Shown in pieces: positions 1 to 64,000 of a stretch of 64,000 bases of DNA. This stretch comes from a virus (taxonomy: Duplodnaviria > Heunggongvirae > Uroviricota > Caudoviricetes), in the IMG/VR virus record IMGVR_UViG_3300044675_003084, positions 1,378-65,377 of that record; one strand, 5' to 3'. The translations under genes and the position numbers were made by a program. Position 1 is the first letter of the stretch. Every line of letters starts with the position of its first letter. The notes beneath the pieces were generated by a model. That model made no database searches and had not been told where the DNA came from. It saw nothing but the letters and a program-made list of their open reading frames with translations.

Positions 1-417
1 AATGAATCGACAATGTTTACTAAATGTTTCCATTAGATTTCTAAGGATTGCTTGAGCTTGAGGAGTCATATAATCAAACTCATCTAAGATAACAATTTTT
101 ATATCTTTAAACCCAATTGTAGATGCAAATGATTTTACTTTATTACGGACAGTATCCACATTGTTTTCATCAGATGCGTTTAGTATCATAAAATCACAAT
201 TGATTGAATTGACAATTAACTTTGCAAGTGTAGTTTTTCCTGTTCCCGCTTTACCAAACAAAAGTAAATGTGGGACATCACCACTTTCAATATAATCACG
301 AATCTTTTGTTTTAAATGGTCATTACCAACATAATCCTCTAATTTCTTAGGACGATATTTTTCAACCCAAAGTGTATTTGGGGTTTCTTCTTTTATATTT
401 TCTTCAAAAAATGCCAT
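1..417 (-). CDS. Clamp-loader ATPase subunit (RFC small subunit / T4 gp44-like), N-terminal part; gene runs off the window start
   Basis: Reverse-complement translation from the ATG at 415-417 reads MAFFEENIKEETPNTLWVEKYRPKKLEDYVGNDHLKQKIRDYIESGDVPHLLLFGKAGTGKTTLAKL... This carries the RFC-box 'WVEKYRP' and a Walker A motif 'GKAGTGKTT'. It is absent from the ORF track because it is incomplete. Confidence 0.7.
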   Translation of the reverse strand, partial: MAFFEENIKEETPNTLWVEKYRPKKLEDYVGNDHLKQKIRDYIESGDVPHLLLFGKAGTGKTTLAKLIVNSINCDFMILNASDENNVDTVRNKVKSFASTIGFKDIKIVILDEFDYMTPQAQAILRNLMETFSKHCRFI

Positions 418-437
418 ATTATTTATTTTATACTCTA

Positions 438-469
438 CAAAGATACGAAATATTTTTCAAATTACCAAA
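438..469 (-). promoter_or_regulatory. Class-1 (early/middle) promoter-like motif upstream of the clamp-loader gene
   Basis: Plus strand reads caaagatacgaaatatttttcaaattaccaaa. In gene orientation this is TTTGGTAATTTGAAAAATATTTCGTATCTTTG, i.e. TTTG-N20-TAtcTTTG, which matches the Bacteroidetes sigma-A -33/-7 consensus. Confidence 0.45.
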
Positions 470-517
470 CAAAAATGGGAGAATTTTTCTCCCATTAATG
501 TTTAGTTTAAGATGTTA

Positions 518-3500
518 TTATCGTCCAAAGATATAACGAATACCTAATTGTGCACTCCATACATCAAATACTGATGAATTGTACTGATAAGTATCTCTAG
601 CTAAAATGGTAGAACCATCTGCTAATCTTTGAGTTGCTAATTTATAAACCGGTTCACCTGCTGCATTAGTAGATGAGTAGTTTAGAATTGTTGGAATAGT
701 TGCTCTTTGAGAAACACCCCACTCATTATTCAATAAGTTACCAAAGTTTAAGATATCAGCTCTAATTTGAATTGTATTCTTTTTACCTTTAACTTTTACA
801 TAAATGTCTTGTACTACTGATAAATCTAATCTATTCAACATAGGAATAAATGAACCATTTCTTTCAGCGTATTGACCTTTGCGAGAAGATAAGTACTCAT
901 CTTGTCCGATGTAAGAATCAAATGCTGCTTGTTGTTCAGCTTCAGTATAAGTTCTTGTACCTACTACCAATGGTGCGAATTTGATATCAGAACCTTTGTT
1001 TGGTACGAAGATTAATTCATTGTTAGAAATACGGTCTCCGTTCATATCACCACCAATTGTGTAAGAGAATGGGTTACCCTGATTTCCAACATAACCTAAT
1101 GTGAATGAAGTTGCTCCACCAAATCCTTTACCATATTCTAATCTATATCCTAACAAACCAACTAAACGATTTGGAGATAAGAAATCTGAATTAGAAAGAG
1201 ATAAATCATTATTACCATTTACACTTCTTGCACCTGTCCAACTACCACTAGCAATTGAACCTGCACTCATATAATCTATTGCGGTTGATGTAGTCCAAGC
1301 GAATGAACCGAATATACCTCTTTGGTAAGGATATTCCAACTTCAATGTTAATGAATTAAATAATGCATCTGATGTATTTGTTAATACAATTGCATTTGAA
1401 ACATTATCATTTACCCTAACACCATTATCGTTTCCTGCGAATTTAGCTCGTTGGTCAACTCCTACGAATTTACCAGTTGGAACTTCTAAGTTTGCACTAT
1501 AATAATGAACTGCGTTTAAATTTTGATTTACAATATATTCAGCAGTACCAATGAAACCAAATGGTAACTTTTGGTCAATTGCGATATTTGATTTCCAAAC
1601 TTGAGGGAATTTATAATTTACATCCGTAAATGCTAAATCAAATGTTGAAGGTAATGTTGGAGTTGAAGGAATAAAGTATTTGTTAGGGTCTGCAGTGAAA
1701 CCATATTTGGTTGCTGCTGCACCACTTGCATCAATATATCCTGTCAATACACCATTGTTACCCACTTGATTAGAGATAAACACATATGGAGGTCTGCCGG
1801 TAAAGATACCACTACCACCTCTTAATTGAGTCTTTCCATTACTGAATACATCGTGGTTAAATCCGAAACGAGGTTCGAATAAAGTTTGTGTTGATGGTAA
1901 TTTACCAGTATTAAATTTCTCTCCATTAGCAAATACCATTGCAGATACTGCTGGATTTTCTAACGCAGTTTGTTCGAATGAAATAACTGCTGCTCTTAAA
2001 CCAAAAGTGAACTTTAAGTTTTCAGTTGCTTGGAATTCATCTTGTGCATAAACATCCAATCTATCAGTTTTCAAAGTCTGCATTGGTTCAATTGCTCCCG
2101 GTAATGCCGAATAACGGAATTGGAAACGAGATGGAACTAATGTAGAAGGTGCACCACCATTTGCTAATGATTGATTAGCTGCGGTGTAGAAATCTGCTAA
2201 ACTATTGAAGATGTAAACACCATTAGATGCAGGGAAGAATAAGTTATTAGATTGATATTTCTCATAGTTGAAACCAAATGTCAAAGTGTGTTTATTTGCA
2301 TACTTTGTTAAGTTGTTTGTAATATGGAAAGTGTTATAATCTAACTTATTTCCTGGAGTGAAAGGGTCGAACCCTACCGATGTAAGAGTTGTTGCTCCTT
2401 CTTTAATATCAATCGTTGGGAACATTTGAGAACGATATGCTCTATCCTCAATTTGTTTATCATATCCAACAATTAAGTTGTTATGTAAAGTGTTTGATAA
2501 TTTAGAGTTCAATTCCAATACATAAGAACGAGTATTATCCATAATAATGTAACCACTATTTTGAAAACTCATTGCTAATGCTGATTGTGTTCTATTACCA
2601 AATCCTGCTGAAGTTGAGTTTGAAACGTTAATCTCTGCTTCAGAATCGTGGTGTACATAACGAGCCGTTAATTTATGTTTATCATTAATGTTCCAATCCA
2701 TACGAACCAAAAATTTGTTTGATTTGTTTGCGTTAGAATATCCTTCAAACGGGCCAGTTGTATAATTAAACTTATCTTGCATAAATTTAGATAAGTCCGA
2801 TAATTGTGTATAAGTTGGTCTACTGATTTGTGTACCCGTTGCAATTGGAGAACCAGTTGAAAACCATGTTGTACCCGGTTCAGTTCTTTCAATTGATTCG
2901 TAGTTACCAAAGATAAATAATTTGTTCTTAATGATTGGTGCACCTAAACGGAAACCTTGTACCTTCTCATCAAATTTAGATGCAGTTACTTTTGTTCCTC
3001 TAGCATTATCACCTACATATGTAGAACTATTATCTCTTTGTGTTTGATATACCGAACCTTCGATTTCATTTGTACCACTTCTTGTTACTGCGTTGATACC
3101 TGCACCGGTGAATCCACTTTGACGGATATCAAATGGGGCAATGTTAACTTGTAATTGCTCAATCGCATCTAAAGAGATTGCTGATGCTCCAGTTCTACCA
3201 CCTGCCTGTGCAGATGAGCCTAATCCGAATCCATTATTGAATTGAGAACCATCGATTGTAAAGTTATTCAAACGAGAATCTTGTGCTCCGAATGAGTTTC
3301 CGTTTCCGTTTGGATTGTACTTTGTAATACCATCAATTGTTCTTGCTCCCGTAATAGGAATATTTTGTAAATCTCTACGAGTAAATTGTTGAGATGCACC
3401 GGTTCTTTCTCTTGAAATAATATTATTTCTAGTAGAAAGTACAACAACCTCTTTTAAAATTTGATTTTCATCAATTAAAATAAAGTCTACATTTGATGTT

Positions 3501-3793
3501 ACACCTAATTGAGTGTTTACATCTTTCTCTTCACCTTTCTTAAATCCAATAAATGAAGCATGGATTGTGTATGGACCACCTACTCTTACTGCAGGTAATA
3601 CATAAACACCATTTTTGTTTGTAATCGAATGGTACTGAGTACCGGTTGGTGTGTGAGTAGCGTGAATTGCTGCACCTACTAACACTTCTTGCTTTTCATT
3701 CTTTACAACACCTGAAATAGTTGATGTGGTAACTTGACCAAATCCTACTAATGCAGATACTGAAAGGAGAAGCGATAAAATCACTTTTTTCAT
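518..3793 (-). CDS. TonB-dependent outer-membrane receptor-like protein (SusC/RagA-type), 1091 aa with signal peptide
   Basis: N-terminal signal peptide MKKVILSLLLSVSALVGFGQ. A carboxypeptidase-regulatory-like domain (ISGVVKNEKQEVLVGAAIHATHTPTGTQYHSITNKNGVYVL...) is followed by plug-like and long Gly/Asn/Tyr-rich beta-barrel sequence. The size is typical of Bacteroidetes TonB-dependent transporters. C-terminus is ...LGIRYIFGR. Confidence 0.6.
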   Translation of the reverse strand: MKKVILSLLLSVSALVGFGQVTTSTISGVVKNEKQEVLVGAAIHATHTPTGTQYHSITNKNGVYVLPAVRVGGPYTIHASFIGFKKGEEKDVNTQLGVTSNVDFILIDENQILKEVVVLSTRNNIISRERTGASQQFTRRDLQNIPITGARTIDGITKYNPNGNGNSFGAQDSRLNNFTIDGSQFNNGFGLGSSAQAGGRTGASAISLDAIEQLQVNIAPFDIRQSGFTGAGINAVTRSGTNEIEGSVYQTQRDNSSTYVGDNARGTKVTASKFDEKVQGFRLGAPIIKNKLFIFGNYESIERTEPGTTWFSTGSPIATGTQISRPTYTQLSDLSKFMQDKFNYTTGPFEGYSNANKSNKFLVRMDWNINDKHKLTARYVHHDSEAEINVSNSTSAGFGNRTQSALAMSFQNSGYIIMDNTRSYVLELNSKLSNTLHNNLIVGYDKQIEDRAYRSQMFPTIDIKEGATTLTSVGFDPFTPGNKLDYNTFHITNNLTKYANKHTLTFGFNYEKYQSNNLFFPASNGVYIFNSLADFYTAANQSLANGGAPSTLVPSRFQFRYSALPGAIEPMQTLKTDRLDVYAQDEFQATENLKFTFGLRAAVISFEQTALENPAVSAMVFANGEKFNTGKLPSTQTLFEPRFGFNHDVFSNGKTQLRGGSGIFTGRPPYVFISNQVGNNGVLTGYIDASGAAATKYGFTADPNKYFIPSTPTLPSTFDLAFTDVNYKFPQVWKSNIAIDQKLPFGFIGTAEYIVNQNLNAVHYYSANLEVPTGKFVGVDQRAKFAGNDNGVRVNDNVSNAIVLTNTSDALFNSLTLKLEYPYQRGIFGSFAWTTSTAIDYMSAGSIASGSWTGARSVNGNNDLSLSNSDFLSPNRLVGLLGYRLEYGKGFGGATSFTLGYVGNQGNPFSYTIGGDMNGDRISNNELIFVPNKGSDIKFAPLVVGTRTYTEAEQQAAFDSYIGQDEYLSSRKGQYAERNGSFIPMLNRLDLSVVQDIYVKVKGKKNTIQIRADILNFGNLLNNEWGVSQRATIPTILNYSSTNAAGEPVYKLATQRLADGSTILARDTYQYNSSVFDVWSAQLGIRYIFGR

Positions 3794-3930
3794 ACTTGTT
3801 TTGTTGTTTTAGTTAAAAAATAAATATTTGAGATTTACAACCCATTAGGTTGATTCGGTAATCGAATATTGTTATTATGATTTGATTTGATTTTCAAATC
3901 CTTCACTATCTATATTTTATATTAAATAAA

Positions 3931-4614
3931 TTATTTATTATATACAACAAATGTTGTTATTGCATATCTACCAATTCCACCTATTACTTTATTGACTTGA
4001 TGTTCAACATTTTTACCATTTTCTTTTAATGATATAACTACCACATTACCAAATATTGGTAATATCTCTTCAGTATTATCTAATTTTAAAACACCACCAT
4101 TATTTATATCATAAGTTTCATTTAAATAAATCATAATAGCACAAACTCTATTTAAATTATTTCCGTCTTTATGATTTACTATTTGACAACCATAATCAAA
4201 AAATGTTATATCGTTAACGAGTGATTGTAACTTAATAGACTCATCTATTGAGAATATTTTTTTACTAATATCGTATTTAATTTTTTGTATAGTGTTTCCA
4301 AATGGTAAATTATGATATTCGGCACGATACCAATTTTGAAAAGGTTGACCCTTTATTAATTTTAACTTTGTTAACATTGCCTTTTGAGCATCTTCAAATG
4401 AAGGATATCCTACACTATTTTCGTTTATCTTTGATTCATCGGGGTTATATGAACTTCCATCCAATCTAATCCCCGTCATTAAATGTTTTAAATTATTAAT
4501 TTCATTACATTTAAGGGGCAATAATTCATTATAATACTCTTCATTAAAATCTTTAAGATTAAATTGAGTATATCCTTTTATTTCTATATCTGATTGAAGT
4601 TTGTTAAATTGCAT
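3931..4614 (-). CDS. 2OG-Fe(II) oxygenase superfamily protein (prolyl-hydroxylase-like fold)
   Basis: HxD motif (NHKDG), hydrophobic core strand (RVCAIMIYLN...GGVLKL), distal His (NVEHQVNKV) and 2OG-binding Arg (GRYAITTFV) occur in canonical order. Confidence 0.5.
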   Translation of the reverse strand: MQFNKLQSDIEIKGYTQFNLKDFNEEYYNELLPLKCNEINNLKHLMTGIRLDGSSYNPDESKINENSVGYPSFEDAQKAMLTKLKLIKGQPFQNWYRAEYHNLPFGNTIQKIKYDISKKIFSIDESIKLQSLVNDITFFDYGCQIVNHKDGNNLNRVCAIMIYLNETYDINNGGVLKLDNTEEILPIFGNVVVISLKENGKNVEHQVNKVIGGIGRYAITTFVVYNK

Positions 4615-5146
4615 CGGTATTATATTTTGCTAATTCTTCCGGTGTTGCAAATGGTAGGGGTGGTTGTTCAGCCCAAAATTGTTTTTCCAAATCATCTAAT
4701 GATTCGCCTAATGATTGATTTATATTTTGTATAGTTGGAGAATTTGGGCCGTGTTCCGGTTTCCATGTTGAATTAGTATAACTCATTGTACTCCCACTTG
4801 GATACCCATATGCAGTTGATGTACTTCCAAATCCAAATGGTGGATTAGCTATTGTAATAGAACCACCACCAGGTGTTGTTGTTATTGTTGTACCATTTGT
4901 ATCCGGTTGTTGGCAAGTTATTTTATATGGATTATACGGGTCTACATAATGTGGATGTTGCCAAGTAGGGAACGGGTGTGTATTTGGTGCAGTATTCGGA
5001 ACTCCAAATGGAAATCCTATTGGTTCTTCATCTTTAACCTCTGCCAATTTATCTTTTAACAAATCCCATTGTTTTGGAGTGATATTAAATTCATGTACTC
5101 CCTCTGTGAATCCTTTTAACCAAAGGACAAATTCTTTTGATGTCAT
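4604..5146 (-). CDS. Hypothetical protein, Pro/Gly/Thr-rich central region
   Basis: Complete ORF with a 4-codon overlap to the downstream gene. No recognisable motifs. Confidence 0.3.
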   Translation of the reverse strand: MTSKEFVLWLKGFTEGVHEFNITPKQWDLLKDKLAEVKDEEPIGFPFGVPNTAPNTHPFPTWQHPHYVDPYNPYKITCQQPDTNGTTITTTPGGGSITIANPPFGFGSTSTAYGYPSGSTMSYTNSTWKPEHGPNSPTIQNINQSLGESLDDLEKQFWAEQPPLPFATPEELAKYNTDAI

Positions 5147-5174
5147 TATGTATAAATATTAAAATTTATAAAAA

Positions 5175-6809
5175 TTATGGTTTATAAAATACAAAAATGG
5201 GTTCAAACTTATAAGCTTTACCATCGTGTTTAACTGCGTTCTTAATACCGGTTTTAGATGGGTCTAATCCTACCATTCGGGTCATTAACATCTTCAATCT
5301 ACCTTTATACTCACATCCCAATTCGGTTAGAATATCAATAGAATCTTGTTCCAATGCATAGTAGGTATCCTTACCAATTTTAATATCGGCAATATTCCAT
5401 AGAATGTATCTATCATTTTTAAGATACTCATAAATGGTAGTTAGGGTAGGACGTAAGAAGTTTTGTCTCCAATCCTCATACTCACCATATGCTTTGAATG
5501 ATTGATTCTCATCTTGTGAATATTGTTCTCTATTAAAATATGGGGGTGACGTGAATGCTAAATCCAATTTACCTGCATACTTTTGAAACTTAGGATTATG
5601 TTGAATCAACTCCGAACCATCTTGAAATAACTCGTAAGTGTTTGATTGTTTTTGAACCTCAAAGAATTTACCAAATGTTTCTGAATAATCATCTACACAA
5701 TTTTTGTTGTAGAAATCAGCAACATACTCATAACGAGAGATACCTAATTCCGGTATAAAGTTATCAGGGTTCGGGTCAGTTCCAATGTAATGGGTTTTCT
5801 TACGAGAACTCATTGCACCTAATATTCTGCCACCCCATCCACTTGATGAATCATAAATGTGTAGGGGGTCTGGTTGTTCAATATGTGAAGTGTAATGTTC
5901 GTATAACCACTTAGCGGTTAGTGCAGGAAAATTCACTGCAGGTTGACCACAACTTAAACGAAACACTTGTAATATCTTTGGAAAGATACCAATTGTTTTA
6001 TCGTACCAACGAATCAGATAGAAAAACTTTTTAACCGTCCCATCTTTTAAAGTGGTAGATGGTTCAATAGTTTTAATATTAGATAATTGAGTATGTGATA
6101 ACCATCCCTTATCCTTACATTCTTGTACTTGTTCAGCAGTTAGGTATAGATTACCAAATCCAATATATTGTTCATTGATAGTACCATAATTATCTAAGGT
6201 ATCCTCCTTTACTTTCGCAAGAACAATACCTATGTTTTCGTACTTACCAACGAACACTTTACCTTCATGTACTTTTTGTATAAATTCAATTCCAGTTTCA
6301 CCATCCCAAAATTCATTCTCATCTTTCTTATTCACAATAGAACGTGACCACGAATACATAGAATCTTTCTTAACCGCACGTTTCATTATATGAACGAAGG
6401 TATCTTCTAATTTCGGGTCTGAGAAATGGTCATAAATAGATAATCCACCTTCTGCTGATTTACCGATTGATATTTTGGTTTTCAACATAGTTGGAAAGAA
6501 TTGATTTACGGCTGATGCATCTTTATTGAAGTTTTGTAAAATACCCAATGAGTTATCATCTCCCGTCAAATCTTTTTGAAGGAAATCACAATCATTTGTT
6601 TTTAACTTTTTGAATGAATCGATTATATCATTCTTATCTTTTCCGATAACAGGAGGAACACCATCGGTATCCCATTGTTTAGTTACTTCTATGCGTAGTA
6701 ACTTTGCCCAACTAATAAACTCATCATCAGTCATTTCTAATAACCGATGATAAGTTGTATTGGATTGGAATTCAGAAAATTTAGACCTTTCGTAATAGTG
6801 TTTAGTCAT
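5175..6809 (-). CDS. DNA methyltransferase-like protein (N6A/N4C class, SPPY motif), 544 aa; paralog of 14870..16102
   Basis: Motif I-like 'YDSSSGWGGRILG' and motif IV 'FTSPPYFNREQY...', with 'ILWNIAD' downstream. The catalytic region is closely similar to the ORF at 14870..16102. Confidence 0.5.
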   Translation of the reverse strand: MTKHYYERSKFSEFQSNTTYHRLLEMTDDEFISWAKLLRIEVTKQWDTDGVPPVIGKDKNDIIDSFKKLKTNDCDFLQKDLTGDDNSLGILQNFNKDASAVNQFFPTMLKTKISIGKSAEGGLSIYDHFSDPKLEDTFVHIMKRAVKKDSMYSWSRSIVNKKDENEFWDGETGIEFIQKVHEGKVFVGKYENIGIVLAKVKEDTLDNYGTINEQYIGFGNLYLTAEQVQECKDKGWLSHTQLSNIKTIEPSTTLKDGTVKKFFYLIRWYDKTIGIFPKILQVFRLSCGQPAVNFPALTAKWLYEHYTSHIEQPDPLHIYDSSSGWGGRILGAMSSRKKTHYIGTDPNPDNFIPELGISRYEYVADFYNKNCVDDYSETFGKFFEVQKQSNTYELFQDGSELIQHNPKFQKYAGKLDLAFTSPPYFNREQYSQDENQSFKAYGEYEDWRQNFLRPTLTTIYEYLKNDRYILWNIADIKIGKDTYYALEQDSIDILTELGCEYKGRLKMLMTRMVGLDPSKTGIKNAVKHDGKAYKFEPIFVFYKP

Positions 6810-6812
6810 ATA

Positions 6813-7526
6813 TTAGTTAGCGATTTCCACTAAATAGTAATCGGATGTATAGGCATCCACTTCAAAATGAATATGAGATAACCCTTGTGATGAAATTTCT
6901 AAGATAGCATCTTTAGCTTCTTTGTTTGCAACTAAGATTTCTTTTAAGTAAGTTGCTGAGAATGAGATTGGGTTAATACTACCTTCACACTCACAATCCA
7001 CATCAATAGAAATTCTATTAGTGTTAATGTTTGAATGACCTAAGATAATTTGACACTTACCATCTTTTGCAACAAATGTGAAATTGTTCTCATCTGTCAA
7101 CGCCGATTTAGCACGGATGAACTTTGTAATAAAGTTTTCGTCTAACTTAATTTTAATGTTGAAAGTTGGTAATTGTTTCAAATCAGGTACATTTGGGATA
7201 ACCGAAAGGTCAGCCAACATATAATTGATTGAAGTTGAACCATCTTTAAACTTTAATGATACCGCTTTACCATCTACGTCAGAGATTTCAAAATCAATTG
7301 ATTCTCCTAATACTGATAACATTTTAGTCAACTTAGATGTATCATATACACCAAATGTTGTATCACTATGACCAAAATCTGTCATTGTTACTTTACCCAA
7401 TACTGATTTATCATCAGAGATGAATGCAGTTGTTAATGAGTTGTCTTTTGTTTCCCACTTTACAGATTCTACTAAACCTGCAAGATTGTACTTTTGTACG
7501 AAACGCCCTAATTTACCTTTTTCCAT
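6813..7526 (-). CDS. Putative sliding clamp (gp45-like processivity factor)
   Basis: 237 aa, comparable to the T4 gp45 size class. It lies immediately downstream of the family-B polymerase and near the clamp-loader gene. The assignment rests on context and size only. Confidence 0.4.
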   Translation of the reverse strand: MEKGKLGRFVQKYNLAGLVESVKWETKDNSLTTAFISDDKSVLGKVTMTDFGHSDTTFGVYDTSKLTKMLSVLGESIDFEISDVDGKAVSLKFKDGSTSINYMLADLSVIPNVPDLKQLPTFNIKIKLDENFITKFIRAKSALTDENNFTFVAKDGKCQIILGHSNINTNRISIDVDCECEGSINPISFSATYLKEILVANKEAKDAILEISSQGLSHIHFEVDAYTSDYYLVEIAN

Positions 7527-7564
7527 TGTTGTTTTTTTTTATTGTTTTAATTTATTGTAATTAC

Positions 7565-7597
7565 AAAGATACGAATAATTTTTGAATTATCCAAATT
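7565..7597 (-). promoter_or_regulatory. Class-1 promoter-like motif upstream of the sliding-clamp gene
   Basis: caaagatacgaataatttttgaattatccaaat. Gene orientation ATTTGGATAATTCAAAAATTATTCGTATCTTTG. Confidence 0.45.
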
Positions 7598-7601
7598 TAT
7601 T

Positions 7602-10109
7602 TTAAAAAGAAAAGAATTTTTCTGCATTTTTTTGTTCACTCATCACCTCACCCCAACCTAAAGCGTTATAGAAATCTTGTAATTTACCTTTTAATTCCGC
7701 TTCGAAGATTCGATTGTGGTCGGTATAAGTTGCAATGAAATCAACTATCTCATCGGGGTCGTCATATCCTGTGAATCCCAAACCATCAATTCCTAATGGA
7801 TTATTTTTAAGATAGACCCATTTGATTTTATCACCATCTTTCATCGGTGAATATTTGAATGGTGCTTTGAAGTGGGTTAGACAATCATTATATAGAATTG
7901 CTGCTTTAACGTGAGCAGGTGCACCTTTTTCCATATGGAATAGTTGCCTTTTCTTTGGTGAGTATTTTGAAAGGTTTTTAACTGCTGAGTTCTTTGCAAT
8001 TTCATGTATCGGTCTATCTACCATACTCTTTTTAAACGCAAGAACAAATGCCGTTAATTCCTCTTCAGATTTACCTTTTAGAATATCTATTAGAACTGTC
8101 CCCATACACTCCTGAAATGCTTTAGGGAATGATGACCTTCTTACATCCAATCCCTTTACATCCAATCTATCTACCGCAACACCATTATTTGAAATAATCC
8201 ATTGTGCATATCGTTTCTTCGCAATCCAAATACCTGCCCTAGCAACGTATTCCTTTTTAATTTCTAATCGATGATTTTGAACATTAAAGAATTTATCCGA
8301 AAGTATATCATAGAACTTATTTAGATAATCTTGCATTTCACCTGCGATACCATCTACCAAAACTGCAACTTCAGTATCCGGCATTTCTTTCCAATTCTTA
8401 TGTCTATGGTCTAATAAAGGTACTGCAGAAAAGAATACCGAATCCGTATCAATATAAATGTTAGAATCTACATCAGTTGTACCTAACTCTTTATTGTATT
8501 TGATGTTCCCCATATTCGCCGAGTTCTTAATAACCGTCTGACCTGTAGTCGTAACTGCCTCTGCATTATCAACATCGTAAAACCGAAAGGCAGGAAGACC
8601 AAGCACACCATAAAGAGAGTTAAGTAGAATTTTTTGAACCAACTGTCTTTTGCCGTAAAAGGCATATTTTTCTTTATCACCCTCTTTACCATACTTCTTT
8701 TCCAATTTTCTAAACTCCACCCTTTCATTGAACCAAATATCTAAAATTTCAGGAATACATCCTATTTTATCTTTACGATATAACACACCATTTGATGATA
8801 TTGTTAAATCTGCTTCTTTAATATATTTTTCTAAATTATCACGTGATATTTTATCATCACCCATTTGATAGTAATCAACCTCTCTCTTCATATATTTCTG
8901 AACATCCCAATCTGCAATTTTAGCAACTTTGGTTTCAGGAGAAATGTTGATTGTCATAATGATTGATGGGTATAGAGATGTTAAATCCAAATCATACACC
9001 CAATCATACTTACCCACAATCGGGTCTTTTACATACGCACCGATAAACTTTTCTTGTTCGTTATCTCTTAGGGCTTGCATCATTTCCTTACGGTCTGATG
9101 GTTTATTTGGAGCAACTAACCCCTTGCGTTTAAGGAAACATAACAATGCACCCTCCAAATATTTAGATGAATAAACGAAGTCCTCATAGGGAACGTGTCC
9201 TGCGTGACAGATACCTCTACATAAATCAATGAATTGTAATTTCTTATCTAACTCTACAACAATCTCAACATCGACTAAGTTATACTCAATGAACTTTTCA
9301 ATGTCTTCATTAAATAAATCATCCAATGAACCTTGATATTCAATCTTACCCTTATCTAATTCAATCGTACCAATGGTATCTAATCGATAGTTAGGTAATT
9401 CGTTGTAGTTAAATTTCTTATAGAGTGATAGGTAATCCAAACAACTTACTCCTGCAAAGAACCATCTTTGACGATATGGAGAATAAAATGCTTGACCAAT
9501 AGGTGATAACCTCTTTGCTTGAGATTCACCTAAGATGCGTTTCATTCGGTTGAATAGATACGGAATATCAAAGTTATCAATATTCCAACCAGTTAAAATA
9601 TCCGGTGCAATACCTTCATAAAGTTCTAAGAACTTCATACACATATCCCTTTCATCTCTGAATGGTAGAATGATTGCCTTATCGGTTTTTCTTTCCACCA
9701 TCTTACCTTTCTTATCCATAATCAATACCCAATATTGATTGGTGATATTGTCTTGTAGACCAATAGCGGTAAGTTCGTTTTCAGCTTTTTCGGTATCAGG
9801 TAATCCACTTTCCATTTCCACCTCAATATCGAATGTCATTGTTACGATGGTATCGGATGGGATATCAGAATCGGTATAAGTATCGACTAGGACACGAGTA
9901 GTTTCTGGTACATCAGATTCAAATAAATTCGGGTCATCCCCTTTGAATTTATAAATCTTAGTTAATTTATCACCATAAATAGAACGGGCTTCACCTCTCT
10001 CTGCTCTTTCGTATGCGTATCTCGTATATGGAAAAGTTCGGTAACCTAAATGAGAATCCCATAAATGTATAAGATTTCTTTCCCTCTGGTAATATATGTT
10101 TTTATACAT
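7602..10109 (-). CDS. Family B DNA polymerase with 3'-5' exonuclease domain
   Basis: Exo I 'FDIEVE', motif A 'DLDLTSLYPSII', motif B 'KILLNSLYGVLG' and motif C 'YIDTDSVF' are all present in order. Confidence 0.9.
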   Translation of the reverse strand: MYKNIYYQRERNLIHLWDSHLGYRTFPYTRYAYERAERGEARSIYGDKLTKIYKFKGDDPNLFESDVPETTRVLVDTYTDSDIPSDTIVTMTFDIEVEMESGLPDTEKAENELTAIGLQDNITNQYWVLIMDKKGKMVERKTDKAIILPFRDERDMCMKFLELYEGIAPDILTGWNIDNFDIPYLFNRMKRILGESQAKRLSPIGQAFYSPYRQRWFFAGVSCLDYLSLYKKFNYNELPNYRLDTIGTIELDKGKIEYQGSLDDLFNEDIEKFIEYNLVDVEIVVELDKKLQFIDLCRGICHAGHVPYEDFVYSSKYLEGALLCFLKRKGLVAPNKPSDRKEMMQALRDNEQEKFIGAYVKDPIVGKYDWVYDLDLTSLYPSIIMTINISPETKVAKIADWDVQKYMKREVDYYQMGDDKISRDNLEKYIKEADLTISSNGVLYRKDKIGCIPEILDIWFNERVEFRKLEKKYGKEGDKEKYAFYGKRQLVQKILLNSLYGVLGLPAFRFYDVDNAEAVTTTGQTVIKNSANMGNIKYNKELGTTDVDSNIYIDTDSVFFSAVPLLDHRHKNWKEMPDTEVAVLVDGIAGEMQDYLNKFYDILSDKFFNVQNHRLEIKKEYVARAGIWIAKKRYAQWIISNNGVAVDRLDVKGLDVRRSSFPKAFQECMGTVLIDILKGKSEEELTAFVLAFKKSMVDRPIHEIAKNSAVKNLSKYSPKKRQLFHMEKGAPAHVKAAILYNDCLTHFKAPFKYSPMKDGDKIKWVYLKNNPLGIDGLGFTGYDDPDEIVDFIATYTDHNRIFEAELKGKLQDFYNALGWGEVMSEQKNAEKFFSF

Positions 10110-10131
10110 TCAATTATAACTATTGTTTTTT

Positions 10132-11757
10132 CTATTTTTCGTAAACTACTTTTGCTTGTTTATAACCATCCGGTATAAACAAATCATTTTTGTGAATTGT
10201 TTGTATTTTTTCAATACCATCTAACATATAACGACCTTCTGATAATAGAGTTTTTAACTTCTTAGTTATATTATCGCTATGACCACCATGTACCCACGTT
10301 ATAGTTTTAAATGTATGTGGCATTCCGATTCTTGCCAACAATTCGGTAAGATGTTCATCATCCATTTGTTTGTATTGCCATTCTTGTAAATGTACATCAC
10401 CAAATGTTAAATCTAATTTAAATTGATGACTATTATCATCATTTTGTGTTATCTTATTAGTATCAAACGAAGTATCATTAAGTAACTTTTGTGTATTAAT
10501 CAATGTTCCAGCATGAGAAATGTTTGATGAATCTTGTAAGATTTTTTTATAATTCTCCACTTCAGCATCTTCATCTTTCTTTAACTTTACGTTTGAGGTA
10601 TCACATAGTAAAGTGTGAAATCTAGCAAGTTTCTTAACCAATTCTCTTAATCCAATTTCAAACGTACTATTTCTAAATTTTACTTTTAATCTTGCGAATG
10701 GTGTTTGAGATTCTGGACTTAATACAAATACCCACTTTCTATTATTAAACTCTGCTGGCCACATAGATACATTTGGCCATAAGTAAATCATACATATAAA
10801 TGTACCATCTGATGATACCACATCTACTGTTGGTTTATCTAATTCAGATAGGTGTATTGGGTGAACATTATCTTCACCACCGATTTGTCTATATAAGGTT
10901 TGTAACTTATCGGTTTGTGATTTTCTAATTGTTTCATAAGAAAATAAACTACCGGTATAAGTTTCACCATCAATATTCATTATGTGCAAATCATCACCTT
11001 CCTCTGATACTACTTGCAACATATCAGTATAGTGTCTTAATAAATTTCCACAATTAGATGGAAACACATATGGTTTAGTAGGTGTAAGTGTAGATTCCCC
11101 ATTCTCAACTAATTCGTATTTAAATTGTTTACCAACTTTATATTGATACCTCATTCTTGAGAAATTAACCAATCCTCTATAATCAATTTTAAATGGCAAT
11201 CCTCTGAATAGTTTGGATTTATTATACCAACCATTGTAACTTTTACCTAACCCATGTCTTTCAACCCATTCTTCAGCCGATACTTCAAATACATCGACGG
11301 TAATTCCTTTAAGTGCAATAGTAAATCGTGTCGGAGTGATTGTTTTAATATCTTCATCCATAATGTAGTTATACTTAGCTACTCTATATTCATTATCTGG
11401 AGTTACATACCCTACCTCTTCAAAATAGGAAAAATTATGTGGAGCAATTGAACCACCCAATTGGGCTTGACCAACTGATTCAAATTTATTTCTGATTATC
11501 TTACCAAGCGTTTTACCAATGTATTTTGTTTTAAAATCGTCATCGGTACATCTACTACTATTATTGGCACGTACAACCGAATAATCACCATCTGAATCTT
11601 TGGTTATCCTATTATAGATAGAAGTTCCACCATATCCACTTGAATTATCATCCCACTCACTTAGAAAGTTTTGACCTGTAATTCCATGTTCGTTAGGTTG
11701 ACCGGCTACATAGAATGTCCCATCATCTGAGAACTTATGTGTGTACAATTTTTTCAT
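10132..11757 (-). CDS. Hypothetical protein (541 aa), first gene of a tightly packed nucleotide-metabolism/modification-like cassette
   Basis: Complete ORF with its own upstream promoter-like motif. No confidently recognisable catalytic motifs. Confidence 0.3.
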   Translation of the reverse strand: MKKLYTHKFSDDGTFYVAGQPNEHGITGQNFLSEWDDNSSGYGGTSIYNRITKDSDGDYSVVRANNSSRCTDDDFKTKYIGKTLGKIIRNKFESVGQAQLGGSIAPHNFSYFEEVGYVTPDNEYRVAKYNYIMDEDIKTITPTRFTIALKGITVDVFEVSAEEWVERHGLGKSYNGWYNKSKLFRGLPFKIDYRGLVNFSRMRYQYKVGKQFKYELVENGESTLTPTKPYVFPSNCGNLLRHYTDMLQVVSEEGDDLHIMNIDGETYTGSLFSYETIRKSQTDKLQTLYRQIGGEDNVHPIHLSELDKPTVDVVSSDGTFICMIYLWPNVSMWPAEFNNRKWVFVLSPESQTPFARLKVKFRNSTFEIGLRELVKKLARFHTLLCDTSNVKLKKDEDAEVENYKKILQDSSNISHAGTLINTQKLLNDTSFDTNKITQNDDNSHQFKLDLTFGDVHLQEWQYKQMDDEHLTELLARIGMPHTFKTITWVHGGHSDNITKKLKTLLSEGRYMLDGIEKIQTIHKNDLFIPDGYKQAKVVYEK

Positions 11758-11776
11758 CTTTTATGTTTTAAATTTA

Positions 11777-11814
11777 TAAAGCTAATATACAACTTTTATT
11801 TGATATATCCAAAT
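11777..11814 (-). promoter_or_regulatory. Class-1 variant promoter-like motif upstream of the 541-aa gene
   Basis: taaagctaatatacaacttttatttgatatatccaaat. A variant with 'gctaatatac' replacing 'gatacgaa'. Confidence 0.35.
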
Positions 11815-11822
11815 ATTTTACC

Positions 11823-12662
11823 CTAAAATTTGTAAATTCCCCCAATATTCCAGAATAGGATTGTACCCTCTATTTCATCTATGTTTTCCTCTAACCATTT
11901 CCATTGTTTTATATCCCAAAATTGGTTACAAGGAAACGGGGCTTCGTAACCATCTAATCTATTCTCAAATAGATACTCTGATTTTCGTATGTTTAATGGA
12001 ATCGGAATTCCACTCTTTTTAAGTGTTTTATTGATTGAACTAACCGATGATACACACGTTGTCCAAATCTTTCTTTTAACTTGTGGGAAAAACTCTTTAA
12101 GTTCCTCTCTATAATATCCTTTAGCAAGACCGGATAGGGTTACACCACTACCGGATGATACTACTAAATTATCAAAATGTGCGTATGGTTGAATTCTATC
12201 TGCAAGATAATCCTTATAGAAATCGTGGTCAAAAGCGTAAGGTAACATTTGCCATCCTTTTTCTCTTGCATCTTTCTTTAAGGAATTATACATAATTTGC
12301 ATCATATTAGGTCTAATAGGATATAGATTTGCTTTGGGATACATTTCCTTAATCAACCCCAAATACTCCTGTGATATCTTTTTAGAATCAGGGTGGGCTG
12401 CATAAAATTCAATATCCAATTGTTCACATATTGCTGCAAGTACCCATGCTGTCCAGCTTCCATCTACTGAAAGGTGAACCAATGGTTTACTTTTATCAAC
12501 ATACTTTTTAACTAATTCAAATACTGCTGCTATCTTACCCCAAGGCGGTAGTATTGTACCATCACCCATAAGGTCATCTCTTTTTACCCAAACTTCTCTA
12601 CCCTTAATATGGTAAAGTTCTAATGGGGTTTCTTCATTTAATCCTTTTAGTTTTAAATCCAT
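11823..12662 (-). CDS. Hypothetical enzyme, possibly PLP-dependent fold-type-II-like (ACC-deaminase/D-Cys desulfhydrase-like signature)
   Basis: 'VWVKRDDLMGDG...PPWGKIAAV' resembles the 'KRDDL...GGNK' signature of fold-type-II PLP enzymes. Overlaps the upstream AsnB-like gene by 10 nt, suggesting translational coupling. Assignment is tentative. Confidence 0.3.
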   Translation of the reverse strand: MDLKLKGLNEETPLELYHIKGREVWVKRDDLMGDGTILPPWGKIAAVFELVKKYVDKSKPLVHLSVDGSWTAWVLAAICEQLDIEFYAAHPDSKKISQEYLGLIKEMYPKANLYPIRPNMMQIMYNSLKKDAREKGWQMLPYAFDHDFYKDYLADRIQPYAHFDNLVVSSGSGVTLSGLAKGYYREELKEFFPQVKRKIWTTCVSSVSSINKTLKKSGIPIPLNIRKSEYLFENRLDGYEAPFPCNQFWDIKQWKWLEENIDEIEGTILFWNIGGIYKF

Positions 12663-14158
12663 TGGTAAATTCCTCCTGAGTTTGACGTCAATTCTCCTTT
12701 CATTTTTTTATGAGAGAACCCATGTATTTTTTCAAAGTTATCACCAATCACATGAATCATATTTTTTCTTTTCTTAAAATTAATAGATTCATCTTTTAAA
12801 ATGATTTCTTCGATGTATTGTTTAAAATTCGTTCCTTTTTGAAATGCCCTTTTTTCCTGGTCTAAAATATCATCAGGTAGTTTACCTCTGAATGCGTTAG
12901 CAAGTGGTAGTTTCCATTGTCCTCCTTTACATAAGAATTCATCAGTTAAGTTGGTAGTATAGTTTAGAAATTCAGTATCAAAGAATGGACATCTTAATTC
13001 AATTGTTCCATAATTCATAAAGATAGTATTACCTCTTAATAAGTTACCATAGTATTGTTTTTCAAATAACTTTTTACGAACATCACTCCAATCTGGTTTC
13101 TTACTGAACATACGGAATGTACCATACGAACCATATGATTCATCACTACCCTCACCACTAAATGCTACTTTGATTCCATCCTTTGCCATTTGTTCTGCAA
13201 TAAAGGATTGTAAGATACCCACTTCCATTTGAACGGTCGATGGGTATTCGATTACTCTAATTGAATCTAAAAATCTTTGTTTAATTATTTCCTCATCTTT
13301 AGGTACGAATACTTCAACTAATTCTATTCCCAAATATTCTGCACATACTCTTGCCTTTTGTAAATCTTTTGAGGTTTCATCAAATGCAATTGTGTATGCT
13401 TTTAGGTTGGGTATACGTTGTGATAGTAGGTAGGTAATAATTGCAGAATCGATACCACCACTTAGTGATGTAGCAATTGGTACATCTGATAATAATCTTT
13501 TATCTACTGCAGTTTCTAATAACTTAAATGTAGTTTCACCAACTTCTTCATGTGATGCCGGTATTGTTAGTTCGTTTGAAAATTGAAAATAGTAATCCTT
13601 ATGAACTACGATGGTATCGGTATCCAAATTAATTACTACTAATGAATTCTTAGGTACAAATTTAATATCTGAACTCTTTACTTGTGTTGTAATGGATTTG
13701 ATTTCACTAGCAACGATATAGTTGTTTGTATTGTGAATATAAAGGGGCAATTTACCCACCCAATCCCTCGATAGTATCAACTTATCATTATCATATATAA
13801 TGAATGAGAACATACCCTCTAATCTCTTTAATTCACCTTCTTTATAAAGATATAAAATGATTTCTGAATCTGAGTTGGATTTAAAATGATATCCTCTACC
13901 TTCGTATTCTTTACGCAATTGAGGATAGTTCCAAATCTCACCATTTACTACCAATTCAACACCATCCCACTCCATTGGTTGATTACCCAATGGTGATGTA
14001 TCATTGATTGATAATCGATTATGTCCTAATATAATTAGTTTATCTCTATATTGGAATTCTTTAATACCACGATTATCTCTGCCACGATGCTCAATTGCTT
14101 CGAGCATTACATTCACATCATCTCTTTTATAACCAATCGTTGCTACAATTCCACACAT
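12653..14158 (-). CDS. Asparagine synthetase B-like class II glutamine amidotransferase
   Basis: N-terminal nucleophile 'MCGIV', glutaminase-domain sequence, and PP-loop 'SLSGGIDSAII' of the AsnB synthetase domain. 501 aa. Confidence 0.8.
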   Translation of the reverse strand: MCGIVATIGYKRDDVNVMLEAIEHRGRDNRGIKEFQYRDKLIILGHNRLSINDTSPLGNQPMEWDGVELVVNGEIWNYPQLRKEYEGRGYHFKSNSDSEIILYLYKEGELKRLEGMFSFIIYDNDKLILSRDWVGKLPLYIHNTNNYIVASEIKSITTQVKSSDIKFVPKNSLVVINLDTDTIVVHKDYYFQFSNELTIPASHEEVGETTFKLLETAVDKRLLSDVPIATSLSGGIDSAIITYLLSQRIPNLKAYTIAFDETSKDLQKARVCAEYLGIELVEVFVPKDEEIIKQRFLDSIRVIEYPSTVQMEVGILQSFIAEQMAKDGIKVAFSGEGSDESYGSYGTFRMFSKKPDWSDVRKKLFEKQYYGNLLRGNTIFMNYGTIELRCPFFDTEFLNYTTNLTDEFLCKGGQWKLPLANAFRGKLPDDILDQEKRAFQKGTNFKQYIEEIILKDESINFKKRKNMIHVIGDNFEKIHGFSHKKMKGELTSNSGGIYQWI

Positions 14159-14159
14159 A

Positions 14160-14858
14160 TTATTTATTTAATACTTCTAATAACTTATGAGTTTTTTTTG
14201 TTTCATCATTCATTTTACCGATATGACAAGAACACGCTAAAACTGATACTTTCTCCAACTCCATCCCACTTTCTCTAGCTAAGAACTTACCCATCTCAAC
14301 TAATGCTGTGTAATCTGCATAACCTGATTTGGATACTCTATTTGAACGAATAATTGATGTCAGGTAGATTTTACCATTACGAGGTTTAATATCAATACCC
14401 AACATACAAGGTTGCGAATATGGGTTTCTAGCATCTCTGCTCGGGTCAAAGATAATCAATTCACATCTCTTAACTGCTTTACCAGTTTTTAGAATTTTGA
14501 TTACGTTTTCCACTTGATTAAATGTTCCTCCCCATGCAATCATTCTACCCCAATATGAATCATGCCAGTGGTCTTTAATGAATTTATATTCTAATCCCTC
14601 TTCTGCTACAAAGAATGGGTTATCTGATACTTTTGGTTGTGGTTCTAAGAAAGTTACGGTCTTTGCGTAATCAATTCTATCATCACCCATAATTTCTCTA
14701 AAATGTGGGTCGAACCAATCATCAGATTTAAATTCGGTGATTTCTGTCATTACGTTTAACTCTTCGGTTAAATCGCCTACCTTTACGCCATTGGCGATAA
14801 GGTGTTTAGATACCTTTACCCATGCATCTCCCGGAGATGTTGCTTCTATAACTGTCAT
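14160..14858 (-). CDS. Thymidylate-synthase-fold enzyme (ThyA / dNMP hydroxymethylase family)
   Basis: Aligns with ThyA core: 'RCELIIFDP' (R..IIVSAWN), catalytic Cys in 'SQPCMLGID' (PCH), 'IIRSNRVSKSGYADYTALV' ([20 protein letters not shown]) and 'SCHIG' (GDTH). It is 232 aa, shorter than ThyA, like phage dCMP/dUMP hydroxymethylases. Substrate specificity cannot be assigned from sequence alone. Confidence 0.6.
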   Translation of the reverse strand: MTVIEATSPGDAWVKVSKHLIANGVKVGDLTEELNVMTEITEFKSDDWFDPHFREIMGDDRIDYAKTVTFLEPQPKVSDNPFFVAEEGLEYKFIKDHWHDSYWGRMIAWGGTFNQVENVIKILKTGKAVKRCELIIFDPSRDARNPYSQPCMLGIDIKPRNGKIYLTSIIRSNRVSKSGYADYTALVEMGKFLARESGMELEKVSVLACSCHIGKMNDETKKTHKLLEVLNK

Positions 14859-14869
14859 ATTATTTTATT

Positions 14870-16102
14870 TTATACTTTACGAAATACCCAAACTGGTTCA
14901 CAAAATGTTTTACCAGCATTTTCAATTGCTTTTTGCTTTTCTTCTTCAGAATATCTATCCTCATCTCCTTCAATCATTGCACCCGCACCAATTGAACCCG
15001 GCCGTTTAGCCATTTCCATACCTAAACATCCTTGATATTCTGCACCTTCTAATGTAGAAATAAAATCGTTCATTGGGTTAGTGATTTCCTGTTGACCTTT
15101 ACCATCGCCCTTTGAGGATGCATATACATCTGCGATGTTAACTGCTAGATACCCACCCTTACGGATAGTAGGCCATACTTTTTCAATCGTTGCGTGTAAG
15201 AATAATTTATTCCATGCATCAATATTTTTATATCGAATCCAACTTTGAGTATCATCATATGAGTATCTCTCTACGTTGAAATATGGTGGCGAACTGAATA
15301 CAATATCAAAGTAATCGGTATACTCACTATAATCCATATCCTCTGCGGGAGAACAATGAAAGGTTGCCCTTTTATCAGTTTCAAAAAAACCATTATTCTT
15401 TTTATAGAATTCGGCTTGTTTTTCGTATATTGGATGATTTTCTTTACGCGGGTCAATACCTACATAATGTTCGCCATATTCTGATGCGAAGAATCCACAT
15501 AATCTATCACCCCAACCAGCAGAAATATCTAATACATTCTTTGCTTGAACGAAATCATAAAGTGCCTTTGCTACGTTTGGTTTGAACTGAGAACAAATAT
15601 ACTTTCTTAAAGATAGACAAGTTCTTAGGGTATTTTTACTAACCTCATCAAATTTTAGGGTATACATTCCACCGATTAGTGAAAACATAAAATCAGGGTT
15701 ATTCCAAGTACGGAATGGGCCAGGTGATACTGTCCCATCGACACTCCATCTATTTGCTTGTTGAAAATGATTTGATGCACCATTACCGGTATTCAACCTT
15801 CTTACATATTGTTGTTTACCTTGAAATCCTAGTGGATAACGGGTTTCGGATGCCTTACGAGGAAACCACTCGCCTTCGGTTAGAAGTTCGTGATAACGAG
15901 TTCCTTTTAATTTAAGATACTCTTTTCTTGCATCCTCTTCGGAAATATCTGCATATGGTAAGTCATATGTCATACATACTTTGGCAAGAGATTCCTTAAC
16001 ATCTTCTCTTTGGTATGTTTTTTTAATGTAAGACCACTCTTCCTTATCGATATAAAGATATGGTGTCATACCATAAAATTTATCAAAATACTCTATGTAC
16101 AT
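14870..16102 (-). CDS. DNA methyltransferase-like protein (N6A/N4C class, SPPY motif), 410 aa
   Basis: Motif I 'LDISAGWGDRLCGF' lies about 70 aa before motif IV 'VFSSPPYFNVERY', followed by 'LAVNIAD'. The N-terminal ~190 aa form an extra domain. Confidence 0.55.
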   Translation of the reverse strand: MYIEYFDKFYGMTPYLYIDKEEWSYIKKTYQREDVKESLAKVCMTYDLPYADISEEDARKEYLKLKGTRYHELLTEGEWFPRKASETRYPLGFQGKQQYVRRLNTGNGASNHFQQANRWSVDGTVSPGPFRTWNNPDFMFSLIGGMYTLKFDEVSKNTLRTCLSLRKYICSQFKPNVAKALYDFVQAKNVLDISAGWGDRLCGFFASEYGEHYVGIDPRKENHPIYEKQAEFYKKNNGFFETDKRATFHCSPAEDMDYSEYTDYFDIVFSSPPYFNVERYSYDDTQSWIRYKNIDAWNKLFLHATIEKVWPTIRKGGYLAVNIADVYASSKGDGKGQQEITNPMNDFISTLEGAEYQGCLGMEMAKRPGSIGAGAMIEGDEDRYSEEEKQKAIENAGKTFCEPVWVFRKV

Positions 16103-16126
16103 AACCTTTTATTATTTTATTCAGTT

Positions 16127-16159
16127 TATATTTTATCAAAGATACGAAAAATATTCCGT
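16127..16159 (-). promoter_or_regulatory. Class-1 promoter-like motif upstream of the methyltransferase/TS/AsnB cassette
   Basis: caaagatacgaaaaatattccgtatttccaaat. Confidence 0.45.
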
Positions 16160-16168
16160 ATTTCCAAA

Positions 16169-16354
16169 TCAAATGTGTGTCCACGTTTGACGTTTCACAA
16201 TTTCCATAATATTCCACGTACTAACCTTAAAGTTTCTTGCTATAACATTAACTGAAAACCCTTTCTTAAAAAGGTCTCTTATTGATATAACTTGCTCGTT
16301 TGTTAGTTTAGCTTTAGGATGATTTTCCCCTCGTCTATTATTGGATACATTCAT
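16169..16354 (-). CDS. Small HTH-type DNA-binding protein (61 aa)
   Basis: 'GENHPKAKLTNEQVISIRDLFKKGFSVNVIARNF' has the pattern of a helix-turn-helix module of the kind found in homing-endonuclease or transposase DNA-binding domains. Overlaps the thioredoxin gene start by 17 nt. Confidence 0.35.
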   Translation of the reverse strand: MNVSNNRRGENHPKAKLTNEQVISIRDLFKKGFSVNVIARNFKVSTWNIMEIVKRQTWTHI

Positions 16355-16601
16355 TTATTGCGTTTATATATGCCATCTTCGAAGACACTCCGGTAAAACG
16401 ATTTATTTCTTTACCATCTTTTTCAATGATTACGGTCGGTACTGAACGAATTCCGTACTTTGTTGCCTCATCATATGCTACATCTACATCATAATCTTCA
16501 AACGTTACATTTAAAAATTGATTTTTTATTTCATTAATAACCGGAGCTAATGCTCTGCAGGGGCCACACCACACTGCTGAAAATTTCTTAACTGTTACCA
16601 T
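16338..16601 (-). CDS. Thioredoxin
   Basis: 'WCGPCR' active site in an 87-aa thioredoxin-fold protein, adjacent to the RNR genes. Confidence 0.8.
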   Translation of the reverse strand: MVTVKKFSAVWCGPCRALAPVINEIKNQFLNVTFEDYDVDVAYDEATKYGIRSVPTVIIEKDGKEINRFTGVSSKMAYINAINECIQ

Positions 16602-16621
16602 TTTTTGTTTTTCCTTTTTGT

Positions 16622-18403
16622 TTATCCTTCACAACTTACACATTCAGGGTCCATTGCCTTTGTAGCAATATCTCCTCTTAATACGGATTCCGTTCTCATG
16701 TAATACAATGTCTTAACTCCTTGTTTCCAAGCCTCCATTGTTACTTGATTAATCCATTTCGGTTCTGCAATTGCAGGGAATGCTAAGTTTAGTGAAACTG
16801 ATTGGTCTATATATTGTTGTCTAATACCCGCCTGTCTTACTAAATCCAATTGGTTAATTTCTTTGAATGTTTTGAATACATCCTTAACTTTAAATGTTTT
16901 ATGCTTATCTTCCGGTAATACCTCTTCACAAAGAATTGCTTTACCATTCACAAAACACCAATTATCTAATTCTGCTATATCTTGAATAGAACCACCATCT
17001 TCTAAAATCTTATCCCATACCTCTTTGGTATTGATTCCCACTTTTTTAAGTAGTTTTTCTAATTCAGAATTTCTACGAATGAATGTTCCTTTTGAAGTTT
17101 GTTCGGTAAATACATTTGCTGCCCACGGCTCAATACCAGAACTTACATCTCCACTCAATTTAGAGTTAGAAACTGTTGGTGCGATTGCACGTAAGTGAGT
17201 ATTACGGAAACCACTATCTCTACACCAAAGTGGTTCACCCAATTCAGATGCCATATCTCTACTTGCCCTTTCAGATTCAATTTTCATTTGAGAAAATATC
17301 TTACGAGTTTCAAATTGAGCAGGCATTCCTTCAAATGGAATTCCTCTTTGTTGTAAATAAGTATGCCAACCTAATACACCTAAACCTAATGCTCTACCTT
17401 TTTCTGCTGAACGAACTGCGTTTTCAAATCCTTTCATATTCTTAGCCTTTTGGATAAATTCTGAAAGAACTCCATCTAAGAAATATGTTGAGGTGTAAAT
17501 TAAATCCGTATCTTTCCACTCATCGTATTTTGCTAAGTTTAGTGAACTTAGACAACAAACGAATGAATGTGATTCATCGGTATGCAATACAATTTCAGAA
17601 CAGATATTAGTCATAAAAACTTTCAATCCATTTTGTTTGTACATTGGTGGGTTTTGTTTATTCACATTACCCTTAAATAAGATATAAGGTTCACCTGTTG
17701 CTTTTCTTTTTTGAAGTAGTTTACTCCATTTTCTTCTAGCCTCAGGTTCTCCATCTTGTAGTTTTCTCATAAACTTATCACCAACGACTGCACATTGATG
17801 AAGATTTAAACATTGACGATTAACATCACCCTTTGGTTCTCTAATCTCTAACCAATCTTCAAAATCTTTGTGTTCGATGTTTAAGTTTACTGATGCTGCA
17901 CCTCTTCTTACTGAACCTTGATTCGTTGCAAGAATAGTTGAATCGTATATTTTACCAAATGGAACTACTCCATCGGATGTACCATTACCAGTAATCTTTG
18001 CACCTGCTGGTCTGATTTGGTTGATACCAATACCAACTCCACCACCATGCTTTGCTAATAACATTAATTCCAAATTCTTTGAACCTATATCAAAAATGGA
18101 ATCTGCTACATCTATACCAAAACAACTAATAGGTAATCCTCTATCAGTACCTGTGTTTGATAATACCGGTGTAGCTAAACATAACCATCCTCTCCATATA
18201 TAATCGAAAAATTTAGATGCTAGTTGTGGTTGGCCTAATCTTTGTGCTACTTTTGTAGATACTCTCCAATACGCATCTTTTGGTGTTTCTCCCTCAATCA
18301 AGTAACCCTTCGATATGGTTTTAACATATACTTCGGTATTACCCCACTCCGGGAAATCGACACCAAGTTCCCATCCAAATTCTTCACCTTGATTTTTTGC
18401 CAT
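16622..18403 (-). CDS. nrdA: Ribonucleotide reductase large (alpha) subunit, class I, no ATP-cone
   Basis: 593 aa with RNR alpha core sequence and C-terminal Cys pair '...ECVSCEG'. Directly followed by a ferritin-like beta subunit. Confidence 0.8.
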   Translation of the reverse strand: MAKNQGEEFGWELGVDFPEWGNTEVYVKTISKGYLIEGETPKDAYWRVSTKVAQRLGQPQLASKFFDYIWRGWLCLATPVLSNTGTDRGLPISCFGIDVADSIFDIGSKNLELMLLAKHGGGVGIGINQIRPAGAKITGNGTSDGVVPFGKIYDSTILATNQGSVRRGAASVNLNIEHKDFEDWLEIREPKGDVNRQCLNLHQCAVVGDKFMRKLQDGEPEARRKWSKLLQKRKATGEPYILFKGNVNKQNPPMYKQNGLKVFMTNICSEIVLHTDESHSFVCCLSSLNLAKYDEWKDTDLIYTSTYFLDGVLSEFIQKAKNMKGFENAVRSAEKGRALGLGVLGWHTYLQQRGIPFEGMPAQFETRKIFSQMKIESERASRDMASELGEPLWCRDSGFRNTHLRAIAPTVSNSKLSGDVSSGIEPWAANVFTEQTSKGTFIRRNSELEKLLKKVGINTKEVWDKILEDGGSIQDIAELDNWCFVNGKAILCEEVLPEDKHKTFKVKDVFKTFKEINQLDLVRQAGIRQQYIDQSVSLNLAFPAIAEPKWINQVTMEAWKQGVKTLYYMRTESVLRGDIATKAMDPECVSCEG

Positions 18404-18416
18404 AATATTGTTTTAT

Positions 18417-19430
18417 TTAAAATAAGTCATCCCAATTCTCACCCTCACCTGCTTTTGAATAATCAGTAGGTCTCATTGCGAAGAAATCCGTATGAGTTAA
18501 ACCTCCAGTTAGGTGATAGAACCAATCTAATTCAGATGCTTTCTTTTTATTGAATTCAAAATAATCATCACCACCAGGTATTGGATTGTATCCCAACTCT
18601 GCAAGTTTTTCATTGATTCTTTTGATAATGAAATGTTTTAGGTCATCTTTTTTCATATTCTCTAAATCACCCTGTTCAAACATCTTATCAATGAATCTAT
18701 GTTCTAACTCCATTATTAGTTTTGCTGCTTCATAAATTGATGGTTTAGCATCTTCAAGTAGTTCTGGAAATTCATCACACATATGTCTGAATAATTGACA
18801 CCCCATTCTACTATGTAGGGATTCATCTCTTACGCTCCACTTCATTTGTTGACCAATTCCTTTTAATTTATTTCTCATTTGGAATGAGTAAAGAACTGCA
18901 AATGATGAATAAAGAGATACCCCCTCTGAAAATGCTGAGAATATTGCTAAACTTCTACCAACTTCTTTTCTTGCAATTGGGTTTGTTGCCAAATCCTCAT
19001 GTGTCCAATCCGAAGTAGTTTTTGTTAATAATTCAAACTTTTCTGCAATTGCAGGTTCGTGTAAAAATGCTTCAAAATCATCTAATCCTAAAGTTTCATT
19101 TAAATACGAATATGCAATTGCATGAATTGTTTCTTGAGAACCAAACATCATTGCCATCTGACGGATTTCATGTTTTGGAAACCATTGGGTAACCATATTA
19201 GTCCAATAATCAGATACAGCACATTCAGTCTGAGCAAATCCTAAAAGGATATTACCTACTAAATTCTTTTCAGATTCAGTTAGTGTTTCATTCCAATCCT
19301 TAATATCACCTTGCATTGGGATTTCGGTATGTAACCAAAATGCCTGTGCTTGTTTTAACCATCCTTCAGTATAGTATATCGGAAATTCAAAGGGTTTGAA
19401 TGGAATTCTTTCAGTAAATAGTTTGCTCAT
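18417..19430 (-). CDS. nrdB: Ribonucleotide reductase small (beta) subunit, class I
   Basis: Ferritin-like di-iron ligands (E..H motifs such as 'ETIHAIAYSY' and 'ESLHSRMG'), 337 aa, acidic aromatic C-terminal tail '...WDDLF'. Confidence 0.8.
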   Translation of the reverse strand: MSKLFTERIPFKPFEFPIYYTEGWLKQAQAFWLHTEIPMQGDIKDWNETLTESEKNLVGNILLGFAQTECAVSDYWTNMVTQWFPKHEIRQMAMMFGSQETIHAIAYSYLNETLGLDDFEAFLHEPAIAEKFELLTKTTSDWTHEDLATNPIARKEVGRSLAIFSAFSEGVSLYSSFAVLYSFQMRNKLKGIGQQMKWSVRDESLHSRMGCQLFRHMCDEFPELLEDAKPSIYEAAKLIMELEHRFIDKMFEQGDLENMKKDDLKHFIIKRINEKLAELGYNPIPGGDDYFEFNKKKASELDWFYHLTGGLTHTDFFAMRPTDYSKAGEGENWDDLF

Positions 19431-19447
19431 TTTGTAACTTTTTTTAT

Positions 19448-19614
19448 TTGTTCTCTTCTACTGATAATTTTCTATAATCTGTAATAAGTTTTTTTAATTC
19501 TCCAATCGCTTTTCTTGCTCTTGATTTAGATGCTTTAGTTGCTCCGTTGTGTTCTGCTTCGAATTGAGTAAATAAATCCTTCATTTGTTCGAATAATTCA
19601 GTTGATGTTGCCAT
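19448..19614 (-). CDS. Small basic protein (~55 aa), unlisted short ORF
   Basis: ATG at 19612-19614 translates MATSTELFEQMKDLFTQFEAEHNGATKASKSRARKAIGELKKLITDYRKLSVEENK. The Lys/Arg-rich C-terminal half is consistent with nucleic-acid binding. The ORF is below the track's length cutoff. Confidence 0.2.
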
Positions 19615-19778
19615 AAATTGTTTGTTTGTTAAATTGTTAAAAATTACTCCAACAAAATATCTTGTTGGTGAGTATAACTATTGTATATATGAAAAAAAGA
19701 AATGATTTTTTTTTAATATTTTTTTTCTTTTTTATTATCCCATACTAACAAAAAGCTAACCCCTTTATTATAATAGGG

Positions 19779-21140
19779 TTACCCCATATTTTCTACATAC
19801 TTTTTGTGTAGAAGTTGTTTCTGAACCATCTGTCCATTATTAGATTCCTTTGAAGCAATGATTCCATCAGCAGAAGCTGCATCATATACTTCGATAAATC
19901 CTGTATTCGTATCCATCTTACAAGGGAAAGTAATTCCATCTGGCCCGAATCGGTTTTTCATAATGTGAGCCCTTGCAGTATTATTCAATTTATCTTTTGA
20001 TTTTCTACTCCAACTCATAATGAAATCCGCATTCATAACCTTTGCATATGAATCTGCAATCTTATCTGCTTCAATTACATCTGAATCAATTGCAGAACGA
20101 TTTGTTTGAGAAGCAGTCCATATTGGTATTCTCAATTCACCCCCCATACCTCTAAGGTCAATGTAAACACCACCTTGTTCAGCATAAGTTGAATCCGTTT
20201 TATTTGAATGGGAAAGAAGTAAATCTGCGTAATCCACAATAATTAGGTCAGGTCGGTTACCGGTTGCAATCATTTTTTCAATGTGCATTTGCAACTTCTT
20301 AACACTTACCCCCTTCGGTGGATAATATTTAATAAGTAATTTTCCTTTTAATCCTTTGATTTTTGCTTTAACATCCTCTTTTCTATCTCTCAAATCTGCA
20401 GATGGGATATGAGTAAAGACGGTATCGTATCTTGCACCTACATAATGTTCCGATAACTCCATTGTATAATGGACTACACTTAATCCTGCTTTAACTGCCG
20501 ATGCACCTAATGCAGTTAGAATCCATGTCTTACCAACACCTGATGGTGCAACTACTACTCCCAATTCACCTGGCCCTAATCCACCATCCATCAAATCAGT
20601 AATGGGTTTCCAATCAGTTGGGACAGTATCCCTCTTTTCATCTACTGAACGGGATTCAAAATCTAAAACATAATCATGTCCTAAATCGTTTTCAATCCCA
20701 ACCTTCATTGCCCTATCTACGAGGTCTTTGATTTTATCGTAACTTCCTGCCTTTAATAAATCTACTGATTGTAGAATTACTTGTTTTAAGTTTTGATTTT
20801 TACAAAAGGATGTAAATTCCGTTTTAATGTAGGCTAAATCAGTTACGTTACCTACTTGTGTGTAGATATGGCGTAATTGTTCTACAATCGTTGTTTGTAA
20901 TCCTTTGTTATCTAATTTCGATAAACTTACTTTGAAAGCATCCATTGTGGGTGCTTGTCTATATTCAGTATGATAGTTAACAATTTCACTAACTATCCAT
21001 TTGTTTGCATCCGATTCAAAAAATTTGGGTGTAACAATTTCTGATATTTGGTCTAAGAATTTATTATCGGTTAATAATGCAGATACAACTTTAGATTGGA
21101 AAGACTGTCCGTATTTCGATAAGTTGTCTATATCTTGCAT
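19779..21140 (-). CDS. Replicative DnaB-like helicase (T4 gp41 analog)
   Basis: Walker A 'VVAPSGVGKTWIL', Walker B 'LIIVDYADLL', DnaB-type N-terminal domain, 453 aa. Confidence 0.8.
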   Translation of the reverse strand: MQDIDNLSKYGQSFQSKVVSALLTDNKFLDQISEIVTPKFFESDANKWIVSEIVNYHTEYRQAPTMDAFKVSLSKLDNKGLQTTIVEQLRHIYTQVGNVTDLAYIKTEFTSFCKNQNLKQVILQSVDLLKAGSYDKIKDLVDRAMKVGIENDLGHDYVLDFESRSVDEKRDTVPTDWKPITDLMDGGLGPGELGVVVAPSGVGKTWILTALGASAVKAGLSVVHYTMELSEHYVGARYDTVFTHIPSADLRDRKEDVKAKIKGLKGKLLIKYYPPKGVSVKKLQMHIEKMIATGNRPDLIIVDYADLLLSHSNKTDSTYAEQGGVYIDLRGMGGELRIPIWTASQTNRSAIDSDVIEADKIADSYAKVMNADFIMSWSRKSKDKLNNTARAHIMKNRFGPDGITFPCKMDTNTGFIEVYDAASADGIIASKESNNGQMVQKQLLHKKYVENMG

Positions 21141-21370
21141 TATTTATTTTTTTCCTTCTTTGTTTTTGTTTTAATTTCTTCAACTTGAGTTTCGACTTCT
21201 TCGGTAATCACTTCGGTCTTACTCTTTCCTTTGAATGATTTCCATTCGCTCTTTGGAACGAATTTCCAATGCCCGCCTTTTACTCTCTCATCTGCCTCGA
21301 TATCACTCACTCTTTTAATTTCTCCTAACGTATAGGATTTTCCTTCCTTAATTGTTTTAATACACTTCAT
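21140..21370 (-). CDS. Hypothetical small Lys/Glu-rich protein
   Basis: 76-aa ORF whose stop overlaps the helicase start, suggesting translational coupling. Confidence 0.25.
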   Translation of the reverse strand: MKCIKTIKEGKSYTLGEIKRVSDIEADERVKGGHWKFVPKSEWKSFKGKSKTEVITEEVETQVEEIKTKTKKEKNK

Positions 21371-21392
21371 AGTTTTCCTCCATGTTTAATTG

Positions 21393-22436
21393 TTATTTTG
21401 TAATAATATTTCCAAATGTTGTTTTTAACCAATCATTGATATCACCAAAGTTGTTTACCGCTTTATACTTTAAACATACCTTCATAAAATCTAATTTATT
21501 TAATTGGTCGTTTGGTTCGTTAAATTTACTCAATATATTCATTTTTATAATACCTGATATATCGGGGTCATCTAATTGCATCAATTCTCTATTCATAAGA
21601 ATCTGCTCTCTTGCAGAAAGGATATCATCGTATATCTTAATCTTACCCCTCTTTTCATCACATAGGCGGAATAAGTCATCAACAGATAATTTAACATCCT
21701 CAGTCAGTTCTGGAAACCTCTTTACGAGGGTTTTAACACCACATCCATTAACTCCTGGTATGTTATCTGATTTATCACCATCCAATACCCTATATAAAAG
21801 TAGATTTTTTGATTCGATTCCGAATTCTTCCTTAACAACGTTCCTATTATAGATTTTCTTTTTGGTGGGTGACCAAACGATGGTTTTTTCGTTAACCAAT
21901 TGAAGGAAATCCTTATCAGTTGACATAACCACCGCTTGTTCATCCTCTTTAAGTAGTTGTGTAGTGATATAGGCCATAACATCATCTGCCTCTACACCAT
22001 CATATATCATGTTGGTTACAGGTAGATAATTTAGCATTTCGTTCAACCAAACAAATTGTCTTTTCATTGATTCGCGTTCATCCTCAGCATTCATCATACC
22101 GGCATATTGACGATTCACTCTAAGTTTGTTTGGGTCTCTATCTGCCTTATAACCCGAAAATCTCTTTTTTCTACTTTGGGAGCCACCTTTACCATCGAAA
22201 ACTACAATAACACGGGTCGGTTGAACCTGACGGATTGCGTAACCTATTGATTTTAAGACACCCGTTACACCACCTAAATGGTCGCCATCATCATTCATTG
22301 TGGGAATGGATGACCAGCAACGGATGAATGTATTTAATCCATCAATTATCAGAACTCTAGAATTTCTAGTTTTAATAGAATTGCTAGTATGTTCTTTTTC
22401 TACCGACTCTAAAATGTTTTTGTATATTGCTTTCAA
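21393..22436 (-). CDS. 5'-3' exonuclease / flap endonuclease (T4 RNase H-like)
   Basis: PIN-like 5'-nuclease signatures 'LIIDGLNTFIRCWS' and 'VVFDGKGGSQSRKKRFSGYKADR', plus a helix-3-turn-helix region. Confidence 0.8.
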   Translation of the reverse strand: MKAIYKNILESVEKEHTSNSIKTRNSRVLIIDGLNTFIRCWSSIPTMNDDGDHLGGVTGVLKSIGYAIRQVQPTRVIVVFDGKGGSQSRKKRFSGYKADRDPNKLRVNRQYAGMMNAEDERESMKRQFVWLNEMLNYLPVTNMIYDGVEADDVMAYITTQLLKEDEQAVVMSTDKDFLQLVNEKTIVWSPTKKKIYNRNVVKEEFGIESKNLLLYRVLDGDKSDNIPGVNGCGVKTLVKRFPELTEDVKLSVDDLFRLCDEKRGKIKIYDDILSAREQILMNRELMQLDDPDISGIIKMNILSKFNEPNDQLNKLDFMKVCLKYKAVNNFGDINDWLKTTFGNIITK

Positions 22437-22451
22437 CGTGTTGTTTTTAAA

Positions 22452-23573
22452 TTAATCATCCATTCCTGCACCAGATTCATCGATTTCCATATTTTCGATA
22501 TCTAATGTATCTGATTTATATTGTAATATTGTAGATTCACAAATCTTTTTATAAATTTGGTCTCTAACATCAACCCTACTTTCCATCATAGTGATGAAAT
22601 CTTTAGATTGAAATTTAATAACCTCGCCACTTTCAGTATCGGTATATTCATACCAAGCACCTGCTTGTTTAACGATTTTATTATCTTTCATTACAACTAA
22701 CCACGAACCATAGTTATCGATTCCTCTATCAAAGAAGATATCGAAATCAGCACATCTTAATGGTGGGCCCATTCTATTCTTAACGACTTGAGCTCTTACT
22801 TTCATACCAACGATTTTATCGTTACCATTTACCTTCATCTTAATCTGTCCCATTCCTTTCAAACGTAATCTAACCGAAGCATGGAATGCTAAGGCTTTAC
22901 CACCGGATGTAGTCCACGGGTCACCGAACGGCATTGCGTTCATTTTCTGACGAAGTTGGTTTGTATATACTAATAAGATTTTTTGTCTACCAATCATATT
23001 GGTAATTTTTCTCATCGCCTTTGAGATGATGATTGCTTTGTCAGTTGCATAGCCATCTTTACCATAATCAGAAGCCAACTCCGTTTTAGTGGATGCTGCT
23101 GCTACTGAATCGGTTACAATTACTACTAATCTGTCTTTGTCTGTCTGTCTAACTTTCTCAATAATAGTTTCAGTAAAATCGAAAATTTGTTCAACTGAGT
23201 CTGCTGATACATAAAGTAATTTCTTTACATCCACACCGATTGCTTCAAGAAATTCTCTACTCACTGCAGTTTCAGTATCTATTAACACTGCAACACCACC
23301 TTGCTTTTGTGTTTCAGCAAGGATGTGTGCAGATACTAATGATTTTCCACTTTGTTCTAATCCTGTTATCTCAACAATTCTACCAACAGGCAATCCACCA
23401 TAAGGACGATTTGAAATCGCAACATCTAATGTAGCACATCCGGTTGATACCCAACCCTCTACGTTTGTAGGAGTTGCATCATCATCTAAGAAGAATGCTA
23501 CTTTTTGGTCTTTAGATTGTTTATTTAGCTCACTCGCTAGAATATCGGCTAAATCCAATTCCTGTTTTGCCAT
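22452..23573 (-). CDS. RecA/UvsX-family recombinase
   Basis: Walker A 'GLEQSGKSLV' and RecA-core architecture, 373 aa, adjacent to the SSB gene. Confidence 0.75.
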   Translation of the reverse strand: MAKQELDLADILASELNKQSKDQKVAFFLDDDATPTNVEGWVSTGCATLDVAISNRPYGGLPVGRIVEITGLEQSGKSLVSAHILAETQKQGGVAVLIDTETAVSREFLEAIGVDVKKLLYVSADSVEQIFDFTETIIEKVRQTDKDRLVVIVTDSVAAASTKTELASDYGKDGYATDKAIIISKAMRKITNMIGRQKILLVYTNQLRQKMNAMPFGDPWTTSGGKALAFHASVRLRLKGMGQIKMKVNGNDKIVGMKVRAQVVKNRMGPPLRCADFDIFFDRGIDNYGSWLVVMKDNKIVKQAGAWYEYTDTESGEVIKFQSKDFITMMESRVDVRDQIYKKICESTILQYKSDTLDIENMEIDESGAGMDD

Positions 23574-23585
23574 AAAATTTGGTTA

Positions 23586-24422
23586 TTAATTGTTAAATAA
23601 ATCATCGAATGCTGCAGCTACATCATCAGTCTTTTTAGAAACTGATGGTTGTGTTGGAGTTTCGATTGAACCGCCTAAATCATGAGATACACTTGGTGTA
23701 GCTTTAGATGTAGTATTGGTCGAAAGGGTTTCTTCTACGACTGAAGTTGTATCATCATCATCTGATGTTGCAGATGGATTTAACCATCCTTCTAATACAT
23801 TCTTTAATTCAGCGTAAGAAAGTTCGGAATACAATTCAGTAATCTCAGTTTGGTTATCTAAGAATTTCTGAAGGTCTCCACCTTCTGCCAATGGTGTTTG
23901 ATTTGGTTTAACACGCAGTGTAGTCGTAGGATACGATGTACCTGCATCTTCCGCAGAAATGTAATCAACTGTTAAATCTCTACCGGCATTTGGGTCAGTA
24001 ATATCTCCGTAATCGGGGTCAGCGATGTAACCCAAAATTTCTTGATAAACTGTCTTACCAAATCCCCAAAATTTAACTCCTTCATTTTCTTGTCCACGAA
24101 CAATAACAGGAACGAAGGTTCTCAACTTAGGCTCCATAGCCTTTGCTGCTTTCCAATCTTCCTTATCACCCATTCTTTTAAGTTTGTCTGCAAACTCAAC
24201 AATAGGGTCAGGTCTACCAAATGAAATTGGAGATAGATAAGTTTTGTTATTTACGTTGTAGTGAAAATAAAGTTCGATAAAAGGATTATCTTTGTTGAAC
24301 TTGTAAGGGACGATACGGACTTGGGATTTGCCAGGTGTTGGTTTCCACAATGCATCCGTTTTCTTTTGTGTGTTTTGTAGTTTGTTTAGTCTACCTCTAA
24401 TTGCGTTAATGTCTAATGCCAT
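23586..24422 (-). CDS. Single-stranded DNA-binding protein (gp32-like)
   Basis: Position next to the recombinase; N-terminal pattern 'WKPTPGKSQVRIVPYKFNKDNPFIELYFHY' resembles the gp32 OB-fold region; acidic C-terminal tail '...DDVAAAFDDLFNN'. Two upstream promoter motifs are present. Confidence 0.5.
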   Translation of the reverse strand: MALDINAIRGRLNKLQNTQKKTDALWKPTPGKSQVRIVPYKFNKDNPFIELYFHYNVNNKTYLSPISFGRPDPIVEFADKLKRMGDKEDWKAAKAMEPKLRTFVPVIVRGQENEGVKFWGFGKTVYQEILGYIADPDYGDITDPNAGRDLTVDYISAEDAGTSYPTTTLRVKPNQTPLAEGGDLQKFLDNQTEITELYSELSYAELKNVLEGWLNPSATSDDDDTTSVVEETLSTNTTSKATPSVSHDLGGSIETPTQPSVSKKTDDVAAAFDDLFNN

Positions 24423-24567
24423 TTTTTCTCCGTTTAAGTGTTTAAAAATTAAGTTGTTTTATGGTTTTATTTACGAGTCTTTCCTACTCGCGGTGTGTGT
24501 ATATAAATATACGAATTTCCGATTTTCGTATAAATTATTTTTAAGATATATTATTAGTATCAATATG

Positions 24568-24600
24568 CTAAGATACGATTATTATCTGATATATCCAAAT
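24568..24600 (-). promoter_or_regulatory. Class-1 variant motif upstream of the SSB gene (a TATAAATAT box also sits at 24490-24501)
   Basis: ctaagatacgattattatctgatatatccaaat. The SSB gene carries both motif classes upstream. Confidence 0.35.
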
Positions 24601-24610
24601 ATTTTATTGG

Positions 24611-25084
24611 TTATTTAGCCCATTTACCATTAGAAACTATTTGTGCAATAATTCCGTATACTGATAGGTCTTGAAAAGTATCTTCAATTGATTCACCAAC
24701 TGAATCCTCTTTACTTAGAACTACCAATTGTTTTAATCTTTGGATTTTATCGTTCATTCTAAACCATAATCCCGTAAGTGATAATTTCTTATCCTCAGCA
24801 GTTTCTAATTTAGTACCAACCGAAATATTATTTGGGCCGTAGTTTGATTGTTTTAGACAAAACAATTCGTATTGAGTAAACATAATTCGTTTAAACTCAT
24901 CAGTCATTTCCGGATATTCTTTTTCAACCTGTTCTATGATTTGAGGATTATCATATTTGATAAATGCAACTTCATCATCCTTTGTCTCCAATTTAGGAGC
25001 GATGTTCATTTGAAGTTGATTCTTTGCTTGTTGACTTACAATCTTCGGACCACTATGTGGTTGTGGGGGTGTGTTTTTTGCCAT
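24611..25084 (-). CDS. Hypothetical protein
   Basis: Complete ORF with a class-1 promoter motif upstream. Confidence 0.3.
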   Translation of the reverse strand: MAKNTPPQPHSGPKIVSQQAKNQLQMNIAPKLETKDDEVAFIKYDNPQIIEQVEKEYPEMTDEFKRIMFTQYELFCLKQSNYGPNNISVGTKLETAEDKKLSLTGLWFRMNDKIQRLKQLVVLSKEDSVGESIEDTFQDLSVYGIIAQIVSNGKWAK

Positions 25085-25111
25085 TATAACCTTTATTTAT
25101 TTTTATTAATT

Positions 25112-25144
25112 CAAAGATACGAATAATATTTTGTATTACCAAAT
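25112..25144 (-). promoter_or_regulatory. Class-1 promoter-like motif upstream of the 24611..25084 ORF
   Basis: caaagatacgaataatattttgtattaccaaat. Confidence 0.45.
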
Positions 25145-25555
25145 TTATTGAGGAGTATTTTCAGAAGTTTCTATCACTTCAAAAATTCTCGTACTAAGTT
25201 TTTTAGTTCCTTCGGTATTTGTCACTATAATAGTGTTTCTAAATTTTTCCCAATCTATCTCAAAACTCTTATCTAATTTACCACCATTTTCCTCTTTAAC
25301 TAATTCATTTAGAGCGTTGATTGTATATAGGGTATTAGATTGTTTTTTTCTATGTACTAAAATAGTATCTTTTAATGGAGCAGTTGGTTTATATTGAGTA
25401 TCTATATTGTATGTAATATATAATTCATCTAAATTAGATTTATTCTGAAGCACGTATATATAGTTATAAACAATTGTATATGTTTGTCTAATTTTTTCTA
25501 ATATGGGTTGTAACTCATCTCTTTTTGTAAAGGTACACAATAATTGTGTTTGCAT
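25145..25555 (-). CDS. Hypothetical protein
   Basis: Complete ORF. Confidence 0.3.
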   Translation of the reverse strand: MQTQLLCTFTKRDELQPILEKIRQTYTIVYNYIYVLQNKSNLDELYITYNIDTQYKPTAPLKDTILVHRKKQSNTLYTINALNELVKEENGGKLDKSFEIDWEKFRNTIIVTNTEGTKKLSTRIFEVIETSENTPQ

Positions 25556-25662
25556 CTAATTTCTCCTATTTTTTATACTCTCTATAATAAGTATAAAAAA
25601 CGAAATCGAAAGACTTATTTTATGATAATACTCATAAATCGTTAGATTTTAGTAGTGATTTT

Positions 25663-27840
25663 TTAATCTAAAAACCCTTTAGGAAACTTTGTTATTAGTT
25701 TTTTAAGAGATGGTGATGCTGGATTCCATTTGCTTAATTGAGAAAGTCTATCTTTCAAATCTTGTAGTTCTTCTAATGATAAATCTTCTATATTAAATTC
25801 TTCATCATCAATTATACTTTCAATATCTTTAACTTCGGCATATATGACTGTATTTCTATCTTTAATATCCCAACTCATTATATCAGTATTACCATTTTTT
25901 AATGCAAGTGAACCAAATACTTCCTGCGATACTTCCAATGTCTGTGCATTACCAATTCCACGCGTTCTAACCCCTAACTTATAAAGAGGTAATTCAGATG
26001 CAGGTGGGCCATCTAAAATGATTGCAATTACCGGTGTTCCTTTTTTCTTACTAATAACTAATTTATCTTTAATAGTTTTTTCAATTTTTTTCCTAATTGC
26101 TAGTTTTTCTTCATCAGTAGTTGCATTCTCGTATTCTTCCATCATAGAAGATATACCAAATATATTACCGATAGCTTCTCGTGTCATTTCTACTGCGGGA
26201 TTAGTACCAAACAATGTTTTAAAATCACTCAATGGTTTATTTGGAAAAAGAGTATCAATAATATGTGTATCTTCAATAATTTTTTCTTTGTATTTTTCGC
26301 GGGATTCTTCACTGCTCTGAAAGAATTCAAATATATTATCTGTCATCTCATTATCCAAATTTCTTAAATTAGAATACAACCCATATTTTTCTTGTATTGG
26401 TTTTTGTTTTAAGAATGCAGCTGTAAACTTCATATCATCACCATTTTTTGGATTTTTTATTATATCTACCAATTGAGATGGAGTTATTTCAGAAAACTTT
26501 TGTTTGATTTCATCATCGGATAATTCAGTAACCTCTTTACTAGTTAAACCAAATGCTTGTTGTACTGCATATTTTTTTCTCTTTCGAATTGCATCTTTTT
26601 TTGGACCAAATGTTTTATTAAATAATTTTTCATCTTCTAATAAGTTTTTAGCCTGTTCTTCAAAAAATAGTGGGTCTGATTCAATAGTAGTTGTTACTTT
26701 GTTAAATTCCTCACCTCTACGTTTTGTATAATTTGATGCTTGACACTGTTCTGGTAATGTAATACCCATTTTAGTTTCAAACTCTTTCATTGCTTTTCCA
26801 TATCCACCATTAACAATGAATACTTTAAAATCTTTCTTCAATGAAACTCCAATAGTTTTACCATCCTTTGTACGAACAAACATATCTGCAGATGTTCCGT
26901 GACCAGTAGATTGTACTAATTGGTTTCCTTCCGGTGTATCCCAAGAGAAATGTTCTATGTTTTCAAATCCAATTGTATCAGCTAAGTAATCAAATACTGC
27001 AAGACCAGATTTAACCCATTCTTTAGTTAATACATTATTAGAATCTTTCGCAATAGTTAATAATTCAATTTCAACTTCATCTCTTGCATCATCATAACTC
27101 TTACCCTCATTCATTAACTTTTGGATTTTCTGACCTGTATATACCGTCACACATTCTCCTGTACGAGATTCAGCAGTTCCTAACCCAACACCTTCTTGAG
27201 ATTGTTCGGTTTCGGCGATTGTCATAAGAATTTGTTTTTTAACTTTTGTAGAATCCACCCCTGCTAATTCCTCATTAGTTGAATTGCTTAATTTAGTATC
27301 ATCAGATGTTGCATCTTCTTTAGGTTTTTCTTCTCTACTTTTATCTGCGGCCTCTTGCTCTTTTTTAAATCTTTCTTGAGATTCAGTATCTTGCAATGAA
27401 GTTCCCTTTTCCGGTTCTGCAGGTGGTTGTTCACCTCCTACCGCTTGACCTTCTTCCCCACCCTTTTCTTTTGGTTCGGCGTTTGGATTGTTAGTTGGTC
27501 CGCCCTCTTCACCAGCTTTATTTTTTTGTTTTTCATATTCATCATCACTTACCGGTGAATATTTTCCATTATCATCTTTTTTAAATTTTTGTGCACCTTC
27601 TTTACCTTCATCACTTACTTTTACATAGAATCCTTGTCCAACGTGTTTGTATTGAGAATCTTCCCCTTCAGCTTCATTCAAATTTCTAAGTAGTTCGGAT
27701 TCCATTGAACTCAAACCCCATTCTGATAGAATATCTGATATTAAGTTTTGATGTTCTTTTTTAGCCAGTATAGGATACCCTTCGGTACTCCTATAAGAAA
27801 GTTCACGTAATAATTTATTGAAAAATTGATTTGAAGTCAT
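25663..27840 (-). CDS. Hypothetical large protein with an acidic/Lys-rich low-complexity segment
   Basis: 725 aa. Residues ~90-200 are dominated by E/K/G/D ('EGGPTNNPNAEPKEKGGEEGQAVGGEQPPAEPEKG...'). Promoter-like motifs lie upstream. Confidence 0.35.
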   Translation of the reverse strand: MTSNQFFNKLLRELSYRSTEGYPILAKKEHQNLISDILSEWGLSSMESELLRNLNEAEGEDSQYKHVGQGFYVKVSDEGKEGAQKFKKDDNGKYSPVSDDEYEKQKNKAGEEGGPTNNPNAEPKEKGGEEGQAVGGEQPPAEPEKGTSLQDTESQERFKKEQEAADKSREEKPKEDATSDDTKLSNSTNEELAGVDSTKVKKQILMTIAETEQSQEGVGLGTAESRTGECVTVYTGQKIQKLMNEGKSYDDARDEVEIELLTIAKDSNNVLTKEWVKSGLAVFDYLADTIGFENIEHFSWDTPEGNQLVQSTGHGTSADMFVRTKDGKTIGVSLKKDFKVFIVNGGYGKAMKEFETKMGITLPEQCQASNYTKRRGEEFNKVTTTIESDPLFFEEQAKNLLEDEKLFNKTFGPKKDAIRKRKKYAVQQAFGLTSKEVTELSDDEIKQKFSEITPSQLVDIIKNPKNGDDMKFTAAFLKQKPIQEKYGLYSNLRNLDNEMTDNIFEFFQSSEESREKYKEKIIEDTHIIDTLFPNKPLSDFKTLFGTNPAVEMTREAIGNIFGISSMMEEYENATTDEEKLAIRKKIEKTIKDKLVISKKKGTPVIAIILDGPPASELPLYKLGVRTRGIGNAQTLEVSQEVFGSLALKNGNTDIMSWDIKDRNTVIYAEVKDIESIIDDEEFNIEDLSLEELQDLKDRLSQLSKWNPASPSLKKLITKFPKGFLD

Positions 27841-27932
27841 TTTTATTTTTTTTACCCATTACAAATATACAAAAAATATTTCGGTTTTCCTAATTTATCT
27901 TTGCTTATTTATATAAATATCCGTATTCCGAA

Positions 27933-28730
27933 TTATATCCCGTAAGTCGTTTTTATTGCATTGTAATTTTGTGTTACTTCTGCTTCAGAAAGTGCTGTAT
28001 TATAAACTCTCATTTGATAGAATACCGGTTGGTTTGCGGAAATACTACTATTTAATTTATCCGCTGCACCTGTTCCAGTATTTGTATGTCTTGCACCAAA
28101 AAAGAATTCAGATGTTACAAATGTAGTTTGTGCAGTTACAGTATCAGATGTACCTACTTGAGAACCATTTAAATATAAACTTTGAGTTGTACCATTGATA
28201 ACAAATGTCCAATGTCGTATATCGTTACTTGCGGTAATTGTTTCCGTTGAAGGAGAGTTTGGTTTACCATATGTTATAGATGTTGCGGTTGGCATAAATG
28301 CTAAATACCCACGTCCAAAAGAATATGCTTCATTACCCCAGATACTTGCCCAATGAGAATTTGGATTGAATGATGCTACAATTTCAATAGTTGCAGTATT
28401 TGTACTTATATTATATGGAACACTAATATGTGCATCACCTGAAAATGATGAGTTTAGTAATTTTATACCACCACCATTGTTAGAAACATATGATGTACTT
28501 CCAACCAGAGTTGCGTTTTTACCATTACCACTTGCATCTGTCCAAGTTGTTCCAGAGGATGGTGCAGTTAATAAATTAAAGACTAATCCAGCTGATACAA
28601 CATTATCGTTAACAGCAGGTGTAGAACCTGATATAATTGCTTTACCAACTAAATCTCCAAATGCTAAATTCTTACCACTTGTAGATGTTTTTAGTTCGGT
28701 TATAATTCCGTTTTTAATTACTATTGCCAT
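27933..28730 (-). CDS. ConA-like lectin/LamG-domain protein with conserved N-terminal cassette (paralog of 28751..29368)
   Basis: C-terminal 'FYQMRVYNTALSEAEVTQNY' matches the LamG/ConA-like jelly-roll signature '(I/V)YNRALSxxEI'. N-terminal 36 aa are near-identical to the next gene. Confidence 0.45.
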   Translation of the reverse strand: MAIVIKNGIITELKTSTSGKNLAFGDLVGKAIISGSTPAVNDNVVSAGLVFNLLTAPSSGTTWTDASGNGKNATLVGSTSYVSNNGGGIKLLNSSFSGDAHISVPYNISTNTATIEIVASFNPNSHWASIWGNEAYSFGRGYLAFMPTATSITYGKPNSPSTETITASNDIRHWTFVINGTTQSLYLNGSQVGTSDTVTAQTTFVTSEFFFGARHTNTGTGAADKLNSSISANQPVFYQMRVYNTALSEAEVTQNYNAIKTTYGI

Positions 28731-28731
28731 A
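28621..28731. repeat. Direct repeat copy A (~110 bp, ~90% identical to 29261-29371), encoding the shared N-terminal cassette of two adjacent genes
   Basis: gtagaacctgatataattgctttaccaactaaatctccaaatgctaaattcttaccacttgtagatgtttttagttcggtt... at 28621 versus accgaacctgatataattgctttaccaacaaaatcaccaaatgctaaattcttaccacttgtagatgtttttaattcagtt... at 29261. Confidence 0.7.
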
Positions 28732-28750
28732 TCTATTTTTTGCTTTTATG

Positions 28751-29368
28751 CTAAGATACATTTAGTTGTACATAATCAACCCATGGGCCGTGATTACCAT
28801 TCCAGTTTCCTGCATCTTGTCCTGTTATTTGAACTTCTACGGATGTTATTGTATCAAATGTTGCAGGGATTTCACTTCTATTTAAAGTCAATGTTACATC
28901 GGTATAGTTCAAAGGAGCAATACTTGAACCTGTTGTTTTTGTTACAATGGTTGTTCCACCGGAGTTTTTAAATAATAATGTAAAATTATAAGTATCATTA
29001 TTATTTGGGCCGTTGTTCTCACGTTTAATATTAACAATTCCAGTAAAAGAATTTGCAGTAGAAACATAACTACTAACATTTACAGATTGACTAACTGTTC
29101 TACTTACATATGTGAAGTACAATACTCCATTTAAAACTGCAGCTTGATTTGATGAATAAAAATCCCACGTTCCAAATCCACCACTTGCTGTCCATCCCGT
29201 TGTTCCGGAACTAAAGTCAGAATTGGTTAATAATTGTGTTGTAGTTGGTGATGATACTACCGAACCTGATATAATTGCTTTACCAACAAAATCACCAAAT
29301 GCTAAATTCTTACCACTTGTAGATGTTTTTAATTCAGTTATTATTCCGTTTGTTAATACTATTGCCAT
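28751..29368 (-). CDS. Paralog with the same N-terminal cassette and a different C-terminal (putative carbohydrate-binding) domain
   Basis: N-terminus MAIVLTNGIITELKTSTSGKNLAFGDFVGKAIISGS versus MAIVIKNGIITELKTSTSGKNLAFGDLVGKAIISGS in the neighbour. ~110 nt of near-identical DNA. Confidence 0.4.
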   Translation of the reverse strand: MAIVLTNGIITELKTSTSGKNLAFGDFVGKAIISGSVVSSPTTTQLLTNSDFSSGTTGWTASGGFGTWDFYSSNQAAVLNGVLYFTYVSRTVSQSVNVSSYVSTANSFTGIVNIKRENNGPNNNDTYNFTLLFKNSGGTTIVTKTTGSSIAPLNYTDVTLTLNRSEIPATFDTITSVEVQITGQDAGNWNGNHGPWVDYVQLNVS

Positions 29369-29371
29369 TTT
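29261..29371. repeat. Direct repeat copy B
   Basis: See copy A. Read directly from the sequence. Confidence 0.7.
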
Positions 29372-29380
29372 ATTTTTCTT

Positions 29381-30046
29381 CTATTTTTGTTTGAATTTAA
29401 ATCCTGTTAGTTTTTCAATATCCGAAACCTCTACTTTGTTATTATTTATACCATCCGGTTTAGATAAGTCGTTCTCAAATAAAAACGCAAACCATTCCTT
29501 ATTTCTAACTACATAAAAAACTTTCCAACATTGTGTCGGTACGGAAATCTTTCCTATCTTTTTTAACTCGCCCACATTTCCTGCCCAGATATGAACTGAA
29601 TCTGATATTAGAGCAACATCTCTTGTTAGGGTTTCTAAGGATTTCCAGTCTCCCGCATTCAATCTATGGTATTGTGCTACCATATTTGAATAATAGAAAC
29701 TTTCATCTTGTATCGCCGGAGTTTGACATTGATTTGATTTTGCCGGCATTAGATGACCTCTATCAAATCCACTTCCTACATAATCCGTTCCAATATCGGT
29801 TTCGTTTGGTAAAAGGGGGTCGGGTTTAAAATTATCTTTACGTGGAATCGGATTTGGACAACCAATTTTTGCTTTGGTTTCCCACCATTCTACTAAGACA
29901 GGATATCTTTTTGATTTACTAAAGTGTGTTGTGTAATTTGTGTGTTTTAAAACCACTACATCTTGTGCGAATGTTACAATTGTAACGAATGATAGCATCA
30001 ACGTCATTAACGTAATCCCCACTATTGTCCCTAAATTTTTTCTCAT
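29381..30046 (-). CDS. Secreted DNA/RNA non-specific endonuclease (Serratia/EndoG family)
   Basis: Signal peptide/TM 'IVGITLMTLMLSFVTIVTFAQ' and the DRGH active-site motif 'GFDRGHLMPA' characteristic of beta-beta-alpha-Me non-specific nucleases. Confidence 0.75.
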   Translation of the reverse strand: MRKNLGTIVGITLMTLMLSFVTIVTFAQDVVVLKHTNYTTHFSKSKRYPVLVEWWETKAKIGCPNPIPRKDNFKPDPLLPNETDIGTDYVGSGFDRGHLMPAKSNQCQTPAIQDESFYYSNMVAQYHRLNAGDWKSLETLTRDVALISDSVHIWAGNVGELKKIGKISVPTQCWKVFYVVRNKEWFAFLFENDLSKPDGINNNKVEVSDIEKLTGFKFKQK

Positions 30047-30077
30047 ATACTAACTTTTCTCGTTTAGTACATAAATA

Positions 30078-31340
30078 TTAAATTTTTGAGTAATCCATGC
30101 CCCAACTCGCCTTAATTGGGAAGCCAAAACTTTCGAGCACGGATTTAATCCCCTTCGCCGTTTCAGTGTCCCAACTCAAATCGTATTCAAAGAGAAATGA
30201 ATCATAGAGATATAGAACCGGTAGTGGAAGGTCGGATGCCTTTAATTTGTGGATGACTTCCATATTAAATTCCGTTTCGGTTGCTTGGAGAAGGTAATTG
30301 AATGCCTTTTGTGGGGTTAGACCTTCAATCCATTCGATAGGGATTTTACGACCCTTTCCGGTTTGTATCCATCCTCTCTCCAATGAACCGATATGGAGTT
30401 TTTGAATGAACTCATCGACCTGTTGGAAAAATGGTATCCCCCTATCCTCATCACTCACTCCACCATAAAGAATACGGAAGGTTCGACCCTTTGAGTCCTC
30501 ATAGGAGCAACCATATTGGTCTGCCAACCATTGGTGAACGGAAGTCTTTGGAAGGTCATACCCAATCAACTTCCCAATAATTCGAACGTGATACGCATCG
30601 TAATCCATACCCAAAAACATCGTTCCATCACGAGGAATAAAAACTTCTCTCGAACCATCCTTCTTATTCAATGCACCGAAATTGATGCCACCATGTCGAT
30701 TGGAGGGACGGGAGGTTAGGGTATAGGGATTGTATTCTGTCCAAATGATATCGTTATGGAGTTGTTTAGTATTGGAAGGCCATCTATCAATAAATTTTTT
30801 GTAGTCGACGTGGAGTCCCATTCGTTCAATATCTGAAAGGATAGGAATCATCGTATCATCAATCCACAAATCGTTTGTTGTATAAGGGATATCTTTACTA
30901 ATAAGGTTTAATACCTCTACCCACTTCATTATAGGGAAACTTTTACCCAAATCATCTCTTATACCCAAACGAGTATAAAAGTTCAAGGCAGGTTCTAAAA
31001 GGGTGTTATATGGGATTGTTTTATTATGGAGGAAAAAGGATTCAGTTTCCAAATCATATAGGGATTGAATACCCAAATTCGTTTGTAATAATCCCTTCTT
31101 ATTCCACACTTTTTTAGGTTGTGTAGATTGGCTAAGGTCAATTTCAATCGGTTCGCAATCGGTATGGTCAAATGGAATTACCCATTCTCCCTTTGTTTCG
31201 AATCGGACATAGAGAAACGATAGATGGGTATTCATTGGATGCTTTTCCAAATCAGCCCATATAGGAAAAACTATTGAGGTATGATTACCCCAATAGTTTA
31301 AAAACTCTTGAACTTCCTGTTCGGTTTCTACTATAATCAT
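30078..31340 (-). CDS. Hypothetical protein with family-A DNA polymerase-like palm motifs (divergent)
   Basis: 'LGMDYDAYHVRIIGKL' resembles motif A (DYSQIELR), 'KGRTFRILYGGVS' is loosely motif-B-like, and 'VLYLYDSFLFEYD' resembles motif C (LMQVHDELVFE) with YDS in place of HDE. Motif spacing is roughly PolA-like. No exonuclease domain. Not confirmed. Confidence 0.3.
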   Translation of the reverse strand: MIIVETEQEVQEFLNYWGNHTSIVFPIWADLEKHPMNTHLSFLYVRFETKGEWVIPFDHTDCEPIEIDLSQSTQPKKVWNKKGLLQTNLGIQSLYDLETESFFLHNKTIPYNTLLEPALNFYTRLGIRDDLGKSFPIMKWVEVLNLISKDIPYTTNDLWIDDTMIPILSDIERMGLHVDYKKFIDRWPSNTKQLHNDIIWTEYNPYTLTSRPSNRHGGINFGALNKKDGSREVFIPRDGTMFLGMDYDAYHVRIIGKLIGYDLPKTSVHQWLADQYGCSYEDSKGRTFRILYGGVSDEDRGIPFFQQVDEFIQKLHIGSLERGWIQTGKGRKIPIEWIEGLTPQKAFNYLLQATETEFNMEVIHKLKASDLPLPVLYLYDSFLFEYDLSWDTETAKGIKSVLESFGFPIKASWGMDYSKI

Positions 31341-31344
31341 TTTA

Positions 31345-31379
31345 CAAAGATACGAAAATTTATTTAGATTTCCAATTTT
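31345..31379 (-). promoter_or_regulatory. Class-1 promoter-like motif upstream of the PolA-like ORF
   Basis: caaagatacgaaaatttatttagatttccaatttt. Confidence 0.4.
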
Positions 31380-31528
31380 GTTTCTGGTTTTTCTTCAATG
31401 ACCAAATATTTCATATCCTTATGTTCTTTAATTATACCTGTTTGGATTAAATTATCTACCATTTTTGGATTTTGTTGAGCCATTAACATAATGGTTTGTT
31501 GCATATAAATAATTTTCATATCTATATT

Positions 31529-32440
31529 TTATTGGATATTTTTAAACATTTGTGGAACTTGTCCATAGACAGGTAACTTACCATCCCATTTGTTAATATA
31601 TTCCAATTGTAACAACAATGGTGTTAGAGTTACTTGTTTCATTCTATTTGATTCCGCTTCTGCCTTTGCAGATGTTAACATTGCTTGTGCATTACCTTCC
31701 GCAGTTGCTACTTTAATCTTCGCTTGTGCTTCGGCAGTTTTCACTTCGTTCTCTGCTCTTAATGCTGCTTGAACTGCATTGTTCTTAGCTTCAATTGATT
31801 TCTTAAATGTTTCAGGGTAAATCAAATTCGATGTGAACTGATTAATTGTAAATCCCTCTTTTAATAATTGCCCATCTAATAATCTACGAACCTCAACTTC
31901 AAATATTGCACGATTGCTAATCAATTCATCAGCCGTATATTTGTTAGTTGCTAATCTGAATGCATCATACACTGCTGTCTTTAAGAAACCTTCCTCAATA
32001 TCTTCTAATGGTCTACGATACTTACTAAATATAGCAGGTACTTTATCCCTTTGTACTGAATAGTTCATAATAGGTGATACACTAAATTCCGAACCATCCC
32101 TACTATTTACAATGAATGAATTCTCACCTTTGTATTCTTTGTGTTGAATGAATGTAGGGAATTCATAAATCTTAGTTGTAATTGGATTGTAGAATACCAT
32201 ACCAGTAACTGCTACTACATCGTCCACACCTTTGTTATCACCATACATATTTACTTTAACACCAACGTGTCCTGCATCAACTCTTTCACATGAATTGAAT
32301 AATACTACTAATAGGATAAATCCTAATACACCTGCACTAATTGCTTTTATCATTTTTTTTATTTTTAATTTTTGTTTTAATTTATATTCTTCAATCTCTT
32401 TTTGTCTTAGAGCTTGATAATCCGTATCATATACTGCCAT
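31529..32440 (-). CDS. SPFH/band-7 (stomatin/prohibitin/HflK-like) membrane protein
   Basis: N-terminal TM 'AISAGVLGFILLVVLF', SPFH core, and C-terminal Ala/Glu/Lys-rich coiled coil 'ALRAENEVKTAEAQAKIKVATAEGNAQAMLTSAKAEAESNR'. Confidence 0.7.
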   Translation of the reverse strand: MAVYDTDYQALRQKEIEEYKLKQKLKIKKMIKAISAGVLGFILLVVLFNSCERVDAGHVGVKVNMYGDNKGVDDVVAVTGMVFYNPITTKIYEFPTFIQHKEYKGENSFIVNSRDGSEFSVSPIMNYSVQRDKVPAIFSKYRRPLEDIEEGFLKTAVYDAFRLATNKYTADELISNRAIFEVEVRRLLDGQLLKEGFTINQFTSNLIYPETFKKSIEAKNNAVQAALRAENEVKTAEAQAKIKVATAEGNAQAMLTSAKAEAESNRMKQVTLTPLLLQLEYINKWDGKLPVYGQVPQMFKNIQ

Positions 32441-32441
32441 A

Positions 32442-32702
32442 TTATTTTGTTTTAGGTTTACGTTTTGGTTTTACATTTGTAGGTTCAATTGGTTTAACTT
32501 CGTCTACTGATTCATCAGGACTCCAACCCCAATCATATAATGCTAAACCACCCCAAATGAGTAATAGTAAAAGGGCAATGCCACCTACTATATTAGCGAA
32601 AGTATCTGCCATTGTTAGACTGGGATACACTCCAAATTGTAATAACAACCATATTGTTATGAAAGTGAAGATTTGTTTTTTGTACTTTTTGATTTTATTC
32701 AT
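32442..32702 (-). CDS. Small two-TM membrane protein with basic C-terminus (holin-like topology)
   Basis: 86 aa with TMs 'IFTFITIWLLLQFGVY' and 'IVGGIALLLLLIWGGLALY' and a C-terminal 'KPKRKPKTK'. Its start is adjacent to the SPFH gene stop. Confidence 0.35.
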   Translation of the reverse strand: MNKIKKYKKQIFTFITIWLLLQFGVYPSLTMADTFANIVGGIALLLLLIWGGLALYDWGWSPDESVDEVKPIEPTNVKPKRKPKTK

Positions 32703-32716
32703 TTTATTTTATTTAT

Positions 32717-33202
32717 TTACCATATTTGAAATCCTCCACAATTGCGAAGAAAGTTAATCCACTCTTTTAATCTGCCTAACGATACACTATATGATGGTTC
32801 AACTAATGACCCATCTAATGCTACTACTGAGGTGAATAGAATATCACCATATTCGTATTGGTCATCTAATCCTTCGGTAACTTCTCTTGGTATAAATTTA
32901 CCAGTACCCGCCTCACACCACATACCCATACAAACATATAATCGGTCTTCATCCTCCGTAAGATGTTCACCATATTTTTCAGATATCAATAATTCTATTG
33001 CATCTGCTAACTTATTACATTCCCTTTGATTCTTTAAACCTTTACCATCGTTTGAACCCCAATTTGTGGTATCAAATCCCAATCCCTTTAATTCGATTGC
33101 AGTTTCAGAAAGTGCTTGGATTGGTCTCCATCCCCACCAATTAGCACCGAAATAATCACCTACTTCCGTTTTGGGCTTTCTGCCCGATATATCTACTCCC
33201 AT
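32717..33202 (-). CDS. Hypothetical protein
   Basis: Complete 161-aa ORF. Confidence 0.3.
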   Translation of the reverse strand: MGVDISGRKPKTEVGDYFGANWWGWRPIQALSETAIELKGLGFDTTNWGSNDGKGLKNQRECNKLADAIELLISEKYGEHLTEDEDRLYVCMGMWCEAGTGKFIPREVTEGLDDQYEYGDILFTSVVALDGSLVEPSYSVSLGRLKEWINFLRNCGGFQIW

Positions 33203-33220
33203 AATTTTATATTTTAAATT

Positions 33221-33433
33221 TTATCTATATAATGTTACAAACGAACCGAAATTTTTATCAAACACATTTACTGCGTTTTCATAATCACCACTCATCATTT
33301 CTTTTTGAATTGTTGCACTATCTAATCCTAATTGTTTGGCTAAATTTCTAGCAGTTCCAATTAAGAAAAATACGTTACCTTGAGGACCAGTTAAGTCAAT
33401 CTCAATACCTTTGTTTTTTTTAGTTTTTATCAT
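33221..33433 (-). CDS. Hypothetical small protein
   Basis: Complete 70-aa ORF. Confidence 0.25.
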   Translation of the reverse strand: MIKTKKNKGIEIDLTGPQGNVFFLIGTARNLAKQLGLDSATIQKEMMSGDYENAVNVFDKNFGSFVTLYR

Positions 33434-33437
33434 TGTT

Positions 33438-33785
33438 TTATATTTTACTTTTTAATTCGATTATATGTTTACAATCCTTACCTCTGCCAAATCCATGTGC
33501 CGGACAACTACATGCCCATCTACCATTCTCACTTACCACCTCATAAACTTTACCTTTACTACCTTCAACTGAGAAAGTTTGTTTTTTTATTATTTTAGGT
33601 AGTATTACTACTGATTTTGTATCTTTTTTAAACTCATCTTTGACCCACATTAATTCAATCTCACTCCAATCATATTTTCTATCTACCTTTGTCCATTTTC
33701 CTTCCTTACCGGTAGTAACGATATACCATTGACCATCAACTACTGATTGAAACGATACAGGTGGTAAATTTGATACGATATTCAT
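33438..33785 (-). CDS. SWIM zinc-finger protein
   Basis: C-terminal 'WACSCPAHGFGRGKDCKHI' fits the CxCx(n)CxH SWIM signature. Confidence 0.5.
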   Translation of the reverse strand: MNIVSNLPPVSFQSVVDGQWYIVTTGKEGKWTKVDRKYDWSEIELMWVKDEFKKDTKSVVILPKIIKKQTFSVEGSKGKVYEVVSENGRWACSCPAHGFGRGKDCKHIIELKSKI

Positions 33786-33795
33786 AACTTAGTTT

Positions 33796-34176
33796 TTAGG
33801 TTCTAAAATGAGCTCCGTTTGATGCCCAACCCTTTGAGTGATTACTAAATGGTTTTGCTGCTTGAGCAAATCTACCCAAACTTTGAACTGAATTAGAGTG
33901 TGAACCGATTGAATCCCATCCACTTTCCCACTTATCAGGTATCTTACCATCTTTGAGTATCAATAACCCAATTGCGTTAAAATACTCCTTAATGTCAGTA
34001 TATTTTACTTTAAAAAAGGTATTCAGACGATTCTCTTTATCTACGTTAATAAATAATAGTGAACGAGCCTTAACTCTACATACTTTAAGATTACGGGTCT
34101 TAATCTTCCCATTAAGGGAAACCGTCACATCTAAGAACTGACCGGAGGGAAGATTTTCAAAATTTGAAGAATTCAT
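33796..34176 (-). CDS. Hypothetical protein
   Basis: Complete ORF with a class-1 promoter motif upstream at 34207-34244. Confidence 0.25.
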   Translation of the reverse strand: MNSSNFENLPSGQFLDVTVSLNGKIKTRNLKVCRVKARSLLFINVDKENRLNTFFKVKYTDIKEYFNAIGLLILKDGKIPDKWESGWDSIGSHSNSVQSLGRFAQAAKPFSNHSKGWASNGAHFRT

Positions 34177-34206
34177 AATTTTAGGGTTTAACGTTAATTA
34201 TTATTA

Positions 34207-34244
34207 CAAAGCTAATATACGAAGAATAGCTGAGATTTCCAAAT
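34207..34244 (-). promoter_or_regulatory. Class-1 variant promoter-like motif upstream of 33796..34176
   Basis: caaagctaatatacgaagaatagctgagatttccaaat. Gene orientation gives TTTGG...TAGCTTTG. Confidence 0.35.
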
Positions 34245-34466
34245 TTATTTTAATGAATAACAAAATTGATATCCACAATCCTCATCATAATCATCCTTTT
34301 CTTCAACCGATTGACCTACTATTTCCTGTAACTTTTTCACATCAATTCTATTCCAATATCCAAATCGAAGATACACCTCATTTGAACCAAAAGCCTGGTC
34401 AATATCAAAATAACCAAACACCTCTTCAATTTTCTTTAATACATTAATATCAATTCTATTCATCAT
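34245..34466 (-). CDS. Hypothetical small acidic protein
   Basis: Complete 73-aa ORF. Confidence 0.2.
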   Translation of the reverse strand: MMNRIDINVLKKIEEVFGYFDIDQAFGSNEVYLRFGYWNRIDVKKLQEIVGQSVEEKDDYDEDCGYQFCYSLK

Positions 34467-34494
34467 AACGTTTATATTTTAAATTTTAATAATA

Positions 34495-34887
34495 TTACAA
34501 TCCTTGTTCTTTACGCAAATCGTACTCTTCCTTTTCAATCTCTGAATACTCTACCACTTTAAGGTAGGGTTGAAACTTTGTTTCGTAATAACCTCTAAGG
34601 TTAGCCATATCAATCATTGAATCAACGAATGATTTACGAACATAAGTCATATCAGATGAACCAAACCCCTGGTCTTCCGGCCAATCTTGATAATCTTCAG
34701 CCACATCATTTAGGGCTTCATACACTGCATCGGAGTAAGTAATTACTCTTTTAGTAAAACGACCCTCAACAGGGAAAGCGTTTCTAACTACATCGAACCC
34801 TTCGATTAAGGAGGCGGTAGCGAGAACGGAATTAAGGTTAAATGGTAGGCTCATAATTTTATATTTTAAAGGTTTATTATCTCTCAA
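34495..34887 (-). CDS. Hypothetical protein
   Basis: Complete 130-aa ORF. Confidence 0.3.
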   Translation of the reverse strand: MRDNKPLKYKIMSLPFNLNSVLATASLIEGFDVVRNAFPVEGRFTKRVITYSDAVYEALNDVAEDYQDWPEDQGFGSSDMTYVRKSFVDSMIDMANLRGYYETKFQPYLKVVEYSEIEKEEYDLRKEQGL

Positions 34888-34963
34888 TCTTATACAGCTA
34901 AACTACACATTATTTTCCACATTTCCAAATATTTTACCGCTTATTTTTCATTTATTTTTAGAC

Positions 34964-34995
34964 AAAAAATAACCCATTGAAAATCAACGGGTTAT
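34964..34995 (-). terminator. Intrinsic terminator-like hairpin plus T-run (minus-strand transcript) downstream of the PhyH-like gene
   Basis: taacccattg-aaaat-caacgggtta stem (9 bp, 1 mismatch), flanked by caaaaaa on plus, which is a U-run on the minus-strand transcript. Confidence 0.4.
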
Positions 34996-35016
34996 TAAGT
35001 ATTCAGTATCAATGGG

Positions 35017-35793
35017 TTATTCTCCCCAATGTTTTTGTCTTAATTCGTACATATCGATAGCCTCTCTTTTCATCTGATTTCCGGTATGAAAATATGCACC
35101 TTCTTTAAGATACCCACCTAAGAAATTTCTTCTCATTCTCGTGGTATCTCCGTTTGGTTCACTACCATGTACTACGTGTGAGTGTAAAAGGGCAACTTGT
35201 CCTTTTTTAAGATATCCCTCAACCTTACGGAAATCGTGGCCTTCTGGCATTACACAACTCTTACCTCTTTCACTTCTCCAGTTATCAGTATTTGTTGCTT
35301 TTCTCTCTTCGTTATCTTCAATTGGTAATGTAGGTAATCGGTGAGAACCTTCGTAGTTCCATACTGCCCCATTTTCAGGGTCGTGATTATCCAAAGCCAA
35401 CGCAGTATTGATAATTTCATTATGACCACAACCAGTATAGAATGCGTTTTGATGCATATCTCTACCCAATTCACCTTTTGGTTTGTAATAACCCCAAGTT
35501 TGTAAACCCACTACACTCCCTTCCATTAGGAATTCTGCTGCTTCCATAATTTTTGGATGTGAAAATAATTTAGCAATTTTTTCTGAATCTCTATGTGGAT
35601 ACATAATAGGTTCAAACTCTTGCCATTTTCCTGGTTCTCTTTCATTACGTTCTACACGTAAACGGTCTAATTCTTCGTTGATTTCATCTACTTCAGTTTC
35701 AGTTAATAATTCCAAAACTGTGAAGCCTCGGTATCTCCAATCAAATGACATTTGTTGAAGTTCTTCCGTTGTAAGGTGTTTGTATTTTTGCAT
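35017..35793 (-). CDS. Phytanoyl-CoA dioxygenase (PhyH)-like 2OG-Fe(II) oxygenase
   Basis: C-terminal 'LLHSHVVHGSEPNGDTTRMRR' matches the PhyH 'HGSxxNxSxxxR' signature. A candidate upstream metal-binding motif is near 'DMHQN'/'GHNE'. A TATAAATAT box lies upstream and a terminator downstream. Confidence 0.5.
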   Translation of the reverse strand: MQKYKHLTTEELQQMSFDWRYRGFTVLELLTETEVDEINEELDRLRVERNEREPGKWQEFEPIMYPHRDSEKIAKLFSHPKIMEAAEFLMEGSVVGLQTWGYYKPKGELGRDMHQNAFYTGCGHNEIINTALALDNHDPENGAVWNYEGSHRLPTLPIEDNEERKATNTDNWRSERGKSCVMPEGHDFRKVEGYLKKGQVALLHSHVVHGSEPNGDTTRMRRNFLGGYLKEGAYFHTGNQMKREAIDMYELRQKHWGE

Positions 35794-35859
35794 AACTTTT
35801 GTGTTTTATATAAATATATATATTTTGTAAAAACGATAATTATTTTTTTATGATTTTTA

Positions 35860-36249
35860 TCATTTATAAAATTGTAATAAATTCGGTAGGTATAATTTTA
35901 ATGCAGGTATACTTTCATATACCAATTTTATTGCCCTTCTATTAGATTCACTTACACTTACATCGAATACATCACCATTTTCTCTATATTGAGTTTCCTT
36001 TGGACCAGATATTCTCCATTTTAAGGAACAACGACTGAATAAAGGATTTGTTTGAAATCTTAAATAAGTTTTTGAATCGATTTCAAATATAGGTGAATTG
36101 ATATCATTTACTTTTTTTATAAAATATCTTGTAATATACCCACGAGTATAATCTATTTTAGATGGCGTAGGAATATGGGTATCAAATGAATCATTTGGTA
36201 AGGATGTTGTCGGTTTTACCAACTTATTATATGAATCTAATATACTCAT
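35860..36249 (-). CDS. Hypothetical protein, possibly a small baseplate component
   Basis: 129 aa, immediately downstream of and coupled to the 833-aa tail/baseplate gene. No diagnostic motif. Confidence 0.25.
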   Translation of the reverse strand: MSILDSYNKLVKPTTSLPNDSFDTHIPTPSKIDYTRGYITRYFIKKVNDINSPIFEIDSKTYLRFQTNPLFSRCSLKWRISGPKETQYRENGDVFDVSVSESNRRAIKLVYESIPALKLYLPNLLQFYK

Positions 36250-36251
36250 GA

Positions 36252-38753
36252 TTATTTTTCTTTACCCACTATTCTTAATTTGGTTTTAACATCGGTTGTC
36301 CATGTCATACCATCTAATGTATGGTCTACTTTTACTACTTGGAACACATTAGGTGCACCAAATTTTTCAGGTAATCCATCTATTTGAAGTTGGTCACCCA
36401 CTTTAAATCCACTAACTCCATGTACTTTAAAATCAAAATCAGCAACACCGAATGGCGGGTTTTGACTATTATTATCAGCCTTTTTTTGTAAAGTTTGAAT
36501 AGGAGTTAATCCTTTATCAACTAAAAAACATTGTCGTAATGCAGATGTATCATTCCATGCACCAACCATTAAAACACTTTCGGCCGTATTATCATTGCTA
36601 CTATTCCAATCAAACCAGGATTTTGTTATATCTAATTTTGCTTCTCTATTTTGTACTTTAGGGTATACTGCACCTGTTTTTATAAAAAATTCAAAATTAG
36701 CTATTTTTGCTTCCTTTTCTAATTCATCTGCCGATTTTCTTGCCGGAGCTGTATTTGATGTATCAGGTGGGTCTTCAGTTGTCTCCGTTTCTGCTTGTTG
36801 TATTCCTGCTAGGGCAGTTCCCACTTTATCTTCTCTTCTTGAAAAGACAGTTCCTTTCATAGGTCTCGGGTTTAATTCAGGACTATGGTCGTATGTTTTT
36901 CCTTTATCATCTTTTAATTTATTATTTACAACGGATGACATCATTGCTGCAGGAACTTCTACTGAAAAATCACAACTAATAAATGGTGATTTAACTCCTC
37001 TAGATTGAAATGTTGTAATACCACTATTATTTGAAATATCACCTAAAAAATTTAAATCAACTACTGCCAATTCATATTTACCAGCAGCGTTTGCTACAAT
37101 ACATTCTTGTATTTGAAATTTCCAAATTGAATTACATGCAGAGGACATACCATTTAACATTTCATAAAAAACATCTCTAATTACAAAATTTGGTTTACTT
37201 ATACATTCTACAAAAAAATTAAAGTTTATGTATAAATCTTTTAGGTATCCCCAAAATCTAGCTTTTTCTTGTATTGCTATAAATGAGGAATCTGCTGGAG
37301 ATTTTGCACTCAACCCTCTTGTATTTGGAAATGCATATGGAACTAATCTATCTTTACCAGTAGCAGGGTCTTTTCTAGAATCTGTATGTTGTAGCCACGG
37401 ATATGCTGTCAGTTCTGCTTCGGGATGTATATTAGCAAAGTTTTTAGCATCGTCTAATGCCGAAAATTCTATAAATTTAGTTATTTCAGTTTTTGCAGAA
37501 AGTGCATCTAAAAATTTAAAATTTGGAGTAGTTGGATTTGGTATAAATAATTTCGTAGGGTCAGTTGAAAACATATGTGGAAACCCACTAATGTAAGTAC
37601 TTTGGATATTGATTAATTTACTACGAGTATCATAACCAGGACACGAACTTCCCTTACGTCCTAATTGGATTGGGTATTTGTTTACAATTTCACACGCCAA
37701 TTCAAATCTAATAAATTTATGTTCTGATAATAGAGGTAATTCTTTTGGTATTTCTAAATCTTTACCACTATCTGTTTTTAATTCTGCGGATTCGGTCAGA
37801 GCATCTTTCAAAGTTTCAGCAACAACCTTATCCATATTTACAAAATTAGCAGAATCTGCCCATTTAGGTTGAGTCCATAGATTATAAACTTCAGGTGTTC
37901 TTTTTTGACCAGGAAGTTGATTAAACATTTGCATGAAAAGTGCAGCACCAATTTTATTATCACCTACCGCAGATTCAATCTCCTCCGGTTTAAAAGTTTT
38001 TCCACTTTCTTTATCATCGCTTGATGTATTATTAGCATCTCTATGAGTTTGCATATATTCAGCAACATTACCGATTGATGTTAATTTTACTTCCAATTCA
38101 TAACTTTCATTATCACCAAATGATATTCCACCACCAGTTACAATACCTAAAAATGCATCATAAGTAAAATCAGATTTAATTCTCTTATCTTTTATTGTAG
38201 ACCATTGGTCATATGCAACCAACTCACAAAAATCTACTTTATTACCACTTCCTACTTTTTGTGCATTTGATTTTTGAGTATTCCATCCCCATTCACATAA
38301 GCAATGAAATCCTGGTTCTAAAAAATAACCTGCCAATATATCACCCTGTTCTTTTGTAAATGCACGAATTTTAATAGTTGCTAATCGACTACCACCTTCG
38401 GCTTTTTCATCCATAGTCATAGATGTTATAATCGGTGCTGGTCTTAATGCTCTACTTTTACCAGATGGTATCCATATTTCATCTCCATTAAAATTTCTAC
38501 CCACTGCACCTGGTCCGATATAACTGCCTCCATTTGAACCATATACCGATTGAAAATCAGTTGCGTTTGGATTTATTGATTCTAATATACATCCATTAGG
38601 GGATGCACCTGATAATAATCGAATCCACGTGGATAGACCACTAACACCGGGATTTACTTTTGCATTCCACGGGTTATTATTACCTGCTCTTTTTTTTAGA
38701 GTGGTTTCTAATTCGGTGTATATATTTGATAAATTTGGAAATGAACCTGGCAT
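36252..38753 (-). CDS. Large tail/baseplate structural protein (833 aa)
   Basis: Position within the contractile-tail block between the tape measure and the small baseplate-like ORF. No diagnostic motif. Confidence 0.4.
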   Translation of the reverse strand: MPGSFPNLSNIYTELETTLKKRAGNNNPWNAKVNPGVSGLSTWIRLLSGASPNGCILESINPNATDFQSVYGSNGGSYIGPGAVGRNFNGDEIWIPSGKSRALRPAPIITSMTMDEKAEGGSRLATIKIRAFTKEQGDILAGYFLEPGFHCLCEWGWNTQKSNAQKVGSGNKVDFCELVAYDQWSTIKDKRIKSDFTYDAFLGIVTGGGISFGDNESYELEVKLTSIGNVAEYMQTHRDANNTSSDDKESGKTFKPEEIESAVGDNKIGAALFMQMFNQLPGQKRTPEVYNLWTQPKWADSANFVNMDKVVAETLKDALTESAELKTDSGKDLEIPKELPLLSEHKFIRFELACEIVNKYPIQLGRKGSSCPGYDTRSKLINIQSTYISGFPHMFSTDPTKLFIPNPTTPNFKFLDALSAKTEITKFIEFSALDDAKNFANIHPEAELTAYPWLQHTDSRKDPATGKDRLVPYAFPNTRGLSAKSPADSSFIAIQEKARFWGYLKDLYINFNFFVECISKPNFVIRDVFYEMLNGMSSACNSIWKFQIQECIVANAAGKYELAVVDLNFLGDISNNSGITTFQSRGVKSPFISCDFSVEVPAAMMSSVVNNKLKDDKGKTYDHSPELNPRPMKGTVFSRREDKVGTALAGIQQAETETTEDPPDTSNTAPARKSADELEKEAKIANFEFFIKTGAVYPKVQNREAKLDITKSWFDWNSSNDNTAESVLMVGAWNDTSALRQCFLVDKGLTPIQTLQKKADNNSQNPPFGVADFDFKVHGVSGFKVGDQLQIDGLPEKFGAPNVFQVVKVDHTLDGMTWTTDVKTKLRIVGKEK

Positions 38754-38760
38754 AATTTAT

Positions 38761-39048
38761 TTATTTTGTAAAATTATTCGAAATTTCTAAATAATTTTCC
38801 GGTATTCTTAGTATTGTTCCATCGTTTACTGCGAATGGTGCATCGTGAATATTGTTAGCAGTTGCTATAATCCACCATAAGGATGCATCTCCGTAAAACT
38901 GATGTGCAAGTGTATCCAATCGGTCACCCGTCTGGGTCACTGCATAAATATCAGTATCTCTCAATGGTATATTTGGGTATATCTTTGTTCTGAAGACTTC
39001 CCTACCATCTTTGAGTTTTTGTATTTTATTATTTGTGTATCTTGACAT
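38761..39048 (-). CDS. Tail protein X-like LysM-domain protein
   Basis: 'GDRLDTLAHQFYGDASLWWIIATANNI' matches the LysM-like motif of P2 gpX-type tail proteins. 95 aa. Confidence 0.5.
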   Translation of the reverse strand: MSRYTNNKIQKLKDGREVFRTKIYPNIPLRDTDIYAVTQTGDRLDTLAHQFYGDASLWWIIATANNIHDAPFAVNDGTILRIPENYLEISNNFTK

Positions 39049-39093
39049 AATTTAATTTATTTTTTATCGGATAGTTTACTATATTAAGATGGG

Positions 39094-41703
39094 TTAGATT
39101 CCTTGCTCTTTAAGTGGGTTAACTCCGTTATTAACCATTCTGAACCACGTATTATATCTCATTGCTACGGCAACACCTTGTTTATTTATATAGAAACACA
39201 TATCTCTACTTGATGTTTGTCCTTTATAGGTTACAGGTGCGTAATATGCAGTTTCAGTTGCTTTTTCAATACTACCATCACTAATTTTACTACCTAATGC
39301 TATCTCATTGGCCATTCTAGCAGCTATCAAATCTGGTATACCAAGCTCATCTTTATAGTTTGTATATGCCTCTTTTCGAAGTTCTTCTGCTCTGGTTTCC
39401 GATTTTTTAATAATTGCAGCCAATAAAGCAGGGTCAATACTTTCTTTTGGTGTTTCTGCCGGTTCTCCTGTTTCTAATGATTTTGGAGTTGAATCTACCC
39501 CTAACATACCCCCACTTGTTGATTCTGTCTTCGGTGGTTCAGTTTGAGGTACACCTACACTATTAATTGGCGGTGGTGGTGTTGTTGGTTGAACTACTTG
39601 GATTGTATTTGTTTTTGTAATTACTGAAGTACCACCGGTTTTTGGTTCTTGACTTACAGTATTTGTATTACCAGATTGTTCAGCCTTTCTCTTATTAATT
39701 ACTTTAACCGCCTCTTTAGAAATTGGAGTTCCATAAAGTTTAAGTTCTGAACCAACATTTTCAACAAATTTAAATTCCATTTGGACTTCAACTATTTTTG
39801 GTAATTGATTACCATTTACAGTTTCCCATGTACCATCATCAGGGAATGTGTACGAAAGAGAGTTTATAAATGCAGTTTTTTGTTGATACATATTACCTAA
39901 TGTAAATTCAATAAATGGTGGATTTACTAAATTACTCTTATCAATAGTTGGATATGCTTTACCTGTTAAAAATTGAATTCGTTGCCACATTGTTGATAAT
40001 TCATTAGAATTCATACAATACATTTTTAATTGCAATGATAAGGTTCTTTCTACTCCACCATATGTGTAGTAACTATATGGATTACCGACAAATTTAGCAG
40101 AATCCCAAGTTGGTGAAACAGTTTCACTTAAACTTGTTATTAGGGTTCTAAAATATACTTTTTTAGAATCACTTACACCTGCTATTGAAAATGTTACCAA
40201 ATCTTTATCATCGCCATTACCAATACCACTTACTCCATACGAACTATTAATTAAATCACCATTATTACTTGTAATTCCATATTGCGTTTCTATTGTAGTA
40301 ATTTTTTGGCCTCCTGCTACTCCACTATATGTATTAGTTGGGTCATTAGGCATAACAGCACCAGTATTATTTTTTATATCTTTAAATGCATAGGGTGATG
40401 TACCAAATACACCATTTGTACCTCTTCTATCAATTCCATATACCGGTGATACTAATTTCAAATCAATACGTTCACTTACTTTTTCGTTTGTATAATCACC
40501 TAATTTTCCACTATAAGTCTTTGGAGTTGCAGTAGTTGTTTTAGTTTTTGCTTCAACTGCTTTATCTATTTCTGGTTTTGATTCAGTACCTTTTAATTTA
40601 TCTTTTACTGATGTAGCACTTTTTCCTAACTTTTCTTTAGCCTTACCAATTTCTGCAGAATCCTTTACTGCAGTATCCGTAGATTCAGCAGTTGGCATTC
40701 TTAAATTAGTTTCTGTACTATTCGATGTTATATATGAACTATATTTTTCATTATATGGTCTAGAATTATCAGCTCTTTCTTTAGCTTTTTCCTCTACAAG
40801 TTTGTCAAGTGCGGATGGGTCTGCAGTCTTTTTTAATTTTTGTTTTAGAGATGCAGTTGCATTTGCAGATGCCTCTCCTAATTTTTTCTTAGCATCAAGT
40901 TGTAATTGAGTTACTTTTTTGGTAATATCAGTTGCAGCTTTATCTACTTTACTTACTGATTTTGAATTAAATTTAACATTATCAATTTGTTTTGAATATG
41001 GTAGTTTTGAACTATATTCGTACTTATCAGTTGCACCTGCAGTATTAGTACCTAATGAGTTTGGATTACCAAATAGGGTAGTTCTTAATTTATCCTTTAC
41101 TAATGAGATACCTTGACCTATTATTTGTTTACCAATTGTTTTTGGATTACCCCCACCGGTATTCTTTAAGAATCTACCAACGATTGTACCTTTTGCATCA
41201 TTTTTTATTTTTGAAAGAGTAATCATTGTATCTGGTTCTAATCCAGCTTGTAATTCTCCTGTATTATTTACATAGGTTGGTATCACATTTTGTGGAATAC
41301 CTAAACGTGAATTTATACCATCTCTTGCTTGGTTTAAAGAAGTAACTTTACCACCAAAAACAAATTTACCAAACTTACCACCGGTAATAGCACCCAATCC
41401 TTTACCAATCAATCCACCATCCGCTGCACTTCCACCCGTTGCCTGTTTCATTTTCTCAACCGATGATGTACTACGAGTTGCTATACGAATTGCTTCGTTA
41501 CCATATATTAATGGATTATTTAATTCTACCTTAGTTTTTATACGAATACCACTAAGTTCTTGTTCTATTAAAGTTAGTTTATCTGGTTTTACACTTTTTT
41601 CTTGTGTAGAACCTGCAAATAATTCTTGCACGGGAGTTAAGTCCAATATTTTTGGAGTTATATCTTTATTCGAACCTTTAAATAATTCTAATATTGTTGG
41701 CAT
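39094..41703 (-). CDS. Large tail/baseplate protein downstream of the tape measure (869 aa)
   Basis: Gene-order position after the tape measure. Gly/Thr/Ser-rich central region and a globular C-terminal domain. Confidence 0.4.
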   Translation of the reverse strand: MPTILELFKGSNKDITPKILDLTPVQELFAGSTQEKSVKPDKLTLIEQELSGIRIKTKVELNNPLIYGNEAIRIATRSTSSVEKMKQATGGSAADGGLIGKGLGAITGGKFGKFVFGGKVTSLNQARDGINSRLGIPQNVIPTYVNNTGELQAGLEPDTMITLSKIKNDAKGTIVGRFLKNTGGGNPKTIGKQIIGQGISLVKDKLRTTLFGNPNSLGTNTAGATDKYEYSSKLPYSKQIDNVKFNSKSVSKVDKAATDITKKVTQLQLDAKKKLGEASANATASLKQKLKKTADPSALDKLVEEKAKERADNSRPYNEKYSSYITSNSTETNLRMPTAESTDTAVKDSAEIGKAKEKLGKSATSVKDKLKGTESKPEIDKAVEAKTKTTTATPKTYSGKLGDYTNEKVSERIDLKLVSPVYGIDRRGTNGVFGTSPYAFKDIKNNTGAVMPNDPTNTYSGVAGGQKITTIETQYGITSNNGDLINSSYGVSGIGNGDDKDLVTFSIAGVSDSKKVYFRTLITSLSETVSPTWDSAKFVGNPYSYYTYGGVERTLSLQLKMYCMNSNELSTMWQRIQFLTGKAYPTIDKSNLVNPPFIEFTLGNMYQQKTAFINSLSYTFPDDGTWETVNGNQLPKIVEVQMEFKFVENVGSELKLYGTPISKEAVKVINKRKAEQSGNTNTVSQEPKTGGTSVITKTNTIQVVQPTTPPPPINSVGVPQTEPPKTESTSGGMLGVDSTPKSLETGEPAETPKESIDPALLAAIIKKSETRAEELRKEAYTNYKDELGIPDLIAARMANEIALGSKISDGSIEKATETAYYAPVTYKGQTSSRDMCFYINKQGVAVAMRYNTWFRMVNNGVNPLKEQGI

Positions 41704-41705
41704 AA

Positions 41706-44264
41706 TTAAGCTCCCATTAATCCAAATCGGTTTTCACCACTTTTTTCGTTTGTTTTCACTACTGCTGATGAAACTTTTTCTTTATCCATATAGACATCTC
41801 TATTAGAATATACCGCTGAGATTAATTCATCTAATTTAGCAACAACTGCAGTGTTATCTTGTCCTCCACCCATCATACCACCCAATAATCCACCGATACC
41901 AGTTCCTAATCCCGTAGCAATTGTTTCCAATAAACTAGCAGGGTCTTTAGTTGCTAATAAAACATCTGCCGGATTTGTTCCGATTACTTTACCATCTTGA
42001 ACTACACCATCGTTAATACTTGATGTTGTTGCAGTACTACCATCTGTTACTGCAGGGTCACTTATACCTAAGAATGAACCTATTGAATTAAATGCCCCAC
42101 CAATTGCGTTAACCGCAGTCATTATTGGTTCAACTATGTATTTGTTAATTGTATCTCCTATAAAACTAATTACATCGTATATTAATCCAAATCCCTTTAC
42201 TAAGAAATTTATAAAAAATCCAATTGCTCCACCTACCAGTGAACCAAATATTTTACCAATACTACTAATAACTCCAATGATTGGTTGTGCGAATTTCATC
42301 ATTACTTCTTTGAATTCACCTATTTTTAAAAATAACGGGTCTAACGCATCAGCTGCAGCTTCAAATGGAGTAAGTAACGCATCACTTATTGCAGAACCGA
42401 TTGCTACTAATGGCATTACAATTGCAGATATAACATCATAAACTGCTTTAAGTGGTTTGAATACCATTTTAAACGCCAATCCTATAACTCTAAATATCGG
42501 TAATAGAACTGCATTTAATATTGTAAATAAATCATTTAATACTGGCATTACAAATGCTGCTATTGGTTCGAACATATCACTAAATCCAGTTTTAAGAGCA
42601 GATGAACTATTTGCAAGGTTATCCATTACTCCTTGCATTTCTTTTTGAGATGATAAACGTTTGGTTTGTAAATCTAAATCCTCTTTTGATAATGAAGTGA
42701 TATCTCTGCCGGAATCCATTAAGGACATTGCAGATGTTAATTGTTCTTCATTTAATTTACCAAATTGTTCTTTAATTTTTTGTTGACGTATTAAATCACC
42801 TATTTGCATATTACTTGCTTTATTAAGTGCTTCTTGTTCAAATTTATTTAATTTTGTTAAATCACCTAAACTTGAAACCTGATTCAACACTTCTTGTTGT
42901 GCTTCTACCGTTTTACCATTTGCTGCTAGGTATCTTGCTTGTGAAAGGTTTAAGTTTGTTCCTAATATTGCACTTGCTTCTAATTCTGAGGTAATACTGG
43001 TTTCAAAATCTAATAAACCATCTGCAACTGCACCTGCCTCTTTAATTGATGTTCCTAATTTTGCTGCTTGAACTGCTGCTTTAGCTAATTCTTTTGGTGA
43101 ACCATTAAAATAACGATATGCATATTCGGAACTCTCCGCCATATCTGCTATTACCTTTGAAGGTGCAACCCCGGCCATTTTTGCCATTTCAGCAGTTTGA
43201 CCAATTAGGGCTTGTGATTGTGCGGCTGTTAATCCACCTATATTCTGAAATACTTTATTTAATTCTGCACCTTGTTCTACCCCAACACCAAAGTTTTTAT
43301 TCAACATAACCATAGAACCCAACACTTCTCTTGAAGGTTGCTCTAGCCCGCCAAATGTTTGTGTAAACGCGGTTGCTGATTTACCTACATCTTCTGCACT
43401 TACACCTAACCCTGCAAATTCGGTTGATACTGCTTTTATATTACCTTGTAAAGTTCTAGTTTGAGAATTTAATAATCCGGTTTCCTCTCTAAAAGATTTT
43501 GCTGCTGCTTCGATTTCTTTGAATCTTTCTAATCCTACTTCGAATGCTTTGTATAATGCATATGCAATTAGTGCAACTGCTGCTACTACTGCTACAACTG
43601 ATAAGATTGCTATTCCTTGTGGTCCTAATAACCCCATTATCATATTTTTAGCAGAACCAAAACCCCTACTTAATCCAGAAGTAAATGATTCCATCATATT
43701 AGCACCTTTGTTAGTTGCTTGAGTAAATCCCGTTTTGAACTGAGTCATAAAACGTTTTTTTACTGCATCTATACTTCCTTTAGCTTTATCTGAGAATGGT
43801 GTCCAAAATCTATTGAATAGGGTTTCACCTATTATCGGTATACCTTTTATCTTTTCACCAATTGAATCTAATGATTTTACAAATTTATTTTGTAAATTAT
43901 CAGCAATTCGTTGGGTTTCATTTATTATTTTTAATCTAGCTAATTCCTTTTTTACAATCGCATCTGCTGCATCTAATTGTGCTAGATATGTTGATTTCAT
44001 TCTATCATTAACACCAAAATTTGTTTGTAAAACACCTTTTTTTTGTTCTGCTAGTTTAATTAGGGCTTCTTCGTAGGATTTTTCATCCTTTAATGAATTT
44101 AATACTTTTTTGGTTAAACTAATTTCTTCAAATATTTTTTTATTGCGCAAATCGGAAGCTTCAGCAGTTGCTTCAATAGCCCTCTTCATATCACCTATGA
44201 TAGATGAGGTATATTTGACTGCATCTTGATATTCTTTTTCTTCTGCTGTTCTATTTTTTGCCAT
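41706..44264 (-). CDS. Tail tape measure protein
   Basis: 852 aa, mostly predicted helical, with internal hydrophobic segments (LLGPQGIAILSVVAVVAAVALIAYALY; VISAIVMPLVAIGSAISDALL), a Gly-rich C-terminus, and position downstream of sheath/tube/chaperones. Confidence 0.65.
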   Translation of the reverse strand: MAKNRTAEEKEYQDAVKYTSSIIGDMKRAIEATAEASDLRNKKIFEEISLTKKVLNSLKDEKSYEEALIKLAEQKKGVLQTNFGVNDRMKSTYLAQLDAADAIVKKELARLKIINETQRIADNLQNKFVKSLDSIGEKIKGIPIIGETLFNRFWTPFSDKAKGSIDAVKKRFMTQFKTGFTQATNKGANMMESFTSGLSRGFGSAKNMIMGLLGPQGIAILSVVAVVAAVALIAYALYKAFEVGLERFKEIEAAAKSFREETGLLNSQTRTLQGNIKAVSTEFAGLGVSAEDVGKSATAFTQTFGGLEQPSREVLGSMVMLNKNFGVGVEQGAELNKVFQNIGGLTAAQSQALIGQTAEMAKMAGVAPSKVIADMAESSEYAYRYFNGSPKELAKAAVQAAKLGTSIKEAGAVADGLLDFETSITSELEASAILGTNLNLSQARYLAANGKTVEAQQEVLNQVSSLGDLTKLNKFEQEALNKASNMQIGDLIRQQKIKEQFGKLNEEQLTSAMSLMDSGRDITSLSKEDLDLQTKRLSSQKEMQGVMDNLANSSSALKTGFSDMFEPIAAFVMPVLNDLFTILNAVLLPIFRVIGLAFKMVFKPLKAVYDVISAIVMPLVAIGSAISDALLTPFEAAADALDPLFLKIGEFKEVMMKFAQPIIGVISSIGKIFGSLVGGAIGFFINFLVKGFGLIYDVISFIGDTINKYIVEPIMTAVNAIGGAFNSIGSFLGISDPAVTDGSTATTSSINDGVVQDGKVIGTNPADVLLATKDPASLLETIATGLGTGIGGLLGGMMGGGQDNTAVVAKLDELISAVYSNRDVYMDKEKVSSAVVKTNEKSGENRFGLMGA

Positions 44265-44266
44265 AA

Positions 44267-44533
44267 TTAGTAATCAAAACCTAAATATTTTCTAACTGAT
44301 TGAGGTATTGCTTTTTTAACTGCTTCTTTATCACCACCAAATCTTTTTTCAATGGTTTCACGTGCAGTTTCAATTGATTCATCTGCATCTTTTATTGCTT
44401 TAGCTATATTTTTATCACTTTTTAAATTACGACTTAATATAGATAGAAATAAATTACTGATAAATCCTTCTTTCAATTTATGTTTAGTATAAATTTCTTT
44501 AAAAAGCTGTCTATCTTCTTTTGTTAATTTCAT
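44267..44533 (-). CDS. Small helical protein upstream of the tape measure (tail assembly chaperone-like position)
   Basis: 88 aa with its own TATAAATAT box at 44545-44554. Start is adjacent to the TMP gene. Confidence 0.3.
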   Translation of the reverse strand: MKLTKEDRQLFKEIYTKHKLKEGFISNLFLSILSRNLKSDKNIAKAIKDADESIETARETIEKRFGGDKEAVKKAIPQSVRKYLGFDY

Positions 44534-44570
44534 AAAGTTCTCCTATTATACTCCTATAAATATAAGACAT

Positions 44571-44598
44571 AAAAAAAGTGAGGAATTTATTTCCTCAC
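44571..44598 (-). terminator. Intrinsic terminator downstream of the 79-aa ORF
   Basis: gtgaggaa-ttta-ttcctcac perfect 8-bp stem, preceded on plus by aaaaaaa, which is a U7 tail on the minus transcript. Confidence 0.55.
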
Positions 44599-44826
44599 TC
44601 TTACACCTGGCCCTTTTGATGGTTGGTTAGTTTTTTGTGCTTTATTTGCATTATCACTTTCTCGTTTCTTTGTATCTACCAATTCTTTGTAATAAAAATT
44701 TCTTAAATGAACTGGTAATCTATATACATCGGATTGAATAAATCCATTCCCGTGATAACATAATTCAAAAATTTGTTTATGCAATAAAACGGAATAATTA
44801 CTCGGTAGGCCAAAAAAAGCTAACAC
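44587..44826 (-). CDS. ORF in the +1 frame overlapping the 3' end of the preceding gene (possible frameshift extension)
   Basis: Begins with GTG inside the T7 run shared with the 251-aa ORF. A strong terminator hairpin covers its stop. Confidence 0.25.
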   Translation of the reverse strand: MLAFFGLPSNYSVLLHKQIFELCYHGNGFIQSDVYRLPVHLRNFYYKELVDTKKRESDNANKAQKTNQPSKGPGVRVRK

Positions 44827-45553
44827 CCATTGTAATAGGTCTTACCTCCGTTTCTCCTGTTTCAGGATTTGTGTAATCAAATTCCATTTTGATATCCGGT
44901 TGTAAATTTTTTACATATTCTCTAAATCCTTTAGTATCTCTAGCAAGGAATTTATTATTAATAAAATCAGTTATAGATTTAGTGTCTTCTTTACCATCTA
45001 CCGATTGTATCATATAACGATAACGGGTGGTTAATTCACTACCCATCGAATCTTTGTTTAATCTTTTTAAAGCATTAACATCGGCATCAATTCTTTTTTC
45101 ATCACCATGTGTTAATAGTTTAAAAACTAATACATTTCCAGTTGATGTTGTGAATTGATAACGATTTTCAGTATTTAACTTTGAATAATCAATGTCTTTT
45201 GTTTGAACTTTACCTAAATCAACAGTAACTTGTTGTTTGGTATCATTATCATCTAATATTTCAATCTTATATTCTGGTCCATATCCTAAGATACGAGTTG
45301 CTAACATAATAGCGTTTTTATCACCCAAAAGAATATCATCTGGATTTACTTTCTTATCTACTATAATTGCTTCGAATAATTTATCTAATACTACACCTTT
45401 TTTAATCAAACTTTGAGATGAAAGAATTTCTTCCTCTCTTGCCGTCATATATTTTAATTCGATGTTACCACTTGATAATGGATTTGTTTCTGGATAGCAT
45501 TTACCTTGAGATGGTAATCCAACTATCTCCGTTGAGAATTCGTATTGTGACAT
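44798..45553 (-). CDS. Hypothetical tail-associated protein (251 aa) between tube and tape measure
   Basis: Position typical of a tail assembly chaperone. Ends '...GVSFFWPTE' across a TTTTTTT run. Confidence 0.3.
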   Translation of the reverse strand: MSQYEFSTEIVGLPSQGKCYPETNPLSSGNIELKYMTAREEEILSSQSLIKKGVVLDKLFEAIIVDKKVNPDDILLGDKNAIMLATRILGYGPEYKIEILDDNDTKQQVTVDLGKVQTKDIDYSKLNTENRYQFTTSTGNVLVFKLLTHGDEKRIDADVNALKRLNKDSMGSELTTRYRYMIQSVDGKEDTKSITDFINNKFLARDTKGFREYVKNLQPDIKMEFDYTNPETGETEVRPITMGVSFFWPTE

Positions 45554-45606
45554 ATTTTACCTTTATTTTGTTTATTGTATATAAATATATAAATAAAAAA
45601 AAAATT

Positions 45607-45635
45607 GAAAAAAAAGGAGATATTTCTATCTCCTT
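45607..45635 (-). terminator. Intrinsic terminator downstream of the tail tube gene
   Basis: aaggagata-tttc-tatctcctt 9-bp stem with a long A-run on plus (45591-45615), giving a U-run on the minus transcript. Confidence 0.55.
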
Positions 45636-45659
45636 TCTTAATTTTATATTTTAATTCTA

Positions 45660-46148
45660 TTAGAATTCAAGTATTGCATAATCATAAGCTAACGTTAATG
45701 TAATCTCTGCAGGGTCATTTGATGTCCAATCTAACTCACCGAATTGTGCGTTTAAGATAAATGCACCTTTAAGTTTCCAGTTTTCAATTTTATCACCTAC
45801 TGGTCCTAACATATAGATATCGATATCTTTTTTGTAGAAATCTGCATATCCATCACGTCCTGTTAGGGATTCATGTGAAGTTCTAACCCACTCCATTACT
45901 GCCTGTGCACCTGATGGTACGATTGGGTCATATAATGTGATTTCTAAATCTTGCCATTCACCTTTACCTTTCAACTTTCTTTTTAAGTTGATGTGTTCTA
46001 ATGTTACAGCTTCAAACTGAATGTTTGGTCTGTTACCTGCTTTGATAAGATATGAAGGGATACCAGCGATTTCCATGATGAAACGATTTTTCATCTTTGG
46101 TTCAAAGTTGGTATAGAACATTTCGTTAAACTCTAATATTTCTGCCAT
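45660..46148 (-). CDS. Tail tube protein (gp19-like)
   Basis: 162 aa, immediately downstream of the sheath gene and followed by a terminator. Predicted beta-rich. Confidence 0.6.
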   Translation of the reverse strand: MAEILEFNEMFYTNFEPKMKNRFIMEIAGIPSYLIKAGNRPNIQFEAVTLEHINLKRKLKGKGEWQDLEITLYDPIVPSGAQAVMEWVRTSHESLTGRDGYADFYKKDIDIYMLGPVGDKIENWKLKGAFILNAQFGELDWTSNDPAEITLTLAYDYAILEF

Positions 46149-46202
46149 TTTTATTTTCTCCTATTATATTAATAAATATAAGGTTTCTCTTTTTTTTAAA
46201 AT

Positions 46203-48551
46203 TTATGCTGAGAACGATGCTCCAGTCGGTAAGATATTGAAATCTAACACGATGAATTCAGCGGTTTTTGTTGGTTGTAAGAAAATCTGTCCAGCCAATA
46301 TATTTCTATCAATTACATCAGGAGTGTTATTACTCTCATCCATTATTACTCTAAATGCATATAAACCTTGTCTTTGTTGAATTGCTTCTAAATAAGGGTT
46401 AACTGTATTTAAGAATCTTGAACGAGTGGTAGAAGTATTTTGTTCGAATACTAAGTATCTTGATGTAGAAGCGATATACTTCTTAACTTTGATAAGTAAT
46501 CTTCTAACATTGATTCTGTCTAACGCTGATGATTTTTCTTGTAATGTTTTCTGTCCAAATGCCACGATACCCTCGCCAGGGAAAGATGCGATAGGATTTA
46601 TTTTTCCTTCGTATAATGTATCTCTCTCTGCGTGTGTTAATCTATTCAATACTGAAACTGCTCCTACGATTCCACCACGATTTAAACCAGCTGGTGCGAA
46701 CCATTCTGCTGCAACCGCGTCATTTGCTGCGAAAATACCTGGCATCAATACTGATGGCGGTACTGCAGTTAATCTGTTGGTGTTTCTATCGATTGTCTTT
46801 ACCCACGGGTAGTAAGTACCTACATAGTTAGAATCTACTGCTGCACCTTGTTCTACTGCTAAATCAATTGAATCATCTTGTGAAGTTACATCACCAATGA
46901 AGAATACATCTTCTCTATTCTCACACATTTCAGTTATGTAATCAAACACATAAGAGTGATGTCTACGAACTATACCAGGTGCTGCGATTATGTTGATATC
47001 GAAATCATCAGGGTTAGATACCGCGTTGATTGCTTTTACATATGCAACTGAACCACTTGAGATTGATGTTGCTAAGTTAAATCCTTGTGAATTACCTGAT
47101 GATAAATCAGAACCTTTACTTGCTACTCTTGTTGGAGTTACACCATCAAATCCACCTTGAAACGCTAAAGTAAATTGTCTTTTAGCAATTGTTTCAGCAG
47201 TATCATCAGTTGATAATGTATAATTTAATTGAGAATCAAACGCAAAATCAACATTAGCACCTACTGTTGCTGATGATGGAATTGGTTTTAAGTATTGTAA
47301 GTTGTTTATCTTAGTTGTAGCAGTTTCTAAATCAATACCAGAATATCTATATGTAGATGATGCGGTATTACTATCAGAAACTGTTGAATAAATAACTGCT
47401 GGAACTAATGTTTCAGTCCCACCCACATAAATTGGGTTGGTATATGCACCATGTCCAAAAGGTGCTGCTATAATAGGGAATGAACCCTCAGCTGCAACTT
47501 CTACTCTAATTAACTTAGAACGATTTGCATAATCACCATTTTCATTTTGTTTACCATTTGCATCAATTGTTAAATTTCTATCACCAATTATTTTAGCAAT
47601 ATAGTTTGGAGATGCTGGGTCTAAGTTAACGTTATTATATGTTTCTTTTACTGATTTTTTTCTATCTGTATCACTAAATCCACGAACTACTACTGAGAAT
47701 GTTGCGTAATCAGTTGCACCAGATACTCCTGCTGCTTTAACATTAAAAATACTTACTTTATATTCAGTATTGTATGGGTTACCATCACCTAATGTATGGA
47801 AACGGAATAGGTCACTTCTAACACCACTAATTAATTGAGATTTAACCCACGGAGTAGATGCGTATGTTGTATCTTCAGTAAAAGCTTGTGTTGCTAATTC
47901 TAATATTTCAACATCTGCAGATGAACTTGCAAATGCATCCGTTTTATCTGTTGCTGTTTTTTCAAAATAAGTGTAGGTGTATACCGATTTAGCTCCAAAT
48001 GGTGATTCACCAAATACATCACTAATATCGTTTCCATCTATTGGTAATACTGATGCAGAAACTGCACTTGAACCACTAACTATTATGGAAAAACTACTTG
48101 CACCTATCGGTGATGTAATTGTGGATGATGCAAAACCTGTACTTTCTTTATTACCAGTTAAGGTTGAATGTAAGGTTGCTACAATTTTTTTACCACCTTG
48201 TACTTCTGAACCACTTACTACAATTGCAAGAGGTGTTTCATGCGAATAACCACCTATGTGACCAACACGAACAATTGTTGCTGTTCCTGCTTCTCTTAGA
48301 TAGTTTTGTACTGCGTACCCTGTATAGTATTCCCCATCAGGTGTACCGAATATTTCTTCAAATTCTGATTGTGTATTTACGATAGTTGGTAAGAATGCTG
48401 GTCCTTTACTAAAAGGTCCTACTATTGCTGCTCCAATTTCTCCGATACCCTGTGATAAAAATGATAAATCATTCTCTCTTGTGAATACACCAGGTGATAC
48501 AATTTTTTCTGCCATTTTATTTACTCCTATTAAGTTTGTGTAATGATACAC
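46203..48551 (-). CDS. Contractile tail sheath protein (gp18-like)
   Basis: N-terminal 'KIVSPGVFTRENDLSF...GPFSKGPAFLPTIVNTQSEFEEIFGTP' parallels the gp18 N-terminus (SPGIE...GPAF...FG.P). 782 aa. The true start is probably the Met at codon 13 (MAEKIV, coordinate ~48515). Confidence 0.75.
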   Translation of the reverse strand: MYHYTNLIGVNKMAEKIVSPGVFTRENDLSFLSQGIGEIGAAIVGPFSKGPAFLPTIVNTQSEFEEIFGTPDGEYYTGYAVQNYLREAGTATIVRVGHIGGYSHETPLAIVVSGSEVQGGKKIVATLHSTLTGNKESTGFASSTITSPIGASSFSIIVSGSSAVSASVLPIDGNDISDVFGESPFGAKSVYTYTYFEKTATDKTDAFASSSADVEILELATQAFTEDTTYASTPWVKSQLISGVRSDLFRFHTLGDGNPYNTEYKVSIFNVKAAGVSGATDYATFSVVVRGFSDTDRKKSVKETYNNVNLDPASPNYIAKIIGDRNLTIDANGKQNENGDYANRSKLIRVEVAAEGSFPIIAAPFGHGAYTNPIYVGGTETLVPAVIYSTVSDSNTASSTYRYSGIDLETATTKINNLQYLKPIPSSATVGANVDFAFDSQLNYTLSTDDTAETIAKRQFTLAFQGGFDGVTPTRVASKGSDLSSGNSQGFNLATSISSGSVAYVKAINAVSNPDDFDINIIAAPGIVRRHHSYVFDYITEMCENREDVFFIGDVTSQDDSIDLAVEQGAAVDSNYVGTYYPWVKTIDRNTNRLTAVPPSVLMPGIFAANDAVAAEWFAPAGLNRGGIVGAVSVLNRLTHAERDTLYEGKINPIASFPGEGIVAFGQKTLQEKSSALDRINVRRLLIKVKKYIASTSRYLVFEQNTSTTRSRFLNTVNPYLEAIQQRQGLYAFRVIMDESNNTPDVIDRNILAGQIFLQPTKTAEFIVLDFNILPTGASFSA

Positions 48552-48607
48552 ATATAAGTATTAGATACTTTTTCTAAAATATTATTTTATATATGCGTAA
48601 CGTAGTA

Positions 48608-48877
48608 TTATTCCGCGATTGGTGTGAATTCTCCCGTTGTAGGGTTGTAATCACCATCTCCGTATTTTTCATTTAAACCTTTAAATAAGGTTTCTTCTTT
48701 GATAACTAAATCCGAATGTTGTTTAGTTAATTCTATTTCTCTTTCTTCTAATTCTGACAATCTTCTTCTTTTTTCAATATGAATTTGTCCTAATTCAGTA
48801 AAAACAGCCCCAACTTCAATTCTTAATTCGTTGATTTGTTTGACCTCGTCTTCTGTAAACTTAATTTTTTCTGCCAT
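48608..48877 (-). CDS. Small coiled-coil protein
   Basis: 89 aa, heptad-like, with a TATAAATAT box upstream at 48905-48921. Confidence 0.3.
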   Translation of the reverse strand: MAEKIKFTEDEVKQINELRIEVGAVFTELGQIHIEKRRRLSELEEREIELTKQHSDLVIKEETLFKGLNEKYGDGDYNPTTGEFTPIAE

Positions 48878-48945
48878 TTTGATATATTTTGTTTATTAAT
48901 TACTTATATATATAAATATATGGATTTTCCCCAAACGATAAAAAA

Positions 48946-50214
48946 TTATCTAGTAAATGTTAAAGTTGCATATGTTCCTGGAAGACCTTGGTCTATAGCT
49001 CTAACTCTTGCATACCATGTTCCTGCGGTTAATAGGGTGTTAACTTCTATATTCGCTTCACTCCATTCCGTAAAATTAATAGTAGGAGCTGAAAAGTCTG
49101 CATTTGCTGAAACTTGTACATCATATGCGGTAATACCAGCAGTTCCTACTGCCGTAGGTGCTACCCATGTTAAGAAAGGTGTTGCGTAGGTAAGAGAAGT
49201 TGGTGCACCTGGTGATGCTAAATCTGCGAATGAGTTTCCACCCTTATTGTGGGTTACATATCCATTTACTAAATAAGTATCCTCTTCTTCAACGTCAATT
49301 GATACAATTTCACTTGTTTTTACTACAACTTCGTTTGAATTAATTATTTTTTCAACTAAAACTCCACCTTCTGCTTTTAGTAATTTGTCATCGGTTGTAA
49401 TTCTAAATATTTCTTTAAATTTATATAATCCATCTTCACCATCTTTTACTAATAATGGATGTTCTGATGTTGCTGTTATTTCTCCATCATTAATATCATA
49501 ATATTTTGATGAAAATGAGTATACTAATCCAACTACGGTTACTTCTTTTTCTGAGGTAACCAATTCATTTGTATTCCATGTATAAAACCCACCATCTAAA
49601 TCTGGTGATAATCCATTTAATGAATACCCTTTTAATTTATCACCCTCTACTAAATCTCCTGCCTCAACTATTGAACCATCTGCTAAAGTAATAGGTGAAT
49701 CAATTGTTAAACATAACGCGGTAGAGTTACCATCATATGAATCTACGGAATAAACCGTTTTATCTTTATTTGTATTATATCCAGTAACGTGGTCGTTAAA
49801 CCCATCAACAAATACACATCTAATCGTATTAGATTGTGCAGACATTAATGCTGTTTGAGCTCCTGGTGATTGTGGATTCATACTAGAAATTGAAAAAGTA
49901 GCAGTTACACCACTATTTGTTCCTAATGTTATATATGAACCTGCAGGAACACTCCATGTGAAGTTTGCTGCTCTACTACTAATTCTACCAAAATTTGCAC
50001 CATCACCTGTAAAACCTAATGTATAAGTTTCGGTTGTAGATTCAACTGCGTAAGTGTATCCGGTTACAGACCCTACTGAATCAATTGCAAATGATGACAT
50101 TGCTATGGGGCCAGTTGTATCTCCCTTAGCTGCTGATAATGATTTTGTACCCTGTCCTGTTGCAGAACCTAAACTATTTAAACTTAGTGTATCGCCTGAT
50201 GTTAGTGTTGCCAT
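48946..50214 (-). CDS. Structural protein with C-terminal fibronectin-III-like domain
   Basis: C-terminus 'PGAPTSLTYATPFLTWVAPTAVG...YDVQVSANADFSAP...WYARVRAIDQGLPGTYATLTFTR' is FN3-like. Ser/Thr/Gly-rich N-terminal half. Confidence 0.35.
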   Translation of the reverse strand: MATLTSGDTLSLNSLGSATGQGTKSLSAAKGDTTGPIAMSSFAIDSVGSVTGYTYAVESTTETYTLGFTGDGANFGRISSRAANFTWSVPAGSYITLGTNSGVTATFSISSMNPQSPGAQTALMSAQSNTIRCVFVDGFNDHVTGYNTNKDKTVYSVDSYDGNSTALCLTIDSPITLADGSIVEAGDLVEGDKLKGYSLNGLSPDLDGGFYTWNTNELVTSEKEVTVVGLVYSFSSKYYDINDGEITATSEHPLLVKDGEDGLYKFKEIFRITTDDKLLKAEGGVLVEKIINSNEVVVKTSEIVSIDVEEEDTYLVNGYVTHNKGGNSFADLASPGAPTSLTYATPFLTWVAPTAVGTAGITAYDVQVSANADFSAPTINFTEWSEANIEVNTLLTAGTWYARVRAIDQGLPGTYATLTFTR

Positions 50215-50225
50215 TTATTTTATTC

Positions 50226-51224
50226 CTATTTGTTATAAATATCTAATAATGAATCAATCCACTTATTCTTATCCGTATATTTTTCAATCATATAAGTTTT
50301 TATAGTATTGAACCAATATAATTTTTCAGAATAAGGTAATGTAGTAATCTTTGTATAAATATCAAAAAATTCAGTTTTAGACGATACTCGATATGGATAA
50401 TTTAAATCTTTACACCATGTGGTATGTAATATTGGTAATTTACCCCTATCAACTGCTTCAAATATTGAATATCCAAAGGGTTCTGATATAAATGCGGAAT
50501 GTGATATTCCCCAATCCATATCATAAAAAGTATCTTTAAACTCCGAATCATAATGATATAATTTTGATTTTGAAACATCTACCTTTACGCCATTTTTCCA
50601 AAGTAAATTAAATTCTTGTGAATTAGTAAAAATAAGACTTGGTATTTTATCTAAATAGTGTGGATTTTTTCTACCTTCACTCCTTGCTGCGAATCCTAAC
50701 TTATTAGATTTGGATAGTGGTAGATTCTTTTTAAATTCGTAAAAATTTGGTATATTGGTGTTTTTATAAAGTATTTCGTATAATCCTACCCATATATTAT
50801 TCTCACACCAATCAGTAACCTCTTGTTCCCATTCTGAACTCATATACGGATGATGTCCTATTGGTAAATCACTTCCAAATTGAGATTTTAGAATATGGTC
50901 TACTGAATTGTGTAATATATTTGAATGAATTTTATCTTTATTGTCTACAATCGGTTTCATTGGAGTATAATGTCCATGTAGAATATTAATTCTTCTAGCA
51001 CCTTTACATAGTTCTTCAAATTTTTGAATATCTTCACCATGCCAATAAGTTTCTATTGGAAATTGGTAATCTTCGTGTCCTTTGGGTTTGTTTCTATGAA
51101 TAAGGAGAATTGGTTTAACATCTAATTTAGGTGCTATTAATTCCATCCAAAGATTTACCCAAATATCAGAACCTGCGTTGACCCACGGCCCTCCACCTGT
51201 GGTATAATAAACATCATAAACCAT
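50226..51224 (-). CDS. GT-B fold glycosyltransferase-like protein
   Basis: 'SEPFGYSIFEAVDRGKLPIL' matches the GT4/GT1 'E(x)FG...EAmaxGxPvi' C-terminal-domain motif. 332 aa. Confidence 0.45.
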   Translation of the reverse strand: MVYDVYYTTGGGPWVNAGSDIWVNLWMELIAPKLDVKPILLIHRNKPKGHEDYQFPIETYWHGEDIQKFEELCKGARRINILHGHYTPMKPIVDNKDKIHSNILHNSVDHILKSQFGSDLPIGHHPYMSSEWEQEVTDWCENNIWVGLYEILYKNTNIPNFYEFKKNLPLSKSNKLGFAARSEGRKNPHYLDKIPSLIFTNSQEFNLLWKNGVKVDVSKSKLYHYDSEFKDTFYDMDWGISHSAFISEPFGYSIFEAVDRGKLPILHTTWCKDLNYPYRVSSKTEFFDIYTKITTLPYSEKLYWFNTIKTYMIEKYTDKNKWIDSLLDIYNK

Positions 51225-51229
51225 TTATA

Positions 51230-53104
51230 TTATTTTTTTATTATAATTAATCCAGCAAATACTCCAGCAAAAGTTATACTCAATGCATTAACCGAAGTTG
51301 ATTCTATAATTGAAGGAACTTCCTGTCTTTTATTGGCAGTATTCCATGCTTGAACTATTGGATATTCTTCATTTAAACTATGTGTAATTGAATAAGTTGA
51401 ATTACCACTAACTGTTTCCTTATATGTTGTTAATGCAGTTATTTGTGAAGAACCACTCACTAATCCACTTGGCGTTCCTGCTAAGTTAGCAAATGAAGTA
51501 GAACCACTTACTATATGACCACCTTTAGCAACTACTGCGTATCCACTTTGAGCGGATGATAATATTATTGTTGCAGTATTGTTATTAGTAAGGGTTACCG
51601 ATGATGGTATTATTTGTGAATCATTTGTTCCATATACTGAAACTAATACATTTTTAGTATTAAAGTTGTGTGTTACCGAAATAGTTGATTGTGTATCAAA
51701 CGAAGATGTAACTGTTGCTACTTCTGCAATTTCAGTTACTACGTTTGTAATACCACTACCATCTCCAACAAAGTATGATGCAGTGATTGCACCATTTGCT
51801 AAATTAATTGATTGACTTACTAATGATGACAGAATTTGGGTAGAAGATGATACGATATTACTTCCACCTAATATTTGGATTGACCCGGATATTAATGTTG
51901 GTAATGAACTAATTCCACTAAAAGTAATTTGAGATGAACCTGATACAACGTTATCACCACTAGCAAGTAATATTTTTGATTCAGACCCACTTATTCCACT
52001 TTTCCAATAATCATTAGTTGAATCCCAAAGTAATGAACCACTAATAGTAGAACCACCGGTTGAATCTTTTACTAATAACCCACCATTTGCTACACCTGTA
52101 CCATTCAATTCAATAATATTATCACCTAATTGAATTGTAGTTGAATTTACGGAGGTTGTTGTTCCTCTAACTATTAAATCACCTAATACCACTACATTCG
52201 AACCTGTCAATTCTAAAGCGGTTTTGAGGGAGGATGTATATGTGTTTAAAGATGCGGTTGATTCTTGTATTCTATCTAACTCATTATCAATTGAAGCAGT
52301 ATAAGTTGTAAGGGTTGAGTTCTTAGTATCTTGTGATTGTGTATACGAATTTAATGAACTCAATATACTAACTATCTGAGATGAACCACTTACTAACCCG
52401 CTTGGTTTATTTGTATGATTTGTATAATCTAAATAGTATGAACCGGATTCGCCATTTAATTTATTTGAATCATCTGCAGAACCACTAACAATGTGGCCAC
52501 CTTTAGCAACTACTGCATAACCACTTTGAGCGGAAGTTAATACTATTGTTGCAGTATTTAAATCCGTAAGAGTTACTGATGATGGGATTATTTGTGCATA
52601 ATTAGAATCGTATACCGAAATAATTACATTTCGTGAATTAAAATTATGACTAACTGATATGTTTGAGGAATTGAAAAAAGCGTAATTAACAGTTGCTACT
52701 TGAGATATATCTGATGCAGGTAAATTTGTTAATCCACTTCCATCTCCACCAAATGAACCAGTGAAAGAACCACTAATAGTTCCTTCACCTAATGTATTTA
52801 AATATCTTGAATCTAATGAGGATGTTAATTGTGATGAACCGGAAACCATTCCAGTCCCACCGAATGTTATTTGAGAACCATTTCCTATGAAATATGAAGC
52901 GGTTATGGCACCATTAATATTAAGAGAACCTGTTATTAGGGCATCTGTAACTACAATTGTTTGAATTGATGGTATTCCGTTATCTTTTTCAAAATATAAC
53001 TTACCATCGTATGTATTTATCGCCAACTCTCCTAATTCAAGAGTGTCGGTTGTAGGAATTTTACCCTGAACAGCTGTTCTTTTTAGCTTTAATACTTGTG
53101 CCAT
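51230..53104 (-). CDS. Tail fibre protein
   Basis: N-terminal anchor motif 'MAQVLKLKRTAVQGKIPTTDTLELGELAINTYDGKLYF'. Two copies of the module 'IIPSSVTLT..NTATI.L.SAQSGYAVVAKGGHIVSGS'. Shared module 'STTIQLGDNIIELNGTGVANGGLLVKDSTGG..SGSLLWDSTNDYWK'. Confidence 0.6.
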   Translation of the reverse strand: MAQVLKLKRTAVQGKIPTTDTLELGELAINTYDGKLYFEKDNGIPSIQTIVVTDALITGSLNINGAITASYFIGNGSQITFGGTGMVSGSSQLTSSLDSRYLNTLGEGTISGSFTGSFGGDGSGLTNLPASDISQVATVNYAFFNSSNISVSHNFNSRNVIISVYDSNYAQIIPSSVTLTDLNTATIVLTSAQSGYAVVAKGGHIVSGSADDSNKLNGESGSYYLDYTNHTNKPSGLVSGSSQIVSILSSLNSYTQSQDTKNSTLTTYTASIDNELDRIQESTASLNTYTSSLKTALELTGSNVVVLGDLIVRGTTTSVNSTTIQLGDNIIELNGTGVANGGLLVKDSTGGSTISGSLLWDSTNDYWKSGISGSESKILLASGDNVVSGSSQITFSGISSLPTLISGSIQILGGSNIVSSSTQILSSLVSQSINLANGAITASYFVGDGSGITNVVTEIAEVATVTSSFDTQSTISVTHNFNTKNVLVSVYGTNDSQIIPSSVTLTNNNTATIILSSAQSGYAVVAKGGHIVSGSTSFANLAGTPSGLVSGSSQITALTTYKETVSGNSTYSITHSLNEEYPIVQAWNTANKRQEVPSIIESTSVNALSITFAGVFAGLIIIKK

Positions 53105-53147
53105 ATGTATGACTTACCAATTTCATTATATAATTACTCGGTTATTT

Positions 53148-53177
53148 AAAAACCCCCTTTATGTAAAGAGGGGTTTT
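53148..53177 (-). terminator. Intrinsic terminator between two fibre genes
   Basis: aaaacccccttt-atgt-aaagaggggtttt GC-rich stem, with an A-run on plus giving a U-run on the minus transcript. Confidence 0.5.
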
Positions 53178-53192
53178 ATATGTCTTTTTTAT

Positions 53193-54494
53193 TTAGATTT
53201 TGTTTTCTAGAGAATTTACTTTAGAAGTTAAATCATCAATTTGTTTTTGTTGTTCTTTAATACCTTCTATTAATAAGGTTACTAATTTATCGTATTTAAC
53301 TGCTTTGTATCCGTTTTCTCTTGTCTGAACTAATTGAGGTAATACTGCTTCAATTTCTTGTGCAATTACACCCACATCGTTTCCTTCGTATCCGTGCTCA
53401 GCTTTAGTTTCTGCTTTCCAATCGTAAGTGTTACCACTAATCTTAGAAATCTTATCCAATGCGTTTTCGATTGGAACGATATTTTCTTTGAAACGAATAT
53501 CTGAAGATGAGTAAGCAACGATATCATTGGTTGCATCAATTCTACCTGCAGTAGCAGATGCGGCCATTCCTATTCCTAAAGAAGTTGCAGTTGCTGCACC
53601 TATTATTGTATGTGAACCACTAACTTGTACTGAACCAGTGAATGAATGTGTATCGTTACTGAAATCACCAAATCTATTAGAACCACTACTGAATATAACT
53701 GATGCCGTTTCATTAATTGTTGTTAAATTAACAATAGTTAAATCTGTAATAGTAGTTCCACTCAATTGAGATGAACCAGAAACAATTCCTGCTGGTATTG
53801 AACCAACACTAGCATAAGTTATTTGAGATGAACCCGAAACTACACCATTAGTTGCGTTGATTGTACCATTAAATGATGTACCATTGAAAGTTGTACCTGT
53901 TATAGTACTATTTGAAGTAATCGAACCAGTTACTAATAAATCATTTCCAAATACTATATTAGTTCCACCTGAACTTAAAAATTTAGATGTACCATCTTGC
54001 ATGCTAACATTTCCTTTAACGGAAATTAAACCAGCAGTTGGGTCTAATAATATATCACCACCACCTGAAGATTTTAATTCAATGTCTCCATCGGCAGTTT
54101 GAAGTACAATATTATCAGTACCTAATTCGTTAAATTTAATTGATTGACCGGTGTCGGTTGTAAATATTAATTCTGTTGCATTTGATGATAATATTTGTGT
54201 TCCAGCTATGTAAAGTGATGCTGAAGATAGGTATAAATCACGAAATGGTTTAGTTGCACTACCTAAATCTACGGTTAATGTAGTAGGTATTATATGTTTA
54301 GAAGTAGTTACCGAATCAGTACTTTGTGAAAATGGAGTACCATTAACAGTATTAAACTGAACTTGTGATGAACCACTTATTACACCATTTGTTGATGCAA
54401 TTGAACCTGTAAACGCACCACCAGTTGGTAAGGTGAAAGTTGCACCATCTGCGAATGTTAGTGAACCTGAAATTATGGGACTATGTATTATCAT
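53193..54494 (-). CDS. Tail fibre/spike protein with C-terminal intramolecular-chaperone (peptidase S74-like) domain
   Basis: C-terminus 'AYSSSDIRFKENIVPI...GNTYDWKAE...GVIAQEIEAVLPQLV...YKAVKYDKLVTLLIEGIKEQQKQIDDL' matches the auto-cleaving chaperone domain of endosialidase/L-shaped fibre proteins. Confidence 0.7.
   Translation of the reverse strand: MIIHSPIISGSLTFADGATFTLPTGGAFTGSIASTNGVISGSSQVQFNTVNGTPFSQSTDSVTTSKHIIPTTLTVDLGSATKPFRDLYLSSASLYIAGTQILSSNATELIFTTDTGQSIKFNELGTDNIVLQTADGDIELKSSGGGDILLDPTAGLISVKGNVSMQDGTSKFLSSGGTNIVFGNDLLVTGSITSNSTITGTTFNGTSFNGTINATNGVVSGSSQITYASVGSIPAGIVSGSSQLSGTTITDLTIVNLTTINETASVIFSSGSNRFGDFSNDTHSFTGSVQVSGSHTIIGAATATSLGIGMAASATAGRIDATNDIVAYSSSDIRFKENIVPIENALDKISKISGNTYDWKAETKAEHGYEGNDVGVIAQEIEAVLPQLVQTRENGYKAVKYDKLVTLLIEGIKEQQKQIDDLTSKVNSLENKI
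53262..53400. repeat. Dispersed repeat: S74-chaperone-domain coding segment (copy 1), ~85-90% identical to 55236-55374
   Basis: ttctttaataccttctattaataaggttactaatttatcgtatttaactgctttgtatccgttttctc... versus ttctttaataccttctattagtaatgctactaacttatcatatttaaccgccttataaccattttcac... Both continue identically through ...cttgtgcaattacacccacatcgtttcc. Confidence 0.7.
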
Positions 54495-54536
54495 CTTTTG
54501 TTTTCCTTATTTATTTTGTATAAATATATATTTTTT

Positions 54537-55181
54537 TTAAATTGAACCACCATCTATGTTTGTAATTGTTGTTGCATTTGCTGTTCCTGTCACATCTCCA
54601 CTCAAAGTTATTTGAGCCGAACCACTAAATACACCAAGTACATTTACTTGATTTGTTACAGCCGTACTTAATCCAGTAACATTACCGGAATCAATCGAAC
54701 CACTAACTATATGACCACCTTTTGCTACAACTACATAACCACTTCTAGCAGATTCAAATGTAATTGTTATATTATTATTATCGGTATGTCTTAATGTTGA
54801 TGGGATTATTTGGTATCCATCAGTATCAAACACTTGTGCAATTGCGTTAGGTGTACTCAAATTATGATTTACAACCCACGTAGATGATGCAGTAAATGTT
54901 CGTTGAACTGTTGCCGTTTGAGCAATTGTTACGTTTTCTAATGCACTACCATCACCTTTAAAGTACGAAGCGGTAATTGAACCAGTTATATTAAGGTTAC
55001 CCGCTATAGCAGTTGCAGTATTAGTTGTTACTAATGTTTCTACGGAATCAACTGAACCGGATTTTCTAAAGAATACCTTTCCGTCTACAACGTTCATTGC
55101 TATCTCACCATATTGTAATGAGCCAGTGGTAGGTATACTTCCAGGTGTAGTGGACCTTTTAAATTTAATTATTTGTGCCAT
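54537..55181 (-). CDS. Short tail-fibre-like protein with the shared N-terminal anchor motif
   Basis: 'MAQIIKFKRSTTPGSIPTTGSLQYGEIAMNVVDGKVFF' plus one copy of the 'IIPSTL...SARSGYVVVAKGGHIVSGS' module. Confidence 0.5.
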   Translation of the reverse strand: MAQIIKFKRSTTPGSIPTTGSLQYGEIAMNVVDGKVFFRKSGSVDSVETLVTTNTATAIAGNLNITGSITASYFKGDGSALENVTIAQTATVQRTFTASSTWVVNHNLSTPNAIAQVFDTDGYQIIPSTLRHTDNNNITITFESARSGYVVVAKGGHIVSGSIDSGNVTGLSTAVTNQVNVLGVFSGSAQITLSGDVTGTANATTITNIDGGSI

Positions 55182-58100
55182 TATTTTCTACTTTTGTTTT
55201 TAGTTCGTCTACTTGTTTTGTTAATTCTTTAATACCTTCTATTAGTAATGCTACTAACTTATCATATTTAACCGCCTTATAACCATTTTCACGGGTTTGA
55301 ACCAATTCTGGTAATACTGCTTCGATTTCTTGTGCAATTACACCCACATCGTTTCCTATATAAGTATTCTGTATTTCGCTATTCCATACAAAATTATAGC
55401 CACCAATTTTAGATATTTTTTCTAATGGATTAGAAATAGGGCGAATATTGTTTTTTAATCTTATATCTGATGATGAATATGCAATAATATCACCGCCTGC
55501 ATTTATACTACCACCCAATCCAATACCACCTGTTATTACTAATGCACCCGTACCAGTTGTGATTGATGCAGTAGCATTTGTAATTGTAATTGCGTTTGAT
55601 GTAGATGCACCTTGAGTAGTTACTTCTTGTAATGTTTTACTTACTTGTGATGAACCGGATATAACACCATTAGATGCTGATATTGCCCCATTAAATGATG
55701 TTGCTGTTGATGCACCTGTTATTTCGATTGAACCTGTTATTTTAACCGAACCTGTAAATTCATGTGTATCATTATTAAAGTCACCGAATTTATTTGAACC
55801 ACTACTGAATATAACTGATGCGGTTTGATTAACACTCGTTAAGTTTGTTATAGTAAGATTTGCTATAGTAGTTCCATCTAATTGTGAAGAACCACTTACT
55901 ATTCCAGCTGGGATAGAACTAATACCTGCATATGTTATTTGAGAACTTCCACTTACCAATCCGCTTCCACCAAATAGTTGAGATGAACCTGATACAATTC
56001 CTCTACCTGTTGTTTCGTAGGATGAAGTTGCACCATTTAAATTTGAAATATGTGAATCAATCGATGCCGTATAAGTAGCAAGAGTTGAATTCTTAGTATT
56101 TTGTGAAGATGTATATGAGTTTAGTGATGTTAATGGAATTAATCTAGCATCAACACCATTTGTGAAATGTGCAGAACCAGTATCTAATGTAAGAGTAGCT
56201 GAACCACTTTCAGCACCACCACTTAAACCATTACCCGCATTGACTGCAGTAATATCACCCGCTCCAGCCAATACCATTGCATCATCTACATATTCTTTAA
56301 TAGCAAATGCGTTTCCTAATGTATTTGGATTACCATCTGCAATTGAAGATGATACGTGATAAAATGCTGCTGAGCCTAATGATGCTAATGTATTTGCACC
56401 TAATAGGGTGGCAAAAGATGCAGATGGTGCATATAATAAATTATATGAACTTGATAATTGATTTGAACCACTAACTACACCAGTTGGTAATAATGATGGT
56501 ATCTGTGAAGAACCACTAACTATGCCCGCCGGGATTGATGTTAATGATGTATATACTACTTGAGATGAACCACTAACTACACCGGTTGGTAATAATGGAG
56601 TTACTTGAGAACTACCACTAATAATACCTGCGGAAATTGATGATATATCACTATATGTTATTTGTGAACTACCACTAACTACACCGGTTGGTAATAATGA
56701 TGCTATTTGTGAACTACCACTTATAATCCCATTACCTCTTGTTTCGTAAGATGAAGTTGCATTAATTAAAGATGCGGTTACATTTGATAATGTATCCCAT
56801 TTTGTATCATTTGAACCACTATATGTTCCTAACGTTGTATTTTTAGTATCTTGTGAACCAGTATAAGAATTTAAATCACTTAATATACTTACGATTTGTG
56901 CAGATGATGAAACTACTGAATCACCATCAATCATTAAATATCTTAAATCCAATGAACCTGTTACTTGTTGAGAACCACTTACTACGCCTCCTGGTAATAA
57001 TGAAGTCACTTGTGCGGATGATGAAACTATCCCGTCTCCTCCAGCTAAAAGTATTTTTGATTCTAAATCTTTTTTACCACCTATCCAATAATCATTAGTT
57101 GAATCCCATAATAGAGAACCACTAATAAAAGAAGCAGCAGTGGGGTCTTTAACTAACAAACCACCATTTGCTACACCAGTACCATTTAATTCGATGATAT
57201 TATCACCCAATACAATTGCAGTTGAATTAATTGATGTTTGTGTTCCTTCAACTATTAAATTTCCTTTAATCGTTGTAGTTGATGCCGCGTTTTCGCCAGT
57301 AACAGTTATTGCATTTTTTAAAGATTGGGTATACGATAATACTGATGCAGATACATTTAATAGGGTTTCCCATTTAGTATCAACTGAACCGGTATATGTT
57401 CCTAATGTTGTATTTTTAGTATGTTGTGAACCGGTGTAAGAATTTATTTCCGTTATAGATATATCAACCGATGCCGATTTACTTTCTAAATTATCTAAAC
57501 GAATATTACTTGAACCAGATGTTGTTTCTAAATTAGATAATCTAATCAATGCACTACTACTAAACGTATTAAGTGATGCGGATGTAATTTCCAATTTATC
57601 CAACCTACCATCTAAACTTCCACTAATTGTATCAACATATGTTTTAACTGCAAATTGAGTTGGAACTGTATCTTCACCTGTAATTCCTTGTGCGTTTAAT
57701 AAAGTTGTGTTATTACTAACTTCATTTAATACAACACCCACACCTACTCCATTTCTTTTGAATGGGCCGATTGCACTTAATCCTGATAGATTGAATTGAT
57801 TTGCGTCAATTGTAACTTCTCCGGTTAATTGATTTACTGCGAAGAAATCACCAATTTTTAAATTACCTATATTGTCAACTGTTGAATAAAATACTCTACC
57901 TGGAGCATATTCAACAATTTCTTTTGTTCTATTTGGAACTCCACCGAATTTTGGAAGTGCGTTATATGTTACACCACTACCAACATATTCCATTACTAAT
58001 CCACCCGTTGAGATGTTTGATAATTGGTGGAAATAAACATTATTTCCAGTTGTAATTGAAGGTGGTGCAGGATAAACTGTTACATATCTTTCATTTGCCG

Positions 58101-60165
58101 AACTACCCGTTGCAACATTTGTTACTAAATAGTCAGTTCCGTTTAAAATCATATTTGAAGAAACATCCACACCTCTACTTCCACTTTCTAATTGGAATAA
58201 TATTGCGGCAATACCACTAATATTTGCTTTACCTGCAATTGTTGTAGCTTGAATTGCACCTGCACCTGTTGGTGCTGCTATTACAACATTTGGTTGAGAT
58301 GTATATCCACTACCAGGAGTTAAAATTACAATTTCATTAATTGAACCATTTGCATTAACAGTTGCTTCTGCAGTTGCTTGAACACTTGCTCCTCCGCCAC
58401 TAATAGTCACACTTGCAACTGAACCCGTATAACCTGCTCCGTCTTGGTCAATAACGGCACCAACTACTGTGGATGTCAATGTTTGTAACGATGAGCCCGA
58501 ATTATATGTTTGAGGGAAATATGTTTTAGATACTAATCCTTCTTTACCAAAATCTATTACTGAATTTGAAATATTTGCAAAACCACCATTCGCTACTTTG
58601 AAACCATAAGTACAGAATGTAGTAAAGCAAGATACAAATTGTGCATATCCTTTATTGATTACCAAGTGACCAGGTCCACCCTGATTAACTTGAGTAAATG
58701 CATCTGCTACAAACGATTCTAATGGTGATGAACCACTTACTAAGTTACCATCGATTCTAATACCACCACCAGCTCCTTGTTCATCTATTATACCTGAACC
58801 AATTACTGCATTAGATGCATTTCGTACATCATTTATGTTATATGGAAGTGGTGCGTAATTTGGGCTAGCTGGATTTAAAGATAAAGCTATACCATCCGTT
58901 GTTATAGGTCCTGTTATTGATGAACAATTCTGAATATATGGTGATGTTCCAATAAGTGGTCTTTTTGATGTTGGTGCTTGAATTGATATATGTGGTTTTT
59001 CACCTGCAACATATCCACTACCATTACTTACCATATTAATTGAAAGATTGCCTCCACTTACAGTTGCCGTTGCAGTTGCAACACTTCCGTTTGCATCAGG
59101 TCCTTCTATAATTACATTAACACTCTCACCATCAACATATCCACTTTCGGTATGTACCATTGTCAATCCACTTACACCGCCACCACTTATTGTACCAGTT
59201 GCAGTAGAACATGGGAATGAAAATGCGAATGCAGGATATTTTAAATCTAAAAATCTCAAACCATAAAAATAGTTTGAATCGTGTACATGAAAGAAATCTT
59301 TTGTTGGATTTGATGGAGTTAATCTTACCGTTCTTAATGTATCACCAACAATTGCAACTCCGGGTGGAACTGCTATTGGATTGTTTTCGGTATAATTACC
59401 ACTACCTACAAAAATTGTAGTTCTTTGTATATTTGATGCAATTGCTGAACCTAAAGATTGAACTGCTGCTTTAATTGTTTTATATGGATTATGTTCAGTA
59501 CCATGTGGAACACTACCTGTTGTATCAGTTCCTTCAGGAGAAACATATAATCTTTTAGAACCAGACATTGCTGCTTCTAATAAATCCATTCTACCTTCGT
59601 GATTAGAACCAGTCGATTCTGCTTTATCTAATCTTAAATTTACTGAACCAGTATAATTTGCTAAAGTTATATTTTTTGTATCAACACTCCCAGTATATAA
59701 ATCAAATGAAATACCAGATGATGATAAAATACCACTTCCTGGTACTAATATACTATCTATTGATGCAGAAACTGCATATAAATTTTTCCATTTTTTATCT
59801 GAAGCACCTAAATCAAATGCGTTGTTATTATTTGGTATAATTGATGAACTTAAATCTGCAACAATTACTATATTATCAGTAGTAGCATCATCACCTAATG
59901 TAATTAACCCACCACCAAATGAAATATTACCTGCTACAGTAGCGTTTCCAGTTAAATTTAAACTCGATGCAGAGATATTACCAACTAAATTTATGTTACC
60001 ATTTACAGGTGCATTTAGTGGTAATAGTGTGTATTCAATTACACTAGCAGATGAACTTGAACCACTACCAAATTGAATAGAACCAACCCCATTATTTAAA
60101 TATAATTCACCCTCCGATAAATCAATCGAACCGGAGCCTCTTCGTAATTGTAATATTGCAGCCAT
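55165..60165 (-). CDS. Giant tail fibre protein (1666 aa) with VSGSSQ repeats and C-terminal S74-like intramolecular chaperone
   Basis: N-terminus 'MAAILQLRRGSGSIDLSEGELYLNNGVG', tandem 'LLPTGVVSGSSQ(I/V)' repeats, shared 'GDNIIELNGTGVANGGLLVKD...SLLWDSTNDYW' module, and C-terminus 'AYSSSDIRLKNNIRPI...GVIAQEIEAVLPELV...YKAVKYDKLVALLIEGIKEL'. Confidence 0.7.
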   Translation of the reverse strand: MAAILQLRRGSGSIDLSEGELYLNNGVGSIQFGSGSSSSASVIEYTLLPLNAPVNGNINLVGNISASSLNLTGNATVAGNISFGGGLITLGDDATTDNIVIVADLSSSIIPNNNNAFDLGASDKKWKNLYAVSASIDSILVPGSGILSSSGISFDLYTGSVDTKNITLANYTGSVNLRLDKAESTGSNHEGRMDLLEAAMSGSKRLYVSPEGTDTTGSVPHGTEHNPYKTIKAAVQSLGSAIASNIQRTTIFVGSGNYTENNPIAVPPGVAIVGDTLRTVRLTPSNPTKDFFHVHDSNYFYGLRFLDLKYPAFAFSFPCSTATGTISGGGVSGLTMVHTESGYVDGESVNVIIEGPDANGSVATATATVSGGNLSINMVSNGSGYVAGEKPHISIQAPTSKRPLIGTSPYIQNCSSITGPITTDGIALSLNPASPNYAPLPYNINDVRNASNAVIGSGIIDEQGAGGGIRIDGNLVSGSSPLESFVADAFTQVNQGGPGHLVINKGYAQFVSCFTTFCTYGFKVANGGFANISNSVIDFGKEGLVSKTYFPQTYNSGSSLQTLTSTVVGAVIDQDGAGYTGSVASVTISGGGASVQATAEATVNANGSINEIVILTPGSGYTSQPNVVIAAPTGAGAIQATTIAGKANISGIAAILFQLESGSRGVDVSSNMILNGTDYLVTNVATGSSANERYVTVYPAPPSITTGNNVYFHQLSNISTGGLVMEYVGSGVTYNALPKFGGVPNRTKEIVEYAPGRVFYSTVDNIGNLKIGDFFAVNQLTGEVTIDANQFNLSGLSAIGPFKRNGVGVGVVLNEVSNNTTLLNAQGITGEDTVPTQFAVKTYVDTISGSLDGRLDKLEITSASLNTFSSSALIRLSNLETTSGSSNIRLDNLESKSASVDISITEINSYTGSQHTKNTTLGTYTGSVDTKWETLLNVSASVLSYTQSLKNAITVTGENAASTTTIKGNLIVEGTQTSINSTAIVLGDNIIELNGTGVANGGLLVKDPTAASFISGSLLWDSTNDYWIGGKKDLESKILLAGGDGIVSSSAQVTSLLPGGVVSGSQQVTGSLDLRYLMIDGDSVVSSSAQIVSILSDLNSYTGSQDTKNTTLGTYSGSNDTKWDTLSNVTASLINATSSYETRGNGIISGSSQIASLLPTGVVSGSSQITYSDISSISAGIISGSSQVTPLLPTGVVSGSSQVVYTSLTSIPAGIVSGSSQIPSLLPTGVVSGSNQLSSSYNLLYAPSASFATLLGANTLASLGSAAFYHVSSSIADGNPNTLGNAFAIKEYVDDAMVLAGAGDITAVNAGNGLSGGAESGSATLTLDTGSAHFTNGVDARLIPLTSLNSYTSSQNTKNSTLATYTASIDSHISNLNGATSSYETTGRGIVSGSSQLFGGSGLVSGSSQITYAGISSIPAGIVSGSSQLDGTTIANLTITNLTSVNQTASVIFSSGSNKFGDFNNDTHEFTGSVKITGSIEITGASTATSFNGAISASNGVISGSSQVSKTLQEVTTQGASTSNAITITNATASITTGTGALVITGGIGLGGSINAGGDIIAYSSSDIRLKNNIRPISNPLEKISKIGGYNFVWNSEIQNTYIGNDVGVIAQEIEAVLPELVQTRENGYKAVKYDKLVALLIEGIKELTKQVDELKTKVENNGTNN
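55236..55374. repeat. Dispersed repeat: S74-chaperone-domain coding segment (copy 2)
   Basis: See copy 1. Confidence 0.7.
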
Positions 60166-60191
60166 TAATTAAGATTTCCTATTTTATTTCC

Positions 60192-60201
60192 TATAAATAT
60201 A
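60192..60201 (-). promoter_or_regulatory. Late-class TATAAATAT box upstream of the giant fibre gene (representative of nine or more copies)
   Basis: The same box occurs at 24490-24501, 27911-27920, 35797-35813, 44545-44554, 45578-45595, 48905-48921, 50233-50243, 54509-54520 and 60192-60201, each 10-40 nt upstream of a late/structural gene start. Variants sit at 30067-30077 and 46171-46183. Confidence 0.4.
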
Positions 60202-60271
60202 GACATTTAATAAAATGTAAGTGAGATATAATAATTATACCACCTATATAAGTATTGAAAAACAAAAAGAT

Positions 60272-60302
60272 AAAAAAAATCCCCCACTATTGTGAGGGAT
60301 TT
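60272..60302 (-). terminator. Intrinsic terminator downstream of the 1157-aa fibre gene
   Basis: aatcccccac-tat-tgtgagggatt stem preceded by aaaaaaaa on plus. Confidence 0.5.
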
Positions 60303-60323
60303 TGATTTTTTATTTATTCCTTA

Positions 60324-63300
60324 TTAGAAAGTTCCACCATCTAATTCGTTTGATGCAACGAATGATGAACCATTCCATTGAATCAAATCACCAGCGTTTG
60401 ATGGAGTTACTGAAATTAACTTCTTAGAACCATTCGATACTACGAATGAGTTAGCAGTTAATCCACTAATTATCAAATCAGTTCCGATAGTTACTTTAAC
60501 AGCATCATCAGAAATTTGAGAATTTACAAATAATCCACCGGCTCCTATTACTTGAACTGAACCTGATGTTGGAGTTGCGTTGAATCTAGCAACTTCTTTT
60601 TCAGAACCTGCTGCTCCAGCTTTCCAGTAATCATTTGTAGTATCCCATAATAGAGAACCTGAAGTAGTCGAACCACCTGTTACGTCTCTTACTAATAATC
60701 CACCATTTGCTGCTCCACTTCCGTTCAATTCGATGATATTATCACCAATTTGTACCGTTGTAGAATCAACTGTTGTAGTTGTACCTTGAACAAATAGATT
60801 ACCAGCAATTGTTACTGAATCTGCAGATGAATTACCTAAGAAAACATTACCATTTGCAGTTAATGAACCGGAAATCGTTACGTCATCAGGTAACCCAATA
60901 GTTACTGTCCCACCTGAACCTAAAGTAATCGAACCACCTGTGATTTCAATTTCATTAGCTGTTCCTTGAACTGTCAATGAAGTATTACCTTCTACTGCAG
61001 TACCAGATGTTGAACCATAATCCACTTTTAATGAATTATCAACTCCATCTAAAGAAAGACCAGTTCCTGCAACATCAGCGTTTAAAGTTGCGGCGTTTAC
61101 ACCACCTGCTTTAATTGCAACGTTACCAGAAGTTACACCGAAATTAGTAGCATCAAATGAAGCAACACCCTTTGCAGATGTACTAGCATTATCAGCTGTA
61201 ATTGTGATTGTATTATCGGTTACTGCTGCAGATATTGAATTTGAACCTGTTACTAATAAAGCTTCAGTTTTCAAATTAAGTGTATCGTTACCAGTAGAAC
61301 CACTAAATGCCAATGTAGATGCAATACCTGTCAATTGAGAACCATCACCTTTGAATGAACCACTAAATGAACCACTTGCAGATACACTTGTTAATGTTGC
61401 AAGATTGATTGTAGTTGAATCCAATTGTGAAGAACCAGAAATTACACCATTTGTTGCCTTTATTCCTCCGTAAATATTAACACCATATATGTCTTTATAT
61501 CTTTTAGTATCAGAACCCAAATCAAATGAGTTATCATTATTTGGTATAATTGATGAACTTAAATCTGCGTTTACTACTAAATTATCAGTTGGATTATCAC
61601 CTATTGTGATTGTACCACCTAATACTAAGTTACCATCTATATTTGCATTTCCTGTAATATTTAGAGTTGAACCTGAGATTACTCCAAAACTTACATTTTG
61701 ACCTGCTAACGATGCTACTGTTTGTGTAGAACCAGAAATCACACCCGTTGGTAATAATGCAGTTACTTGTGTACTTCCACTAACAATACCAGCTGGGATT
61801 GAAGAGATATCTGCGTATGCAATTTGTGATGAACCCGATACTGTTCCTGCCGGTAATAATCCTAAAAGTGAACCAGAAACTACCGCATCAGCATTTAATT
61901 TATCTTTAACATTTTCATCAAAATTAGTAATTGAATTTGCGTTTACTTGAGATGAACCACTAATTACTGTCTCAGCATCTAATTTAGTTTTAACTCTTGC
62001 ATCAGTATAGTAAAGATATCCCGAATCTTCTCCTACCATTGAAGTATTGAAAGAACCAGAATTTGTATTTACTAAATTAATTTGAGATGAACCACTTACT
62101 AATCCTGCTGGTTTTCCAACTATATTTGCAAAAGTTGGAGCCCCTGCTGCTACTGATGAACTTATTGCTGTTGCTACTGAACTACTATAATCAGTAAATC
62201 CAGTTGTAGAAGAAATTGTAATTTGAGATGAACCCGAAACTACTGAATCGCCACCTACTAAAAGAATTTTAATTTCAGAATCTTTAACTCCAGCCTTCCA
62301 GTAATCATTTGTAGTATCCCACAATAGAGAACCAGTTGCAGTGTTTGGTGCGGTTGCATCTTTTACATATAAACCACCATTTGCTGCTGCCGAACCATTT
62401 AATTCGATAATATTATCACCGATTTGAACCGTTGTAGAATCTACAATAGTTTGTGTTCCTGCTACTGTAAAGTTACCAGGAATAGTTACATTACCACTAA
62501 ATGTTACATTTGCACCACTTGCAGTAAATGCTGCTCTTAATGATGAAGTGTAATTTTGAATATTATCTAATGAAGATGAAGCCGATGCACTGAATGTATT
62601 TAATGCACCTAATATACCAACTATTTGAGATGAGCCTGAAACTACTGTCTCAGCATTTAATTTATCTTTAACATTTTCATCAAAGTTAGTAATTGAATCC
62701 GCATTTACTTGAGATGAACCAGAAACAGTCCCCGTTGGTAATAATGGAACGATACCTGCTGAACCTGAGATTACTCCATCAGCGTTTAATTTATCTTTAA
62801 CGTTTGTATCAAAATTAGTAATTGAATCTGCATTTACTTGTGCAGAACTACTTACTATACCACTCGGTATAGAAGAAATATCTGCGTATGTAATTTGTGA
62901 AGAACCAGAAACTATACCATTTGTAGCGTTAATTGCTCCGTATAGGTTAGTTGCATAAACATTAGCGAATAATTTACTAGCAGAACCTAAACTACGAACA
63001 TTAGACCCAGAAGGTATAATATCTGATGCTAAATCTGCTGTGAATGATACTGTATCAGTTGTAGCATCACCAATTGTGATATTACCACCAATTACTACGT
63101 TACCATCAATTTTAGCGTTTCCTGTGATATTCAAAGATGAACCTGAAATACCAGCAAGATTTAAGTCTGAACCTGATAAGTTTGCAACTATTTGAGATGA
63201 ACCACTTACAATACCTGCTGGTTTAGATGCAATATTATCCCAAGTCGTTTGAGTAATCGAACCACTAATTACATATCTTAAATCGTATGAAGATGTTAAT

Positions 63301-63797
63301 TGAGATGAACCACTTAATGTACCTGTTGGTAATAATGGAGTTACTTGAGAACTACCACTAACAATACCTGCTGGGATTGCTGTTATATGTTCGTATGTAA
63401 TTTGATTTGAACCACTAACCGTACCGAATGGTAATAATGAAAGTACTTGTGTAGAACCGGAAACAATTCCTGTTCCACCAGTATTTGCTGTTGTTTTTAC
63501 TTCAACATTACCACCCTTATTAAGTATATATAGTTTATTATCGTCTGTATCGTAGAATGGTATACCATCGATAGAAGTATCGTAAGAACCTCCAGTTAAA
63601 TTTGGAACGGTTGTACCTTGTAAAATTTTATTTGCGGGGGTTACTGTTGAACCGTCAACGCCTACAAATAAGATAGACCCACCATTAGTTGCTGTGATTC
63701 CCGCCGAACCCGTTACTACTAATAATTCACCTGCCCTCTTTGTAGCACTAGAAACTGATTCTAACGAACCCCTCCTATGTTTAATTATTTGTGCCAT
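60324..63797 (-). CDS. Tail fibre protein (1157 aa) with duplicated internal module
   Basis: N-terminus 'MAQIIKHRRGSLESV...'. Two copies of 'VDSTTVQIGDNIIELNGS(A/G)AANGGL(Y/L)V(K/R)D...SGSLLWDTTNDYWKAG'. Repeated 'ADSITNFD(T/E)NVKDKLNA' and 'VSGSSQ' units. Confidence 0.6.
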   Translation of the reverse strand: MAQIIKHRRGSLESVSSATKRAGELLVVTGSAGITATNGGSILFVGVDGSTVTPANKILQGTTVPNLTGGSYDTSIDGIPFYDTDDNKLYILNKGGNVEVKTTANTGGTGIVSGSTQVLSLLPFGTVSGSNQITYEHITAIPAGIVSGSSQVTPLLPTGTLSGSSQLTSSYDLRYVISGSITQTTWDNIASKPAGIVSGSSQIVANLSGSDLNLAGISGSSLNITGNAKIDGNVVIGGNITIGDATTDTVSFTADLASDIIPSGSNVRSLGSASKLFANVYATNLYGAINATNGIVSGSSQITYADISSIPSGIVSSSAQVNADSITNFDTNVKDKLNADGVISGSAGIVPLLPTGTVSGSSQVNADSITNFDENVKDKLNAETVVSGSSQIVGILGALNTFSASASSSLDNIQNYTSSLRAAFTASGANVTFSGNVTIPGNFTVAGTQTIVDSTTVQIGDNIIELNGSAAANGGLYVKDATAPNTATGSLLWDTTNDYWKAGVKDSEIKILLVGGDSVVSGSSQITISSTTGFTDYSSSVATAISSSVAAGAPTFANIVGKPAGLVSGSSQINLVNTNSGSFNTSMVGEDSGYLYYTDARVKTKLDAETVISGSSQVNANSITNFDENVKDKLNADAVVSGSLLGLLPAGTVSGSSQIAYADISSIPAGIVSGSTQVTALLPTGVISGSTQTVASLAGQNVSFGVISGSTLNITGNANIDGNLVLGGTITIGDNPTDNLVVNADLSSSIIPNNDNSFDLGSDTKRYKDIYGVNIYGGIKATNGVISGSSQLDSTTINLATLTSVSASGSFSGSFKGDGSQLTGIASTLAFSGSTGNDTLNLKTEALLVTGSNSISAAVTDNTITITADNASTSAKGVASFDATNFGVTSGNVAIKAGGVNAATLNADVAGTGLSLDGVDNSLKVDYGSTSGTAVEGNTSLTVQGTANEIEITGGSITLGSGGTVTIGLPDDVTISGSLTANGNVFLGNSSADSVTIAGNLFVQGTTTTVDSTTVQIGDNIIELNGSGAANGGLLVRDVTGGSTTSGSLLWDTTNDYWKAGAAGSEKEVARFNATPTSGSVQVIGAGGLFVNSQISDDAVKVTIGTDLIISGLTANSFVVSNGSKKLISVTPSNAGDLIQWNGSSFVASNELDGGTF

Positions 63798-64000
63798 TTA
63801 TTTTTTCCTTTTTTAGTTTTTTTTGTTAATCGAAACCTTAATTATTTTTTAAAGGACATGTGCCTAATGAATTTAACACTATATAGTGTTATTTAAGTAT
63901 AAGTATAAAGATATTTTAGATTTATTAAATTGGACCGGCATCAATCGTAAAAGAACCTGAAGAAATTATATATTCTACTCCACTTTGAAAATGTAAAGAG

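What the first reader, a model, noticed from the sequence alone, without database searches (positions are those of the whole stretch)
518..3793. Full-length TonB-dependent receptor (SusC-like) gene embedded inside the phage replication module
A 1091-aa ORF with a Bacteroidetes-type signal peptide, a carboxypeptidase-regulatory-like N-terminal domain and a long beta-barrel region sits between the clamp-loader gene and phage accessory genes. It is on the same strand, has the same AT-rich composition, and a class-1 phage promoter motif lies immediately downstream at 438-469. No SusD partner and no integrase or att-like flank is visible, so it looks phage-borne rather than host flank. A phage-encoded outer-membrane transporter could remodel the infected cell surface, for example by superinfection exclusion through receptor competition or nutrient/siderophore uptake during infection. 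It might also be a virion-associated beta-barrel. Either would be unusual.
Basis: partly seen in the sequence, partly recalled or inferred. Interest (0 to 1): 0.7.

Follow-up and report, generated by a model that had tools for sequence, protein, structure and literature searches.

The report
Phage-carried host-derived TonB-dependent outer-membrane transporter
A freshwater virus of Bacteroidota carries an intact copy of its host's outer-membrane nutrient-import channel as an optional gene cassette, a rarely noted kind of host-derived phage gene, here seen in about 80 related viral contigs.

The parts
518..3793 (-). Complete CDS of the phage-borne Oar-type TonB-dependent transporter (1091 aa)
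   Evidence: ORF. Pfam CarboxypepD_reg and PF25183. AF2 pLDDT 91.3. TBDT fold. The identical protein is on 10 contigs.
3734..3793 (-). Signal peptide (aa 1-20, MKKVILSLLLSVSALVGFGQ)
   Evidence: Positive n-region plus hydrophobic core (heuristic). Low-pLDDT helix at aa 2-12. Aligned with the signal peptides of bacterial orthologues.
3476..3721 (-). N-terminal extension, CarboxypepD_reg fold (aa 25-106)
   Evidence: Pfam E 9e-17. Family profile matches the solved N-terminal domains 9hfj and 6ytc. This is the most variable and most recombined part of the gene.
3425..3460 (-). Flexible linker holding the putative TonB box (aa 112-123, ILKEVVVLSTRN)
   Evidence: The only low-pLDDT internal segment. 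The L-x-E-V-V-V motif is kept in phage and bacterial homologues.
3074..3424 (-). Plug domain (about aa 124-240)
   Evidence: Family profile matches the Cir plug at E 2.7e-11. Nearly invariant in both phage and bacterial copies. The Pfam Plug model itself gives no hit.
527..3061 (-). Beta-barrel (about aa 245-1089) ending in the beta-signal LGIRYIF, followed by GR
3794..3930 (-). Leader between the oxygenase gene and the TBDT. The distal part is a remnant of the 3' end of the upstream 180-aa gene. The proximal part, TTATTTTTTAAC...AAAACAAGT-ATG, is shared with most other phage copies.
   Evidence: Sequence. Comparison of upstream regions across loci. No Rfam match. The motif is not a general promoter of this phage.
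474..496 (-). Intrinsic terminator directly after the TBDT stop codon (10-bp stem followed by a T-rich tail)
   Evidence: Terminator scan. The same hairpin follows the gene in the relatives L007, L093, L127 and L144.
438..469 (-). Bacteroidota-type promoter (TTTGG, about 19 nt, TTCGTATCTTTG) that serves the clamp-loader gene. It is part of the inserted cassette.
   Evidence: Motif recurs upstream of genes. It is absent from the TBDT-less variants L169, L232 and L237, where the oxygenase stop codon abuts the clamp-loader start.
1..417 (-). 5' part of the clamp-loader (AAA+, DNA_pol3_delta2) gene. It forms the conserved right flank of the variable island.
   Evidence: Sequence. Pfam domains of the full 315-aa gene in L001. 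98-100% identical in the TBDT-less variants.
3931..4614 (-). 2OG-Fe(II) oxygenase gene, another variable member of the same island
   Evidence: Pfam. Only 42-57% identical in phages whose flanks are 98-100% identical, and absent in L003 and L005.
7564..7595 (-). Nearest upstream Bacteroidota-type promoter (before the sliding-clamp gene). It is the inferred start of the transcript that runs through to the terminator at 496-474.
   Evidence: Exact 12-mer at 7564-7575. No convincing intergenic terminator between it and position 496. Co-transcription is an inference only.

Best explanation
The gene is a real, intact, host-derived TonB-dependent outer-membrane transporter. It has the Oar architecture: a CarboxypepD_reg N-terminal extension, a TonB box, a plug and a 22-strand-type barrel of family PF25183. 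It is carried as an optional, self-contained cassette (leader, gene, terminator, downstream promoter) in a hypervariable island of the replication module. The phage is a T4-like freshwater myovirus that most likely infects Sediminibacterium or related Chitinophagaceae.

Proposed mechanism (inferred):
1. Host RNA polymerase transcribes the gene together with the replication genes, from a Bacteroidota-type promoter.
2. The precursor is exported by Sec and inserted by the host BAM machinery through its C-terminal beta-signal.
3. The host TonB-ExbBD complex energises it through the conserved TonB box.
4. It then does what the host orthologue does, importing a still unknown substrate, so that uptake capacity rises during infection.

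This makes it an auxiliary gene of the same logic as cyanophage psbA or pstS, and like psbA it recombines with host and other phage alleles.

Shown: identity, fold, phage residence, host origin, purifying selection, mosaicism and presence/absence polymorphism.
Inferred: expression, membrane insertion, direction of transport, substrate and benefit to the phage.
For: Identity and fold:
- Pfam, family profile against PDB plug and N-terminal domains, AF2 pLDDT 91.3.

Phage residence:
- The identical protein is on 10 contigs, with the same phage flanks at the six places read.
- 79 IMG/VR loci carry copies.
- All viral loci form one flank-sharing component of 87 loci, separate from the bacterial loci.
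- The window also encodes a tail sheath, a long tail fibre, RNR and PolB.

Host origin:
- The closest cellular homologues (73-75%) are in Sediminibacterium MAGs and on a 5.26-Mb Bacteroidetes contig. Their neighbours are bacterial: SusC/SusD, GH32, DAO.
- In the bootstrap NJ tree the window clade groups with the Sediminibacterium clade (85%). Phage loci L095/L096 are sister to bacterial L011-L015 (100%).
- Bacteroidota-type promoters precede the phage replication genes.

The gene is kept functional:
- dN/dS is 0.07-0.15 between most phage copies (0.22 for the mosaic L001-L144 pair) and 0.09-0.12 between bacterial copies.
- Per-site variability in phage and bacterial copies correlates (r 0.67), and the plug is nearly invariant in both.
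- The TonB-box motif, the lengths (1089-1092 aa) and the C-terminal beta-signal are conserved.

Repeated acquisition:
- A second, independent phage clade (L161-L168, 37% identity) is also PF25183-type by sequence similarity to the query family and its place in the family tree.

Mosaicism:
- L144 is 91% identical at nucleotide level to L007 over codons 1-110, but 89-90% identical to L133/L009 over the barrel. The window shows the converse pattern.

Optional cassette:
- L169, L232, L237 and L249-L252 have PolB, clamp, MTase and clamp loader about 98-100% identical to the window but no TBDT.

Precedent:
- A putative TBDT was listed as an auxiliary metabolic gene in megaphage Mar_Mega_1 and in LR745206 (PMC9723777). 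It is the only TBDT-fold protein found in BFVD.
Against: - No expression, localisation or transport data exist.
- The substrate is unknown. Bacterial orthologues have no conserved neighbours, no riboswitch and no folded leader.
- Outer-membrane barrels are stable, so the 'replace a fast-turnover host protein' argument used for psbA does not carry over. The benefit must come from extra capacity, which is untested.
- No recognisable promoter lies directly upstream. In most other phages a hairpin with a T-run precedes the gene, so expression level and timing are uncertain.
- The gene is dispensable, since near-identical phages lack it.
- Whether the phage also needs or encodes TonB/ExbBD could not be checked beyond the 64-kb window.
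Confidence: 0.6

Rival explanations
1. Surface remodelling or superinfection control. The phage-made barrel changes the infected cell's surface so that competing or sister phages adsorb or inject less well. It could do this by displacing or diluting the host allele that serves as a phage receptor, or by titrating TonB.
For: - TBDTs are classic phage and colicin receptors (general knowledge). The nearest solved folds, Cir and FusA, are colicin/bacteriocin receptors.
- The TBDT evolves faster than core genes. L144 has PolB 93% identical to the window's but a TBDT only 76% identical.
- Alleles are shuffled by recombination.
- Most of the variable segments outside the signal peptide and N-terminal domain lie in predicted extracellular loops.
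- Presence/absence polymorphism fits frequency-dependent selection.
Against: - Phage copies keep every loop and the same length as host copies.
- The L095 barrel is 78-96% identical to a host barrel in 50-residue bins, mostly 88-96%.
- The variability profile mirrors that of the bacterial copies (r 0.67).
- Making more of a receptor-like protein would attract, not repel, phages that use it.
- The strictly conserved plug and TonB box argue that transport itself is under selection.
Confidence: 0.2
2. Outward transport. Like Myxococcus Oar, which is required for secretion of the protease PopC, the phage TBDT could export a phage periplasmic protein across the outer membrane. The candidate cargo is the signal-peptide-bearing non-specific nuclease.
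For: - It has the same domain architecture as Oar: a PF13620 N-terminal extension, a plug and a barrel (PMC6434023).
- UniRef names the Flavobacterium orthologue 'Oar protein'.
- The TBDT and the nuclease (29381-30046) are the only two signal-peptide proteins in the window.
- Nuclease homologues lie 1-2 genes downstream of the TBDT in 15 of 82 viral loci.
Against: - In this window the nuclease gene is 25 kb away.
- Where the two genes are adjacent, a terminator separates them.
- Host orthologues have no nuclease partner.
- The Oar architecture is the commonest TBDT architecture in Bacteroidetes, and most such proteins are importers (PMC6434023).
Confidence: 0.06
3. Passenger DNA. The gene was picked up from the host by illegitimate recombination, is neutral for the phage and is on its way to being lost.
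For: - Near-identical phages lack it.
- It sits in a hypervariable island where other genes also come and go.
Against: - dN/dS of 0.07-0.15 was measured across synonymous divergences of dS 0.15 to 0.7 within phages.
- All full-length phage copies aligned have intact reading frames. The remaining viral copies are cut by contig ends.
- The gene is retained in several deeply diverged phage lineages, including 260-320 kb genomes.
- There were at least three to five independent phage-host exchanges of the same TBDT family.
- Composition is fully ameliorated to the phage.
Confidence: 0.08
4. Artefact or structural protein. Either the region is host DNA joined to phage DNA by misassembly, or the protein is a virion component.
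For: None found.
Against: - The same junctions appear in assemblies from six different samples.
- Leader, terminator and promoter are conserved with relatives at 88% protein identity.
- GC and GC3 equal those of the phage.
- The fold is a plugged transmembrane barrel with a Sec signal and a beta-signal.
- PHROGs finds no viral structural family.
Confidence: 0.02

Closest known systems
Chromosomal Oar-type TonB-dependent transporters of Sediminibacterium/Chitinophagaceae, with more distant orthologues in Flavobacterium, Saprospiraceae and Cytophagales
   Same: - 73-75% identical over the full length, with the same length, domain order, TonB-box motif, plug and C-terminal ...RYIF-G(K/R).
- Same selective constraints.
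- The sequences interleave in the tree.
   Different: - The window's gene is encoded in a phage genome, between phage replication genes.
- It has a phage-specific leader and terminator instead of the host TAnnTTTG promoter and roughly 95-nt leader.
- Its N-terminal domain follows a phage-specific history.
Myxococcus xanthus Oar (TBDT required for PopC secretion; PMC6434023)
   Same: Same architecture: signal peptide, CarboxypepD_reg N-terminal extension, TonB box and plug, 22-strand barrel. Annotators call the Flavobacterium orthologue 'Oar protein'.
   Different: No direct sequence comparison with Oar was made here. Oar works outward with a dedicated Ton system. No such partner or cargo has been identified for the phage protein.
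SusC/RagA-family TBDTs of Bacteroidota polysaccharide and peptide utilisation loci
   Same: - Same type of N-terminal extension (family profile hits 9hfj and 6ytc).
- Same host phylum.
   Different: - No SusD/RagB lipoprotein gene next to it, in phage or in bacteria.
- No NCBIfam family model matched, so no SusC/RagA model did.
- The barrel belongs to PF25183.
- SusC structures are not the best structural matches.
Putative TonB-dependent receptor (SusC) of marine megaphage Mar_Mega_1 and of huge phage LR745206 (PMC9723777)
   Same: A full-length TBDT encoded by a large phage and interpreted as an auxiliary metabolic gene for uptake. It is the only TBDT-fold hit among the BFVD viral structures (A0A8D9FQQ5, E 3.4e-28).
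   Different: - Only 10% identity and 805 aa, so it is a different TBDT family and an independent acquisition.
- Marine megaphage rather than freshwater T4-like or jumbo phages.
- That paper reports no population, phylogenetic or recombination analysis.
Cyanophage host-derived auxiliary genes (psbA, pstS) in hyperplastic regions of T4-like genomes (own knowledge)
   Same: A host-derived gene kept under purifying selection, variably present among close relatives, located between conserved core modules, with intragenic recombination between host and phage alleles.
   Different: The product is an outer-membrane barrel that must pass through Sec and BAM. It does not turn over rapidly. The substrate is unknown.
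Outer-membrane proteins encoded by lambdoid phages: Lom, Bor and the porins Lc/NmpC (own knowledge)
   Same: Phage 'moron' cassettes with their own transcription signals that place a beta-barrel or lipoprotein in the host outer membrane.
   Different: Those are small barrels or general porins of temperate phages, expressed from prophages. This is a 1091-aa energised transporter in an apparently lytic T4-like phage. No integrase was seen in the window, though this was not searched exhaustively.
Solved TBDTs Cir, FusA and YddB
   Different: Sequence identity is 10-16%. These proteobacterial structures did not align to the N-terminal extension (528 to 676 of 1091 residues aligned). Their substrates (catecholate iron, ferredoxin) cannot be transferred to this protein.

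Membership tests
TonB-dependent outer-membrane transporter superfamily | N-terminal Sec signal peptide | tested here: met
   MKKVILSLLLSVSALVGFGQ has a KK n-region and a hydrophobic core (heuristic). It aligns with the signal peptides of bacterial orthologues.
TonB-dependent outer-membrane transporter superfamily | TonB box in a flexible segment before the plug | tested here: inconclusive
   A conserved L-x-E-V-V-V motif lies in the only disordered internal segment, aa 112-123. Binding to TonB was not tested.
TonB-dependent outer-membrane transporter superfamily | Globular plug domain filling the barrel | tested here: met
   The Pfam Plug model fails. However, the family profile matches the Cir plug at E 2.7e-11, the model aligns with whole TBDTs, and the segment is nearly invariant.
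TonB-dependent outer-membrane transporter superfamily | 22-stranded transmembrane beta-barrel | tested here: met
TonB-dependent outer-membrane transporter superfamily | C-terminal beta-signal ending in an aromatic residue | tested here: inconclusive
   The protein ends LGIRYIF-GR. The Phe is conserved but is followed by 2 residues. Host orthologues do the same, while other family members end at the Phe. Xanthomonas TBDRs with 1-4 extra residues are described (PMC1790865).
TonB-dependent outer-membrane transporter superfamily | Transport energised by TonB-ExbB-ExbD | not testable with these tools
   Needs genetics or biochemistry.
Oar-type TBDT (N-terminal-extension subclass; Pfam PF13620/PF13715 plus PF25183) | CarboxypepD_reg-like N-terminal extension between signal peptide and plug | tested here: met
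   PF13620 E 9e-17 and PF13715 E 7e-11. Beta-sandwich at aa 24-106 in the model. The definition of the subclass comes from PMC1790865 and PMC6434023.
Oar-type TBDT (N-terminal-extension subclass; Pfam PF13620/PF13715 plus PF25183) | Barrel of family PF25183 (OMP_b-brl_4) | tested here: met
   E 1.5e-55, 189 bits against a cut-off of 30, profile positions 1-810 of 838.
Oar-type TBDT (N-terminal-extension subclass; Pfam PF13620/PF13715 plus PF25183) | Protein export function as in M. xanthus Oar | not testable with these tools
   No cargo has been identified. Adjacency to a nuclease gene in 15 of 82 loci is only suggestive.
SusC/RagA family | Adjacent SusD/RagB lipoprotein gene | tested here: not met
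   The neighbours are an oxygenase and a clamp loader. None of the common neighbour families that were scanned, in 82 viral and 79 bacterial loci, is SusD.
SusC/RagA family | Match to the SusC/RagA family models | tested here: not met
   NCBIfam scan at E<=0.01 returns no family.
Phage auxiliary (host-derived) gene / moron | Encoded inside a phage genome with phage genes on both sides, reproducibly | tested here: met
Phage auxiliary (host-derived) gene / moron | Closest relatives are cellular genes of the presumed host lineage | tested here: met
   Sediminibacterium orthologues at 73-75%, grouped with 85% bootstrap support. Their contexts were verified as bacterial.
Phage auxiliary (host-derived) gene / moron | Maintained by purifying selection in phages | tested here: met
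   dN/dS 0.07-0.15 between most phage copies, 0.22 for one mosaic pair.
Phage auxiliary (host-derived) gene / moron | Discrete insertion with its own transcription signals between genes that are adjacent in relatives | tested here: met
   L169, L232 and L237 lack the leader, gene, terminator and promoter. In them the oxygenase stop codon abuts the clamp-loader start. Terminator and promoter were mapped.
Phage auxiliary (host-derived) gene / moron | Expressed during infection and beneficial to the phage | not testable with these tools
   Needs transcriptomics, proteomics or a cultured phage-host pair.

The most novel reading that the evidence does not exclude
The phage TBDT may work outward, as Myxococcus Oar does for PopC. 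It would form a phage-encoded outer-membrane exit for a phage periplasmic protein. The obvious candidate is the signal-peptide-bearing non-specific nuclease, which lies next to the TBDT in many related phages. An infected Bacteroidota cell would then secrete a nuclease without the type IX system, for example to scavenge extracellular nucleic acid or to clear DNA-rich debris. The evidence does not exclude this. It rests only on shared architecture, on these being the only two exported proteins in the window, and on gene adjacency in 15 of 82 viral loci.
Probability: 0.06. Interest if true: 0.85.

Novelty: new member of a known kind. Interest (0 to 1): 0.58.

Why it matters
Uptake across the outer membrane is a main trait by which Bacteroidota compete for organic matter in lakes. 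A widespread group of large freshwater phages carries, swaps and recombines one particular transporter with its hosts. If those phages also express it, they alter what infected cells take up, and they act as a reservoir and shuttle for alleles of a host surface protein. That parallels cyanophage psbA but applies to nutrient import.

The natural TBDT-plus and TBDT-minus variants, which differ by little else, give a ready-made comparison for testing the benefit. The repeated capture of the same Oar-type family points to a substrate that limits phage production. Identifying it would also assign a function to a very large, uncharacterised transporter family: 15,537 representative clusters at E<=0.001.

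Tried and rejected
- The Pfam Plug and TonB_dep_Rec models, NCBIfam and PHROGs give no hit for this protein. The plug had to be shown by a family profile and by structure.
- phmmer against PDB found nothing.
- INPHARED has no near-DNA match to the window. It has only one weak protein hit, a 6-kb faecal 'Bacteriophage sp.' record at 32%. No cultured relative therefore carries the gene.
- Substrate clues all came up empty:
  - Bacterial neighbours are not conserved across lineages.
  - Rfam finds no riboswitch upstream of the bacterial or phage genes.
  - The conserved Sediminibacterium leader has no consensus fold.
- Promoter of the TBDT itself: neither the Bacteroidota-type motif nor the TATATTTATA motif is convincingly present. 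The conserved TTATTTTTTAAC leader occurs only once in the window.
- I first took the AAATCAAATC repeat in the leader for a relic of the host 5' UTR. I rejected this because it is the 3' end of the upstream 180-aa gene, as seen intact in L003 and L005.
- Codon usage cannot separate phage from host, because both are AT-rich.
- Literature searches for freshwater or Bacteroidota phage TBDTs found only the Mar_Mega_1 note.
The loop assignments are from DSSP spacing only.

Full report
**1. The observation**

Window 518-3793 on the minus strand is an uninterrupted 1091-codon ORF. Pfam places a CarboxypepD_reg domain at residues 25-106 (E 9e-17) and the outer-membrane barrel family PF25183 at residues 236-1022 (E 1.5e-55).

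The Pfam Plug model, NCBIfam and PHROGs are silent, so the plug had to be shown another way. A profile of 99 diverse family members matches the plug of the colicin I receptor at E 2.7e-11. It also matches two solved N-terminal domains of Bacteroides TBDTs.

- FusA, E 1.9e-33.

The protein ends ...LGIRYIF-GR. The conserved Phe of the beta-signal is therefore followed by two residues, exactly as in the closest bacterial orthologues.

**2. Surroundings**

All genes of the window are on the minus strand. Moving downstream from the ORF:
- a strong terminator at 496-474;
- a promoter-like motif at 469-438;
- the start of a clamp-loader gene at 417.

Upstream lie a 2OG-Fe(II) oxygenase, a 180-aa protein, a DNA methyltransferase, a sliding-clamp-like protein and a family B polymerase. 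Further on are ribonucleotide reductase, a tail sheath and a long tail fibre. The window is therefore part of a T4-like myovirus.

The motif TTTGG, about 19 nt, TTCGTATCTTTG matches the Bacteroidota -33/-7 promoter pattern (TTTG...TAnnTTTG, established knowledge). It recurs before replication genes. There are 5 exact copies of the 12-mer, and 23 matches with up to 2 mismatches against 9.2 expected. A second motif, TATATTTATA, precedes structural genes.

GC and GC3 of the ORF equal those of the other phage genes. Only two proteins in the window have signal peptides: this one and a secreted non-specific nuclease at 29381-30046.

**3. It is phage-borne**

- The identical protein lies on 10 contigs. 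At the six places read, which come from six samples, the clamp loader follows the gene wherever the downstream gene carries a domain annotation.
- Copies 87-91% identical lie on contigs of 199 to 324 kb. In close relatives the order PolB, clamp, TBDT, GroEL, clamp loader is syntenic.
- IMG/VR yields 79 loci.
- I clustered the flanking ORFs of all 168 loci. Every viral locus, plus one contig mis-binned into a 'Cyanobium' MAG, falls into a single component of 87 loci. This component shares no flanking families with the bacterial loci.
- No record in the INPHARED phage collection (50,697 records) has a related gene.

**4. Origin and evolution**

In a scan of one genome per GTDB species, the nearest cellular homologues (73-75%) are in Sediminibacterium MAGs and on a 5.26-Mb Bacteroidetes contig. 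Flavobacterium, Saprospiraceae and Cytophagales follow at 47-62%. I verified that these contexts are bacterial: SusC/SusD pair, GH32, phosphoglucose isomerase. There is no conserved neighbour, so in bacteria it is a stand-alone gene.

In a bootstrapped NJ tree:
- The window's clade of 10 phage sequences groups with the Sediminibacterium clade (85%).
- Two phage sequences (L095/L096) sit inside that clade, as sister to L011-L015 (100%).
- Other phage clades of 29, 9 and 3 sequences branch outside.

A further phage clade (L161-L168, 37% identity) sits near other Chitinophagaceae sequences. Phages and hosts have therefore exchanged this transporter family several times.

Trees of the N-terminal 125 residues and of the barrel disagree. 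Nucleotide identities show clear mosaics:
- L144 is 91% identical to L007 over codons 1-110, but 89-90% identical to L133/L009 over the barrel.
- The window is 86% identical to L098 at the N-terminus, but 87% identical to L007 over the barrel.
- The L095 barrel is host-like and its N-terminus is phage-like.

The breakpoint region coincides with the almost invariant plug.

Selection is purifying. dN/dS is 0.07-0.15 among most phage copies and 0.09-0.12 among bacterial copies. Site-by-site variability correlates between the two sets (r 0.67), and the plug is nearly frozen in both.

**5. An optional cassette**

I fetched relatives through PolB. Three viral contigs from three samples (L169, L232, L237) have PolB, clamp, methyltransferase and clamp loader 98-100% identical to the window but no TBDT. 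In them the oxygenase stop codon abuts the clamp-loader start.

A junction-neutral 32-mer scan of JGI metagenomes found four more TBDT-less contigs and one TBDT-bearing contig.

The window therefore carries an insertion of about 3.5 kb made of leader, gene, terminator and a promoter that re-supplies the clamp loader. The same terminator and promoter follow the gene in the relatives at 88-89% identity, where they precede GroEL.

The island is hypervariable as a whole. The oxygenase is only 42-57% identical between phages whose flanks are nearly identical. This is the anatomy of a moron or auxiliary gene in a hyperplastic region of a T4-like genome (comparison from established knowledge).

**6. 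How it most likely works**

Shown: an intact, constrained transporter of host type in a phage.

Inferred steps:
- In this window no convincing terminator lies between the Bacteroidota-type promoter at about 7595-7564 and the terminator at 496-474. The gene is therefore probably the last gene of a replication-gene transcript made by host polymerase.
- The precursor would use Sec, BAM and the host TonB complex.
- The phage copies keep every loop, the TonB-box motif and the plug, and some barrels are about 90% identical to host barrels. The simplest reading is that they perform the host protein's transport reaction and add uptake capacity during infection.

The substrate is unknown. Neighbours, riboswitch searches and leader folding gave nothing.

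I put about 0.95 on 'genuine phage-borne functional TBDT of host origin'. I put about 0.55-0.6 on the import-boosting mechanism.

**7. Rivals**

- *Surface remodelling or superinfection control (0.2).* It fits the fast allele turnover and the polymorphism. It is weakened by the host-like loops and by the strict conservation of the transport machinery.
- *Export in the manner of Myxococcus Oar (0.06).* It is suggested by the shared architecture (PMC6434023) and by a secreted nuclease gene next to the TBDT in 15 of 82 viral loci. In this window the two genes are 25 kb apart, and the host orthologues have no such partner.
- *Neutral passenger (0.08).* It is contradicted by purifying selection, repeated capture and retention in deep lineages.
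- *Chimera or virion protein (0.02).* It is refuted by the independent junctions and by the fold.

**8. Comparison with what is known**

The protein is a member of the TBDT superfamily and of the Oar-type subclass as defined by Koebnik-type N-terminal extensions (PMC1790865; PMC6434023). UniRef names the Flavobacterium orthologue 'Oar protein'.

It fails two defining tests for SusC/RagA: it has no SusD partner and no family-model match.

A phage-encoded TBDT is not without precedent. Mar_Mega_1 and LR745206 carry a putative SusC-type receptor, which was listed as an auxiliary metabolic gene (PMC9723777). That protein is the only TBDT fold among the BFVD viral structures and is 10% identical to this one.

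The following seem not to be described in the literature I could search:
- this transporter family in phages;
- its spread over about 80 freshwater viral contigs;
- the repeated host-phage exchange and the mosaic alleles;
- the presence/absence polymorphism within one phage species.

**9. Verdict**

It is a new member of a known kind (host-derived auxiliary gene or moron encoding an outer-membrane protein), not a new kind of system. Interest is moderate to good (0.58). The natural plus and minus variants and the host-phage recombination make the biology directly testable.

Noticed in passing
window 29381-30046 (-): A 221-aa secreted non-specific nuclease (Endonuclease_NS type, DRGH motif, signal peptide ending FAQ). 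It is the only other exported protein in the window. Its homologues lie 1-2 genes downstream of the TBDT in 15 of 82 related viral loci, often after an AAA_28 kinase-like gene.
   Followed up: partly
window 438-469, 7564-7595, 16137-16148, 25112-25123, 31345-31356 (- strand): A Bacteroidota-type promoter motif (TTTGG, about 19 nt, TTCGTATCTTTG) recurs before replication-module genes. It implies that host RNA polymerase reads these genes and supports a Bacteroidota host.
   Followed up: partly
window intergenic regions upstream of 35017-35793, 44798-45553, 45660-46148, 46203-48551, 53193-54494 and 55165-60165 (-): A second conserved motif (TATATTTATA) precedes structural genes (tail sheath, tail fibre). 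It is a candidate late promoter, reminiscent of the T4 late promoter TATAAATA.
   Followed up: no
window 420-5146; loci L169, L232, L237, L249-L252, L003, L005: The stretch between the methyltransferase and the clamp loader is a hypervariable island. Among phages with 98-100% identical flanks, the 180-aa gene is about 70% identical, the 2OG-Fe(II) oxygenase is 42-57% identical or absent, and the TBDT is present or absent.
   Followed up: yes
L161-L168 (IMG/VR; for example a 274-kb contig, L165 8001-11255): Related viral contigs carry a different TBDT of the same family, only 37% identical. It groups with other Chitinophagaceae/Bacteroidetes sequences, which indicates an independent capture.
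   Followed up: partly
L057 (GTDB CAYNGR010000116.1, labelled uncultured Cyanobium sp.): This 10-kb contig in a cyanobacterial MAG carries the phage-type TBDT (74%) with phage-type flanks. It is almost certainly a mis-binned phage contig.
   Followed up: partly
L007 13372-14991, L009 13458-15080, L001 15759-16067: These phages encode GroEL (Cpn60) and GroES (Cpn10). GroEL lies immediately downstream of the TBDT in 17 loci. In relatives with PolB 89-90% identical to the window's, it sits directly after PolB instead.
   Followed up: no
L011-L019, about 140 nt upstream of the bacterial orthologues: The Sediminibacterium orthologues share a TAnnTTTG -7 box followed by a conserved leader of about 95 nt (ATTTTAACAAG.TTTTGGCAAAT...). 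It has no Rfam match and no consensus fold. The phage leader begins with a similar TTTTAAC, roughly where the host transcript would start.
   Followed up: partly
window 7602-10109 (-): In the phage collection, the family B polymerase is closest (51.5%) to that of Microcystis phage Mel-JY01. It is only about 33% identical to the polymerases of T4-like cyanophages. This lineage of T4-like phages therefore has no close cultured relative.
   Followed up: no
window 12653-14158 (-) and L001/L007 flanks: Further host-like genes are in the same module: asparagine synthase, thioredoxin, a radical SAM protein, an NAD-dependent epimerase, glycosyltransferases and dUTPase.
   Followed up: no

Follow-up and report, generated by a model that had tools for sequence, protein, structure and literature searches.

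A conserved four-gene cassette of an uncultured phage as a candidate pathway for cytosine hypermodification

Four tightly packed genes mark the replication region of a stretch of phage DNA (Caudoviricetes; IMG/VR record IMGVR_UViG_3300044675_003084, positions 1,378 to 65,377), and raise the question of whether they make up one pathway and what its product may be. The whole 64,000-nucleotide stretch is called the window. The source is a large uncultured phage, the host of which is probably a member of the Bacteroidota. The features discussed are listed below.

16137..16168, minus strand: promoter-like element of the cassette, TTTG at 16168-16165, 20 nt, TATCTTTG at 16144-16137, upstream of MT410
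14870..16102, minus strand: MT410 gene, SAM-dependent class I methyltransferase-fold protein
14160..14858, minus strand: TS232 gene, short thymidylate-synthase-fold enzyme
12653..14158, minus strand: AsnB501 gene, putative glutamine-hydrolysing AsnB-family amidoligase
11823..12662, minus strand: PLP279 gene, putative fold-type II (ACC-deaminase-like) PLP enzyme, M6 gp52 family
11777..11813, minus strand: variant promoter-like element, TTTG at 11813-11810 and TAGCTTTA at 11784-11777, before the 541-aa gene
10132..11757, minus strand: u541, 541-aa ORF between PLP279 and the DNA polymerase
5175..6809, minus strand: MT544 gene, paralog of MT410

The five ORFs of a preliminary description, which had reported four packed genes behind a single promoter, beside replisome genes, and a fifth gene behind a promoter variant of its own, were all found on the minus strand at the coordinates listed, and the layout was confirmed. 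The AsnB501 and PLP279 genes share 10 nt (12653-12662), a single nucleotide lies between the TS232 stop (14160) and the AsnB501 start (14158), and 11 nt separate MT410 from TS232. The motifs QPCM, MCGI...SGGIDS, KRDDL...GK and SPPY are all found in the cassette proteins. The element upstream of MT410 follows what we take to be the Bacteroidota-type -33/-7 promoter pattern. TTTG...TAnnTTTG elements reside also upstream of at least five other window genes; the cassette type precedes genes ending at 7526, 25084, 27840 and 31340, and a variant, TATATTAGCTTTG, which resembles the TAGCTTTA variant of the 541-aa gene, precedes the gene ending at 34176. No convincing internal terminator was identified in the four-gene block (1 weak site vs 3.1 expected by chance). 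Neighbouring genes serve replication and nucleotide metabolism (nrdAB, thioredoxin, polymerase, clamp). About 40 ORFs of the window were scanned, and none proved to encode a dCTPase, dNMP kinase, 5-hmdU DNA kinase, aGPT-Pplase or CmoA; the window represents a portion of the genome, the size of which is roughly 170–290 kb.

A neighbourhood search had been suggested in the preliminary description. In 97 related loci with enough flank, which are not independent samples, TS is followed by a PLP or B12 radical-SAM gene in 96, and by a gene for AsnB or a PP-loop protein in 92. Loci with as little as 34% TS identity still preserve the arrangement TS / (AsnB or PP-loop) / (PLP or radical SAM), which exceeds chance. 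A methyltransferase-like gene is present in all 41 well-flanked loci, often immediately upstream of TS. The backgrounds vary (T4-like phages with a family-B polymerase, the PolA phage L051, L056, L059); TS and radical SAM are fused in L051, and the cassette resides also in an integrated element of a 3.28-Mb Kapaibacterium-like contig. These observations support the view that the four genes are a conserved functional unit.

The 541-aa gene, previously counted as a cassette member, lies outside the conserved module. It is present in 5 of 49 IMG/VR relatives, and its product has no match in Pfam, PHROGs or NCBIfam. The slot is hypervariable, hosting in other relatives a GmrSD_N+HNH protein, a GHKL ATPase, a dUTPase with a SAM lyase, or other unrelated ORFs. 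A GT-B glycosyltransferase had been assigned to positions 50226-51224, and this assignment is unsupported, no match being found in Pfam, NCBIfam or PHROGs. The two 2OG oxygenases mentioned as further contributors both exist, but nothing ties them to the cassette.

AsnB501 gives strong Pfam matches (PF00733, 1.7e-41; GATase_7, 1.4e-30). In the N-terminal class II glutaminase the nucleophile is Cys at residue 2 (Cys1 of the mature protein), and the domain is accompanied by the PP-loop SGGIDS and by SGEGSDE; judged from these motifs, the protein is an intact glutamine-dependent AsnB-type enzyme. E. coli AsnB (1ct9) aligns across both domains (8e-39). AsnB501 passes the TIGR01536 cut-off (281 vs 267 bits), and fails the NCBIfam AsnB equivalog model NF006949. 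Its best GenBank phage relative, and the only one spanning most of it, is TurkishDelight gp124 (31.5% over 90%), the gene of which is flanked by two methyltransferases and adjoined by ParB-like genes, a layout typical of CmoX clusters. In sister phages a 308-aa CmoY-like PP-loop protein, which lacks the glutaminase domain, takes the place of AsnB. This protein has matches in four GenBank phage records only, and the matching genes in both loci examined belong to CmoA-CmoY-CmoX-type clusters. SpCmoY aligns with it over about 250 aa, and aligns also with the AsnB501 core; the alignments support a relationship of both AsnB501 and its replacement to CmoY-type ligases. CmoY, an Asn-synthetase homolog described in cytosine hypermodification in 2025, ligates glycine to 5-carboxymethylcytosine in DNA, i.e. 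amidates a carboxylated cytosine (PMC12783734), and the earlier statement that no known published pathway of hm-pyrimidine or deazaguanine hypermodification includes an AsnB-type enzyme is therefore outdated.

PLP279 matches phrog_7093 along its full length (4.8e-24), and PALP weakly. The 62 phage records detected by tblastn all come from YuA/M6-like Pseudomonas, Bordetella and related phages. BLASTP aligns PLP279 with M6 gp52 (26% over 277 aa); Lys43, predicted to be the Schiff-base lysine, faces gp52 Lys36, and the two proteins have APFPCN..WKWL..FWNIG in common as a C-terminal motif. By this alignment PLP279 is a full-length gp52 homolog. For M6 gp52 and ViI gp226, both PLP decarboxylases, action on base-tethered amino acids in DNA has been demonstrated (PMC8989533). 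In other cassette relatives the PLP place is occupied by a B12-type radical-SAM enzyme.

TS232 is confidently predicted to adopt the thymidylate-synthase fold (AF2 model, pLDDT 93.6), with Cys151 of the QPCM motif as catalytic Cys, as anticipated. Profile matches are weak: PF00303 (E 7e-4) is below gathering, and the best NCBIfam match, TIGR03283 (short methanogen-type TS; 3.4e-17), is below cut-off. The top Foldseek matches are the phage dCMP hydroxylase AfhB (9iqu; 1.4e-11), MilA and 9iqc, sequence identity to solved structures being 9–19% in these alignments. Residues were assigned by alignment with E. coli ThyA, T4 gp42 and RB69 gp48. Arg171-Ser172 occupy the conserved Arg166/Ser167 positions. 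The Asn177 specificity position is held by Asp182, of cytosine type, and Asp is invariant in the TS232 family; Asp177 is the determinant of the dCMP type (PMC13326640, PMC8670742). A canonical ThyA, which the preliminary description had set against its own proposal, was rejected, since Asp is found at the Asn177 position and Asp169 is missing. At the Asp169 position TS232 has Arg174 (Arg or Ala in the family); Asn at this position, reported to be diagnostic of 5-hydroxy-dCMP synthases, is absent. An acidic residue 143 (Asp/Glu) is a criterion for hydroxymethylases (PMC13326640), and TS232 has Ser (Ser/Arg/Gly in the family). As Asp169, Asn169 and an acidic 143 are all lacking, the hydroxymethylase label is not established, and the enzyme is not the typical dUMP/dCMP hydroxymethylase that it was said to be. 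The loop bearing the Arg21 equivalent is deleted, and this change, combined with the loss of Asp169 and of an acidic 143, makes both the co-substrate and the use of a free 5'-monophosphate uncertain. The motif SK(S/A)GYAD is invariant in the family, and most likely the co-substrate pocket is neither of the classical folate type nor of the known flavin type.

It is nonetheless possible, if doubtful, that TS232 works as T4 gp42 does, as an ordinary hydroxymethylase of dCMP (or dUMP) dependent on folate, and that the remaining enzymes tailor 5-hydroxymethylcytosine after replication. The fold, the catalytic Cys, Asp at 177 and a size similar to that of gp42 agree with such an enzyme, but residue 169 is Asp in ThyA, gp42 and MilA, residue 143 is acidic in hydroxymethylases, and the ThyA folate-site residues Leu172 and Phe176 are replaced by the invariant SK(S/A)GYA. 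In the PDB, the CMP hydroxymethylase MilA alone is matched by the TS232 sequence (phmmer), and characterised PLP279 relatives act on 5-hydroxymethyluracil derivatives; against this, neither a base kinase nor an aGPT-Pplase-type transferase, by which a hydroxymethyl group could be activated, was found among the window ORFs scanned.

MT410 carries motif I as VLDISAGWGDR and motif IV as SPPY, and an N-terminal region of about 185 aa has no assigned fold family. The proposed paralogy with MT544 holds (28% identity over 244 aa, E 9e-23): the latter features the same SPPY domain and a longer N-terminal region. N6_N4_Mtase is matched weakly by MT410, and just below gathering (7.9e-6) by MT544. The MT544 gene adjoins the sliding-clamp gene, a placement conserved in relatives; in L051 MT544-like genes precede TS by at most two genes, and in L065-L067 they lie directly upstream of it. 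MT410-like proteins are about 10 times commoner than TS232-like ones (2876 vs 228 matches), and part of their co-occurrence with TS may reflect shared ancestry. Structure searches with MT410 do not discriminate between substrates.

The nearest MT410 folds include CmoB and family-3 O-methyltransferases (the family of the ho5U methylase TrmR), which bear on a second tentative alternative. TS232 might be a flavin-dependent dCMP 5-hydroxylase like AfhB or RB69 gp48; MT410 would alkylate the 5-hydroxyl, adding carboxymethyl or 3-amino-3-carboxypropyl from a SAM derivative, in analogy to the tRNA conversion of ho5U to cmo5U, and AsnB501 and PLP279 would finish the side chain. This route would provide the carboxylate required by a CmoY-like ligase, but MT410 matches are generic, with no specific similarity to CmoA, and SPPY is typical of amino-group methyltransferases, not of O-alkyl transferases. 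Among structures, TS232 is matched best by AfhB (TM 0.67/0.71), a similarly short protein of 217 aa, and also by a flavin monooxygenase that shares the fold; the AfhB and MilA scores are, however, almost equal, and TS232 has Arg or Ala in place of the diagnostic Asn169.

The reading preferred here, with a probability of about 0.6, is that the cassette is a modular pathway converting cytosine to a hypermodified base that protects phage DNA from host nucleases, its side chain, probably at C5, bearing an amide and/or an amine. The product would most likely be an undescribed amide- or amine-bearing cytosine in phage DNA, proposed by analogy because the two enzymes with the firmest anchoring are similar to ones for which decoration of phage DNA bases has been shown. 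The hypermodification module of the preliminary description survives as a conserved, seemingly pyrimidine-directed unit with gp52 and CmoY relatives, with the hydroxymethylase label not established, the GT-B enzyme unsupported and the 541-aa gene left out.

The scheme builds on folds and motifs, homologies to characterised enzymes and conserved linkage; substrates, step order, the level of each step (nucleotide or DNA) and product identity are put forward as proposals. With its Cys151 thiol, TS232 would activate a cytosine nucleotide, most likely dCMP, at C6, and would place a functional group at C5 before replication. MT410 would extend or alkylate this group with SAM or a SAM derivative. AsnB501 would adenylate a side-chain carboxylate and, using glutamine-derived ammonia, turn it into a carboxamide; in sister phages the glutaminase-less CmoY-like enzyme would do so, presumably with another amine. 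PLP279 may become linked through a Schiff base to the primary amine that a tethered amino-acid moiety carries, and may decarboxylate or otherwise tailor this moiety, as M6 gp52 does on DNA, the B12-type radical-SAM enzyme standing in for it in other relatives. AsnB needs a carboxylate and a decarboxylase removes one, and both cannot act on a single alpha-carboxylate; the scheme therefore calls for two reactive groups on the side chain, for PLP279 to act in another way, or for a mixture of products.

It is improbable that the product is a modified nucleoside or nucleotide in free form (a peptidyl-nucleoside-like inhibitor or an anti-host-defence molecule) rather than a DNA base. AsnB-like, PLP, radical-SAM, ATP-grasp and methyltransferase enzymes are the usual tailoring enzymes of nucleoside antibiotic-type pathways. 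Such a pathway, leading to a cytosine nucleoside antibiotic, begins with MilA, which among proteins of solved structure is the nearest to TS232 in sequence, and the lack of dCTPase and dNMP kinase matches in the window would fit a free product too. Against this, DNA is the target of those PLP279 and ligase relatives that have been characterised. The cassette resides always in the replication module of lytic-type phages, and has no glycosyl- or peptide-forming genes with it in the window. It is very unlikely that unrelated auxiliary genes (a dTMP thymidylate synthase, an asparagine synthetase, an ACC-deaminase-like enzyme, a DNA methyltransferase) lie side by side: TS232 relatives are labelled 'thymidylate synthase' by JGI, AsnB501 passes TIGR01536 and MT410-like genes are common outside the cassette, but Asp at 177 and the lost Asp169 speak against dTMP synthesis, AsnB501 fails the equivalog model and has Met at the position of Arg325, needed in AsnB for beta-aspartyl-AMP formation, and AsnB/CmoY-like and PLP/radical-SAM swaps occur at the same positions in a conserved gene order.

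TS232 shares with T4 gp42 (5hm-dCMP), RB69 gp48 and HY126 AfhB (5-hydroxy-dCMP) and MilA (5hm-CMP) the fold, the catalytic Cys, Arg166/Ser167 and Asp at 177, and with TS-fold pyrimidine modifiers the short length and the position beside replication genes. It differs from the four in residue 169 (Arg/Ala, not Asp/Asn), in a non-acidic 143, in the deleted Arg21 loop, and in SK(S/A)GYAD replacing the folate-contacting segment. AsnB501 keeps the Cys nucleophile, the Arg49/Asn74/Asp98 equivalents, SGGxDS and SGEGSDE of E. coli AsnB. In contrast, Thr323, Arg325 and Asp384, functional residues of AsnB, are changed to Val, Met and Asn, respectively (1ct9 alignment), and the gene resides in a nucleotide-modification cassette, interchangeable with that of a CmoY-like protein.

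Thymidine hypermodification in Pseudomonas phage M6 and Salmonella phage ViI involves a 5-hmdU DNA kinase, the amino-acid:DNA transferase aGPT-Pplase2, the radical-SAM isomerase gp53 and the PLP decarboxylase gp52/gp226. The overall logic, in which a TS-fold enzyme supplies a modified pyrimidine and a side chain resembling an amino acid is shaped on it, would be the same here, with a gp52 homolog having an aligned Schiff-base Lys, and in relatives a radical-SAM enzyme in its place. However, the TS232 specificity residue indicates cytosine, not uracil, base kinase and aGPT-Pplase were not found in the window, the radical-SAM enzyme of relatives is B12-binding and has no BLAST similarity to gp53, and the AsnB-type amidoligase and SPPY methyltransferase-fold protein, core here, are absent there.

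CmoA-CmoX-CmoY of Synechococcus phage S-B43 make 5-carboxymethylcytosine and its glycine amide (PMC12783734). Unlike that system, the cassette has no C5-DNA-methyltransferase homolog, Cys/C6 chemistry being provided by the TS-fold enzyme; MT410 is not CmoA-like, and as a further constant member the cassette has a PLP or radical-SAM enzyme. Both sets feature a class I SAM-fold protein and an ATP-dependent ligase of the Asn-synthetase family, directed in S-B43 to cytosine hypermodification. As in CmoY-like clusters, the ligase occurs with and without a glutaminase domain; the PP-loop-only form aligns with SpCmoY, and the best phage relative of AsnB501 resides in a CmoX-like cluster.

Five consecutive minus-strand ORFs in the ORF listing of the window include a cassette of four packed genes, named here by protein and length in residues, and a fifth ORF, u541.

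ORFs of the cassette region (coordinates, strand, product)
14870-16102, minus strand, MT410, methyltransferase-like protein, 410 aa
14160-14858, minus strand, TS232, thymidylate synthase (TS)-fold protein, 232 aa
12653-14158, minus strand, AsnB501, AsnB-type amidotransferase, 501 aa
11823-12662, minus strand, PLP279, PLP-enzyme-like protein, 279 aa
10132-11757, minus strand, u541, 541 aa

The listing agrees with the tight packing noted in the preliminary description: MT410 and TS232 are spaced by 11 nt, TS232 and AsnB501 by 1 nt, and AsnB501 and PLP279 overlap by 10 nt. No convincing terminator was found inside the block, which holds one weak site versus 3.1 in shuffles. Upstream of MT410, the tetranucleotide TTTG (16168-16165) is followed, after 20 nt, by TATCTTTG (16144-16137), and the same TTTG...TAnnTTTG element lies ahead of at least 5 other window genes. 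In its recurrent form, TTTGGAAAT-N-TTCGTATCTTTG, the promoter-like element is found upstream of genes ending at 7526, 16102, 25084, 27840 and 31340; variants precede genes ending at 11757 (u541), 34176 and 34887, and a second class reads TATATTAGCTTT(G/A). We take the element to be the Bacteroidota housekeeping promoter pattern (-33/-7 consensus). At 518-3793 (minus strand) resides a 1091-aa protein with CarboxypepD_reg and outer-membrane beta-barrel domains (PF25183, 1.5e-55), which resembles TonB-dependent/SusC-type receptors, an unusual phage cargo. This protein, the promoter pattern and the G+C content of the window (33%) point to a Bacteroidota host.

The cassette is flanked at one side by genes for thioredoxin, NrdA/NrdB and a DnaB-like helicase, at the other by a family-B polymerase, a clamp and MT544 (5175-6809), a paralog of MT410. 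A DNA/RNA non-specific endonuclease (PF01223, 2.7e-36) is encoded at 29381-30046 (minus strand), and could serve the degradation of host DNA by a phage with protected DNA. Both Fe(II)/2-oxoglutarate-type oxygenases mentioned in the preliminary description are present, as 2OG-FeII_Oxy_3 (1.2e-8) at 3931-4614 and PhyH (3.2e-16) at 35017-35793, both on the minus strand, but nothing ties either to the cassette. The ORF at 50226-51224 (minus strand), there viewed as a GT-B glycosyltransferase, lies among tail-fibre-like genes and matches nothing in Pfam, NCBIfam or PHROGs.

The AF2 model of TS232 features the TS alpha/beta fold (pLDDT 93.6). It matches 396 PDB entries with E <= 0.001, and the best 50 of the 396 are all TS-family enzymes. 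The solved structures matched best are the dCMP hydroxylase AfhB of phage HY126 (217 aa), MilA, which is a CMP hydroxymethylase, and a flavin monooxygenase that shares the fold; all three score ahead of ordinary ThyA structures. The PF00303 match is weak (19.2 bits, gathering cut-off 24.3), and the TIGR03283 score (62.6 bits) is also under the cut-off (174.6).

The active site was aligned to those of E. coli ThyA, T4 gp42 and RB69 gp48. The catalytic Cys is present, QPC(151)M placing it at the Cys146 position in a P-C context, and R171-S172 match Arg166-Ser167. Across 28 family members Arg171 never varies and Cys151 hardly does (conserved in >=90%). The Asn177 position holds Asp182, which is constant in the 12 closest members; position 169 is taken by Arg174 (Ala in relatives), position 143 by Ser148 (Arg or Gly in relatives). 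The state of residue 169, Arg or Ala, does not track with cassette type across the sequences of related loci. The loop bearing the Arg21 equivalent is deleted, and where ThyA has its folate-contacting segment the family has an invariant SK(S/A)GYAD. The canonical ThyA signature, Asn177 for dUMP and Asp169 for folate activation, is thus absent, Asp182 and Arg174 being found instead. Asp177 is the mark of dCMP use, an acidic residue 143 that of hydroxymethylases, and Asn169 that of 5-hydroxy-dCMP synthases (PMC13326640). Of these three marks TS232 carries Asp177 only, which makes it a cytosine-type TS-fold enzyme. The view of TS232 as a phage hydroxymethylase rather than a canonical ThyA is therefore upheld in part: the specificity residue is Asp, as in the dCMP type, but the acidic residue 143 and Asp169 are missing. 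On sequence grounds, TS232 is a TS-fold enzyme outside every described subclass and active-site signature.

AsnB501 keeps all glutaminase and PP-loop motifs (MCGI, HNRLSI, VNGEIWN, SDSE, SGGIDS, SGEGSDE), as the N-terminal nucleophile Cys and the equivalents of Arg49, Asn74 and Asp98. It matches PF00733 (1.7e-41), exceeds the TIGR01536 cut-off, and aligns over both domains to E. coli AsnB (8e-39). Its score against the AsnB equivalog NF006949 is 252 bits versus a cut-off of 499. Thr-Val-Gln-Met is found where E. coli AsnB has Thr-Thr-Ile-Arg, the equivalents of Thr323 and Arg325 being missing; Thr322, Thr323 and Arg325 form the aspartate-activation motif of asparagine synthetase B. A deazaguanine pathway was rejected, as the match to QueC (E 0.006) reflects mere PP-loop similarity. 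The sole long relative in GenBank phages is gp124 of Streptomyces phage TurkishDelight, which is flanked by two methyltransferases and adjoins two ParB-like genes. Similar gene clusters surround the cytosine C5-carboxymethyltransferase CmoX, and carry ligases that belong to the Asn-synthetase family, form AMP and in some cases include a glutaminase domain; the founding ligase, SpCmoY of Synechococcus phage S-B43, ligates glycine onto 5-carboxymethylcytosine in DNA (PMC12783734). The core of AsnB501 is 25% identical to SpCmoY over 129 aa (pairwise E 6e-7), and the PP-loop-only protein replacing AsnB501 at some loci is 23% identical over 252 aa (pairwise E 2e-11). This replacement protein of the sister phages (308 aa) matches four GenBank phage records and no others. 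These include SpCmoY and a Staphylococcus phage equivalent, each located in a methyltransferase-ligase-cytosine methyltransferase trio.

PLP279 matches phrog_7093 over its full length (4.8e-24), and its matches in GenBank phages are limited to the PLP enzymes that YuA/M6-like and related phages encode. It is 26% identical to gp52 of phage M6 over 277 aa, the two proteins having a distinctive C-terminal motif in common, and Lys43 aligns with the Schiff-base residue Lys36 of gp52. For M6 gp52 and gp226 of phage ViI, decarboxylation of amino acids that are attached to uracil in DNA has been demonstrated (PMC8989533). By these homologies, and that of the ligase to SpCmoY, two of the four core proteins have characterised relatives acting on pyrimidine side chains in DNA. 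MT410 has a class I SAM fold by structure comparison, and motifs I (VLDISAGWGDR) and IV (FSSPPYF, the SPPY motif) are invariant in the family. Both MT410 (17.2 bits) and MT544 (26.4 bits) miss the PF01555 gathering cut-off (26.7). The best structural matches of MT410 are O-methyltransferases and RNA methyltransferases, with no specific match to DNA amino-methyltransferases.

Relatives of TS232 were identified at 49 IMG/VR loci and, by metagenome scan, at 80 more; further contexts were obtained by looking up distant relatives and by scanning a single genome of each species. Downstream genes were counted at the 97 loci having at least 2.6 kb after TS, which are not independent, many being near-identical and some representing one contig in two collections. 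AsnB and PLP genes follow TS at 75 of the 97 loci, a PP-loop-only protein and PLP at 13, a PP-loop-only protein and a B12-type radical SAM enzyme at 3. Radical SAM only is found downstream at 4 loci (3 of which have a PP-loop gene just upstream of TS), AsnB and radical SAM at 1, neither at 1. All 41 loci with sufficient flanks have a gene similar to MT410/MT544 within 7.6 kb, and 13 have it within 15 nt. The linkage pattern persists from 100% to 34% TS identity, and over different genomic backgrounds. Taken together, the loci define a conserved core made of MT, TS, an ATP-dependent amidoligase, and a PLP or radical SAM enzyme.

One such background is that of T4-like phages. In L051, a locus from a PolA phage, a TS232-family domain is naturally fused to a radical-SAM domain (protein P0124, 676 aa, L051:7088-9118), with a PP-loop protein and an ATP-grasp-like protein alongside. 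The radical-SAM domain is related to the radical-SAM enzyme of locus L056, where it comes with MT, TS and an AsnB of 54% identity to AsnB501; L059 carries MT, TS, PLP and PP-loop genes. The radical-SAM enzymes of the relatives are of the B12-binding type, and have no BLAST similarity to the M6 isomerase gp53. The cassette also occurs in Ignavibacteria and Kapaibacterium-type assemblies, in one case on a 3.28-Mb contig beside an excisionase-like gene. Environmental contigs with the cassette number well over a hundred, freshwater and marine samples being among their sources. A megablast search of GenBank phages with the cassette gave no match, and the cassette is absent near the polymerase of Microcystis phage Mel-JY01, the closest cultured relative by polymerase (51%).

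Some loci host additional genes. In the closest relatives (98-100% TS identity; L004:10701-11123, L044, L045, L002) at least one small ORF (80-140 aa) separates TS and AsnB, which in the window are spaced by 1 nt. At L006:1016-2188, as in L007 and L009, MT410 and TS are separated by a 390-aa ORF. It contains a motif of P-loop ATPases, weakly matches GNAT acetyltransferases (8e-5, below threshold), and by analogy with PaMx11 gp48 could acetylate an amine of the modification. The distant cassette of L056 has an IS605 OrfB/TnpB-type gene (6766-7944) between the methyltransferase-like gene and TS, and the RecA-like gene of its contig carries inteins. A full-length GroEL-like chaperonin (544 aa, assigned by sequence only) is encoded near the polymerase at L006:9864-11498, and in L011, L046 and L048.

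The preliminary description has u541 as a fifth gene following behind its own promoter variant; we do not count it as part of the module. The protein matches no Pfam, PHROGs or NCBIfam profile, is not similar to other ~500-aa ORFs of the same slot, and is found in just five of the IMG/VR relatives. In other relatives the slot after the PLP gene is occupied by a GmrSD_N+HNH nuclease homolog, a GHKL ATPase, a dUTPase with an S-adenosylmethionine lyase, or unrelated ORFs (examples are L006:5371-6861, L008:5579-7195, L030:13053-14242), and looks like a hypervariable defence/counter-defence island. A 157-aa protein at 24611-25084 (minus strand) matches PF07659/DUF1599, 'nucleotide modification associated domain 1' (5.2e-6). 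It was rejected as a dCTPase-like partner, having no PDB relative; among GenBank phages the closest homolog, at 55% identity, is from Mel-JY01, in which no cassette was seen near the polymerase.

The cassette itself is real, conserved and widespread, and most likely serves a form of pyrimidine hypermodification in phage DNA that differs from those described. The analysis establishes its folds, sequence motifs, homologies and gene linkage; substrates, order of the steps, nucleotide or DNA level, and product are inferred, and in the best-supported reading the pathway would be as follows. TS232 would functionalise C5 of a cytosine nucleotide, and MT410 would supply a SAM-dependent transfer. The ligase would then amidate a side-chain carboxylate, using ammonia from glutamine in the phage of the window, or another amine where the ligase lacks the glutaminase domain. 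PLP279 would tailor an amino-acid moiety with a primary amine, probably by decarboxylation. A standing difficulty is that amidoligase and decarboxylase cannot both use up one alpha-carboxylate, which calls for a side chain with two reactive groups, another role of PLP279, or mixed products.

A more far-reaching proposal is tentative, and we give it roughly one chance in four. It holds that TS232 founds a new catalytic class of TS-fold enzymes working without folate or flavin, and using an anionic, possibly SAM-derived co-substrate at the invariant Lys177/Tyr180 motif. With MT410 it would put a carboxyl- or amino-acid-bearing chain on cytosine C5, which AsnB501 and PLP279 would convert so as to give a DNA base not known before, bearing an amide or amine; T4-like Bacteroidota phages of fresh and marine waters would carry this base widely. 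The 5-hydroxymethyl route favoured in the preliminary description would suit the dCMP-type Asp, but the signature test gives it no clean support, and we consider it doubtful. A 5-hydroxy route followed by O-alkylation, to which AfhB as top fold match would correspond, obtains no clean support from the same test and appears just as questionable. A free nucleoside as product is possible but less likely, as the relatives act on DNA and the cassette sits in the replication module. The altered active sites, and the exchange of one part for another at the same position, make it unlikely that unrelated housekeeping genes are merely assembled here. The best-supported reading set out first, a cytosine with a tailored side chain, carries more weight than any of these and, if it holds, would imply one new base, probably a new TS-fold reaction, and ligase/tailoring modules swapping between thymine and cytosine pathways. 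Hypermodified DNA influences the success of restriction, CRISPR and type IV defence systems against a phage, and phage hypermodification provides new enzymes to the chemistry of DNA labelling and sequencing; all four cassette genes are small.

No description of the cassette was found in the literature searched. Published cytosine pathways begin by gp42-type hydroxymethylation, flavin-type hydroxylation, or C5-methyltransferase homologs. The cassette joins a TS-fold enzyme outside known active-site signatures to an amidoligase like CmoY and a PLP enzyme of the M6 type. TS232 is similar to T4 gp42-type dCMP hydroxymethylases in Asp at 177, but differs at 143 (Ser148) and 169 (Arg174). In place of the Asp169 to Asn change reported to be diagnostic of 5-hydroxy-dCMP synthases (RB69 gp48, AfhB) the family has Arg or Ala, though AfhB is the top fold match. 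MT410 shares fold and the (D/N/S)PP(Y/F) motif IV with N6/N4 DNA amino-methyltransferases, yet neither Pfam score nor structural match places it among them. AsnB501 departs from bona fide asparagine synthetase B in both equivalog score and the Thr322/Thr323/Arg325 motif. Its ligase domain is akin to that of the CmoY system, but CmoA and the CmoX C5-methyltransferase homolog are absent from the cassette and the rest of the window, and MT410 is not CmoA-like. As to the M6/ViI pathway, the homology of PLP279 to gp52 spans the entire protein; Pfam or PHROGs scans of ~40 ORFs of the window found neither the 5-hmdU DNA kinase nor the aGPT-Pplase partner.
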